Counted from the stretch's first letter, positions 1-50,766 are shown. The stretch: 50,766 nt of DNA from Gemmatimonadota bacterium (GCA_040905425.1 JBBDRO010000100.1:133536-184301), one strand, 5' to 3'. Notes: generated by a model from the letters alone, not told the origin. Made by a program: numbers and translations.

Positions 1-2220
<2,220 letters not shown>

Positions 2221-2368
2221 CCTTCAGCTCCGCGGGCGCCCCGGGGCGGCCTCGCGAAGCGGTGCTGGAAGTGCTGCACGGCCCCGCGCTGCGCCGCTGC
2301 GGCCGCGAGGACGGATTGCTCAAAGCTGCTACCCCGGAATGGCGTCAGGGAACCACGAGCGGCCGCCA

Positions 2369-2917
2369 TCACACCGCCCCTATGAAGGGCAGGTGCCGGT
2401 AGTCCTCACTGTGGTCGAGGCCATAGCCGACCAGGAATTCGGCCGGTGCGTCGAAGCCCACCCAGCGGGCGTCCAGGACCAGGTCGGGGGCAATGCGCTT
2501 GTGGAGGAGGGTACACAACTCGAGGCTCCTCGGCGCCCGCTCCTCCAGGAGCGGCACCAGCCGGTTCAACGTGTTGCCGCTGTCGATGATGTCCTCCACG
2601 AGCAGGACGTGCCGGCCCGCCAGCTCCGCCTCGGAATCGTGCACCAGCCGCACGTTGCCACTGCTCACCGTGCCGGCACCGTAGCTTGCCACGAGCAGGA
2701 AGTCCACTTGCAGCGGACGGTCGATGTGGCGCACCAGGTCCGCCAGAAAGATGAAGGAGCCCTTCAGCAGTCCCAGGACGAGCAACTCGCCATCGGGATA
2801 GGCTGCGGTGATCTCCCGGCCCAGCTCGGCCACCCGCGCGGCTATGACCTCGGCGTCATAGACGGTCCGCCGCAGGCCCTCCCCTGCCCCGACGCCCGCC
2901 TCAGTCGTGCTCCACAT
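2369..2917 (-). CDS. hpt: Hypoxanthine phosphoribosyltransferase
   Basis: LKGSFIFLADL, VLLVEDIIDSGNTL (PRPP-binding) and FLVGYGLD motifs. Confidence 0.96.
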   Translation of the reverse strand: MWSTTEAGVGAGEGLRRTVYDAEVIAARVAELGREITAAYPDGELLVLGLLKGSFIFLADLVRHIDRPLQVDFLLVASYGAGTVSSGNVRLVHDSEAELAGRHVLLVEDIIDSGNTLNRLVPLLEERAPRSLELCTLLHKRIAPDLVLDARWVGFDAPAEFLVGYGLDHSEDYRHLPFIGAV

Positions 2918-4310
2918 GCCTCACCGTGAGAAAGAAAGCCGGGCCCTCACCGGCAGCGGCGTGGGTGCTGCGCGCCACGCCCACCACCCAGAGCACCCGG
3001 CCGGTGGCGTCCACCACCAGGGGCGTGGCGGTCCGCTCCGCGCGCGGCAGCCGCCGCTCCACGAACAACTTCTTCACCTTCTTGGTGCCGAAGCCGAGCG
3101 CCACCCGGTCACCGGGACGCCAGGCGCGCAGCTCCAGGGGGAAGGCCACGGCGGAGAGGTCGAACTCCACGGCATGTCCCGTACCGCCCGGGTGCCCGGT
3201 GCCCCACGCGACGGCGAAGCGGCGGCCGCCCAGCATGGCCTCCCCCGTCCCGTCGCCGGTTCCCGGCACCCGCAGCGGTCGGTCCGTGGGCTGCGGCGGA
3301 CGCGCGGCACGCACCAGAATACGCTCGAAGGCGCGCTCCACTTCCGCCCCCCGCCCCACCGAGACGCGCCCGCCGGCGGCGCCCGTGCTGATAAACGCCA
3401 GCGCCGCGCGGGTTCCTGCCGCGCCTACACGCACACCGAGCGCGCGCAGTGCCAGGCGAAGTACGCGCGCGCGAAGCTCGGCATCATATTCAAGGAGCAC
3501 GGGCCGGGCAAGCTCGATCACGCCTTCCGAACGGGCCTCCAGCGCCCGCCGCAGCGCCGCCCACGCCCGGGCCTCGAGCGTCCCCTCCGCCGCACGCGCG
3601 CGACCAGCGAAACGCGCCAGTGCCAGCGCCGCCCCGGGCTGCATCCGCTCCAGTTCCGGGAGCACCGCATGGCGCATCCGGTTGCGGGCAAAGCCGGCCT
3701 CCGCGTTGGTGGGATCCTCGCGCCACGTAAGTCCATGACGCAGGGCATAGGCCTCCAGTGCGGCGCGCGGTTCGCTCAGCAGCGGCCTCCTGAGCCGCCC
3801 GCGGCGCGGCGGGATGCCGGCGGCGCCGCGCAGGCCCGCGCCGCGCGCCAATCGAAAGAGGACCGTCTCCGCCTGGTCATCGGCATGATGGGCGGTGAGC
3901 ACCGCAGCAGCGCCCAGCTCGTCGGCGGCCCGGCGCAGGAAGGCGTAGCGTGCCGTGCGCGCGTCCGCCTCGCTGCGCAGCGGTGCCTCGGCGGCACCCT
4001 CGCGCAGGGGCACGCCCCACGCGGCGCAGAGCCCGCGCACCCAGGCGGCGTCGGCCGCGCTGCCCGGGCGCATGCGGTGATCGAAGTGCGCGGCGCTCAC
4101 GCGCTGGTTCGTCTGAGGCAGCGCGAAGCGCAGGAGATGCAGCAGGACCACCGAGTCCAGTCCGCCGGAGAGCGCCACGAGAAGCGTGCCCTCCGCGGGC
4201 AGCAGGCGGCCCGTACCGACGTGTTCGGCCAGGCGGCGCGCCAGCGGGTCGCGCCCGGGCGCCCCGCGGCGCCCCTGTCCGCCATCCGGCTGCCGCGCGG
4301 CGGGTCCCAG
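2901..4310 (-). CDS. tilS: tRNA(Ile)-lysidine synthetase; start uncertain (CTG 4310 or ATG 4358)
   Basis: VALSGGLDS PP-loop, AHFDH, TAHHADDQAET, RRPLL, EDPTN...RNRMRH, and a TilS C-domain (RPGDR, KKVKKLF). Confidence 0.95.
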   Translation of the reverse strand: MGPAARQPDGGQGRRGAPGRDPLARRLAEHVGTGRLLPAEGTLLVALSGGLDSVVLLHLLRFALPQTNQRVSAAHFDHRMRPGSAADAAWVRGLCAAWGVPLREGAAEAPLRSEADARTARYAFLRRAADELGAAAVLTAHHADDQAETVLFRLARGAGLRGAAGIPPRRGRLRRPLLSEPRAALEAYALRHGLTWREDPTNAEAGFARNRMRHAVLPELERMQPGAALALARFAGRARAAEGTLEARAWAALRRALEARSEGVIELARPVLLEYDAELRARVLRLALRALGVRVGAAGTRAALAFISTGAAGGRVSVGRGAEVERAFERILVRAARPPQPTDRPLRVPGTGDGTGEAMLGGRRFAVAWGTGHPGGTGHAVEFDLSAVAFPLELRAWRPGDRVALGFGTKKVKKLFVERRLPRAERTATPLVVDATGRVLWVVGVARSTHAAAGEGPAFFLTVRHVEHD

Positions 4311-4314
4311 GGGA

Positions 4315-5226
4315 CTAGTCCTCCCCGGGCGGCGGCCCGGGGGGCGCGGGCCGCCCATGCAACTCACCGAGCAGCGCCGCCGCCACGTCGGGCCGGTCCG
4401 TGATGAGCCCGTCCACACCCCACGCGAGCAGGCGGCGCATGGCGGCCTCCTCGTTGACCGTCCAGACGTGCACCTGGATGCCGCGCCGGTGCAGCTCCTC
4501 CACGAAGCGCGCCGTCACGATGCGCAGCCGCCCATGGTACTCCGGCACCTGCACCACGTGGACCGCGGGACTGGCCAGCACCCCCGCCCGGCACCAGTGC
4601 GCGGCCAGGAAGCGGCGTACCTGCTCCGTGGACGCGCTCACCGCGCCGGTCCACGCGCCGAAGTGCGTCCGGTCCCGCTCGTACATGCCCGCGGCCACCA
4701 CCCGGTCCACGGCGTCGTGGCGGCGCACCGCGTCCATGAACGGACGCTGCGCGCCCCCCGCCTTCACCTCCACGATGAGGCGCATGCGCGGCAGCGCCTC
4801 GAGCACCTCGTCCAGCGTGGGGATGGTGAGCCCCTGCCCACGAAACGGGAAGGTGGCGCCGCCATCCCGCGTGAACCGGTAGCCGGCGTCCAGCGCCCGC
4901 AGCTCGGCGAGCGTCATTTCCGCCACGGCGCCGGCGCCGTCGGTGGTACGCTCCACGATGGGATCGTGGATCACCACGCAGTGGCCGTCCGCGCTGGCGT
5001 GGACGTCCAGCTCCACCATATCCGCTCGCCACCAGGCGTCCGCGCGGCGGCAGGCTTCCAGGGTGTTCTCGGGGGCCAGCCCCGCGCCGCCGCGGTGGGC
5101 CACCAGGAGGGGCGCGCCGGCCAACACGGGATGGAGCGCCGCGGGGGGAGGGGCCAGGCGCCGGCGCGCCGCCAGGTAGGCGCCCCCCGCCAGGGCGCCG
5201 GCGGAGAGCACGTAGCGCAGCTTCAT
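4315..5226 (-). CDS. Glycerophosphodiester phosphodiesterase family protein
   Basis: AHRGG, APENTL, VELDVH, VIHD, VHVWTVN and GVDGLITDRP motifs; N-terminal membrane anchor. Confidence 0.93.
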   Translation of the reverse strand: MKLRYVLSAGALAGGAYLAARRRLAPPPAALHPVLAGAPLLVAHRGGAGLAPENTLEACRRADAWWRADMVELDVHASADGHCVVIHDPIVERTTDGAGAVAEMTLAELRALDAGYRFTRDGGATFPFRGQGLTIPTLDEVLEALPRMRLIVEVKAGGAQRPFMDAVRRHDAVDRVVAAGMYERDRTHFGAWTGAVSASTEQVRRFLAAHWCRAGVLASPAVHVVQVPEYHGRLRIVTARFVEELHRRGIQVHVWTVNEEAAMRRLLAWGVDGLITDRPDVAAALLGELHGRPAPPGPPPGED

Positions 5227-5250
5227 GGATGCTCGCGAGCGCAGGCCACG

Positions 5251-5763
5251 TCAGTCGTCGTCGAGCCCCGCCAGCTCCAGGCGGCCCGCGCCGTCCACCG
5301 GCAGCGCATGGAGCCGGTAGAGCACCAGGTCCACCAGGCGGCCCGTCATCTCCCGCTCCAGATTGCGGGCCTTGTCCGTCTCGGGCAGCAGTTCCAGGTA
5401 GCGGCGGGCCAGGAAGAGCAGGATGTCCTCCACCACCTCCGGGCGCGGCGTGGCGGGCGCCGGCGAATCGGAGGCCACCTCCTTCAGCAGCAGTCCGTCC
5501 ACGAAAGCCAGGAAGCCGGGGAAAGTCAACTCCACGAGCTCACTGCCCCCCTCCGACATCTCCTCCTCGGTGAGCTTCTCCCACTCCAGCTCGTTCCAGT
5601 AGAGCTCCTCCGCCTCCTCCAGCAGGTAGGCGCGGCGCTCGGGCGAGCAGTTGGAGGAGCGCGGCCGCACCAGCGGATGCTGCAGCACGCGCTCCAGGTG
5701 CGCGCGGCGGCGCGCCAGGAGGATCTCCGGGTGGAGGCGGCGGTTCGATGAGGGGTCGGTCAT
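5251..5763 (-). CDS. Hypothetical protein (acidic, helical)
   Basis: 170-aa ORF from ATG 5763 with high-GC codon usage, co-oriented with its neighbours; no motif recognised. Confidence 0.75.
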   Translation of the reverse strand: MTDPSSNRRLHPEILLARRRAHLERVLQHPLVRPRSSNCSPERRAYLLEEAEELYWNELEWEKLTEEEMSEGGSELVELTFPGFLAFVDGLLLKEVASDSPAPATPRPEVVEDILLFLARRYLELLPETDKARNLEREMTGRLVDLVLYRLHALPVDGAGRLELAGLDDD

Positions 5764-5837
5764 GGCTGCACCGTAGGGGACGAGGTGGTCGCCGTGAAGA
5801 TACGCCGCCCCCGTCACGCACGGCAAACCCACCCGCG

Positions 5838-6512
5838 CTAACGCCAGCTCGTGATGTCCTCCAGCGGCTTCCTGTGGATGTCCGGCACGCGGGCGTCCGC
5901 GGCCGGATGCCCCACCACCAGCAGCAGGAAGGGCCGCTCGTGCGCCGGTCGGTCGAGCAGTTCGTTCAGGAACGTCATGGGGCTCGGCGTGTGGGTGAGC
6001 GTGGCCAGACCCGCGTGGTGCAACGCCGTGACCAGGATGCCGGTGGCAATGCCCACGGACTCGGTGACGTAGTAATTGGTGGCCCGGCCGCCGTCCGGCA
6101 GCGGCGTCCAGCGTTCCGCGAAGATGGCGATCAGGTAGGGGGCGGTCTCCAGGAACGGCTTGCGCGCGTCCGTGCCCAGAGGGGCGAGCGCCGCAAGCCA
6201 GTCCGCGGGCGCGCGCTGCTCGTAGAACTCCCGCTCCTCGGCCTCGGCCGCCTGGCGGATACGCCGCTTCAGCGCCGCGGCCGTGACGACCACGAAGTGC
6301 CACGGCTGCCGGTTGGCACCGTTCGGCGCCGTGCCGGCCGCCCGCAGGGCGTCCTCGATCACGGCGCGCGGCACCGGTCGCGCCGAGAAGTCCCGCACCG
6401 TACGGCGCTGGCGCATGCGCTCGTAGAACGCGCCAGCCCGCTGGATGATCTCATCGTCACGCAGATCGGCGCGCTGCGGCAGCGGAATGAAGGGGCGTTC
6501 GTGGACGTCCAT
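5838..6512 (-). CDS. Nitroreductase-superfamily protein, iodotyrosine deiodinase-like
   Basis: [60 protein letters not shown] and LTHTPSPM match the IYD subfamily pattern. Confidence 0.88.
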
Positions 6513-6659
6513 GGCGCTCGCTGTGAAAGGGGGTTCGCCAGCCGGCAAGGTCGGCCGCGGAACACGCCGCGGCAAGCGGACGCGGACGGGCCGCCCTGGA
6601 CAGCGGGCCCGCGCCTTGCGACCCTCCCCGGGACGATCGTTCATTCCCAGGAGGCAGGC

Positions 6660-6896
6660 ATGGCCGAAGAGAACAACGTGACCATCACCGTACGCGAGAA
6701 CGGCCCCTACCGGGTGGAGGGCCCCGTCCGGCTGGTGGACGCGGACGGCAACGAGTATGACATCTCCGGCAAGCCGGCCGTGAGTCTGTGCCGCTGTGGG
6801 GGGTCCACGCGTAAGCCCTTCTGCGACGGCACGCACTCGAAGCTCGGCTTCGAGGCAGCGGAGCGCGCGGTGCGTGAGGCGGAGGGCGGCGCCTAG
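6660..6896 (+). CDS. CDGSH iron-sulfur domain protein
   Basis: NGPY and [17 protein letters not shown] (CDGSH 2Fe-2S motif); GGAGG RBS before ATG 6660. Confidence 0.95.
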
Positions 6897-6990
6897 CGCG
6901 CGAACCTCGAGGTGCGCCAGGCGGAGGGCCGCGCCTGGCGGGTTCGGGAGGGGCGCGCAGCGCCAGTTGGTGCGCCCGCGCACGCGGAGC

Positions 6991-7025
6991 ACGATGCCCG
7001 TCACGAGGAAGGTGACGGGCATCGT
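6991..7025. terminator. Hairpin between convergent genes (probable terminator)
   Basis: Perfect 14-bp stem ACGATGCCCGTCAC-N7-GTGACGGGCATCGT; U-tail is weak. Confidence 0.6.
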
Positions 7026-7035
7026 CGCTTAAAAC

Positions 7036-7878
7036 CTAGATGCGGAACTCCTGGAAGATGCGCTTCTCCCCCTCCCCCTCGATGGTGGCCTCCAGGCCGA
7101 TGTACTCCTCCAGGCCGCTGCCGGCCAGCTTCTCCCGGAAGAGCTGATCCAGCTGGAAGACGCCCGCCGAGTTGGAGAGGTCCACGCGGATGCGCACGGG
7201 GCGCGTCTCCCCTGCTTCGATGTGCACCGCCTCCACCGCGGCCGCCGAGATGGAGTGGATGCTCGTGGAGCCCGTGGCGAAGGGGATGCGCGAGCGGCCC
7301 TTGGCCATGTCCAGCGCATCGGCAATGCGCACGATGCCGGCTTCCAGCGTGAGGGGCCTGCCGCCCGAGCGGTGCGCGATGATGGCGTGCAGGACGTCGG
7401 CGCGCATGAGGGTGGCGGTGCGCGGCTCGTAGATGCCCTCGAGCAGTTCGGCCACCTTGGGCTGCGCAATGAAGAGCGAATAGCTCTCGTGGTCGGAGCG
7501 GTGGATGGACATGCCGATGTCGTGCAGCAGGGCGGCCAGCACCACCACCACCTCCGCGTCGTGCACCTCCAGCTCGTAGTTCTTGACCAGGCTGGGCTGC
7601 ACGCCCGCGTCCACCAGCAGGCGGAAGAGCTTGACGGCAATGTTCATGACGATCTTCACGTGCACGGGCCCGTGGTCCGTCATGCCCAGCCGCTCGATGG
7701 CGTTCACGTTGGCGGCCAGCCAGTAACCGTACAGTTCGTCATCCGCGTTGATGCGCTCGATGACGCGCCGCAGCTTGTCATTGGCGCGGTCGGGAACGTT
7801 CAGCTTCAGGCGGCGCTCGAAGCGCGCGGCCACGCTCCGTCCGTAGGGCTCCTCCGAACTGTTGTCGTGCTCCTCCAC
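7036..7878 (-). CDS. HD-domain phosphohydrolase
   Basis: DHGPVH...LHDIG...H...ADALD HD signature; GTG start at 7878 with a GGAGGAGG RBS. Confidence 0.88.
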   Translation of the reverse strand: MEEHDNSSEEPYGRSVAARFERRLKLNVPDRANDKLRRVIERINADDELYGYWLAANVNAIERLGMTDHGPVHVKIVMNIAVKLFRLLVDAGVQPSLVKNYELEVHDAEVVVVLAALLHDIGMSIHRSDHESYSLFIAQPKVAELLEGIYEPRTATLMRADVLHAIIAHRSGGRPLTLEAGIVRIADALDMAKGRSRIPFATGSTSIHSISAAAVEAVHIEAGETRPVRIRVDLSNSAGVFQLDQLFREKLAGSGLEEYIGLEATIEGEGEKRIFQEFRI

Positions 7879-8248
7879 CTGCCTCCTCCGCGTGGATGTA
7901 TATACCGGCACCGGGTGGGAGATGCAGGAGGGGCGCCACGACCGTGTCGGCCGGGCGCCCCCCGCGCAAATCATGCAAGCGACGAGGCTACTTCACCTTC
8001 TTCCGCGCCGCTGCCTTCTTCTTCGCGGCCGGCTTCACGTGCGGAGCCTTCATGTCCCTGCCGCGCGGTTGACGGGCGGCGTGCGCCGGGTGGCGCGGCA
8101 CGCGTGACACCGTACGGGCGCGCGTTCGGAAACACAATGGCTGCGGAGCTGGAGGCCAGGCAACGTTCCGGCGCGCGGGGGAGTCGTATGAGGCAACCGG
8201 GGCCATCCTGGCCGCGGCGCGAAACGTCCCGATCCAGGATGAACGCAC

Positions 8249-9523
8249 ATGTCTCGCATCGACTCCACCGCTGTCGGCGCCGCCGTGGCGGCGGCGCTCC
8301 TCCTCGGCGCGCTGCCCGCATCGGCGCAGCGCGTCATCGACCTCCCGGGCACCGACCGCGCGTTGCCAGGCGCGCCGGCCGACGTGTGGGCCGTGGGCAC
8401 CGCCATGGGCCGCGACTGGGAGCAGCTGAACGGCGTGGCTGCCATGGCCTTCGACGCGCGAGACAACCTCTACGTGGTCGACTCAGGCAATTTCCGCGTG
8501 CTGCGGTTCGACGCGGCGGGGCGCTTCGTGCGCCAGCTCGGCAGTCAGGGCGGCGGCCCGGGTGAGTTCAGCCTGCCGCGCGGCGTGGCCGTGACCACCG
8601 ACGGCGCCGTGGTGGTGGCGGACATGATGGGCGGCTACGAGGTGTTCGACAGTGCCGGCGCCTTCGTGCGCGCGGTGCCCTACCCGGGTGACATGCGCTC
8701 CGTGCAGCGGCTCGCGGCGCATCCGCGTGAGGGCGTGGTGGCCAGCTCCATGGCGGCGCCCGTCCTGCGCCCCGGCGGGGACATGAGCGCCCTGCGCCAG
8801 CCCATCCCCGTGCGCGTCTTCCAGCAGCCGGTCCGGGCGGACGCACAGCTGACCGTGCTGCACGAGCACAACGATCCGCCGCCCCAGGTGGAGACCAGCT
8901 CGGCGGGCGGGCAGCGGGTGATGATGCGCGTGGGTCCGGGCCGGGACATGTTCGCGCCCGCCTTCAGCTGGGGCGTGCTGCCGGACGGGCGGGTGGCCAC
9001 GCTGAACGGCGCCGCGTACGCCATCCGCATCAACGATGCGCACGGCGCACACGTGGCCACGCTGCAGCGGCCACTGGAGCCGCGCCCCGTCACCGAGCGC
9101 ATCCAGCGGCAGGCGCAAACCGTGGAGCGTGCGCGCTTCGAGCGCGGCGACGCCGGCGCTGGTGGCGTGAGCGTCACCGTGCAGAACGGCGTGACTTCAT
9201 TCGGCAGCGGTGGTGGCGCTGCCGAGCTCACCCCGCAGCAGCTTGACGAGCGCGTGGCGGCGCTCACCTTCGCGGCCGTGGTGCCCGCCGCGCGGCGCAT
9301 GATCACCGATCCGCAGGGGCGGATCTGGGTGGAGCGCTACGCCGCGGATTTCACCGAGCCGGGTCCGGTGGATCTGCTCACGGCGGACGGACGCTACCTG
9401 GGAACGCTGCGGGACACGCCGCTGCCGGCGGCGGTCAGCGCATCCGGCCTGGCGGCCTGGCTGGAGCGTGACGAACTGGGCGTGGAACGGGTGGTGGTGC
9501 GGCGGCTGCCGGGGGGCTGGTGA
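8249..9523 (+). CDS. Secreted NHL-repeat / 6-bladed beta-propeller protein
   Basis: Sec signal ending ASA|Q; NHL blades (DNLYVVDSGNFRVLRFD, LGSQGGGPGEFSLPRGVAV, DPQGRIWV). Confidence 0.85.
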   Translation: MSRIDSTAVGAAVAAALLLGALPASAQRVIDLPGTDRALPGAPADVWAVGTAMGRDWEQLNGVAAMAFDARDNLYVVDSGNFRVLRFDAAGRFVRQLGSQGGGPGEFSLPRGVAVTTDGAVVVADMMGGYEVFDSAGAFVRAVPYPGDMRSVQRLAAHPREGVVASSMAAPVLRPGGDMSALRQPIPVRVFQQPVRADAQLTVLHEHNDPPPQVETSSAGGQRVMMRVGPGRDMFAPAFSWGVLPDGRVATLNGAAYAIRINDAHGAHVATLQRPLEPRPVTERIQRQAQTVERARFERGDAGAGGVSVTVQNGVTSFGSGGGAAELTPQQLDERVAALTFAAVVPAARRMITDPQGRIWVERYAADFTEPGPVDLLTADGRYLGTLRDTPLPAAVSASGLAAWLERDELGVERVVVRRLPGGW

Positions 9524-9557
9524 TGACAAGGGGGTGGTCCGATGAAACAACTAGCCC

Positions 9558-9563
9558 TATAAT
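9558..9563 (+). promoter_or_regulatory. Candidate sigma-70 -10 element for the RND operon
   Basis: Perfect TATAAT in an AT-rich intergenic patch of a GC-rich sequence; the -35 match is poor. Confidence 0.45.
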
Positions 9564-9750
9564 AGCGTACGATTCGATGTGACCGGCCTCCCACCCTGCC
9601 CTCGGGGCGGCCGCGTCGAGACCGCTGCAGTGGCAAGCAACCCGATCTGTGCGGGCAACGTCTCACGAATGATCGAGCGCCCGCCGCCGGGACCTCACGT
9701 GGGGTCACGTGTATGATTCGTACATCGGCCGTGCTCACCTCCATCTACGG

Positions 9751-10968
9751 ATGCCTGGCATGAAGATTCCCAGCAAGCTCATCGGCTTCGGCGTCGTGCT
9801 GCTCATTCTGGCGGTCGGCGGCTTCGGCATCTACAACCGCATCAAGGGGGAGGACGCGGCCGACGCCACGGCCAACGCCGAGGAGGGGTCCGACGCGCCG
9901 CTGCCCTCCGTATCGGCCAACAGCCTCTTCGATGACGCGCTCCCGGTGGACGTGCAGGGCGTGCCGGTGGTCTTCGACACGCTCGTGCGCACGGTGGACG
10001 CCACGGGGCTGGCGGCGCCGTGGCGGGAAAGCGTGGTCGCGGCACAGGTGAGCGGGCGCATTCTTCAGGTGGGGGTACGCGAGGGCCAGCGCGTGGGTGC
10101 CAATACGCCGCTGGTGGTCATCGACAGCACCGACTATGTCATGGACCTGCGAGAGCGCGAGGCGGCGCTGGCGCGGGCCCAGACCCAGTACATGGCGCAG
10201 CTCATCGGCTCGCAGAATTACGACCCCGAGACGCGGGCGGCCGCCGAGCAGGCCGCGCGCAACAGCGTCGGCCTGCCGGGCGCGGAGATCGCCATCCAGC
10301 GCGCACGCCTCAACCTGGCGCGGACCCGGGTCCTGCCAGCCTTTGCCGGCACGGTGGCGGACCTTCAGGTGGTGGAAGGCCAGCACGCCTCCGCGGGGAC
10401 GCCCATCGCCACCATCCAGCAGACGGACCCCATGAAGGTGCAGGCGGCGGTGCTGGAATCGGCCATCTCCGAGATCCACCCCGGCCGCATGGCGGAAGTG
10501 ACCTTCGTGGCCTTTCCCGGAGAGGTCTTCGCAGCCAGGATTGAGAGCATCAATCCGGTGGTGAGCCAGGCCAATACGGCGCGCGTCACGCTCTCCGTGC
10601 GTAACCCCGATGGCCGCATCGTGAGCGGCATGAACGCCAACGTCCGGCTGCCCGCCTCACGCATCCCCGACGTGGTCATGATCCCGAGGGAAGCCGTGGT
10701 GGAGCGGGACATCGAGCGCCGCACGCTGGTCTTCCTGTTCGAGGGGGAGGGGGACATCGGCCGCGCGAAGTGGCAGTACGTGACGCTCCACCGCCGCAAC
10801 AACACGCACTACGAGATCATCGACGATCCCAACGACCCGCGGGATCGCCTCCTGGAGCCGGGCGAGATCGTGCTGGTGAGCGGGCACAAGAACCTCGAGC
10901 ACGACGCCAAGGTGCGCCTGGGCGGCGGCGTGCGCACGGTGGACGGCGTGGTCACCGGCAACCGGTGA
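9751..10968 (+). CDS. RND efflux periplasmic adaptor (membrane fusion protein)
   Basis: N-terminal TM, VAAQVSGRI...VREGQRV lipoyl-like half, hairpin, AFAGTV, beta-barrel and IPREAV. Start at ATG 9751 or 9760. Confidence 0.92.
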   Translation: MPGMKIPSKLIGFGVVLLILAVGGFGIYNRIKGEDAADATANAEEGSDAPLPSVSANSLFDDALPVDVQGVPVVFDTLVRTVDATGLAAPWRESVVAAQVSGRILQVGVREGQRVGANTPLVVIDSTDYVMDLREREAALARAQTQYMAQLIGSQNYDPETRAAAEQAARNSVGLPGAEIAIQRARLNLARTRVLPAFAGTVADLQVVEGQHASAGTPIATIQQTDPMKVQAAVLESAISEIHPGRMAEVTFVAFPGEVFAARIESINPVVSQANTARVTLSVRNPDGRIVSGMNANVRLPASRIPDVVMIPREAVVERDIERRTLVFLFEGEGDIGRAKWQYVTLHRRNNTHYEIIDDPNDPRDRLLEPGEIVLVSGHKNLEHDAKVRLGGGVRTVDGVVTGNR

Positions 10969-11023
10969 GCACGTTCCCGCGAACATCCCCCTACGGGTCA
11001 CCTCCCATCATGGAGCCGTGCTC

Positions 11024-12349
11024 ATGAAGCCGCACCGCATCCTGGCTCTGGCCCTCCTCCTCGCGCCGGCCACGGCGGGCGCGCAGGACGGTCCCCCGCT
11101 GTCGCTGGAAGAGGCGCTGCGCATGGGACGGGCCAACAACCCGGGCTTCCAGCAGCGCCTGAACGACGAGGAAATGAGCACCTGGGACGTGCGCGGCGCG
11201 TACGAGAACTTCCTGTCGATCGGTGTGCGACCCCTCACGCTCTCCGGCCGGCGCAATACCCAGGTCAACAACGCCGCCGGGCGCGCCGCCGTCACGTCTG
11301 AGAGCAGCACTGCCTCCCAGAACCTGAACGCCAGCCTCTCCCTGGACGCGCGCCGGTGGAACAGCCTGCAGACCGCCCGCACGCAGAAGGAGGAGGTCGT
11401 GCGCACCACCGCGGCCGAGGCCTTCAACCTGGACGTGCGCGTCACCCGGGCGTACTACCGGGCGCAGAGCGCCGAGGCGCAGATCGAGTTGGCCCAGCGC
11501 CAACTCGGCCAGGCGCGGCAGCGGTTGTCCGAGACTGAGGAGAAGATCCCGCTGGCGGCGGCTTCCGCCGTGGACCTGCAGCAAGCGCAGTTGGACGTCC
11601 TGAGCCGGGAACAGCAGGTGGCCAACGCGGAGGGCACCGCCCGCTCGGCGCGCCTGGCGCTGGCCACGGAGCTCGGTGTGGGCGGCGCCGGCGACTGGGA
11701 GCTCACCACCGAGGTGCTGGACCCCTTCGACCCGTCCTCGCTGGACCCGAACGCCCTGGTGGATCGGGCCCTGCGTGAGAACCGCATGCTGCAGGCCCAG
11801 GAGGTCTCCGAACGACTCGCCGAGCAGCGCAGCACGCTGGCCCGGCGCACCGCCTGGTGGCCTTCGCTGGGCCTCAGCTGGGGCCTCAGCCGGAACGCCT
11901 TCGCCGCCGACTACGGCGCCTTCGGTGAGGTGAACCCCAACGATACCCGGCAGAGCAGCCTGAGTCTCACGGTGTCGCTGCCCTTCCTGAGCCCCGTGGG
12001 TACCTCCGCCAACATCGCCACCAGCGCCATGGCCGCCACGGACGCGCAGCACCTGACGCGCGCCCAGCGCTTGAATGTGGAGCGAAACGTACGCACCGCC
12101 ATCATCCAGCTCGAGAATGCGTGGCGCAGCCTGCAGATCGCCGATCAGACGGCGGTCGTGGCGCGGCAACAGCTGGAGCTCGCGGAGGAGCAGCTCCGCC
12201 TGGGGGTCCTGAGTTCGCTGGCCTTCCAGCAGGTCATCGACCGGGCCGCGCAGGCTGAAGTGTCCGCCCTGAACGCACGTTTCGACTTCCTGAATCGCCG
12301 CCTGGACCTCGAGCAGGAGCTCGGCGGCCCCATCGACCCGCAGCTGTAG
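11024..12349 (+). CDS. TolC-family outer membrane efflux protein
   Basis: Signal peptide, LSLEEAL...ANNP start, two OEP-like repeats, and position within the RND operon. Confidence 0.88.
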   Translation: MKPHRILALALLLAPATAGAQDGPPLSLEEALRMGRANNPGFQQRLNDEEMSTWDVRGAYENFLSIGVRPLTLSGRRNTQVNNAAGRAAVTSESSTASQNLNASLSLDARRWNSLQTARTQKEEVVRTTAAEAFNLDVRVTRAYYRAQSAEAQIELAQRQLGQARQRLSETEEKIPLAAASAVDLQQAQLDVLSREQQVANAEGTARSARLALATELGVGGAGDWELTTEVLDPFDPSSLDPNALVDRALRENRMLQAQEVSERLAEQRSTLARRTAWWPSLGLSWGLSRNAFAADYGAFGEVNPNDTRQSSLSLTVSLPFLSPVGTSANIATSAMAATDAQHLTRAQRLNVERNVRTAIIQLENAWRSLQIADQTAVVARQQLELAEEQLRLGVLSSLAFQQVIDRAAQAEVSALNARFDFLNRRLDLEQELGGPIDPQL

Positions 12350-12358
12350 CGAGGCGGC

Positions 12359-15300
12359 ATGTCCCTCCCCCGCATCTCCATCGGGCGGCCCGTGGCTGTG
12401 GCCATGCTCTTCGTGGCCGTGGCCATCCTGGGCGGCCTCTCCTTCACCCGGCTGCCGGTGGACCTGCTGCCGGACGTGGCCTATCCGCGGCTGGTGGTCT
12501 ACACCAGCTATCCGGGGGTAGCCCCCCGTGAGGTGGAGCGCTTCGTTACCGAGAGAATCGAGCAGGCGCTCTCCGCCGTGCCGGGCAAGGAAAGCCTGGA
12601 GAGCGTCACGCGCGAGGGGATGAGCCTGGTCACGGTGCGCTTCGCGTGGGGCACGGACATGGACTTTGCCAGCCTCAACGTGCGCGAAAAGCTCGACGGC
12701 ATCCGCGCCAGTCTACCCGCCGGCGTGGAAGGCCGGCCCATCATGCTCCGCACCGACCCCCGCAGCGACCCCATCCTGTCCATCAGCGCCTCCGGCGAGG
12801 AGATGGATCTGTGGGCACTCAAGGATCTGAGCGAGACGGTCTTCCGCCGGCGGCTGGAGCAGATCGACGGGGTGGCGCAGGCCTCGGTCACGGGCGGGCT
12901 GGAGCGGGAGATCCAGGTCACCGTGGATCCGGTGCGGCTGGCGGGCTACGGCCTCACCGTGCAGGACGTGGCCGCGCGCGTGGCCGCCGCCAACGCGCCG
13001 TCCGCCAGCGCCATCGTGCGCCACGGCAACTTCGACTTCTCGCTGCGCACGCTTGGCGAGCTGGTGGCGGTGCCCGAGATCGAGGACGTGGTCGTGGCCA
13101 TCCGGCCGACGAGCAGCCAGAACGTGCCCGGCAACGCGCCGCGGCCGGACGGGCGCGTGCTGCTGCGCGACGTGGCCACCGTGGTGGACGGCTTCCGCGA
13201 GCGCGAGACCATCGCGCGCTACAACGGCTCCGAGTCCGTGGGCATTCTGGTCTTCAAGGAGCCACGCGCCAACACCGTGCGTGTCACCGAGACGGTCAAT
13301 CAAGCGTTGGACGAGCTGCGCGCCCAGTACCCCGCCGTGGAGCTGGACGTGGCGGCCAGCCAGGCCGAGTTCGTGGCCGGCGCCATAAACAACCTGAAGC
13401 AGCAGATGCTGCTCGGCGCACTCATGGCCTTCGTGGTGCTCATCTTCTTCCTGCGCGACGCGCGCTACTCGATGGCCATCGCGCTGGCCATCCCCATCTC
13501 GGTGATCGGCACCTTTGCCCTGCTCCACCTGGCGGGCGTGTCCCTCAACATCATGAGCATGGGCGGACTGGCGCTCGGCATCGGCATGCTCGTGGACAAC
13601 TCCATCGTGGTGATCGAGAACATCTTCCGCCACCGGGAGAAGGGCACCCGTGCCGCGCTGGCGGCGGCGGTGGGCACCGAGGAGGTGCAGCGCGCCATCA
13701 CCGCCTCCACGCTCACCACCATTGCCGTCTTCGGCCCCATCATCTACGTGCGGGGCGTGGCTGGCGAGCTGTTCGCCGCCCTCTCCTTTGCCGTGGCCTT
13801 CTCGCTACTGGCATCGCTGCTCGTGGCCGTGACGCTGCTGCCCACCATGGCGGCGCGCTGGGACGACGCGGAGCGGCGCGCACCGGGGCGGTTGCGCCGC
13901 GCCTGGGCCCCCGTGGCGCATACCCTGGCGGCGCCACTGCGCGGCTTCGATCGCGTGTGGGCGGGGTTCACGGGCTGGTACCATCGCACACTGTTGTGGT
14001 GCCTGGAGCATCGGGCGGTGGCGCTGGCGGCCGCCGCGGGGCTGCTCCTGCTCACCGTGCCGCTGGCGCTGGACCTTAACCGCTCCATGCTGCCGGAGGT
14101 GGAGCAGGGCGAGTTCCGCGTGCGCATCGACCTGCCGCGCGGCACGCCGCTGGAGCGCACGGCCGCCTTCACCGCCGAGGTGGAGGAGGCGCTGCTTGGT
14201 GACTCCGCCGTGGCGGCCGTCTTCTCGCGCATCGGCAAGCAGCTGGCCGCCGCGGGCTTCGAGGAGCGGGAGAGCGGGCTGCACACTGCGCTGCTCGAGG
14301 TACGCCTGCACGAGGACCAGGTGACCCCTCCCGTGCTGGCTCGGCTGCGTGCGCGCTTCGCCGACCTGCCGCCCGGTACCCTGGCCATGGAGACCGGCCA
14401 GGCCACCGCCATGGGGCGGCTGCTGGGCGCCGGGGAAGCGGACCTGGCGGTGCGCATCCGGGCCGAGGACCTGGAAGGGGCCATGGCCTACGGCGAGCAA
14501 CTCGCGAGGGTGCTGGCAGCTGACCAGCGCCTCACCAACGTGCGTCTGGGCACGGACCTGGGCCAGCCGGAATTCGAGGTCGAGCTCGACCGCGAGCGCG
14601 CCGCCATGTACAACATCAATCCGCGCGACGTGGTCGAGACGGTGGAGGATTATATGTACGGTGAGCTGGCCACCGACTTCGTGGCCTTCGACGCCAAGAT
14701 CCCCGTCTGGGTGCGTCTTCCGCAGGAGGACCGCCGCCGCATCGAGACGCTGAACAATCTCCGCGTCCGGGGGATCCCGCTCTCCGAACTGCTCATCGTG
14801 CACGAGTCCACCGGGCCGGTGGAGGTCCAGCGCGTGGACCAGAACCGCGTGGTGCCGGTGTTCGCGGACGTGAGCAGCGGCGGGGTGGATGAAGCCGTGG
14901 CGGCGGTGGAGGCCAGTTTGGCAGCGGCGCCCCCCGCCGATCGGGACATGCGCGTCACGGTGGGCGGCGAGAACGAGGAGATGCGCCACAGCTTCCGCGA
15001 ACTGGCGCTGGCCTTCGCGCTGGCCGTACTCCTAGTCTACATGATCCTGGCCGCCCAATTCGAGTCCTTCCTGCACCCGTTCACCGTGCTGCTGTCGGTG
15101 CCCATGGGGCTCATCGGCGCCGTGGTGGCGCTCTGGCTCATGAACAGCGGACTGAACGTGGTGAGTATCATCGGGCTGGTGATCCTGGTAGGGATCGTGA
15201 ACAACGATGCCGTGGTGAAGGTGGACTTCATCAACCAGATGCGGGAGGCGGGGATGAACACGCGGGACGCCGTGGTGGAGGCCGGGCGGGCACGCGTGCG

Positions 15301-15589
15301 GCCCATCGTCATGAACACCATCACCACCATGGTGGCCGTGCTGCCCATGATGCTCGGCATCGGCGCCGGCGCCAACCTGCAGGCCCCCATGGCGGTGGCC
15401 ATCTTCGGTGGGCTGGTCACCTCCACGCTGCTCACGCTGCTTATTCTGCCGCTCTTCTACGAGATCTTCGACGACGCCGGGGTGTGGCTGCGCAACCGCT
15501 TCCGCGGCGGCGAGTCCGAGCCTGCGGTGGTGGCCACGCCGAGGGCCGGCGCCACGCAGTTCCTGGAACCGATGGTCGGGGGAGACTGA
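12359..15589 (+). CDS. RND efflux permease (AcrB/AcrD/AcrF family), subunit 1
   Basis: RPVAVAML...LPVDLLPDV, GMLVDNSIVVIENI, AAQFES..HP and RVRPIVM motifs; 1076 aa. Confidence 0.95.
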   Translation: MSLPRISIGRPVAVAMLFVAVAILGGLSFTRLPVDLLPDVAYPRLVVYTSYPGVAPREVERFVTERIEQALSAVPGKESLESVTREGMSLVTVRFAWGTDMDFASLNVREKLDGIRASLPAGVEGRPIMLRTDPRSDPILSISASGEEMDLWALKDLSETVFRRRLEQIDGVAQASVTGGLEREIQVTVDPVRLAGYGLTVQDVAARVAAANAPSASAIVRHGNFDFSLRTLGELVAVPEIEDVVVAIRPTSSQNVPGNAPRPDGRVLLRDVATVVDGFRERETIARYNGSESVGILVFKEPRANTVRVTETVNQALDELRAQYPAVELDVAASQAEFVAGAINNLKQQMLLGALMAFVVLIFFLRDARYSMAIALAIPISVIGTFALLHLAGVSLNIMSMGGLALGIGMLVDNSIVVIENIFRHREKGTRAALAAAVGTEEVQRAITASTLTTIAVFGPIIYVRGVAGELFAALSFAVAFSLLASLLVAVTLLPTMAARWDDAERRAPGRLRRAWAPVAHTLAAPLRGFDRVWAGFTGWYHRTLLWCLEHRAVALAAAAGLLLLTVPLALDLNRSMLPEVEQGEFRVRIDLPRGTPLERTAAFTAEVEEALLGDSAVAAVFSRIGKQLAAAGFEERESGLHTALLEVRLHEDQVTPPVLARLRARFADLPPGTLAMETGQATAMGRLLGAGEADLAVRIRAEDLEGAMAYGEQLARVLAADQRLTNVRLGTDLGQPEFEVELDRERAAMYNINPRDVVETVEDYMYGELATDFVAFDAKIPVWVRLPQEDRRRIETLNNLRVRGIPLSELLIVHESTGPVEVQRVDQNRVVPVFADVSSGGVDEAVAAVEASLAAAPPADRDMRVTVGGENEEMRHSFRELALAFALAVLLVYMILAAQFESFLHPFTVLLSVPMGLIGAVVALWLMNSGLNVVSIIGLVILVGIVNNDAVVKVDFINQMREAGMNTRDAVVEAGRARVRPIVMNTITTMVAVLPMMLGIGAGANLQAPMAVAIFGGLVTSTLLTLLILPLFYEIFDDAGVWLRNRFRGGESEPAVVATPRAGATQFLEPMVGGD

Positions 15590-15590
15590 G

Positions 15591-18500
15591 ATGATCATCC
15601 GCACGGCCATCCGCCGCCCTGTCGCGGTGGCCATGACCTACGTGGTCATCGCCTCGCTGGGCTTCCTGGCATGGCGCAACATGCCCCTCGAACTCATGCC
15701 GGAAACGGCGCTGCCGCAACTGAGCGTGCAGGCCTCCTACCCGGGCGCCTCGCCCGAGGTGACAGAGGCCTTCGTGACCTCCCCGCTGGAAGCGGCCATC
15801 CAGCAGGTCCAGGGGGTTGATTCAATCAGCTCCGTGTCCACCGAGGGGCGGGCCGCCATCCAGGTGAAGTTCGACCGGGACGCGGACATGGACTTTGCCC
15901 GCCTGGAACTCTCGGAGCGGCTGGCCTCGCTGGAGGACGTTCTCCCCGATGGAGTGAGGCCCACCGTCGATCCTTACGTGCCGTCCGAATTCCAGGAATC
16001 GCTGCGTCCCCTCCTGGTATACCAGATCACGGGTCCATTCACCCTGGAGTACCAGCGGGAGTATCTGCTGGAGGAGGTCTCCGAGGTGCTGCTGCGCCTG
16101 CGTGGGGTGGAGGACGTGCGGGTGAGTGGCGGGCGGGACCGCGTTTTCAACCTTGTGCTGGACGAGGACCAGACGCGGGCGCTGGGGCTCACGCTCGACG
16201 CCGTCAGGCAGCGCATCATCGACCTGGAGTGGATTAAGGAGGCGGGCCACGTGGGGGTGGCCGACGGTACGCTCCGCACCATCGCCATCCGGGAGACGGT
16301 CGGCTCAACCGAGGAGATCCTGAACACGCCGCTGCTCACGAACGGCGGCCGTATCGTGCGCGTGCGAGACGTGGCCGACGCCTACGAGACGTGGACGGAG
16401 CCCACGGGCTACAACCGCATCAACAGCAATCCGGCCGTCACCATGCAGATCTATCGCGCGCATGGTACCAACGCCGTGCAGGTGGCGGATTCCGTGATCG
16501 CCACGCTGGCGGGGCTGGAGCCGCACTTTCCGGGCGGCATGCGTATGGAGCTGATCCGCAATCAGAGTGATGACATCGAGAAGCAGCTCACGGACCTGGG
16601 GGAGCGCGCCGTGGTATCGGCCGTCGTGGTCATGCTGGTGCTGCTCGTCTTCCTGCGTGACGTGCGCGCGGCGGTGATCGTCTTCACCACCGTGGCCTTC
16701 GCGGTGCTCATCACCATCAACGCCATCTACTTCCTGGGCTTCAGCCTGAACATCCTCACGCTCATGGGGCTGGCCATGGGCTTCGGGCTGGTGGTGGACA
16801 ACGCCATCGTCGTGCTGGAGAACATCTTCCGCCACCGCAAGCAGGGCGTGGACGCCACCGAGGCGGCGGAGCGCGGCGCCACGGAGGTAGTGCTGCCCAT
16901 CCTGGCCGCCACCGCCACCACGGTCATCGTGGTGGTTCCATTCGTCTACCTGCAGGGCGCGCTGCGCGTCTACTACGTGCCGCTGGCCGTGGTGGTGGGC
17001 ATCTCGCTCGTGGCCTCCCTCTTCGTGGCCTTTACCTTCATCCCCTCCCTGGGCTCGCGGCTGTTCAAGGGGGTGAAGCGCGTGCTCCCCGGCAGCGGCC
17101 AGGAACCGGGGGGTGTGCGCGCGGCCACGGAGGACACGCTGGTGGTGCGCGCCTACGGCGGCCTCATCCGCGGCTCCGTACGCTACTGGTGGGCCACGCT
17201 CATCATTGCCATGACCATGCTGGGCGGCTCCTACTACCTGTTCGACCGCTACGTCACGCGCGGCCGGGTCTGGGGCGGTGGCTTCGGGGGCGAGCAGCGC
17301 ACCTACATCATGATCAGCCTGCGCCAGGCGCGAGGCACCAGTCTGGCCGACACGGACCGCTTCATCCGCTCCTTCGAGGAGCGCCTCCGCCCGATGCCGG
17401 AGGTGTCCACGTACGAGAGCACCGTTTCCGCCATGTCAGGGTCCATCCGGGTGAACTTCCCCGAGGAGCTGGAGCTCACCTCCGTGCCGCTGGCCGTGGA
17501 GGAGCAGCTGCAGGCCTTCTCCTCCGGGCGCTTCGGCGGGCTCTCCCTGTCCATCCGTGGCGTCGGCCCCGGTTTCTCCACGGGGGGGATGGGCGGCAGT
17601 TCGCCAAATTACAGGATCAAGATCCTGGGTTACAACTACCAGAAAGTGGAGGACATCGCGGAGGCGCTGGCGGAGAAGCTGGTGGGCAACACACGCATCG
17701 GGGAGGTGGACACCAATGCCTCCAGCCGCGGTTACTCGTCAGCGCGGGCTTCCGAACTGACGCTCACGCCTGACCGGGACCTGCTGGCCCTCCACGAGTT
17801 GTCCGCGCGGGACGTCACCCAGCTGGTCACCGCCGCCACCCGCAGCCGCGAGCTCTCACCCCGCACCATCCGCGTGGCCGGTGAGGAGATGCGCTTCGCC
17901 CCCAAGTACGAAGGCTTCGAGGAGATGGATTCCTGGGGGCTGCTCCAGTCCACGCTCTACACGCCGGACGGACGCACGGTCCGGCTGGGGGACGTGGCAA
18001 CCATCGACGAGCGCCGCGTGCTCTCCGAGGTGCGGCGCGAGAACCAGCAGTACGAACGTACGGTGGGCTACGAGTTCCGCGGCCCCAGCAAGCTGGGGGA
18101 CAAGATCCGCGATGACGTGCTGGCGGCCATGTACCTGCCGCCCGGCTACACCATCGACACCAACACGGGATACTTCATACGGGCGGACGAGCGGCGCCAG
18201 ATCTGGGGGCTCATCGGCATGGGCATCCTCCTGGTCTTCATGGTCACGGCGGCGCTCTTCGAGTCCCTGAAGCAGCCGCTGGTGGTGCTGCTCACGGTGC
18301 CCATGGCGCTCATCGGCGTCTTTCTCATCTTCTTCTACCTGGGCGCCACCTTCACGCGCGAGGCGTACATCGGCGTGGTCATGATGAGCGGCATCGTGGT
18401 CAACAACGCCATCCTGCTGGTGGACCACGTGAACCAGCTCCGGCGCAAGGCGGGGCTGGGGCTGCACGACGCGCTGGTGCGCGGCAGCGTGGAGCGGGTG

Positions 18501-18878
18501 CGGCCCATCCTCATGACCTCACTCACCACCATCTGCGGGCTGCTGCCGCTCGTGCTCTTCTCGGAGACCGCGGACTCGCGCATCTGGAACGCCCTGGCCA
18601 ACACGCTCATCGGCGGCCTGTCCAGCTCCATGTTCCTGGTGCTCACGGTAACGCCGGCGCTCTACTACCTGTTCGAGGCCCGCGCCGAGAAGAAGCGGCT
18701 CGTGCTGGCGGGTACATGGGAGGAGCCGGTGCGCACGGGTCCGCCGCTCTGGAAGCGCGCGCCGAAGGCGGTGGGCCGCTTCGCGATGCGCGCGCCGGTG
18801 TGGACGTGGCGGGGGCTCACCTGGGCGCCGAAGAAGGTCTGGCGGGTGTACAGCGGGCGCGGCGGGCCACCCGATTGA
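15591..18878 (+). CDS. RND efflux permease (AcrB/AcrD/AcrF family), subunit 2
   Basis: ATG 2 nt after the previous stop; RRPVAVAM, GLVVDNAIVVLENI, GIVVNNAILLVD and RVRPILMT motifs. Confidence 0.95.
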   Translation: MIIRTAIRRPVAVAMTYVVIASLGFLAWRNMPLELMPETALPQLSVQASYPGASPEVTEAFVTSPLEAAIQQVQGVDSISSVSTEGRAAIQVKFDRDADMDFARLELSERLASLEDVLPDGVRPTVDPYVPSEFQESLRPLLVYQITGPFTLEYQREYLLEEVSEVLLRLRGVEDVRVSGGRDRVFNLVLDEDQTRALGLTLDAVRQRIIDLEWIKEAGHVGVADGTLRTIAIRETVGSTEEILNTPLLTNGGRIVRVRDVADAYETWTEPTGYNRINSNPAVTMQIYRAHGTNAVQVADSVIATLAGLEPHFPGGMRMELIRNQSDDIEKQLTDLGERAVVSAVVVMLVLLVFLRDVRAAVIVFTTVAFAVLITINAIYFLGFSLNILTLMGLAMGFGLVVDNAIVVLENIFRHRKQGVDATEAAERGATEVVLPILAATATTVIVVVPFVYLQGALRVYYVPLAVVVGISLVASLFVAFTFIPSLGSRLFKGVKRVLPGSGQEPGGVRAATEDTLVVRAYGGLIRGSVRYWWATLIIAMTMLGGSYYLFDRYVTRGRVWGGGFGGEQRTYIMISLRQARGTSLADTDRFIRSFEERLRPMPEVSTYESTVSAMSGSIRVNFPEELELTSVPLAVEEQLQAFSSGRFGGLSLSIRGVGPGFSTGGMGGSSPNYRIKILGYNYQKVEDIAEALAEKLVGNTRIGEVDTNASSRGYSSARASELTLTPDRDLLALHELSARDVTQLVTAATRSRELSPRTIRVAGEEMRFAPKYEGFEEMDSWGLLQSTLYTPDGRTVRLGDVATIDERRVLSEVRRENQQYERTVGYEFRGPSKLGDKIRDDVLAAMYLPPGYTIDTNTGYFIRADERRQIWGLIGMGILLVFMVTAALFESLKQPLVVLLTVPMALIGVFLIFFYLGATFTREAYIGVVMMSGIVVNNAILLVDHVNQLRRKAGLGLHDALVRGSVERVRPILMTSLTTICGLLPLVLFSETADSRIWNALANTLIGGLSSSMFLVLTVTPALYYLFEARAEKKRLVLAGTWEEPVRTGPPLWKRAPKAVGRFAMRAPVWTWRGLTWAPKKVWRVYSGRGGPPD
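18744..18878 (+). repeat. 135-bp direct repeat, copy 1 (functional 3' end of permease 2)
   Basis: Matches 25137-25271 at 122 of 135 positions (manual count), with no gaps and the stop at the same position. Confidence 0.95.
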
Positions 18879-19157
18879 TATAAATACGCGGTTATAGGCA
18901 CGCTCCCGCCGCTCGGGCCCGTATTGCCATGGAGGAGGAGCCGCCCATTTCTTAGTCAAGCCCACCGAAGCAGTCCGAACAGTAGGCACAGATGGTCACA
19001 ATCATTCTGATCGCCGACTTTTTCCTGAACGGAACTTAAGAACTTAGTTCAATTCAATGTAAACCGCGGTGTTTACGGGTTCAGTTTAATATCGCTGTAC
19101 TTTTCTCGCGGACGGGATAATTGACTGCAACCATGCGCAGAGCGCGGATGAGGAAAG

Positions 19158-20453
19158 ATGAATGGTATCGAAGCGTATAACGGCGACCTGGGTCAAATCA
19201 GCCTGGCTATACAACGCTACGACAAAATACAATCCGCTATCATTGAGGCTGCTGCGCTACCGAGCAACAAATGGCGACAGTATATCGCCAACTGTGCCAG
19301 TGATTTCATCGGGCAGAATGAAGGTGAATGGCTGCGAAGTACGACCCATCGGAGTGACATCGATTGTTTATTGACAGAAGGAACTGCATGGCTTGACGCC
19401 CCTTCCATACGGTATCTCGACGATTGTTGTAAAGGACCCCCAAATTTCCTGTCGACCATGCACGGGCAGAATATCATCGGTTATAGTTCCGATATCATAC
19501 TGGCTCGCGATCGATGTGCAGCGGTAGCCACTTCTCGGATACCGGTCATCATTGTGGGAGAAACTGGCACCGGCAAAGGAATGATCGCCCGCACCATTCA
19601 TTCAGGTCAGGGGAAGAAGCTACGCACGTTCTACAAGATTTCGGCGGATAATATTTCGACCGGCACCGTATCGTCGCAGCTGTTTGGGCATGTGAAGGGA
19701 GCATTCACCGATGCCCGAAGTAATAGGCAAGGCCTACTCCGGTCGGCATATGAGTGTAGTGGAACGTTGTTTCTCGACGATCTCCCGGACTTTCCGTTGG
19801 AGGTTCAGGCACAACTTCTTCAGGCGTTTGAGGAAGGACAATTCTATCCCTTAGGATCCGACTTGCCAGTCTCAATTGGAGGAAGATTGGACGCGCGACT
19901 GCAAGTCTGTGCTAGTAGCCACTCTGGTGACGCCCTCGCATCGATCCGGCCCGACCTGTACTTTCGCCTTGCTGGAGGCATCATTCGCGTCCCTCCGCTA
20001 AGGGAAAGGCCGTTCGACATTTTGCTCCTTGCGGACTATTTTCTGCATCGCAACTCTGGAGTTACGGGTGGTAGGCCGTCGAGGACTCACGTGCTCGCTC
20101 CAAATATATGCCGACAACTGCTGCGATATGACTGGCCTGGCAATGTGCGACAACTCGAAATGATTCTCCTTCGTGCATTGCTTTTAGGCAATGAGAAACT
20201 ATCGGCGGATGCACTATTGGAAGCCATCGCGCTAGAGAGTCTGCGTGACAATCGTGTTCAAGAGGCTAACGTTGGTAGCATGGCGCCGATGACAGGTGGC
20301 CGAGGACGGATCCTGAATGCTGACGAGGCGAAGCGTCGGCAAATCATAGCCGTCTGGCAGATGGAGATGGGAAATGTGTCGGCGACTGCGAGGCGAATCA
20401 ATGTAAGTCGCAAGACGGTCCAGCGTGCTTTGACGATGGAAGGCCTCCGTTGA
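19158..20453 (+). CDS. Sigma-54-dependent enhancer-binding transcriptional activator
   Basis: Walker A GETGTGKG, LFGHVKGAFTDA, LFLDDL, RPDLYFRL, WPGNVRQL and a C-terminal Fis-type HTH (GNVSATARRINVSRKTV). The N-terminus is not a recognisable receiver domain. Confidence 0.92.
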   Translation: MNGIEAYNGDLGQISLAIQRYDKIQSAIIEAAALPSNKWRQYIANCASDFIGQNEGEWLRSTTHRSDIDCLLTEGTAWLDAPSIRYLDDCCKGPPNFLSTMHGQNIIGYSSDIILARDRCAAVATSRIPVIIVGETGTGKGMIARTIHSGQGKKLRTFYKISADNISTGTVSSQLFGHVKGAFTDARSNRQGLLRSAYECSGTLFLDDLPDFPLEVQAQLLQAFEEGQFYPLGSDLPVSIGGRLDARLQVCASSHSGDALASIRPDLYFRLAGGIIRVPPLRERPFDILLLADYFLHRNSGVTGGRPSRTHVLAPNICRQLLRYDWPGNVRQLEMILLRALLLGNEKLSADALLEAIALESLRDNRVQEANVGSMAPMTGGRGRILNADEAKRRQIIAVWQMEMGNVSATARRINVSRKTVQRALTMEGLR

Positions 20454-20489
20454 AGTGGGCTTGGCCCTAACTGCCCTGGCGGTCGAAAA

Positions 20490-20803
20490 GTAAGCGTCCG
20501 GCCTCCCCAGGTCGACCAGGCGTACGGGCAACGCGTGGGCGGTCCCACGGGTGGGTGGGAGTCGATTGGCGATGTGAGCGTGGCCGTATGCGAGCGTGCG
20601 GTCTGGGCTGAGGTCGGCTCAGGGTGGCGCTCTGCCATCCTGCAGCGGTCGGGAAACAGTTCATCGAGCCGGTCCTCGTCCCATCCCGCGGCGAGCCTTC
20701 TCAGCACATCGGTCAGGTAGGGCAGCGGCGGCACGCCGTGCTGGGCGGCGCTGCGCATGAGGCTGTAGATCGTCGCGCTCCTCCGGGCGGCGTCGTGCGA
20801 GCC
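20490..20803 (-). mobile_element. IS66-family remnant (transposase C-terminus and terminal repeat)
   Basis: GSHDAARRSATIYSLMRSAAQHGVPPLPYLTDVLRRL...LDELFP resembles the IS66 TnpC C-terminus; the element end GTAAGCGTCC at 20490 fits IS66 termini. Confidence 0.8.
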
Positions 20804-20809
20804 CGGCCG

Positions 20810-21085
20810 AGGCACGGCGGGCGGTGTTCGAGTTCATCGAGGGGTGGTACAATCCTCACCGGCGTCATCCGGCGCTGGGCAGATCTCGCCGGGTGCCATT
20901 ACGGCTCGCGCGAGCCTCAAGGCCCGGGCGGCGGCGGCGTGAGGCTGGTCGCCGCGTGGCGCTGGCAGCCTTCACACCCGCCACTCAACGTGGACTCGCG
21001 CCTCGCGGCGCGATGGGTCTTCGTCCTCCCCCGCTGGAGGGGAGGACCCAAATCAGAACTGTCCACGAAAACCGGGACAACCTCA
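20810..21085 (+). mobile_element. IS3-family remnant (integrase-core C-terminus and right inverted repeat)
   Basis: VFEFIEGWYNPHRRHPALG motif; ends in TGTCCACGAAAACCGGGACAACCTCA, an IS3-type IR ending in CA. Confidence 0.8.
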
Positions 21086-21088
21086 CAT

Positions 21089-21586
21089 TCATTCCGCTAA
21101 AGCCGCCTGTACCATCGCTGTAAGCGGGAGGTGAGCGATAACGTTTCCTGTGCAAGTCGCAACCTGCACTGCCTTGCGCTCTACATTTAGTGATACACGA
21201 CTAGGGTATTTCCATATGAACGCTTGCACACCCTCAGCATCATTATCGGCGATGGCGGTTCGGAGTTCTTCCAGATCTGCTGTAGCTAGCGTGGGACCAC
21301 TTCCATCGCAAAGAGGACCGTGCTTCTCGTCGCAAGTTCCGCTCTCGCATTGACCGTTCACATGGACGCCCCCGTTCCGCATCGCGTTAGGGTCCATATC
21401 CGGGACCTCGAAAGCATAGTGGTAACCAGGGTCACAGTCATAGGAATAACAATGAATATCGCAAAGGTCGACCATCATGATGGGTGCTGCGACGGCCGCG
21501 GCTGGCGATGCTCCACTTCCAGGAACGAGGGTTGCGGCGTATCCTGTGACGGCGAGAAGGCCCAGTAATTGCATTACTTTTCGCAT
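21089..21586 (-). CDS. Secreted Cys/His-rich protein A (165 aa, 7 Cys)
   Basis: ATG overlaps the upstream stop (TAATG) with a GGAGA RBS; N-terminal signal peptide; similar to 27627-28286. Confidence 0.85.
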   Translation of the reverse strand: MRKVMQLLGLLAVTGYAATLVPGSGASPAAAVAAPIMMVDLCDIHCYSYDCDPGYHYAFEVPDMDPNAMRNGGVHVNGQCESGTCDEKHGPLCDGSGPTLATADLEELRTAIADNDAEGVQAFIWKYPSRVSLNVERKAVQVATCTGNVIAHLPLTAMVQAALAE

Positions 21587-22770
21587 TAGTTCTCCATTGG
21601 GGTTAACGAGGCACGCCAAACATCGAAGGTAGTAGGGGCAAGTGTAGAGGCCGCGCGGGATACTAGAAACGAGGCCCCGTTCGCCACGCGTGTGGCTCTC
21701 TCGAACCGGTGGCTGGCAAGTACGCGCCCCGTCGGGACGTGCACAGCATCCAAGATCCAGTCGTGGTCTGCATCGTATTCGTCGGCATCCCAGCGGCGCT
21801 CCCAGACAGTATCTGCGGGCGGCATCCATGCCGCATCCGCAACTCGGATCAACACCCATATTAGGTTAGGTCCCCCGTCGATCAGGGACTGGACAATGGA
21901 AACCGGGCGCTCGCCGTCGCCTTGGTATCTGAGTGCTTCAGAAAACCACTCAGCTTGCACTGGGACTCGGTATAACCGCCGACCGCTCCGCGCATCCCAT
22001 TGCTCGAGTGAATAAGATCCGCGACGTGCCGCCCAAATACTGCCGGCAGCCCCGTAGGTTACAACGTGCTCGGTTGCAAGGGGGAGATCGAAGCGGAAAT
22101 GAGGGGTGTCTGCGCCGAAGGAGAACTCAATACTTCCAGAAGGGTTCGCGCGGTGTAGTGGATAGCCGACTGCGTCAGCAGATCCCACGTGGTCTGCAAC
22201 GACGAAAGTGCCGTCATCCAATATCAGGCTCGGACCACGCAGCGCGAGGATGGATCTCGCGAAGGACAGGTCGGGAGTGAATACCGTGAGCCTTTGAAGT
22301 CCGACATCGAATACGAATACGGAGTCACCGGGACCCAAAACCGGCATGGTAGCGAGCATGAATTCGCCTGGACCCTGCCCCTGTGATCCGACAGTACGCG
22401 AAAGCGATCCGGCTGAATCGTACACCAGCATCCGATGGCGCGTTCGCGCCATCGAGAGAAAGCTGCCATTTCGCAGCTTAATCACTGTCGGACGGTCTGA
22501 GAGAAGACCGGTTTGATCGGGGTCTTCAAGCGTGCCCACCCGCGTGAGTAGCACACCGCATCGGCGCTTGAGGCATTCACCCACCGATATCGGATATTGC
22601 GAGGTAGAATCCCCGAGGGTCTCGACGGAATCCGGGAACTGAGAGGAGCGTTCCGCCTGATTGAGCGCGGATTGTTCGGTATCGCCGATACCGCCGCAGG
22701 AGGTAAGGACCGCCAGTCCAAGCGCGGCGATCACCCTTCGTGCGCGAACTTCGCCTGTTGCTACATGCAT
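21586..22770 (-). CDS. Predicted lipoprotein, NHL/6-bladed beta-propeller (cassette 1)
   Basis: Lipobox LTS|C after RARR and a hydrophobic stretch; VGSQGQGPGEF and GPGDSVFVFD motifs; homologous to 28298-29614. Start uncertain. Confidence 0.82.
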   Translation of the reverse strand: MHVATGEVRARRVIAALGLAVLTSCGGIGDTEQSALNQAERSSQFPDSVETLGDSTSQYPISVGECLKRRCGVLLTRVGTLEDPDQTGLLSDRPTVIKLRNGSFLSMARTRHRMLVYDSAGSLSRTVGSQGQGPGEFMLATMPVLGPGDSVFVFDVGLQRLTVFTPDLSFARSILALRGPSLILDDGTFVVADHVGSADAVGYPLHRANPSGSIEFSFGADTPHFRFDLPLATEHVVTYGAAGSIWAARRGSYSLEQWDARSGRRLYRVPVQAEWFSEALRYQGDGERPVSIVQSLIDGGPNLIWVLIRVADAAWMPPADTVWERRWDADEYDADHDWILDAVHVPTGRVLASHRFERATRVANGASFLVSRAASTLAPTTFDVWRASLTPMEN

Positions 22771-23120
22771 GCCATTACTGTGCGTACGTGGCGGCTTCCG
22801 AGCGCTCATTCGCCTTTGCGCTAAGCAGCTCATTAACAGCACTCCACATGTGGTGATCGGCTCTCGTCTCCACAGGGTCTCAAACGGGCCCGATCGATGA
22901 CACCGGCGACTCCGCTTCGTCGACGATAGGATCAACAACTAAGTTCGTCTCCGGATCCAGTCTTCGCTCGATTCGCGGCTTCAAGGATTAGATCCAGACC
23001 TTCGGCAATGATGACACGCCGAGGCCTCAGCCCGTATATTGGACTGCGATTCCCGAATCGATCAACGTGAAGACCAAGCCGGTATACCCCGCTATTATCA
23101 GGACAACGCAATAGCCACAG

Positions 23121-23789
23121 TTAGTCGCGGGTCGGAATATCGCCGGCCAATAGCACGCCTATCGCCGCCTTAATTTCATCGACTGACGGCGGAGGAGAGT
23201 AGCGCCAGCCAGAAATATGGACTGCGGGGGTGCCCCGGGACCCACTTTGCCGTGCGAAATCGGTAGTCCGGTCAATTTTCGCCACCGGCGTAGGATCTGT
23301 CGCGCAATGTTGAATGGCGAGTGGATTATCGATCCCGGCCTCAATCGCGAACGACTCCCAACTTTTTAGACCCAATGAATCTTGCTTGGCGAAAACAACA
23401 TCCGCCCAAGCTACGAACTGAGCCTGGCCTGCGGCGCACTCAGCCGCCTTAGCAGCAGGTAGGGCGAACCTGTGGTAATCGAGGGGCGAGTGCGCGTAAT
23501 ACACACTGATCGGCTGACCCTCAAGCATAAGCTCATCAATAATTGAGTGAAAACCCCGACACGCTGGACATTCAAAATCAGTGAATACAAGGATTGCAAT
23601 CGGTGCATCTGGCTTGCCGGCCACTAGATGCGCGTCGGCGATAACCTCTTCCCACCCGTCGACGTATTCTACATCGCGACTGATATCGGGATCTCGCTCG
23701 TCAAACGTTTTGTATACGAATGTCAGCGCCACCAATATGGCGGCGACGGCCATGGTTCCTGAAACAGCGCGGTCGAATGTATTCTTCAC
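23121..23789 (-). CDS. DsbA-family thiol-disulfide oxidoreductase (thioredoxin fold)
   Basis: N-terminal TM, FTDFECPAC active site, AAKAAECA and a GTP cis-Pro loop. Confidence 0.92.
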   Translation of the reverse strand: MKNTFDRAVSGTMAVAAILVALTFVYKTFDERDPDISRDVEYVDGWEEVIADAHLVAGKPDAPIAILVFTDFECPACRGFHSIIDELMLEGQPISVYYAHSPLDYHRFALPAAKAAECAAGQAQFVAWADVVFAKQDSLGLKSWESFAIEAGIDNPLAIQHCATDPTPVAKIDRTTDFARQSGSRGTPAVHISGWRYSPPPSVDEIKAAIGVLLAGDIPTRD

Positions 23790-24347
23790 CAGTAGGGCCT
23801 CTTGTAACGGACGACAACAATTGCCATTCGGCTTGGGTGGTTACACTAGCTGCGGGAAGAGGTTGAGCTTTACATCGCTCCTCCCAAGCATGCTATCAAC
23901 ATCTCCATGGACACGGTGGAGCACCTCCAAATCGCCCGATTGAGAGCTGTTTTGAAGGCGCGATCACTGCGCGTACTACGCTGCACGGAACGATCAGACG
24001 GCGCTCGAAGTCACCACCGGTGAGGGTTCACAGGTGCTGAACCTACCTGCGCCAAGAATTCCGGCGCAAAATCCGGCAGGTCAAGCGGCAGACGGTTCCG
24101 TAACTCGACCTTGACTATAACCTGGACACTTGTGTAGCGCACGAGCGCCCGATGGTCCGAGCCTAGCGGGAGCCTGCCTATCTCATCCTCGTGAATCAAC
24201 CCTTGTAAGCCGCTCCTTCTACGACGCTATCATCTACAACCAGCATAGGTCAATCGAACCGGTTCAAATGGTGTCAAACCTCCCCGATCACGTCGGAAGA
24301 ATCCGACCCAGTCCGCGCTTGGTGACAGCGCCTAGCTATAACTGTTG

Positions 24348-24620
24348 TCAAATTGGATCGTCGATGCAAACAATTTCGTAGCGGTATATACCGCTCAGGC
24401 CGCAATGGCCGTTGTACTCGCACCAGACGAGTTCTGTGCCATCCATATCACAGGATTGCATGCACATTTCCATGAGTGTCTCACCCCACGGGCACTCTGA
24501 TACGCAGATGCTACATGGCGAGGGATCGTCTGCGTTTGCAATGCCGGGCGTTGCGAGAATACCGAGATATCCAACGGCTACTATGACCGTCGCTTGTGCT
24601 ACCGACCACTTCATGCCCAT
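24348..24620 (-). CDS. Small secreted 8-cysteine peptide (90-aa precursor, about 60-aa mature)
   Basis: GGGGGA RBS, 30-aa Sec signal ending ANA|D, 8 Cys in the mature part, and an upstream sigma-54 promoter motif. Confidence 0.8.
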   Translation of the reverse strand: MGMKWSVAQATVIVAVGYLGILATPGIANADDPSPCSICVSECPWGETLMEMCMQSCDMDGTELVWCEYNGHCGLSGIYRYEIVCIDDPI

Positions 24621-24747
24621 TGCTTCCCCCTGGATTAGTGCGATCTACGTCTGGTTGGAGTTGGACCGTTACGCACGATGAACATTGCCGGCGTTGCCCG
24701 CACGGTCGAGGATGTGTCGCCATTCTCGACACGGTGAGTTTGTATCG

Positions 24748-24763
24748 AGCAATAATGGTACCA
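24748..24763 (-). promoter_or_regulatory. Sigma-54 (-24/-12) promoter
   Basis: Minus strand TGGTACCATTATTGCT versus consensus TGGCACG-N4-TTGCW, with exact GG-N10-GC spacing, about 130 bp upstream of the 8-Cys peptide gene. Confidence 0.75.
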
Positions 24764-25136
24764 TAGCTCAGCGGCTAGGCGTAAGTGATGTGTTTACAAT
24801 TATATAGATGGGCATTCCTTGGGAAATCTAGATACCGGCGGTTGTATATTTCCTCCCCCCTCCTTGACCCATGGTGGGTAGAAATGGCCCAGACCCAAAT
24901 CTTGCCATTTGTCTGCCCATGACATGACCAACGCACGTGAGGTGGCGGACACTACCTGAATTCCAGTAAGTCACTTGTTCGAATTTGGGGGCACGCTTCA
25001 CACTGTCATCTACACCCATCCATGGCTCGTGACTTTTGCTGAAACTGCGCTGAAATGTGTGTGATTTAACACGTCGGCTCGCGCTTTAGTAGTTGCAATA
25101 GTCCGGGCGTTCCGAGGCCGTATCCGTGAATCTCGA

Positions 25137-25271
25137 CCGCTCTGGAAGCGCGCGCCGAAGGCCGTGGGCCGCTTCATGGTGCGGGCGCCGGTGTGGACGT
25201 GGCGCGGGCTCACCTGGGTGCCGAAGAAGGTCTGGCGGGTGTACAGCGGGCGCGGCGGACCGCCGCCGTGA
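25137..25271 (+). repeat. 135-bp direct repeat, copy 2 (displaced orphan 3' end of permease 2)
   Basis: Encodes PLWKRAPKAVGRFMVRAPVWTWRGLTWVPKKVWRVYSGRGGPPP-stop; GC returns to host level here. Confidence 0.95.
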
Positions 25272-25344
25272 CCGGAGCTTTCCCGACAGCGCGTTGAGGG
25301 TCCTGCCCCGCTGACACCCGGTCGGCGGTGCCCTAGCTTGTGGC

Positions 25345-27504
25345 ATGTCCAGAACCTCAGCACCCAGCACGCTCGAGCCGATCTTCCGGCCCGCGTCCAT
25401 AGCCGTGGTCGGCGCCAGCCGCCGCCCGGGCACCATCGGCTACGAAGTGGTGGACAACCTGCTCCGCCACGGCTTCACGGGGCCCGTCTACCCGGTCAAT
25501 CCCCACGCCCGCTCGATCCACTCCATTCCCGCCTACGCGGACATGGCGGCCATCCCCGACAGCGTGGAGCTGGCCATCGTGGTCACGCCCAAGGAGCGCG
25601 TCGCGGAGGTGGTGCGGGAGTGCGCGGCGGTGGGCGTGAAGGCGGTCATCGTCATCTCGGCGGGCTTCAAGGAGGTGGGCGGCGCCGGCCGGGAGCGCGA
25701 GGCGGAGCTCGTGGAGGTGGCGCGCGCCGCCGGCATGCGCCTGGTGGGGCCGAACTGCCTGGGCGTGCTGAACACGGACCCGTCCGCATCCATGAACGCC
25801 ACCTTCGCGCCCACCATGCCGCCACCCGGGCCGGTGAGCTTCATGAGCCAGTCCGGCGCCATGGGCGTCACCATCCTGGACTACGCCGCCGAGTACGGCA
25901 TCGGCGTCCACCACTTCGTCTCGGTGGGCAACAAGGCGGACGTCAGCGGCAACGACCTGATCGAGTACTGGGCGGAGGATGAGGCCACCCGCGTCATCCT
26001 CATGTACCTGGAGAACTTCGGCAACCCGCGGCGCTTCACGCGGCTGGCCCGCCAGGTGACGAAGACCAAGCCCATCATTGCCGTGAAGGCGGGCCGCACG
26101 GCGGCCGGCGCGCGCGCCGCCTCCTCGCACACGGGGGCGCTGGCGGGGCTGGACGCCACCACCGACGCCCTGCTGGCGCAGTGCGGCGTGCTACGCGTGG
26201 ACACGGTCCAGTCCCTCTTCGACCTGGCCATGGCCTTCAGTCACCTGCCCGTGCCGCGCGGCAACCGGGTGGCGGTGGTCACCAACGCCGGCGGGCCGGG
26301 CATCATCATCGCGGACGCCTGCGAGTCCCAGGGGCTGGTGCTGCCGGAGCTCTCGGCAGAGACGCAGGAGCGTCTGCGCGCGGCGCTGCCGGAGGAGGCC
26401 AGCGTGCGCAATCCGGTGGACATGATCGCCTCGGCCACGGCGGACTCCTACCGCATGGCGCTGGACGCGGCGCTGGCCGATCCGGAGGTGGACGCCGCCA
26501 TCGCCGCCTTCGTGCCGCCGCTCTGGGTGCGCCAGCTGGACGTGGCGGGCGCCATCGTGGACGCGCATCAGGCCCACCCGGACAAGCCGCTGCTGGCGGT
26601 GCTGATGGGCCGCGAGGGGCTGCCGCAGGGCCGCGCGGAGCTGAAGGAGGCGGGCGTGCCCGCCTACATCTTCCCTGAGTCGGCGGCGCGGGCGCTGGCG
26701 GCCATGTACCGCCATCGGCTGTGGCTGGACCGCCCGGAGGGGGAGGTGCGGACGTTCGAGGTGGATCGCGCCGCCGCGGAGGCGGTGCTGGCCGGCTACG
26801 GTCCAGGTCAGGAGCTCACCACCACGGACGCCATGGCGGTCTTCCGCGCCTACGGCATCCCCACCGTCCAGCAGCGCGTGGCCACCACGGCCGACGAGGC
26901 CGCGGCGGCGGCCCGTGAGCTGGGGCTGCCCGTCGTGCTCAAGATCCTCTCCGCCGACATATCCCATAAAAGTGACGTGGGCGGCGTGGTGGTGGACATC
27001 CGCACGGAGGAGGAGGTGCGGAGTGCCTTCGCGGCCATGCTCGAGCGGGTGCGCACGGCGCTGCCGGAGGCGGACGTGGAGGGCGTGCTGGTGGAGCAGT
27101 TCGTCAAGGGCGGCCGGGAGACCATCATCGGCATGAGCCAGGACCCCACCTTCGGCCCCGTGCTCATGTTCGGCCTGGGCGGCATCTACGTAGAGGCGCT
27201 CAAAGACGTGGCCTTCCGGGTGCAGCCGGTGAGCGACGTGGACGCCCGCGAGATGGTGCGCGCCATCCGCGGCTTCCCGCTGCTCGAGGGCATGCGCGGT
27301 GAGGCCCCCTCGGACCTGGACGCCCTGGTGGAGACCATCCAGCGCGTCTCGCAACTCTCCGGCGAGCTGGGGCAGATCGCCGAACTGGACATCAATCCGT
27401 TCTTCGTCTTCGAGGAGGGCGGCATTGCCGCGGACGCGCGCATCCGGCTGGCGGAGGAGGCGGGCGCTTCGCCGCCGCTCGGCAGCGGCGCCGTCGAGCC
27501 GTAG
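25345..27504 (+). CDS. Acyl-CoA synthetase (NDP-forming) / acetate-CoA ligase family, fused alpha-beta
   Basis: SIAVVGAS CoA-binding motif, GPNCLG, SQSGA, SHTGALAG phospho-His, TNAGG and an ATP-grasp domain (HKSDVGGV, DPTFGP, ELDINP); no GNAT domain. Confidence 0.93.
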   Translation: MSRTSAPSTLEPIFRPASIAVVGASRRPGTIGYEVVDNLLRHGFTGPVYPVNPHARSIHSIPAYADMAAIPDSVELAIVVTPKERVAEVVRECAAVGVKAVIVISAGFKEVGGAGREREAELVEVARAAGMRLVGPNCLGVLNTDPSASMNATFAPTMPPPGPVSFMSQSGAMGVTILDYAAEYGIGVHHFVSVGNKADVSGNDLIEYWAEDEATRVILMYLENFGNPRRFTRLARQVTKTKPIIAVKAGRTAAGARAASSHTGALAGLDATTDALLAQCGVLRVDTVQSLFDLAMAFSHLPVPRGNRVAVVTNAGGPGIIIADACESQGLVLPELSAETQERLRAALPEEASVRNPVDMIASATADSYRMALDAALADPEVDAAIAAFVPPLWVRQLDVAGAIVDAHQAHPDKPLLAVLMGREGLPQGRAELKEAGVPAYIFPESAARALAAMYRHRLWLDRPEGEVRTFEVDRAAAEAVLAGYGPGQELTTTDAMAVFRAYGIPTVQQRVATTADEAAAAARELGLPVVLKILSADISHKSDVGGVVVDIRTEEEVRSAFAAMLERVRTALPEADVEGVLVEQFVKGGRETIIGMSQDPTFGPVLMFGLGGIYVEALKDVAFRVQPVSDVDAREMVRAIRGFPLLEGMRGEAPSDLDALVETIQRVSQLSGELGQIAELDINPFFVFEEGGIAADARIRLAEEAGASPPLGSGAVEP

Positions 27505-27530
27505 CTGGCGGCGCTACTCCGGAAGGTGAC

Positions 27531-27596
27531 GGGGGACGTCGCTTGAAAGAGAAAACGCGCCCCGGGGAAAAACCTCTCGGGGCGCGTTCTCGTGGG
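27531..27596 (-). terminator. Rho-independent terminator, repeat copy A (left boundary of cassette 2)
   Basis: AACGCGCCCCG...CGGGGCGCGTT hairpin with a minus-strand U-rich tail; diverged duplicate of 30498-30561. Confidence 0.85.
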
Positions 27597-27626
27597 GCGC
27601 GCGCAGTGGGCGTCAGGCGCATCACC

Positions 27627-28286
27627 TTAGCTGATCAGATTCTCCTCACTCAATTTCTTCGCGAGCGGACGCCACATGGCCTCGTCCAATTCAACGCTGT
27701 GATCGACATTCTCGGAGTTACAAGCGGACATCACCTGAACCAACCCACGGTCGTGATTAAAACGCATCCGCTCCGTCATCGAGATCAAGTCAGCAAGGCC
27801 GCCAACATCCGCAATTCGAATGAGACGCTCCGCGTCCTCGCCGAGGAGCCGGGAAGCTGGGCCTCCTCCCCCATCGCACGGGGTGTGACACTCGCCTTCC
27901 TGCCATTCGGGATGGCAGTCAGAATACAAACCGCAACCGACACAACCGCCCCCCGATTCCTCCATGGCATCGTCAACGAAAAGCGCGACATCGCTATCAT
28001 TTACGGCTAGCCCTGAAGCGTTACATTCCCCGCTACCCTCATCGATCCTGTGCCAGTATTCCACCGTACACCCTCCGCTCCCGCATGTTTCTATTCTGTT
28101 TTCCCAGCACCACTCACACTGCAGCGAATCGCCGGCCTCGATCCGACCATCAGGCAGCTCGTCGACGGCCCCGATCCCACCATCAGGCAGCTCATCGATG
28201 GCCCCGACCGCACCACCAGGCATTGCGATTACCGCAACTGCCGTGAGTCCCACCACCACTCTTGCCCAACCGGCTCTCCGCGACAT
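27627..28286 (-). CDS. Secreted Cys/His-rich protein B (219 aa, 11 Cys)
   Basis: GGAGG RBS next to the upstream stop; signal peptide; C-terminal similarity to protein A. Confidence 0.85.
   Translation of the reverse strand: MSRRAGWARVVVGLTAVAVIAMPGGAVGAIDELPDGGIGAVDELPDGRIEAGDSLQCEWCWENRIETCGSGGCTVEYWHRIDEGSGECNASGLAVNDSDVALFVDDAMEESGGGCVGCGLYSDCHPEWQEGECHTPCDGGGGPASRLLGEDAERLIRIADVGGLADLISMTERMRFNHDRGLVQVMSACNSENVDHSVELDEAMWRPLAKKLSEENLIS
28141..28206. repeat. Two 33-bp tandem units in protein B (GAIDELPDGGI / GAVDELPDGRI)
   Basis: 28141-28173 and 28174-28206 differ at 3 positions. Confidence 0.85.
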
Positions 28287-28297
28287 TGAATGCCTCC

Positions 28298-29614
28298 CTA
28301 GGGTTGTTGTAAACGTGGAACAATCACCTTCACTGAGATAAACCCATCTGCACCCACGTGAGGTCGAAATATAAATCCGTGCGGGTCTAGAAACGCGTAG
28401 CCGTCAAGATAATGCCGGGCCACCAAATTACCGGTCTCAAGATCCACGGCATCTATTGCGGTCCGATACAGTAATTGTCGCATCTCGGGCTGCTGCACCA
28501 GTTCGGTGGTCGAACGATCCCATTTCACACGAATAGTGTCCCAACCGACCGCCGGAACCGCAATTGTAACCCAGAGCACTTCTCCATCTTCCGCCATCCC
28601 TGTAATAGCCGGCCGCGGAGGCAACGGCATCGTAGCCGGCCTGTGCTTGAGCATATCGCTCCTAACTATCGTCTTTGTTGATCGTTCACGCACTTTTATG
28701 GCGGCCGCCCGATCTATATACATTTGCAAATTCCAAGAGTCAGGAGGCTGCACCGCAAGGACACGATGAATCGAACCCAACGAATCCATAACTTCGATCC
28801 GATAGTTAACAGATTCGGCCACCCACAACCGTCCATCGGAACCCGCACTGATGGTCCGCAACAACATATTACCGAAATTGGCAATGTTTGGAGTGCCGAT
28901 CGAGCGTAAAATGTTTCCTTCGGAATCGACAACGTGAAACGGGATTCCGTAAAGGCTCGGGGTTTGCAGTTGGGAGAAGCTTATTAAGTTTCCGTTGTCA
29001 AGCGCAATCACACGCTCCATAAATGGCGTCGGAACCGCCCCACCGCGAACATATTCGCCCGCAGAATCGAAGACACTCACAACGTTCCTATCATGTACCA
29101 CATACAATGAGTCTCCCGGACCTACGGTAAGCGCCATTACGCGGACGAACTCCCCCGGGCCTCGGCCCTGAGCGCCAACCGGCCTGACAAATTCCCCGCC
29201 CTGTGAGTACAGCACCACATCCTGGCGCTCACGGTAGGGAGTAGCTGCGTAGAATCGCTGTTTGCTGTCCGCCGCCACTAGCGGTAAGTTCTGCATTATT
29301 ATGGGATCCAAGCGCGACCCGAGAATTGCTACGGAATCTAACCGAATCTCGCAATCGACGCAGTCCGGTATTGTATCTCTGTAGACCGACATTGCCTCGG
29401 TGCCCGCAATGCTTACCGCCTCCACGTTCGAATCAGCGGGAGCATCCACGCTAGGCGAACATGCCGCCGCCATCAGCGCCAATCCGTACTTCATCCCCTT
29501 CAATTTGGCGGCTCTGCCCTGCGCCACGATCCTCGCGACGGCTTCGCAGGCCGGGCGCAGAACGAGCCTCTCAACTGCTGCAGGCTTGGCTGGCGACACG
29601 GCTCCTGGAAGCAC
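28298..29614 (-). CDS. Predicted lipoprotein, NHL/6-bladed beta-propeller (cassette 2)
   Basis: Lipobox-like AAA|C; VGAQGRGPGEF, GPGDSLYV and DGRLWVA motifs. Start GTG 29614 (GGAGGAG RBS) or ATG 29494. Confidence 0.82.
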   Translation of the reverse strand: MLPGAVSPAKPAAVERLVLRPACEAVARIVAQGRAAKLKGMKYGLALMAAACSPSVDAPADSNVEAVSIAGTEAMSVYRDTIPDCVDCEIRLDSVAILGSRLDPIIMQNLPLVAADSKQRFYAATPYRERQDVVLYSQGGEFVRPVGAQGRGPGEFVRVMALTVGPGDSLYVVHDRNVVSVFDSAGEYVRGGAVPTPFMERVIALDNGNLISFSQLQTPSLYGIPFHVVDSEGNILRSIGTPNIANFGNMLLRTISAGSDGRLWVAESVNYRIEVMDSLGSIHRVLAVQPPDSWNLQMYIDRAAAIKVRERSTKTIVRSDMLKHRPATMPLPPRPAITGMAEDGEVLWVTIAVPAVGWDTIRVKWDRSTTELVQQPEMRQLLYRTAIDAVDLETGNLVARHYLDGYAFLDPHGFIFRPHVGADGFISVKVIVPRLQQP

Positions 29615-29681
29615 TTTCCATCTCCTCCGAGATCAACTCGTCCTGCAACTTGGGATTCCCTGCTCCTACCTAACTAACTGC

Positions 29682-30311
29682 CTAATCCTCAAAATCCCCC
29701 CCCCCCCACGCCCGAGCACAGAGCATGTCGGCCACCGCGCTCTTGCCGTCGGCGATCCCCCTCCGCGCCAGGCCGACGCGCACCAGCTCATGCGTTCTGG
29801 TGACCAGCTTCTCGAGGCGTTTCGGGCGGACGCCCAGGATGGTGGCGATGACGGCGTTGGGGAGGCGCATGAAATACTTGAGGTGAATGAGCTGGCGGTT
29901 TCTGGCGGGGAGCTCGTCGATGATCGCGTGGAGCGCGCGGCGGACACGGCGCCGGCCCAGCACCTCATCGAGCGTGGGTGCGGCGATGCTGCTGGAGGCC
30001 GCCTCCGGAAGCTGGTCCAGCGGGACGCGTTTCCCATCCTTGCGTTGGCCGAGGATGGTGAGAGCTTCGTTCCAGACGGCTGTGCGGAGATATGCCTCGT
30101 GTTTCCCCTCGGGGACGCGCAGCAGGAAATCCGCCGGCAGTTTGATGAATGCCCGCTGGACGGCGTCCTCCGCATCGTCGATGTCGTGCAGCACGCTGAG
30201 AGCGATGGTCAGCATGGACCGCGCGTGTGCAAAGAAGAGGTCGGCGATGGAATCATCGCGTTGCGCAGCGGGCCCCATGGGAATCGGGCGGACGGGATCG
30301 AGGTCGGCCAT
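29682..30311 (-). CDS. ECF-type sigma-70 factor
   Basis: Region 2 (DAEDAVQRAFIKL...AYLRTAVWNEAL) and region 4 (IDELPARNRQLIHLKYF...IATILG); GGAGG RBS before ATG 30311. Confidence 0.85.
   Translation of the reverse strand: MADLDPVRPIPMGPAAQRDDSIADLFFAHARSMLTIALSVLHDIDDAEDAVQRAFIKLPADFLLRVPEGKHEAYLRTAVWNEALTILGQRKDGKRVPLDQLPEAASSSIAAPTLDEVLGRRRVRRALHAIIDELPARNRQLIHLKYFMRLPNAVIATILGVRPKRLEKLVTRTHELVRVGLARRGIADGKSAVADMLCARAWGGGDFED
29696..29707. repeat. C12/G12 homopolymer
   Basis: Twelve consecutive C on the plus strand, encoding WGGGD near the sigma C-terminus. Confidence 0.9.
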
Positions 30312-30497
30312 ACGCACCTCCGGCATGGACAACGCGACGCCGTCGACACCGCCGCAGAGGATGGGCCTTCCCCTACCTACGGCCTGGCCCACGCTCACGC
30401 AAGCTTTTTCCACTTCAGCAATGCGCAAGCTTCGCTGCAACACGCGCGTGCGGGTGTGGGGCCGCCGGCGCACGCGCGTATGCGCCGGTGAACGGAA

Positions 30498-30561
30498 GGG
30501 GGACGTCGCTTGAAAAAGAACGCGCCCCGGGGGAAGAGCCTCCCGGGGCGCGTCTCGTGGG
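30498..30561 (-). terminator. Rho-independent terminator of the S41 protease gene, repeat copy B
   Basis: ACGCGCCCCGGG...CCCGGGGCGCGT hairpin with a minus-strand TTCTTTTT tail, just after the stop at 30574. Confidence 0.88.
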
Positions 30562-30573
30562 CGGATCCGGGGC

Positions 30574-33500
30574 TCAGCCGCCGCCGGAGCGTCCGCCATC
30601 CTCCGTGATGAACTGGTAGTTGCCCTCGCGCAGCATGCGGAGCGCCTCGTCCACGGCGGCCTTCAGCTCGCGGTCGAAGCCGCGCAGGTTGTCCTCGGGT
30701 GTGTTCTCCGCGAAGACGTCCGGCTCCACGCCGAAGTTCTCCAGGTTGATGCCGTAGTTGTGCGGCTGCGTGGGGTCGTAGGTCACCACCAGCGAGCCGG
30801 GCGTGCGGATGCTGCCCCCGTGGATGAGGCCGTAGCTGCCGGTGGCGATCACGGCGGCGGCCGTGGGGTTGCCCACCACGCGGCCCAGGCCCAGGTCCTT
30901 GAAGCCCTGCGGCGTGACCTCACTGTCCGAGCCGGAGCGGTTGTTGATGAGCATGACCTTGGGCCCGGCGATGGCCTGGCGGGGGCGACGGCCCCAGGTG
31001 CGCGCGCCCCAGCGGCTGTTCCAGTACTCGTAGGGGCGCCGCTCCAGGATGTCGATGATCTGCTGGTCGGTGTTGCCGCCGCCGTTGAAGCGGATGTCCA
31101 CCACGATGCCCTGGGCGTCCCAGTAGCGGTTGATCTCCTCCTCGAAGACCGCGAGCGACGCCTGGTTCATGGAGCGGATGTGGACGTAGGCAATGCGGCC
31201 GTCCGACTCCTGCTCCACGAAGTCGCGGTTGCGCTCCACCCAGTCCTGGTAGCGCAGGTTGCCCAGGGAGGTGATGGTGCGGATGCGCACCTCGCGCGCG
31301 TCCTGGCCGCCGGCGCTCTTTGCCACGCGCACGGGTACGTACTCGTTCAGCGCGTGGTTCAGGATGCGCGCATAGTTGGTGCTGGCGTCCACCGGCTGTT
31401 CGTCGATGGCCAGCACGTAGTCCCCCACCTCCAGCGCCAGCCACTCGCGGTCGGCGGGACCGTCCCGGTAGATGTGGCTGATGCGCAGGCGGCCGTCCAC
31501 CGGCTCCAGCTCCATGCCCAGGTAGCGGGTGCTGTACCCGCGCGGCATGGAGCGCGTGGCGGGACCGCTGACACCCACGTGCGAGGCGTTCAGCTCACCG
31601 ATCATCTGGTTGGCCAGGTCGTAGACGTCCTCGTAGGTGCCCACGTGCTCGAGCAGCGGCTTGTAGGCGCGCTTCTGCGCCTCCCAGTCCACGCCGTGCA
31701 TGTCGGCGTCGTAGAAGCGGTGCTTCATGACGCGCCAGCTCTCCTCGAAGATCTGCTCCCACTCGGCGCGTATGTCCACGGGCACCGTGAAGCTGAACTC
31801 CACCTGCTCCTTGCGGTTGCCCTGCAACGTGAGCCGGTGCACCTCGGAGCCCGCCCCGCCGCCACCGGCCGTGTAGAAGGCAAACTTCCGGTCCGGCGTG
31901 GGCGTGAGCCCCGGGAAGGAGCCCGCCACCACGCGCTTCCTCTCACCACCGTCCACGGGCACGGAGAAGAGCGCCGGTCCCTCATCGTCCCGGCTGGTGA
32001 AGTAGACGGTGGCGCCATCGGCGGAGAGGAAGAAGGAGCCCGCGCTCTCGGAGCCGCTGGTGAGCTGCCGGACGCGCCGATCGATGCCGGCAGCGGCCAC
32101 GCTGATAGGGGTCGGGGCCGCGCTGTCCGAGCGCTCGGGCCGCGTCCTGGCCCGTACGAGCGGGTCCTCCGGATCGGCGGTCACCCGCGCCAGCGACACC
32201 GCGTAGAGCTGTGTGTCGCCGTCCCGGCTGGAGCTGAACACCACCGTGCGCTGGTCGGGCGTGAGCGCCGCGCTGCCCTCGCGCGCGGGGTTCGGCGTGA
32301 CATTCACCTCGGTGCGGTCGGCGATGTTGAAGAGGTGGATGTCCGAGTCCTGGCGCTCGTCGCTCCGGCGGTAGAGCAGCCACCGGCCGTCGGCGGAGTA
32401 CTGCTGGAGGGCGTAGCCGCCGGCCTCGTTGTGACCCAGGCGGGTGGCGCGGCCCGTGGCCACGTCCACCTCGACCAGGTCATTGTTGGCCTCGAAGGCC
32501 AGCCGCCTGGAGTCGGGCGACCATACGTAGCCCCCGCCCTTCTGCGAGTCGTGGCTGGTGAGCTTGCGGCGCTCACGGGTGGCCAGGTCGTAGATCCAGT
32601 ACTGTTCGCTGCCGTCCTCGTCGCTGACATAGGCCAGCAGCTTGCCGTCGGGGGAGAAGCTGGCGTAGCGCTCGCGCCAGGCCGAGCGCGTGACCTGCAC
32701 CTTCTCGCCCGTCTCCGGGTCCACCGGCACCAGGAAGAGCTCGCCGCGGAAGTCCACCGCCACGGTCTTGCCGTCCGGCGCGCCGGCCGAACCCTGCGCG
32801 CGGTCCTCCACCTCCACGAACTCGACCAGGTTCTCCTTGGGGTCGAAGCGCAGCTCGATGCTCACCTTGCGCGCCTGCCCGGCGGGCACCTCCACGAGGT
32901 GCAGCTCGTGCTCCTGGGTGAAAGCGACGGTCCTCCCGTCCGCGCTCATGGAGGGATACTTCACCCCCCCGGAGCGGAACCGCGTCACCTGCTGAACGTC
33001 CGTGCCCTGAGCGCTCATGCTCCACAGGTTGAAGATGCCGTCCCGCTCCGAGACGTAGTAGATGCGGCCGTCGGCGCCCCACATGGGGGCGCCGTCATGC
33101 ACGTGCTCGCGGAAGGTGAGGATGTCCGGGTCGGTGAGCTGGCGCACGGCCCGCGTGCTCACGTCCTGCACGAAGATGTCCGTGGAGTTGTTGCCCTTGT
33201 AGCCCTTACGGGTGCTGGACAGGCCGTTCCGGTTGTAGGCAATGAAGCGGCCGTCCGGGCTGATGGAGCCGGCCCGCGCCATGTCCATGGGGAGCGCCGT
33301 GGGCAGCCCGCCCGCGCGCGGCACCACGTAGAGCGGCGAGCCGAAGGGGAAGGCGCCGCGCGAGGTGGTGAAGACAATGCCGGTGCCGTCGGGCGTCCAT
33401 CCCTCCACACCGTCGCCGCCGCTCTCGAAGGTTAGCTGGGTGGGCTCACCGCCGGCGGCGGGCATCACCCAGACGTCCATGTTGCCCATGCGGTCGCTGC

Positions 33501-33750
33501 TGAACGCCACCCACCGCCCGTCCGGCGAGAAGCGCGGTGCCTGGTCGCGAGCAATGTGGGCGGTCAGACGCACCGGGTTGGCGCCCGACACGTCGGCGAT
33601 CCACAGGTCTCCCACGTAGGAGAAGACCACCTTGCCGTGGGCCACGTGCGGATCCCGCATGAAGCGGATGGGATCGGCGTGGGCGGGACGGGGCAGGCCG
33701 ACCAGCAGGACGGCGGCGGCGAGCGCCAGGAGCGCGGAGCGCCGGAACAT
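30574..33750 (-). CDS. Tricorn-like S41 family peptidase (secreted)
   Basis: Signal peptide AHA|D, PD40/TolB propeller repeats, ELNASH, a PDZ-like region, DIRFNGGG, SGSDSE catalytic Ser and ENFGVEPD; ATG 33750 with a GAGAGG RBS. Confidence 0.93.
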   Translation of the reverse strand: MFRRSALLALAAAVLLVGLPRPAHADPIRFMRDPHVAHGKVVFSYVGDLWIADVSGANPVRLTAHIARDQAPRFSPDGRWVAFSSDRMGNMDVWVMPAAGGEPTQLTFESGGDGVEGWTPDGTGIVFTTSRGAFPFGSPLYVVPRAGGLPTALPMDMARAGSISPDGRFIAYNRNGLSSTRKGYKGNNSTDIFVQDVSTRAVRQLTDPDILTFREHVHDGAPMWGADGRIYYVSERDGIFNLWSMSAQGTDVQQVTRFRSGGVKYPSMSADGRTVAFTQEHELHLVEVPAGQARKVSIELRFDPKENLVEFVEVEDRAQGSAGAPDGKTVAVDFRGELFLVPVDPETGEKVQVTRSAWRERYASFSPDGKLLAYVSDEDGSEQYWIYDLATRERRKLTSHDSQKGGGYVWSPDSRRLAFEANNDLVEVDVATGRATRLGHNEAGGYALQQYSADGRWLLYRRSDERQDSDIHLFNIADRTEVNVTPNPAREGSAALTPDQRTVVFSSSRDGDTQLYAVSLARVTADPEDPLVRARTRPERSDSAAPTPISVAAAGIDRRVRQLTSGSESAGSFFLSADGATVYFTSRDDEGPALFSVPVDGGERKRVVAGSFPGLTPTPDRKFAFYTAGGGGAGSEVHRLTLQGNRKEQVEFSFTVPVDIRAEWEQIFEESWRVMKHRFYDADMHGVDWEAQKRAYKPLLEHVGTYEDVYDLANQMIGELNASHVGVSGPATRSMPRGYSTRYLGMELEPVDGRLRISHIYRDGPADREWLALEVGDYVLAIDEQPVDASTNYARILNHALNEYVPVRVAKSAGGQDAREVRIRTITSLGNLRYQDWVERNRDFVEQESDGRIAYVHIRSMNQASLAVFEEEINRYWDAQGIVVDIRFNGGGNTDQQIIDILERRPYEYWNSRWGARTWGRRPRQAIAGPKVMLINNRSGSDSEVTPQGFKDLGLGRVVGNPTAAAVIATGSYGLIHGGSIRTPGSLVVTYDPTQPHNYGINLENFGVEPDVFAENTPEDNLRGFDRELKAAVDEALRMLREGNYQFITEDGGRSGGG

Positions 33751-33955
33751 GGCTACCTCTCGGAGAGCGGTGGGCACGGGTGGCGGAGCGCGCGGGAGGA
33801 GGGATGCGGCCGGCCACGTGGTGTACGATTCTGGACACAATATAGGTCGGCCGTGAACGCCGCCGCCACCGTGGCGTGGCCATGAGGGCGCCGCACGCGG
33901 ACCGCTCCGTGCATGGGGGCAGCCGGCAACCGCACGGAATGGAGCGAGGAGCGGC

Positions 33956-35590
33956 ATGATCGGCATCCTGCACGGCTATCTGCTGGACGGCTCGGGGAGC
34001 AACCTGTGGACGCGCAACATTGTCCAGGCGCTGTGCGCCGCCGGCCAGGAGGTGCACCTGGTCTGCCAGGAGCCCCACCCCGAGCACTTCCCCTTCGTGG
34101 CCGCAGCGCACGAGGTGCGGGAGGACGGTTCCGTCCACGTCCTGTTCGAGCGCTCCACCCCCTTCCCCGGCCGCTGCACGCTGCACCGCCCGTGGATCGG
34201 CGAGACGCTGCCCGTCTACGTCCCGGACCGCTACGAGGCCTTCGAGCGCGTGGTGCCGATGACGGAGCTGTCCACCGCGGAGGTGGAGGCGTACGTGGGC
34301 CGCAACGTGGCCGCCGTGGCGGGGATCGTGGAGCGGCACGGCATCCGGGCACTGCACGCCAACCACGCCGTGCTCATGCCCACGGTGGCGCGGCGCATCA
34401 AGGAGTCCCTGCGCGTCCCCTACACCATCCTGCCGCACGGCAGCGCGCTGGAGTACGCCGTGCGGCGGGACGTGCGCTTCCACGCCCTGGCCTCGGAGGC
34501 CATGGCGCAGGCGGGCGTGGTGCTGGCCGTGGGAGCCGAGATGCGCACCCGCATCCTGGAGATCTTCCCGGAGGTGGCGGGGCTCGAGGCGCGCACCAGC
34601 GTGCTTCGGCTGGGCGTGGACACGGCGCTCTTCGAGCCGGCCACCGCCGCGGAGCGGCCCGCGCGGCTCGAGCGGCTGCGGGAGGCGCTGGCCGAGCTGC
34701 CGCGCGGCAAGCGGGCCGAGCAGCGGGCCGCCACCACCCGCGCGGCGCGCGAGGCGGAGGACGTGGACGCGCTCGCGGACGCCTTCCGCAGCGCGTCCGA
34801 CTATGCGCAGAAGTACCCCGACGCGGAGCTGGAGGACGCCCTGAAGGGCCTGGCCGACTGCGCCCCCACGGTGCTCTTCGTGGGCCGGCTCATCGGCGCC
34901 AAGGGGATCCACGCCGTGGTGGCGGCCTTCCCGGACGTGCTGGAGCGCGTGCCCGACGCCCGCCTGGTGGTGGTGGGCCACGGGCCGGAGCGGGAGCCGC
35001 TGGAAGGGCTCGTGGCGGCGCTGGCCACGGGTGAGCCCGCGCGGGTGCGCCGCGTCCTGGAGGCGGCGCGGCGGCTGGAGGGCTCCGCGGAGACCGCGCC
35101 CCCGCCCGAGGTGGAGGAAGCGCTTGTGCGGGCCGTGGTGCGAGCGCCCGCCGGCTGCGCCATGCTGGCCGAGCCCGGGCGCGTGCTCTTCACGGGCTAC
35201 CTGGCGCACGCGGAGCTGGCGCTACTCTTCCCCTGCGCGGACGTGGGCGTGTTCCCCTCCGTGGTGCTGGAAGCGGGGCCGCTGGTCTTCCTGGAGGCGG
35301 TGGCCTCAGGCGTCTTTCCGGTGGGCACGGAGGCCGGCGGTATGGCGCACAGCATCGCGGAGGCGGGGGAGGTGGTGATGGCCACGGACCGGCAAGCCAT
35401 GAAGCTGCCGCCCGACCACGGCGCCCTGGTGCCGGCGCTGGCCACCGCCATCCCCGCGGCGCTCAGGGCCGCCCCGGCCGCGCGCGAGGCGCTGGCCACG
35501 CTGGCCCGGGAGCGCTGGGACTGGCGCAGCATCGCGGCGAGCCTGGCCGGCACGCTCGACCGCCTCGCGGAGCGGATGGGGCCGGAATGA
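33956..35590 (+). CDS. Glycosyltransferase family 4 (GT-B) protein
   Basis: GSGS, LGVDTALF, LFVGRLIGAKG, VVGHGP, and PSVVLEAGPLVFLEAVASG (EX7E motif). Confidence 0.9.
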   Translation: MIGILHGYLLDGSGSNLWTRNIVQALCAAGQEVHLVCQEPHPEHFPFVAAAHEVREDGSVHVLFERSTPFPGRCTLHRPWIGETLPVYVPDRYEAFERVVPMTELSTAEVEAYVGRNVAAVAGIVERHGIRALHANHAVLMPTVARRIKESLRVPYTILPHGSALEYAVRRDVRFHALASEAMAQAGVVLAVGAEMRTRILEIFPEVAGLEARTSVLRLGVDTALFEPATAAERPARLERLREALAELPRGKRAEQRAATTRAAREAEDVDALADAFRSASDYAQKYPDAELEDALKGLADCAPTVLFVGRLIGAKGIHAVVAAFPDVLERVPDARLVVVGHGPEREPLEGLVAALATGEPARVRRVLEAARRLEGSAETAPPPEVEEALVRAVVRAPAGCAMLAEPGRVLFTGYLAHAELALLFPCADVGVFPSVVLEAGPLVFLEAVASGVFPVGTEAGGMAHSIAEAGEVVMATDRQAMKLPPDHGALVPALATAIPAALRAAPAAREALATLARERWDWRSIAASLAGTLDRLAERMGPE

Positions 35591-35594
35591 CGGA

Positions 35595-35624
35595 CGGCGC
35601 CACGGAGAAGCTGCCGTGGCGCCG
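35595..35624. terminator. Hairpin between convergent genes
   Basis: 11-bp perfect stem CGGCGCCACGG-N8-CCGTGGCGCCG. Confidence 0.55.
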
Positions 35625-35647
35625 CGGCTTAGCTCAGCCCGCGGGGG

Positions 35648-35959
35648 CTAGTTGTGCGTGGGCCCCAGCGACTGGTTGTGCAGCACCAGCGCAACGTGCT
35701 GTGCGTAGGGATGGGCCGGCCGCAATCCGCGCCGGCTGGGCAGCGCCGGGTCGGCCGGCGACTCGTCCAACTCGATGAGCGCGCCGGTGCCCCCGCAGTC
35801 GGGGCAGGCGTGCGGCGGCAGGACCCCCACATCCTCGGCGGGCACGGCAGAGGGCGCCCACCGGGACCATGGAATCTCCCAGCGAAACGCCCCTGTGACG
35901 TGCCCGCATCCAGCGCAGCGGCGGCACACGTGAATCTGCATGATGACCGTCCGGTTCAT
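35648..35959 (-). CDS. Small hypothetical protein with two CxxC motifs (zinc-ribbon-like)
   Basis: CRRCAGCG...CPDCG; lies downstream of the kinase on the same strand; start uncertain. Confidence 0.5.
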   Translation of the reverse strand: MNRTVIMQIHVCRRCAGCGHVTGAFRWEIPWSRWAPSAVPAEDVGVLPPHACPDCGGTGALIELDESPADPALPSRRGLRPAHPYAQHVALVLHNQSLGPTHN

Positions 35960-36015
35960 GTGACTACTGACCGTGGTGCATCCTAGCCATTGAATATGCG
36001 GAGTTCGGAGGCAGA

Positions 36016-38373
36016 TCACAAGGGCCGGGCGGCGCGCCGGTCCAGCGCGTCACGCACCGCTCGCGCCAGGGCGTCCGGCGTGAACGGCTTGCCCAGGAAG
36101 ACGTCCCCCGAACGCTCCAGCTCCGCCCGCAGTTCCCGGTCGTCGGCGTAGCCGGACATGACCAGCACGGGTAGCCCCGGATGGCTGCGCCGCACGCGCT
36201 CCACCAGCTCGCGCCCCCCCATATGGGGCATGATCAGGTCGGTGATCAGGAGGTCCACCTGGCTGCCGCCCAGGCGTTCCAGTGCCTCCTGCCCGTTGGC
36301 CGCCTCCAACACCGTGTAGCCCCAGCGCCCCAGGATGCGGCGGCCCAGCGCGCGCACCGCGTCGTCATCCTCGGCCAGTAAGATGGTCTCCGCGCCCTTC
36401 CGGGCGGGCGGCGATGCGGCCTTCGGCTCGGCGGCCGTGCCCTCCACGCGGGGCAGCACCACCCGCACGGTGGTGCCGCGCCCGGGCGCGCTGTCCACCC
36501 AGATGTAGCCGCCGCTCTGTTTGACGATGCCGTAGACGGTGGAGAGCCCGAGCCCCGTGCCCTTCCCCTGTGGCTTCGTGGTGAAGAAGGGCTCGAAGAT
36601 GTGCCGCTGCACCTCCTCGTCCATGCCCTGGCCCGTATCCACCACGGTGAGCAGCGCGTAGCGGCCCGGCTCCACGTGGTAGTCGTAGGCCGCGGCCGCC
36701 TCCGGGGAGATGTGCACCGAGCCGGTGCGGACCATCAGCTCACCTCCGCTCACCATGGCGTCCCGCGCGTTCACGGCCAGGTTGAGCAGCACCTGCTCCA
36801 GCTGCCCGGGGTCCACCCGCACGAGGGTGCCGTCATCAGCCAGTTCGGTGCGCAGCTCCACGGCGCCGCCCAGCAGGCGGTCCAGCAGGGCGCCGAGGGC
36901 GCGCACCGTCCCGCTCAGGTCCACCACGCGCGGCTGGAGCACCTGCTGGCGGCTGAATGCCAGGAGCTGCCGGGTGAGATCCGCCGCGCGGCTGGTGGCG
37001 TGGTCCAGTTCCTTCAGGTAGCCGCGCACCTCGTCGGGCGTGTCGTGCGGTAGCTCGTCCAGCGTGAGATGTGTGAGACCCTGGATGCCCGTGAGGATGT
37101 TGTTGAAGTCGTGCGCCACCCCACCCGCCAGCCGCCCGATGGCTTCCATGCGCTGCGCGCTTTGTAGGCGCTCCTCGAGTTCGCGTCGCTCGGTGATGTC
37201 CCGCGCCACCACCATGATGCCGGCCACGGCCGGGTCGGCGGTCATGTTGGTGCCCACGGCCTCCATCTGCCGCCAGCGACCGTCGGCGTGGCGGATGCGG
37301 AAGTGGACGGTCTCCCCCACGCCACTCAACAGATGCGCGCGGACGTTCTCCCGGTCCTCGGGGTGGATGAGTTCGAGGGTGCTACGCCCGACGCGTTCCT
37401 CGGGCCGGTAGCCCAGGGCGGGCTCGATCGAGGGACTGACGTAGCGGTTGACGCCCGTCTCGTCCAGGATGACGATGACCTCCGAGATGTTCTCCACGAG
37501 CGAGCGGAAATGGGCCTCACTGCGCTCCAGGCGCGCCTCCGCCTCCCGGCGACGGAGCATCTCGCCCACGCGGTCGGCCAGGGCATCCAGCAGGCGGTGC
37601 TCCTCCTCCAGGAAGCTGGCCTTCCCTTCCCGATCCGGCTGCACGCCCACCTCGATGAAGCCCTCCCCCCCACCGGAGCCCTGGATGCGACGGCGTTCGG
37701 TGATCGTAGCCCCATCGAACCGCCCCGCGCGGTAGGTGCCGCCATCCACCTGGATGCGGACGCCCGTGCGTTCGGGCCAGCGCCAGCCCGCGGGGATCTC
37801 CACGACGGCACGCCGCAGAACGTCCTCCACCCCCAGGTCGGTGCGCGCCAGGAGCGACGAGACGGAGTAGAGGCAGCGCTGTTCCTTGACGCGTTCGCCG
37901 AGCGCCCAGGTGCGTCGACGGAGGACCGCCTCGCGGGTGGCCGCCTGGAGACGGTCCGCGCGCAGCAGCGCGCCCAGCGCGGCCACGGCGCCTCCGGCCA
38001 CGCCGAAGAGGAGGAGGCGCTGGGCCTCCAGCGCGCTCGTGGGCAGGGGATTCCAGCCGGCGGCGGGGGCGAAAGCCTGCACGCTCATGGCGGAGAGGAC
38101 GATGGCCAGCAGCGCCGGCATCGGCCCTAGCAGGAAGCCCGCCGCCGCCACCGCCGGGAAATAGAGCAGGAAGACGGAGCCACCTATGGGCGCCGCCAGG
38201 ATCCGGGAGAGGAATGCCGCGGCGGCCACCAGCAGAACGACTGCCGCCACGCGCACGGGGAGGGGGCGCTCACGCCAGATCCACTCCGCGGCGCCGCGCG
38301 CGGGCGTGCCGGTGTCCTCGCCGGTCGCCTCCCCGGGCGCATCCCCCGCCGTGGCGTTGTTCTTTGAGAGCAT
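36016..38373 (-). CDS. Membrane PAS-domain hybrid sensor histidine kinase / response regulator
   Basis: N-terminal TM bundle (DUF4118-like), PAS, AGGVAHDFNN H-box, NLAVNARDAM, FFTTK..GKGTGLGL and a C-terminal REC domain. Start placed downstream of the tRNA terminator. Confidence 0.93.
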   Translation of the reverse strand: MLSKNNATAGDAPGEATGEDTGTPARGAAEWIWRERPLPVRVAAVVLLVAAAAFLSRILAAPIGGSVFLLYFPAVAAAGFLLGPMPALLAIVLSAMSVQAFAPAAGWNPLPTSALEAQRLLLFGVAGGAVAALGALLRADRLQAATREAVLRRRTWALGERVKEQRCLYSVSSLLARTDLGVEDVLRRAVVEIPAGWRWPERTGVRIQVDGGTYRAGRFDGATITERRRIQGSGGGEGFIEVGVQPDREGKASFLEEEHRLLDALADRVGEMLRRREAEARLERSEAHFRSLVENISEVIVILDETGVNRYVSPSIEPALGYRPEERVGRSTLELIHPEDRENVRAHLLSGVGETVHFRIRHADGRWRQMEAVGTNMTADPAVAGIMVVARDITERRELEERLQSAQRMEAIGRLAGGVAHDFNNILTGIQGLTHLTLDELPHDTPDEVRGYLKELDHATSRAADLTRQLLAFSRQQVLQPRVVDLSGTVRALGALLDRLLGGAVELRTELADDGTLVRVDPGQLEQVLLNLAVNARDAMVSGGELMVRTGSVHISPEAAAAYDYHVEPGRYALLTVVDTGQGMDEEVQRHIFEPFFTTKPQGKGTGLGLSTVYGIVKQSGGYIWVDSAPGRGTTVRVVLPRVEGTAAEPKAASPPARKGAETILLAEDDDAVRALGRRILGRWGYTVLEAANGQEALERLGGSQVDLLITDLIMPHMGGRELVERVRRSHPGLPVLVMSGYADDRELRAELERSGDVFLGKPFTPDALARAVRDALDRRAARPL

Positions 38374-38412
38374 GCGGTAAGGTACTTCCCCAGGCATCAA
38401 AGCTGAAAGAAC

Positions 38413-38445
38413 CATGCCCCGCCACCAGGCCGGTGGCGGGGCATG
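38413..38445 (-). terminator. Rho-independent terminator downstream of the tRNA
   Basis: 14-bp stem CATGCCCCGCCACC-N5-GGTGGCGGGGCATG followed by GTTCTTT on the minus strand. Confidence 0.8.
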
Positions 38446-38485
38446 TCGGGGGTCCAGCATGCAGTTATCGGGACGCGGCATCAGG

Positions 38486-38559
38486 TGCCAGAGGGGAGAC
38501 TCGAACTCCCGACCTCACGATTATGAGTCGTGCGCTCTAACCGGCTGAGCTACTCTGGC
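38486..38559 (-). tRNA. tRNA with CAT anticodon (Ile2/lysidine-type or elongator Met; not initiator)
   Basis: Cloverleaf: acceptor GCCAGAG/CTCTGGC, D-arm TAGCTCAG..GGTTAGAGC, anticodon arm CACGA-CTCATAA-TCGTG, T-arm GGGAG-TTCGAGT-CTCCC. The 3' end reads CCT rather than CCA. Confidence 0.96.
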
Positions 38560-38569
38560 AGAGCAGGAA

Positions 38570-38598
38570 AAGTTAGCGGCAACAGGGGGTATCGTCAA
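38570..38598 (-). promoter_or_regulatory. Sigma-70 promoter of the tRNA
   Basis: TTGACG-N17-TAACTT, ending 10 nt upstream of the tRNA 5' end. Confidence 0.75.
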
Positions 38599-38945
38599 CG
38601 GATCGGCGCGGTGCCTCCGCGGGTGTCAACCGTGTCCAGCGGCGTGCCCGCGCTGTCCACCTCCACGGTGTCCCCATCCACGAAACGATAGAGGCGCTCG
38701 CCCTCCCGGATGAGGCCGAAATGGTCGCGCGCCACACGCTCCAACGTGGCGGAATCCGTAGCCAGCGCGTCTCGCCGCGCACGCAGGACGGGCAGCTCAG
38801 CCCGCTCCCGTTCCAGGCGTTCCTCTTCCAGTTGACGCTCCTGACGCACCTGGCGCAGCTCCAGCAAGCTGTACTCGCCGCCGAAGAGGCCGAAGTAGAC
38901 GGCCCCCGCCAGCAGGATGCCACCCAGGAGCAGGCGCGCCTTCAC
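38595..38945 (-). CDS. ftsB: Septum formation initiator FtsB/DivIC family
   Basis: TM, coiled coil and LERVARDHFGLIREGE motif; downstream of eno as is typical. Confidence 0.9.
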   Translation of the reverse strand: MKARLLLGGILLAGAVYFGLFGGEYSLLELRQVRQERQLEEERLERERAELPVLRARRDALATDSATLERVARDHFGLIREGERLYRFVDGDTVEVDSAGTPLDTVDTRGGTAPIR

Positions 38946-39035
38946 GGGGTGCTCCGGGTGCGCCGGGTAGAGGCGCTCCGCAGGCTTGCCGGCGGCAGTG
39001 TTCCGCGCATCACGGGGTACTTCCTTCGTGCATGC

Positions 39036-41049
<2,014 letters not shown>

Positions 41050-41053
<4 letters not shown>

Positions 41054-42066
41054 GGGCGCTCCCCGCCGAAGTGGCTGAACGCCGGCCAGGGCGGCTCCAC
41101 CCGTGCGCCGTCCGGCAGGAGGAGCGCGGCGCCGCTGCCCTCACCCACGGTACCCACCCGGGTGAGCGGCAGTCCGAAGCGCTCCTCGAAGGCCGGGCGT
41201 ACGACCTGGACCTCATCCTCCGCCGCGGCAAAGCAGAGCTCGTAGTCGTCGCCAGAGGTGACGGCGGTGCGGAGCGCGGCGTCGGCATCCGCCGCGGCGG
41301 CCAGGGCGGCCGGATGAACGGGTATGGCGGCGCCCTCCAGGATGATACGCACGCCGCTCGCGGCGGCCAGGTGTCCGGCGTCCCCTCCCAGGCCGTCGGA
41401 CAGGTCGATCATGGCGTGCGGCACGCCGTGCTCCGACAGCCAGCGCGCCTCCGCCGTCCGCGGCACCGGCCGCGCAAAGGCACGGCGTGCGTCCGGGGAG
41501 GGCTCGGCGCCGCCCAGCCAGGCGGCCAGCGCTGCGCCGGCGGCGCCGAGGCGCCCGGTGACCCACAGGGTGTCACCCGCCAGGGCGCCACCGCGGAGCA
41601 CCGGCCCGCTCACCTGGCCGAGCACCACCACATCCAGCACGAGCGGTCCGGGTGAGCGCGTCAGATCGCCCCCGACCACCACGGCGCCGGCCGCAGCGGC
41701 GGCGCCGGCGGCCCCTTGCATCACACCCTCCGCGAAGGAGCCCGTATCCTCGGCACGGACCGCCATGGAGAGGAGCACCGCCGTGGGCAACGCCGCCACC
41801 GCCGCCAGGTCCGAGAGGGCGGCGGCCACGGCCCGCCAACCGATCTCCTCCGGCGTGAGCCAGGCACGACGGAAGTGGACCTCCTCCACCACCATGTCCG
41901 TGCTCACCGCCAGATCCGCTACACGCACCACGGCGCAATCATCGCCGGGACCGACCAGCACGGCGCCGCCCGCGGGCCGGCCACCCTCCCCTTGTGCCGC
42001 CACGAAGGTGCGGATACGGTCGAATTCCCCGCCGGGGCCGAGCCCAAGGTCGGCGGCGGCCGTCAC
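41050..42066 (-). CDS. thiL: Thiamine-monophosphate kinase
   Basis: GEFDRI, GPGDDCA, LSDLAA, GGDLT, IDLSDGL and GDDYELCF motifs; the GTG start overlaps the upstream TGA. Confidence 0.95.
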
Positions 42067-43739
42067 CGGACGGGTACCCGCACCGCACCCCGGGGCGTGG
42101 CCAGCCATAGGTGACCCCCCGCAGGGACGATGTCCAGGACGGGACCCACGCCAGAGCCGGCAGGCAGCGGGTAGGGATCCCATCCGCCGCTCGCCGGGTC
42201 GCGGCGCAGCAGACCGGTGGCACCACCCGCCCAGATTTCTTCCGGACCCGCGCGCAGCACGTACACGCCGCCCACGGCCTCCGCCCCCGCCAGCGGCGGA
42301 CGCCACCCCGTGAAGACGCGCTCCAGAAGACGTCCGCCCATGACGGTGAGGAGCACATCCCCGCTCGCGGCCACGGCCGTCACCACCCCGGGCGGATGAT
42401 CCGCGGGCCGAAAGACCCCCTGCGCCGCCGTCAGTGCCATGAGCCCCTGGTCACTGGCCACCCAGAGCGTGTCCCCCGCGGCGGCCAGGGCGTGCACCGC
42501 CCCACCCTGCAGATACGGACCGCCCACGACGCGTCCCGCGCCGTCCAGCCGCACCAGCCCGCGCCGGGTCCCAACCCAGACGCCGTCCTCGGCCCGGGCC
42601 AGCGCCCCCACCGCCAGGTCCGGCAGGCCGTCCCCCTCGCGCAACCGGATCCACCGGCCGTCCGCGGCCGGTCGGCCGGCGCCATCGAGCGCCAGACGAA
42701 AGAGCCCGTCCGCCGCTCCGGCCCAGACGGCGTCCGCCGTAGTCACGAGCGCCAGCACCGGCCCGCGCGGGGCCCCGTCCTCGGCGTTCCACCGCCACCA
42801 CTGCTCCAGGTCGGCGGTGGCCGCCGCCACACCGGCGCCGTCCCCACCGGCGGCGTCCCCGCCGAACCACACCAGCCCGGCGCCGCTCGACCCGCCGGCC
42901 CCGCCCGGCCCCCTTGCCCCACCCGGCCCCCTTGCCCCGCCCGCCACGGCGCCGGTGCCCGTGCCCGGCACGCCGGCGGCCCGCCACGGCTCCGCGCCGC
43001 GCGCACTCCAGCGCCGCACGCCCGCCCCGGCGGACCCGATCCAGAGCTCATCGCCGAAGTCGCCGCTGGCCACGGCGGTGAGCGGCCAGCGGCGGGCACC
43101 GGCGTCCAGCGCCAGCATGCCCGCGTCAGCCGCCAGATACGGATCGGCGGCCATGCGCTCCTCGAGGCTGGCCGCGGCGCGCCGCACCGCCGCGGGGGGG
43201 TCGGCCCCCGGCACCGGCTGGAGCGGCCCGCGGCCCAACCGGAGCCAGCCGCGGTCCGTGCGGATCCACAGGTCGCCAGCGCGATCCGTGGCCATGCCCC
43301 GCACCGCCTCCGGCACGCTGCCGCGGCGGGTCCAGAAGCCGCTGTTCAGATGGTGCAGGTAGAGGTCCCCACTGCGCGTGGCCACCCAGAGCCCGTTCTC
43401 CACCGGGTCGTGCGTGGCGGCGACCGGCGGGTCATTAGGGGGATAGCCGCCCAGCATTGGCAGCGGCGGATGCCAGCGCGCGCCGCGCAGGTCCAGCACG
43501 GCCACGCCGCTCGGGGCCACGACGAAGAGGCTGCGCGCGTCGGCCGCCAGCGCCCGGACGTCCGCAAGGTCACCCAGCACGAGCACCTCTTCGGGGCGGA
43601 TGGACCGAACCGGCTGACCGGCGAGCGGCGCCGCAAGCATCCCGAACGGTTCCGCCAGCATGCCGAGCGGAGCCGCGAGCATGGCCAGCGGTGCCGCGAG
43701 CAGGGCCAGCGCCGCCATCACCAGGAGGGCGCGCCTCAC
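42063..43739 (-). CDS. Secreted beta-propeller-repeat hypothetical protein
   Basis: Signal-like N-terminus; repeated xWVGT..GL blades (DGLPDLAVGALARAEDGVWVGTRRGL); GTGA coupling at both ends. Confidence 0.75.
   Translation of the reverse strand: MRRALLVMAALALLAAPLAMLAAPLGMLAEPFGMLAAPLAGQPVRSIRPEEVLVLGDLADVRALAADARSLFVVAPSGVAVLDLRGARWHPPLPMLGGYPPNDPPVAATHDPVENGLWVATRSGDLYLHHLNSGFWTRRGSVPEAVRGMATDRAGDLWIRTDRGWLRLGRGPLQPVPGADPPAAVRRAAASLEERMAADPYLAADAGMLALDAGARRWPLTAVASGDFGDELWIGSAGAGVRRWSARGAEPWRAAGVPGTGTGAVAGGARGPGGARGPGGAGGSSGAGLVWFGGDAAGGDGAGVAAATADLEQWWRWNAEDGAPRGPVLALVTTADAVWAGAADGLFRLALDGAGRPAADGRWIRLREGDGLPDLAVGALARAEDGVWVGTRRGLVRLDGAGRVVGGPYLQGGAVHALAAAGDTLWVASDQGLMALTAAQGVFRPADHPPGVVTAVAASGDVLLTVMGGRLLERVFTGWRPPLAGAEAVGGVYVLRAGPEEIWAGGATGLLRRDPASGGWDPYPLPAGSGVGPVLDIVPAGGHLWLATPRGAVRVPVR
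43621..43704. repeat. Four degenerate 21-bp tandem repeats in signal-peptide coding sequence
   Basis: Encodes LAAPLAM-LAAPLGM-LAEPFGM-LAAPLAG. Confidence 0.8.
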
Positions 43740-45292
43740 CGGCGCGACGGCTGGTCGAAGGTGACGAACGGCAGGCCCAGCGTGGAGGCCGCGGCGCCCG
43801 GCGCCGCGAGCGCGGCCGGGAAGGCCGCTGAAAGGTCGGCGGGCGCCAGCGCCGCGCCCCGCCCCGCCAGGTCGGCCGCACGCCCCCCGTAAAAGAGGCC
43901 CAGCGCTGCCGCCTCCGCCGCCGGGGCGCCCGCCGCCAGGAAGGCGGCCACCGTGCCCGCCAGGTGATCCCCCATGCCGCCGGTGCCGAGGTCCGAACTG
44001 CCGGTGGTGTTCACGAGCAGCCGGCCGTCGGGCCTGGCCACCACGGACGGCTGCCCCTTGAGGAGCACCGCGCAGCCGCACAGCGCGGCGGCCGCCCGGG
44101 CGGCCCCGGGAGGATCGACCGTGATGGATGCCACCTCACGATCCAGCAGGCGACCGAGCTCGCGCGGATGCGGCGTGAGCACGGCGGGCCGGCCAGCCAG
44201 CGCCGCCCCGAGCTCCTCCGCCCGGCCCTGGTAGAGGTTCAGGGCGTCCGCATCCAGGACGAGGGGCGTGGCACCCCGCCATGCCAGCACCCTTTCGAGG
44301 GCGGCGGACGCCTCCGCGTCGGTGCCCATCCCCGGTCCGGCCAGGATGGCGTCGGCCCGGGTCACGGCGTCCTCCTCGAGCTCGCTGCGATCCAGGAAGA
44401 TGGCGGCCGGCACGACGCCCTGGAGGATCGCGCGGTTGGCGGCCTGCGAAGCGATGTGCACGAGCCCGGCCCCGGCGGCCAGGGCACCCCCGGCGGCCAG
44501 CGCGGCGGCGCCGGCCATCCCCGCGCCTCCCGCCACGAGAAGGACGCGCCCCGCGCTCCCCTTGTGCGCGTCGGGTGCCCGCCGCGGGAGCCGTGCGGCC
44601 GCCCAGGCGGGGGTGACGAGCTCCGCGCCGATCAGCTCCTCGTCCAGGGGGGGGAAGCCGATCTCCACGGCCACCAGCCGCCCGCAGTGCGCCCGGGCCG
44701 GGTGGAAGAGCAGCCCCAACTTGGGCCAGCCGAACGATACGGTCACCTCGGCGCGCACCGCCGCCCCCTCAACCTGGCCGGTGGTGGCATCCACCCCCGA
44801 CGGGAGGTCGAGCGCCATCACGGGCGCCGCAGCGGCGTTCATGGCATGGATCCAGGCATCGGCGGGGGCGCGGGCGGCGCCGCGGGCGCCCGTGCCCAGC
44901 AGCGCGTCCACCAGCACGGCGGCGCCGGCCAGCGCCGCCGGCCCGTCATCCGCGCTCAGCACGGGCACCTCCCGACGGTGGGAAAGGGCGGCGTCGGGAG
45001 GGGTGCCGTCCGCCGGCAGAAGGACCGCGTTCCGGCCCCAGCCGCGCAGCGTGCGCGCCAGGACGGCGCCATCGCCGCCGTTGTGGCCGCGGCCGGTGAG
45101 CACCACCACCGGTCCTGTGGGGAAGAGGCGCGCCACGATCAGGGCGGCGGCACGCCCCGCGTTTTCCATGAGGACCCGTTCCGGAATGCCGCAATGCTCC
45201 CGGGCGCGCAGGTCTGCCTCAGCCGACTGCGCGGCGGTGAGGAGCGGCACATGTAGCGCGCCGTGGACGGCAACGGCTCCCGTCCCGTTCAT
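43736..45292 (-). CDS. nnr: Bifunctional NAD(P)H-hydrate epimerase/dehydratase (NnrE-NnrD)
   Basis: LMENAG, GRGHNGGDG, DALLGTG, DLPSG, HKGSAG, DADAL, TPHPRE and GGMGD motifs. Confidence 0.95.
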   Translation of the reverse strand: MNGTGAVAVHGALHVPLLTAAQSAEADLRAREHCGIPERVLMENAGRAAALIVARLFPTGPVVVLTGRGHNGGDGAVLARTLRGWGRNAVLLPADGTPPDAALSHRREVPVLSADDGPAALAGAAVLVDALLGTGARGAARAPADAWIHAMNAAAAPVMALDLPSGVDATTGQVEGAAVRAEVTVSFGWPKLGLLFHPARAHCGRLVAVEIGFPPLDEELIGAELVTPAWAAARLPRRAPDAHKGSAGRVLLVAGGAGMAGAAALAAGGALAAGAGLVHIASQAANRAILQGVVPAAIFLDRSELEEDAVTRADAILAGPGMGTDAEASAALERVLAWRGATPLVLDADALNLYQGRAEELGAALAGRPAVLTPHPRELGRLLDREVASITVDPPGAARAAAALCGCAVLLKGQPSVVARPDGRLLVNTTGSSDLGTGGMGDHLAGTVAAFLAAGAPAAEAAALGLFYGGRAADLAGRGAALAPADLSAAFPAALAAPGAAASTLGLPFVTFDQPSRR

Positions 45293-45347
45293 GGTGTTCG
45301 GGTGGTCGCGAGGTGGGGCCAGGGCGCGGGCACCCGCGGCCCGGGTG

Positions 45348-45548
45348 CTACTTGTAGCTCTGGCCGATCGTTCGGCCCAGGCTGATCTCACCGTTGTCAA
45401 TGCGGATGTTGAAGCCGCATTCGGGATTGGAGCAGACCCAGGCCTTGAAGGTGATGGGGGCGCCGTCGCGCCCGTAGTCGGAAAGCGGGAGCATGGTGCC
45501 CTCGCTGCACTTGCGGCAATCCGGGTACTGCACGGGCGTATCCGCCAT
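45348..45548 (-). CDS. Small zinc-ribbon-like hypothetical protein (66 aa)
   Basis: CRKC...WVCSNPECG; strong purine-rich RBS. Confidence 0.8.
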   Translation of the reverse strand: MADTPVQYPDCRKCSEGTMLPLSDYGRDGAPITFKAWVCSNPECGFNIRIDNGEISLGRTIGQSYK

Positions 45549-45696
45549 GGCTCGTTCCCCCTCCCCTCGTCTGTACGCGGATGCAGGTGGCCACGGGGCA
45601 CGTCCCCCGCACGCCAGCCCTGTAGGTGTAACAGCCGCCGGTACGCGGCGCCAGAGCCACGCATCGCCGCCGGGGCCCCGGCGTGGGCCAGCAGGC

Positions 45697-46074
45697 CTAC
45701 CGCTCACCCCAGGGATACCCCTCGTCGAAGGCCTGGTCGAAATCGAAGACGTCCTCGAAATCGTCCGGGATATCGTCCTCCTGCTTGATGAGCACTCCGC
45801 ATTCCACCAGCGCGAAGACCACGTCCCCCACGTTGCGCGTGTTGCGAATGCCCCAGTGGTGCAGCACGGTGCGCGCCATGGGCCCGAAGCGGTCCAACGC
45901 CAGCTCCCTGACGCCCTGGGCCAGTTCGGTGCCACTCACGTGCCGGGGCTCCGGCAGTGCCCGGATGACGTGGTGGAGTGCCGACAGCACGAACAGGTAC
46001 GCCTCCTCGGAGAAGCGCGGCTGCAGGCGCCGCAGGTTGTCCAGCACCTCGTCGTCGAAGACGATGGGGTTCAC
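45697..46074 (-). CDS. Minf_1886-family conserved protein
   Basis: [38 protein letters not shown] and D..DDF motifs; the GTG start overlaps the glyA stop. Confidence 0.8.
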
Positions 46075-47342
46075 GTTGCCGCGGCGTGCTCGCGCCGGAA
46101 GCGCGGATAGATGGGGAACGAGGCGGTCAGGTCGGCCACCTGGCCGGCTACCCGCTCGGCCACCACCACGTCCTCGGAACGGTCCAGGATATCGGCCATC
46201 CAACCGCCGATGGCACGCAGTTCCTCCTCACCCATGCCGCGGGTGGTCAACGCGGCCACGCCGATGCGGATGCCCGAGGTGACGAAGGGTGAGCGGGTCT
46301 CCCCCGGTACGGTGTTCTTGTTGGTGGTGATGCGGGCGCGCTCGAGCGCGGCCTCCGCCTGCTTACCGGTCAGCTCCCCCTTGTTGCGCAGGTCCACCAG
46401 CAGCAGGTGGTTGTCCGTCCCGCCGCTCACCAGGTTGAAGCCGCGGGCCAGGAGCGTCTCGGCCAGCGCCTGCGCGTTGGTGACTACCTGGCGGGCGTAA
46501 GTCTGGAAGCCAGGCTCGGCGGCCTCGGCGAAGGCCACCGCCTTGGCGGCAATGACATGCATGAGCGGGCCGCCCTGCATGCCGGGGAAGACCTGCTTGT
46601 CGATGGCCTTGCCCAGCGCACCACGCGTCAGCACGAAACCGCCGCGCGGCCCGCGCAGCGTCTTGTGCGTCGTGGAGGTGACGATGTCGGCGTGCGGGAC
46701 GGGGCTGGGGTGCACGCCACCCGCCACCAGGCCGGCGATGTGGGCCATGTCCACCACGAGCGTGGCCTCCACCTCGGCGGCCACGGCGGCGAAGGCCTCG
46801 AAGTCGATGATGCGGGGGTAGGCACTGGCGCCCGCCACGATCACGCGGGGTCGCACGCGCCGCGCCGTCTCCCGCATGGCGTTGTAGTCAATGCGACCGG
46901 CCTCCGCGGAGACGCCGTAGGAGGACGCCTCGTAGAGCTGACCGCTGAAGTTGACGGGCGAGCCGTGCGTCAGGTGACCACCGTGGGAGAGGTCCATGCC
47001 CAGCAGGCGGTCACCAGGCTTCATGACGGCCAGGTAGGCGGCCATGTTGGCCTGCGCGCCCGAGTGCGGCTGGACGTTGGCATGCTCGGCGCCGAAGAGG
47101 GCGCAGGCCCGCTCGATGGCCAGCCGTTCGACCACGTCCACGTGCTCGCAGCCGCCGTAGTAGCGCTTGCCCGGATAACCCTCGGCGTACTTGTTCGTGA
47201 GCACCGAGCCCATGGCCTGCAGCACCGCCACGGACGCGAAGTTCTCACTGGCAATGAGCTCGAGCCCGTCATTCTGGCGGCCCGCCTCGGCGGTGACCGC
47301 CGCGAAGATGTCAGGGTCCTGCCCCTGCAATTCGTCGATCAT
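46071..47342 (-). CDS. glyA: Serine hydroxymethyltransferase
   Basis: [29 protein letters not shown] and [12 protein letters not shown] (PLP lysine). Confidence 0.99.
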
Positions 47343-47430
47343 ACTCGTCTCACGTCGGCGCCTCGGCGCGCCGGTCCCCGGGTGGTGGGAGGGCGTCCGG
47401 CGACGGCTTCGCCGCCGGACGTAACAACCG

Positions 47431-48486
47431 TCAGATCCAGCTCCGCTTGAGCGAGGCCACCTGTTCGATGCGCCGCTCGGCGAAGCGATCCGCGGCCTCG
47501 TGGGTGGTGATCCCCTGCTCCTTGGCCAGCTCGAAGAGTGCCAGGAGCGTGTCGTGGATCTCACCCGCCTTGCGGTTGGCTCGATCCGCGGACCAGCCGT
47601 TCAGTTCACCGTAGACGTTGATGAGCCCGCCGGCGTTGATCACGTAGTCGGGTGCGTAGAGGATGCCCTTGGCCTCGATCTCGTCCCCGTGCCGCTCCTC
47701 GGCCAGCTGGTTGTTGGCCGCGCCGGCCACGATGTCGAACTTGAACTGGGGCAGCGTCTTGTCATTGATCACGGCGCCCAGCGCGCACGGCGCGAAGATC
47801 TCCGCCTGCACCCCGTAGATGGCGTCGATGTCCACCGCCTCCGCGCGGAACTCGTCCACCACCTTCTTCACGCGCTCGGCATCGATGTCCGTAACAACGA
47901 GCTTCGCGCCCTCGGCGGCCAGATAACCGCACAGATAGTACCCCACGTGGCCCACACCCTGCACCGCCACCGTCCTGCCCTCGAGCGAATCGTTGCCGTA
48001 CTTCTCCATTGCGCAGGCCTTGACGCCGCGGTAGGTCCCGTACGCCGTCACCGGCGATGGGTCACCCGAGCCCCCCGCCACGCCGGTGACGAACTCCGTC
48101 TCCATCTCCACGTAGTCCATGTCCTCGACGCTCGTACCCACGTCCTCCGCGGTGATATAGCGGCCCTTCAGGCTGTCCACGAAGCGGCCGTGGGCGCGGA
48201 AGATCATCTCCCTGCGCTTGGTCCGGTTGTCCCCGATGATGACGGCCTTACCGCCGCCCAGGTTGAGCCCCGCCACGGCGGCCTTGTACGTCATGCCGCG
48301 GCTCAGGCGGAGCACGTCCTCCAGCGCCTCGTCATCGGACGCGTAGTTCCAGAACCGCGTGCCGCCGAGCGCGGGGCCGAGCGTGGTGTCGTGGATGGCG
48401 ATGATGCCGCGAAAGCCGCTCGTGGGTTCGTGGCAGTAGACCACCTGCTCGTGCCCGTGCTCGGCGATCCTGTCGAACATTTTCAT
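47431..48486 (-). CDS. Leucine dehydrogenase (Glu/Leu/Phe/Val dehydrogenase family)
   Basis: [43 protein letters not shown] and [11 protein letters not shown] motifs. Confidence 0.95.
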
Positions 48487-48535
48487 GCTCTCTCCTTCAG
48501 TACCGGCCCGCACGTGGACGTGCGCCCGATGTGAA

Positions 48536-49636
48536 TCAATGCTGGTAGAGTCCACGCGCGATCTCCACGCGCAGGATCTCGCTGCTTCCTTCCAGGATCT
48601 CGGTTGCCTTGGCGTCCCGCATGAGCTTCTCCACGGGATAATCCCGCATGTAGCCGTAGCCGCCGAAGATCTGAACCGCCTCGTTGGAGACCTTCATGGC
48701 CGTGCTCGAAGCCGTGAGCTTGGCCTCCGCAGCCACCCGGGCACCGGGCAGCGTTGCCGCCGCCATCGTGGCCGCGCGCGCCGCCCCCACGCCCGCCGCC
48801 ATGTCCGCCAGTTTGAACTGAATGCCTTCGAACGCGCGGATCGGCCGGCCGAACTGCTCCCGCTCGTCCGCGTAGCGGATGGCATGGTCCAGCGCGGCCT
48901 GACCGATGCCCACCGCCACGGCCGCGTAGGCCAGGCGCGCGGTGGCCGCCACGGCCGCCAGGAGCTGGAGGCCGTCCTCACCCACGCGTGCGCCCTCCTC
49001 CACCGTAACACCCGCCAGCTCCACGTCCGTGAGGCCCAGGGTGCGCAGCCCGAGGGACGCCGGGCCAGCCGCCAGACTGACGCCCGCGGTCGCCTTCGGC
49101 ACCAGGAAGAGGCCGGTCCCATCCTGGCCGGTGCCGGCGAGTACGGCCAGCACGCCGGCGGTGGCCGCGCCGGGCACGAACGCCTTGCGACCGTTCAGCA
49201 GCCAACCCTGGCCCCCCGCCTCCGCCCCGGTGCCGGCGGCGGCGGGCGCCGCGTCCGAGCCCTGGGCTTCGGCAACGGCGCGCGTCCCGATGCTCTGCCC
49301 GCCGGCCAGCGCGTCCAGCCAGCGCTGCCGGACGGCGCCGCCGGTCCCCTCCACCACGAGCGCCGAAACCAGGGTGCTCTCCGCCACGGCGAGCGCCACA
49401 CCGGGCTCCCCCCACGCCAGCTCCTCGAGGACGGCCACGTACTGCGGCAGGGTAAAGCCCAGACCGCCGTCGACCTCGGGCACCAGCATGCCCAGGAAGC
49501 CCAGCTCGGCCAGCTGGGCCAGGACGGCCGGGTCGAAAGCCCCGTCGTGGTCCCACGCCTCCGTGTGGGGGCGCAACTCGGCCGCCGCGAATTCGCGGGC
49601 CAGCTGGCGGATCTCCTGGAGGTCGGCTTCACTCAT
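48536..49636 (-). CDS. Acyl-CoA dehydrogenase family protein
   Basis: GSDA, LNGRKAFV, REQFGRPI, QIFGGYGY and RDAKATEILEG motifs. Confidence 0.93.
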   Translation of the reverse strand: MSEADLQEIRQLAREFAAAELRPHTEAWDHDGAFDPAVLAQLAELGFLGMLVPEVDGGLGFTLPQYVAVLEELAWGEPGVALAVAESTLVSALVVEGTGGAVRQRWLDALAGGQSIGTRAVAEAQGSDAAPAAAGTGAEAGGQGWLLNGRKAFVPGAATAGVLAVLAGTGQDGTGLFLVPKATAGVSLAAGPASLGLRTLGLTDVELAGVTVEEGARVGEDGLQLLAAVAATARLAYAAVAVGIGQAALDHAIRYADEREQFGRPIRAFEGIQFKLADMAAGVGAARAATMAAATLPGARVAAEAKLTASSTAMKVSNEAVQIFGGYGYMRDYPVEKLMRDAKATEILEGSSEILRVEIARGLYQH

Positions 49637-50490
49637 GCGTCAGTGTACCCGTGGAAGCCGCGGCCGCTCTTGCGACCCAGCCAACCGGCGGCCACGTACT
49701 TCCGCAGGAGGGGACAGGGGCGGTACTTGGGATCCCCCAGATCACGATGCATCACTTCCAGGATGTTCAGACACGTGTCCAGGCCGATCAGGTCGGCCAG
49801 GGCCAGCGGCCCCATGGGATGATTCATCCCCAGCTTCATCACGGTGTCCACGGCCTCCGGCTCCGCCACGCCCTCCATGACGCAGTAGATGGCCTCGTTG
49901 ATCATGGGCATGAGCACGCGATTGGACACGAAGCCGGGAAAATCGTTCACCTCCACGGGCGTCTTGCCCAGCTCCCGCGCCAGCCCCATCACCGTGGCCG
50001 TGGTGCCGTCCGAGGTCTGCAGGCCGCGGATCACCTCCACCAGCGCCATGACCGGCACGGGGTTCATGAAGTGCATGCCGATACAGCGCTCCGGACGCTC
50101 CACGGAGGTGGCCAGATCGGTGATGGAGATGGATGAGGTGTTGGACCCGATGATGGCGTCGGGAGCGGCGGAAGCGACGTCGCCTAACACCTCCCGCTTG
50201 AGTGCCATCACCTCCGGGACCGCCTCCACCACGAGGCCGGCGCCCGCGGCGGCGCCCCGGTCCGTGCTCGTGCTCAGACGCTCCAGCGTGCTGTCCTTGC
50301 CTTCCTCGGACAGCGCGCCCTTCTTGACCTGTCGGTCCAGATTCTTGCCGATGGTGGCGAGCGCCTTCTCGAGCGGCCCATCGGCCACGTCGATGAGCGT
50401 CACCGGGTGCCCGTGCTGCGCGAAGACGTGCGCGATGCCGTTGCCCATCGTCCCCGCCCCCACCACCGCGATCCGCATCCGCTCCGTCAT
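49633..50490 (-). CDS. hbd: 3-hydroxybutyryl-CoA dehydrogenase
   Basis: VVGAGTMGNGIA, SNTSS, GMHFMNPVP, PGFVSNR and HPMGPL motifs. Confidence 0.93.
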   Translation of the reverse strand: MTERMRIAVVGAGTMGNGIAHVFAQHGHPVTLIDVADGPLEKALATIGKNLDRQVKKGALSEEGKDSTLERLSTSTDRGAAAGAGLVVEAVPEVMALKREVLGDVASAAPDAIIGSNTSSISITDLATSVERPERCIGMHFMNPVPVMALVEVIRGLQTSDGTTATVMGLARELGKTPVEVNDFPGFVSNRVLMPMINEAIYCVMEGVAEPEAVDTVMKLGMNHPMGPLALADLIGLDTCLNILEVMHRDLGDPKYRPCPLLRKYVAAGWLGRKSGRGFHGYTDA

Positions 50491-50500
50491 CTCCCCTCCC

Positions 50501-50766
50501 CTATCCATTGATGAGCGGCGCCAGCGCACGCATGCGCGGCGCCATGCCGAGGCGGGGCCAGCGCAGCACGGCGAGCAGCGCGACGGCGAACCCGATGGTC
50601 CCCACCACCCCGCCCTCCGGTCCGAACGCCCCGCCCGTGAACCATGCGGCACCCCCTGTGACCGGCTCGTAGAACGGCGCATCCACCAGCGCGATGCCGC
50701 TCACCGGCAGATCGAAGAGGGAGGCCATGCTCCAGTTCCAGCCCAGGTGCACGGCCGTGGCGAACC
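50501..50766 (-). CDS. CPBP (Abi/CAAX) intramembrane metalloprotease, 3' part only
   Basis: AVHLGWN motif and GGAFGPEG in a hydrophobic context; the 5' end lies outside the window. Confidence 0.75.
   Translation of the reverse strand, partial: FATAVHLGWNWSMASLFDLPVSGIALVDAPFYEPVTGGAAWFTGGAFGPEGGVVGTIGFAVALLAVLRWPRLGMAPRMRALAPLING

Follow-up and report, generated by a model that had tools for sequence, protein, structure and literature searches.

Two genes within a 50,766-nucleotide stretch of DNA from a Gemmatimonadota bacterium (GCA_040905425.1 JBBDRO010000100.1:133536-184301; hereafter the window) encode small proteins, A and B, in which Cys and His residues are similarly spaced. A preliminary description of the DNA proposed that they form a family, with a variable Cys/His N-domain and a conserved C-domain carrying a single Cys. 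Are the two proteins truly related, does their family have a name, and what might such proteins do?

Relatedness of proteins A and B

Protein A (positions 21089-21586, minus strand; 165 aa), a typical or A-type member of the family, was studied through its translation, the family profile and an AlphaFold model, and protein B (27627-28286, minus strand; 219 aa), a divergent member of the compact or B-type, through its translation, subtype assignment and model. The preliminary description missed the minus-strand location of both genes; the motif strings that it quoted for the two proteins are all present in the translations. In A, a predicted N-terminal hydrophobic export signal is followed by an N-domain with six Cys and three His (residues ~40-95), and a linker rich in Gly leads from there to an alpha/beta C-domain, whose only Cys is Cys145. 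The Cys of A are found at positions 42, 46, 51, 80, 85, 93 and 145 (6 + 1) and its His at 45, 56, 75, 89 and 152. In B, a predicted export signal and a region of three repeat copies precede a ten-Cys N-domain, which a GGGG linker connects to a C-domain with the single Cys189; the Cys of B are at 57, 60, 68, 73, 88, 115, 118, 124, 133, 137 and 189 (10 + 1) and its His at 79, 125, 134, 178 and 196. When all six frames of the window were scanned, H-x2/3-C-D-G-x1-3-G-P and R-x3-N-x-[DE]-R-x2-V-Q-V were found in A and B only. At the gene ends, GGAG is present 7-10 nt upstream of the A start, whose ATG shares 1 nt with the stop codon of P0003, the gene upstream, and B is preceded by a Shine-Dalgarno AGGGAGG, 6 nt from its ATG, and followed by a hairpin with a T-run past its stop codon.

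Compared as a pair alone, the two proteins gave a marginal result, both by BLASTP (20 bits, E=0.017, 22/69 identical) and by Smith-Waterman alignment (score 50, reached by 15 of 2000 shuffles; shuffle mean 32.3, sd 5.3). A joint profile built from their shared C-terminal parts matched 144 proteins at E<=1e-3 in 1.84e9 representatives, two of them A and B (the latter as a short gene call), with 9 matches at <=1e-10. With the caveat that family members were retrieved with this joint A+B profile, an HMM of 13 B-type members, B excluded, gave A 53.3 bits, the best of 1000 shuffles reaching 7.1 bits; the reverse test was weak, an HMM of 61 A-type members, A excluded, giving B 14.8 bits against 14.5 for the best shuffle. 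When the A-type profile (62 sequences) was aligned to the B-type profile (14 sequences) with hhalign, the probability was 98.8 % and E=4.4e-17 over 77 columns. The proposal of a single family is thus borne out at the profile level. A chance likeness of two unrelated or non-coding ORFs would fit the weak pairwise statistics and the B score that barely tops the best shuffle, but it is refuted by the 144 relatives, the B-type HMM test and the hhalign alignment, runs against the confident models of both proteins and the ribosome-binding sites and terminator at the genes, and can in practice be set aside. These data indicate that A and B, as far as their sequences tell, are two paralogues of an undescribed family of small proteins with predicted export.

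Searches of Pfam-A and NCBIfam returned no family for A or B at E<=0.01. Of the 142 aligned members scanned with a limit of E<=0.1, at most three matched any one Pfam family (best E=0.063), and each NCBIfam family was matched by one. The family profile had a single match among PDB sequences (a cytochrome c, E=0.079), and no family match was obtained in the genome contigs searched with the A-family profile or in plasmid and phage collections. With no consistent match in Pfam, NCBIfam or PDB sequences, the earlier impression that no named family is involved was confirmed. A c-type cytochrome was considered and rejected: most members have C-x3-C, and a His follows the second Cys (position 47) in only 11/142, so that the haem c motif C-x-x-C-H is absent. 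As in small Cys/His metal modules (zinc ribbons, CCCH fingers, CxxCH), short C-x2/3-C knuckles lie near His in this family; zf-CCCH_12 was matched weakly by 3/142 members (best E=0.063), and no such match is consistent across the family.

Conserved residues, predicted export and predicted fold

C93 and C145 (A numbering) are present in 142/142 aligned members. R137 is found in 141/142, H75, C85 and Q141 in 139/142 each, H89 in 137/142 and N134 in 131/142, followed by C42 (130/142), C46 (128/142), H152 (123/142, the 19 substitutions being mostly to S, N or Q), C51 (116/142), H56 (110/142) and C80 (100/142). The Cys/His pattern first noted in two proteins is therefore kept among homologues, with H75, C85, H89, R137 and Q141 in at least 137/142 beside the two invariant Cys. 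The full 11-residue signature (C42 C46 C51 H56 H75 C80 C85 H89 C93 C145 H152) is carried by 87/142 members. A shows the pattern common to most members, and B represents a minority subtype with a compact C-x2-C-x5-C-H...G-x-C-H-x2-C module and four additional Cys. The further suggestion of the preliminary description, that the N-domain might be a hypervariable effector on a conserved carrier, did not hold, given the frequency of the full signature and the typical character of A.

The even number of Cys in the N-domain and the single Cys in the C-domain, reported at first for A and B, generalise to the family. Over 129 full-length members, 13 N-terminally short rows being excluded from the count, the N-domain number is even in 123 (6 in 91, 8 in 22, 10 in 6, 4 in 3 and 2 in 1), and 127 have exactly one Cys in the C-domain. 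C80 occurs without C51 in 0/130 members, and both are absent in 16/130. On these counts, gains and losses of Cys in the family come in pairs. The parity and the conserved His are consistent with a putative disulfide-stabilised His metal site, as proposed earlier; even parity is equally compatible with Cys4 or Cys2His2 metal sites. C93 and C145, the only two invariant residues, are also candidates for an interdomain disulfide, a pairing that would free an N-domain Cys instead.

By a crude regular expression for signal peptides, a hydrophobic run was called within the first 40 residues of 111/129 members, with 7 twin-arginine-like cases and 1 lipobox-like case. The window holds genes for an RND pump and a HlyD-type adaptor, which indicate a two-membrane envelope. 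A predicted signal for export, together with Cys numbers that are strictly even, favours disulfides over cytoplasmic-type zinc sites, and we infer from the sequences a putative structural class, that of a disulfide-bonded exported protein with one free Cys, which is not the same as a family assignment.

The AlphaFold model of A has a pLDDT of 84.4 and a pTM of 0.65; that of B has an overall pLDDT of 73.7, with 83-97 in 10-residue blocks over the helices and strands of the C-domain. The secondary-structure elements of the two C-domain models come in the same order. Foldseek gave no match at E<=0.001 (best values 0.77 for A and 0.67 for B against the PDB, 0.065 for A against BFVD, a set of predicted structures of viral proteins), and the ESM Atlas yielded no usable match. 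The models thus predict, with confidence, a fold that has no relative in the PDB or, as searched with A, in BFVD.

Propeller neighbours and low-GC islands

Each of the two genes lies directly downstream of a gene for a beta-propeller lipoprotein (2/2 copies in the window). The translation of the propeller upstream of A (P0003, 21586-22770, minus strand; likely ATG at 22770, ORF open to 22938) has, after its probable start, a putative lipobox L-T-S-C, then C-x4-C near the N-terminus and a G-Q-G-P-G-E-F motif. That of the propeller upstream of B (P0004, 28298-29494, minus strand; likely ATG at 29494, ORF open to 29614) has a lipobox-like M-A-A-A-C after the likely start, a C-x2-C pair and G-R-G-P-G-E-F; GAAGGGG immediately precedes its ATG, and B starts 11 nt past the gene. 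The two propellers match each other by BLASTP (E=2e-15, 25 % identity). Pfam DUF5128 (PF17170; cut-off 22.9 bits) is matched by P0004 at 34.2 bits and by P0003 at 17.7 bits, so that P0004 belongs to DUF5128 directly and P0003 indirectly, through its match to P0004. The likeness to DUF5128 or NHL-type lipoproteins, six-bladed in Pfam naming, concerns the propellers and not A or B; no paper on 'DUF5128' or 'PF17170' was found in the literature searched. The adjacency to paralogous propeller genes had been missed by the preliminary description.

As both the propellers and the small proteins are paralogues, the gene order has outlived divergence to 25-30 % identity in both partners. The two families also meet in an unrelated database protein (P0080), in which P0003-like propeller remnants (E=3e-18) are joined, in the same order, to an A-family C-domain; this was the only one of 146 fetched proteins with a propeller-derived part. 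However, no A-family ORF was found at any of 28 distant propeller loci in species-representative genomes (hmmsearch E<10), the closest ones, of a Longimicrobium MAG and a Gemmatimonadales MAG, included, and the window has another propeller paralogue, its third (8249-9523), again with no partner. The pairing is therefore not general to DUF5128 propellers, and the two cassettes of the window may share one origin and are then not fully independent.

Two islands of low GC content (0.563 and 0.593, against 0.686 for the window), both flanked by direct repeats, surround the cassettes, a feature that the first inspection had overlooked. Island 1 is bordered by 18742-18871 (130 nt, extending into the RND pump ORF at its 3' end) and its partner 25135-25264, which are identical at 119/130 positions; island 2 is bordered by 27528-27596 (~65 nt; repeat families D6/D8), which includes the terminator hairpin that follows both B and an acetate-CoA ligase gene, and its partner 30495-30561. 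Upstream of the second propeller, on the same strand, an ECF-type sigma-70 factor is encoded (29682-30323, minus strand; Pfam Sigma70_r2 and Sigma70_r4_2; NCBIfam TIGR02937 at 63 bits, cut-off 42.9), with an uncertain start in an ORF open to 30599. Island 1 carries, upstream of the first propeller and again on the same strand, a gene for a DsbA-like thioredoxin-fold protein (23121-23789, minus strand) with an N-terminal hydrophobic segment and C-P-A-C; this protein scores 62.8 bits for Thioredoxin_4, above the cut-off of 23.2, and 26.8 bits for DSBA, above that of 25.6. Island 1 also carries a sigma-54-dependent activator (19158-20453, plus strand) with AAA+ and HTH parts (Sigma54_activat E=4.5e-35, and NCBIfam), in which no sensor domain was recognised, and a second, unrelated secreted ORF with eight Cys.

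Candidate functions of the family

We tentatively favour a reading in which A and B would be exported, disulfide-knotted modules with a functional site of His and free Cys, acting as partners of the propeller. The N-domain, of ~55 residues and longer in B, would be held by three to five disulfides and would present three conserved His (H56, H75 and H89 in A). Beyond the Gly-rich linker, the predicted C-domain of ~65 residues (helix-helix-strand-strand-strand-helix) would bear the sole unpaired Cys (C145 in A, C189 in B) beside the invariant N134, R137 and Q141 and the conserved H152. The protein would be exported unfolded and then oxidised in the periplasm, for which the DsbA-like gene of island 1 is a candidate helper, and would act with the beta-propeller lipoprotein encoded directly upstream. 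Function would reside in the His and the free thiol, which would most likely make up a metal site of the Cu/Zn type where the two domains meet. Propeller and small protein would move as a horizontally acquired cassette with its own regulator, the ECF sigma factor for B and possibly the sigma-54 activator for A, and the divergence of A and B, now at about 30 % identity, would be ancient. Both proteins would belong to a Gram-negative-type envelope. Export, disulfides, free thiol, metal binding and a physical partnership with the propeller are all inferred here.

It is possible, if rather doubtful, that A and B are stand-alone periplasmic proteins for metal binding, buffering or chaperoning, whose His and Cys bind Cu or Zn and for which the propeller is a fellow passenger. 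The conserved candidate ligands and the predicted export signal would suit such proteins, as would the rarity of partners among the propeller relatives examined (0/28 loci). ECF sigma factors are frequent controllers of envelope or metal stress responses, and one is encoded upstream of the B cassette. However, the translationally coupled layout with its 1-nt overlap, kept in two copies at 25-30 % identity, and the P0080 chimera both tie the small protein to the propeller, and metal-resistance genes were recognised in neither island.

A small thiol enzyme or covalent-chemistry module, with C145 as nucleophile, H152 as base and N134, R137 and Q141 as oxyanion or substrate site, is an unlikely alternative; the propeller would then present an envelope substrate, and the N-domain, as a disulfide knot, would have a structural role only. 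Such an enzyme would account for the single invariant Cys of a secreted protein, flanked by invariant polar residues and the conserved H152, and for the odd number of mature Cys throughout the family. Yet neither the sequence searches nor the fold searches revealed a likeness to Cys-His hydrolases or transferases, the one Peptidase_C1 match (1/142, E=0.0044) being isolated noise, the putative base is replaced in 19/142 members, and as an enzyme the domain would be very small.

That the proteins are polymorphic secreted effectors or bacteriocins, with an active Cys-rich N-domain on a conserved carrier and the lipoprotein as immunity protein or export helper, appears improbable. Such a system would fit the occurrence of small, Cys-rich secreted proteins in islands of low GC, the two or more architectures of the N-domain and the eight-Cys ORF of island 1, but the N-domain is conserved, with the full signature in 87/142, and conservation is strongest at the putative functional residues across both domains. 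Families for secretion systems, lysis or immunity were not recognised, and the plasmid and phage collections gave no match.

Methylamine dehydrogenase combines a beta-propeller heavy chain, MauB, with a small disulfide-rich light chain, MauA, that has a protein-derived cofactor; two conserved Trp of MauA form TTQ, and its 12 Cys form 6 disulfides. A preprint (bioRxiv 10.64898/2026.03.05.709764) describes MauD as a thioredoxin-like helper and reports six disulfides in the enzyme. A and B could be light-chain-type subunits of a similar quinoprotein-like dehydrogenase, since the same parts are present (a gene for a propeller, another for a small disulfide-type protein with predicted export and, nearby, one for a DsbA/MauD-like thioredoxin-fold CxxC protein), but we consider this very improbable. 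The likeness is confined to this parts list, and the DUF5128-type propeller lipoprotein, six-bladed by its Pfam name, differs from methylamine dehydrogenase. Among the families listed at E<=0.1 for the 142 members, the Pfam light-chain family is missing, Trp is not conserved (the highest count at any A position from 36 on being 42/142), the Cys number 6 + 1 versus 12, and MauG, MauE or cytochrome-type genes were not recognised in the islands. Membership of MauA was thus rejected, on the missing family match, the missing Trp pair and the modal N-domain number of six Cys.

Taken together, A and B point to a family that is real yet undescribed, and that combines disulfide-type Cys pairs, conserved His and one invariant, putatively unpaired Cys.

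Genes A and B and the family they define

The small Cys/His-rich proteins A (165 aa; 21089-21586, minus strand) and B (219 aa; 27627-28286, minus strand) were re-read from their translations. All the strings quoted in the preliminary description were found, and its cysteine counts of 6 + 1 for A and 10 + 1 for B agreed with the positions of these residues (42, 46, 51, 80, 85, 93 and 145 in A; 57, 60, 68, 73, 88, 115, 118, 124, 133, 137 and 189 in B). When the entire window was scanned in six frames, the two shared motifs turned up in A and B only. Both look like proper genes: the ATG of A overlaps the stop codon of the upstream gene by one base and is preceded by GGAG, and B has AGGGAGG six bases 5' of its ATG and a hairpin with a T-run 3' of its stop codon. 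The sole database entry for B, P0005, is a 145-aa form that starts within the N-domain and has no signal peptide. We favour the 219-aa form because a strong Shine-Dalgarno sequence precedes the ATG at 28286, the N-terminus is hydrophobic and the B-type relatives are ∼210–220 aa long. B also contains three tandem 33-nt copies (28121-28219, minus strand; 73–82 % identical to the reference copy), encoding an acidic D-E-L-P-D-G-type segment that lies between the signal peptide and the first Cys and is disordered in the model.

Compared as a pair, A and B are marginally similar (BLASTP E=0.017, 22/69 identical; Smith-Waterman score of 50 against a shuffle mean of 32.3, reached by 15 of 2000 shuffles). 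Word-index searches with A, B or the family alignment returned only the query itself or three already-known members, this index being too insensitive for the family. The C-terminal parts of the two proteins were then aligned, and the resulting profile, a weak one of two sequences, was scored against 1.84 billion representatives of clusters at 50 % identity. It matched 144 proteins at E≤1e-3, of which 9 reach ≤1e-10 and 2 reach ≤1e-30, namely A itself and the short form of B. Nearly all the matches are 140–220 aa long, with the matched stretch in the C-terminal half. P0128 (3872 aa) and P0138 (767 aa), repetitive Ig-like/PD40 proteins with long multi-stretch matches, were dropped as spurious; the 140 credible relatives that remained were aligned with A and B to give a family alignment of 142 sequences.

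Cross-tests were performed on members that had themselves been collected with the joint A+B profile: an HMM built from 13 B-type members, B left out, gave A 53.3 bits (best of 1000 shuffles, 7.1), the reverse test was weak (HMM from 61 A-type members, A left out: 14.8 bits for B, 14.5 for the best shuffle), and hhalign aligned the A-type (62 sequences) with the B-type (14) at a probability of 98.8 % and E=4.4e-17 (A 83-164 to B 131-209). The proposal that A and B form a family was thus upheld by the 144 profile matches and by the significant profile alignment, the check suggested for it, and a chance resemblance, to which the marginal pairwise scores might point, can practically be dismissed. 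The family is real, of moderate size and sharply conserved. A had no match by tblastn in plasmid and phage collections, and a scan of genome contigs with a four-sequence family alignment yielded 29 pattern matches, none of which was confirmed.

Conserved residues, cysteine parity and predicted fold

In the 142-sequence alignment (A numbering), two residues alone are invariant, C93 and C145 (142/142 each). They are followed by R137 (141/142), H75, C85 and Q141 (139 each), H89 (137), N134 (131), C42 (130), C46 and A139 (128 each), G73 (125), H152 (123), G83 and P154 (118 each), C51 (116), H56 (110) and C80 (100). Strict regular expressions divided the 142 sequences into 62 full A-type, 19 compact B-type, 9 partial and 52 unclassified variants. 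A is a typical member, and B is of a rarer subtype, which has extra Cys and a compact module of the form C-x2-C-x5-C-H-x7-C-H-x2-C.

Cysteine parity was counted in the 129 full-length members, 13 N-terminally short rows being excluded. The number of N-domain cysteines is even in 123/129 (6 in 91, 8 in 22, 10 in 6, 4 in 3 and 2 in 1), and the C-domain has exactly one cysteine in 127/129. The cysteines vary pairwise: in 130 members C80 is found only where C51 is present, and 16 lack the two together, a correlation that partly mirrors subfamily structure. For A this pattern predicts a C51-C80 disulfide and two more pairs among C42, C46, C85 and C93. The observation made in the preliminary description is confirmed, and its interpretation is partly right: a family whose Cys/His logic holds is what we found, whereas the N-domain, for which a hypervariable effector was one option there, is conserved, as the complete 11-residue Cys/His signature occurs in 87/142 members. 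Crude regular expressions detected a hydrophobic run within the first 40 residues in 111/129 members, with seven twin-arginine-like signals and one lipobox-like signal scored by their usual motifs. A haem c motif was rejected, a His following the second Cys in only 11/142.

The AlphaFold model of A, computed with the family alignment, is confident (pLDDT 84.4, pTM 0.65): an N-domain of short strands and one short helix is followed by the order helix-helix-strand-strand-strand-helix. The model of B is lower overall (pLDDT 73.7, pTM 0.51), with residues 36-52 and 90-110 disordered and a confident hairpin at 56-82; its C-domain is confident (10-residue pLDDT blocks of 83–97 over 141-219), and the elements follow one another there as they do in A. 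At E≤0.001, Foldseek found no match in the PDB (best 0.77 for the A model and 0.67 for the B model) or in BFVD (best 0.065). The family profile had one match only among PDB sequences (E=0.079), and ESM Atlas gave no usable match. No consistent family emerged when each of the 142 members was scanned with Pfam and NCBIfam, in line with the initial remark that no named family was recognisable. As family and fold, A and B match nothing described in the libraries searched. The idea that the two helices of the C-domain are ankyrin-like was set aside, its sole trace being a match to a gankyrin homologue at E=4.0.

Propeller neighbours and the two low-GC islands

A directly follows P0003 (21586-22770) and B directly follows P0004 (28298-29494), both on the same strand and both encoding beta-propeller lipoproteins. 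P0003 and P0004 are paralogous (E=2e-15, 25 % identity); P0004 passes the cut-off of the Pfam family DUF5128 (34.2 bits against 22.9) and P0003 alone falls below it (17.7). The partners in both cassettes have diverged to 25–30 % identity, and their order and tight spacing are kept. The B cassette has an ECF sigma gene upstream. The A cassette is preceded on its own strand by a gene for a DsbA-like C-P-A-C protein (23121-23789) and by a 90-aa 8-Cys secreted ORF, and a sigma-54 activator and IS66 remnants (20258-20815) are nearby. Neither A and B nor the propellers nor the DsbA-like protein was recognised by PADLOC.

Both cassettes reside in low-GC segments (GC 0.563 and 0.593 vs 0.686 for the window). 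The first island, with A, has direct repeats at 18742-18871 and 25135-25264 (130 nt, 119 identical), and this repeat overlaps an RND pump ORF at its 3' end; the island with B has direct repeats of about 65 nt (27528-27596 and 30495-30561), and this second repeat contains a terminator hairpin. The two islands look like separate insertions either side of an acetate-CoA ligase gene of high GC. Of mobility genes, only IS66 remnants and no integrase were recognised. That the host is a two-membrane cell is indicated by the window's RND pump and membrane-fusion genes.

The 90-aa 8-Cys ORF (24348-24620, minus strand) was rejected as a stand-alone relative of the N-domain, its score with the N-domain HMM (-3.0 bits) ranking ∼220th of 1001 against shuffles. 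Approximately 125 nt upstream of it is a sigma-54-type -24/-12 element (24749-24763, minus strand) with one mismatch to the consensus; this element is only a lead, since the whole window contains 36 matches with ≤2 mismatches, fewer than the shuffle mean of 60. The sigma-54 activator of the same island (19158-20453, plus strand) has no recognised sensor domain. A short ORF (20824-21123, plus strand) has no Pfam match, and its end may resemble the C-terminal tail of IS3-type transposases.

We asked whether the propeller pairing is general. In favour of this, besides the two cassettes, is P0080, an unrelated 276-aa protein retrieved from the representative library, in which what is left of a P0003-like propeller (E=3e-18) is fused to a C-domain of the A family and the order of the cassette is kept: a lipobox-like start and the propeller N-terminal Cys motif are followed by later blades, then by the final Cys of the N-domain, a Gly linker and a whole C-domain. 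This deletion-type chimera suggests that propeller and A-family genes are adjacent in another organism. Against a general pairing, it is the one chimeric protein among 146 fetched, and an A-family ORF was present at 0/28 propeller loci in species-representative genomes; these loci are only remotely similar to P0003 (best phmmer E=1.3e-12) and hence probe the wider DUF5128 family, not the A-linked subgroup. The best-matching propeller relatives found are in a Longimicrobium MAG, where an unrelated ORF follows the propeller, and in a Gemmatimonadales MAG. In the window itself, also against it, a third DUF5128/NHL propeller paralogue (8249-9523, plus strand; GC 0.741, native-like) has no A-like partner and is followed by an HlyD/CusB-type membrane-fusion gene (9709-10968) and two RND pump ORFs. 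In the literature library searched, DUF5128 and PF17170 are mentioned by no paper, and a search combining propeller, cysteine-rich, lipoprotein and ECF gave nothing relevant by title or abstract.

A candidate His/thiol site

A constant odd number of cysteines across a secreted family is unusual, and an odd cysteine usually signals a functional thiol, be it one that ligates a metal, acts as a nucleophile, links a cofactor or bonds to another molecule. The reading that we tentatively prefer is the most economical one. The A/B proteins would be exported via their N-terminal signal; the N-domain would fold oxidatively, three to five disulfides positioning the conserved His residues; and the small alpha/beta C-domain would present its single unpaired, invariant Cys beside the largely invariant N, R and Q and a conserved H. 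The small protein would act together with the co-encoded propeller lipoprotein, and its functional site would be a His/thiol site, most likely a metal site. The analysis establishes the family, its conservation, the parity, the confidence of the predicted fold and the adjacency of the genes; export, the disulfides, the free thiol, the metal and the partnership are inferred. Alternatively, the two invariant residues C93 and C145 might form a disulfide between the domains, and the free thiol would then be in the N-domain.

Compared with this joint reading, a stand-alone metal binder is unlikely: it would use the same conserved His and Cys residues and would suit the 28 propeller loci, and is less easily reconciled with the order and spacing kept in both cassettes and with P0080. 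A thiol enzyme, with the lone C-domain Cys as its reactive group, would account for the parity; we regard it as a little less likely still. A bolder version of the joint reading, in which the small protein and the propeller lipoprotein are the two subunits of a periplasmic enzyme of a new kind, is rather improbable. The disulfide-knotted domain would then hold the small subunit's invariant lone Cys next to the conserved His residues, and at this Cys a protein-derived or metal cofactor would be attached or formed, unless the Cys is itself the catalytic nucleophile; the enzyme would be a functional analogue of quinoprotein amine dehydrogenases with an unrelated, previously unseen fold, spread as a self-regulated mobile cassette. 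A polymorphic effector, against which the conserved N-domain speaks, is quite improbable.

In its parts list, the nearest analogy to the A/B cassettes is methylamine dehydrogenase, which pairs a heavy chain that is a propeller with a light chain rich in disulfides. The role of its thioredoxin-like helper MauD and the six disulfides of the enzyme are described in a preprint (bioRxiv 10.64898/2026.03.05.709764). However, the A/B family does not match the light-chain family, and neither MauG nor MauE was recognised in the two islands. The conserved Trp pair of this enzyme is absent from the A/B family, and its light chain has 12 Cys, in contrast to 6+1. The A/B family thus lacks the defining features of methylamine dehydrogenase, and a quinoprotein-type light chain is very improbable.

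Taken together, A and B represent a family outside the Pfam and NCBIfam models, with confident predicted models of no recognisable fold. Environmental bacteria have many such orphan families, so what is gained for now is a well-defined new domain family amenable to clear, cheap experiments rather than a solved mechanism. Should the propeller pairing hold, a first functional handle on the large DUF5128 lipoprotein family would also be at hand.
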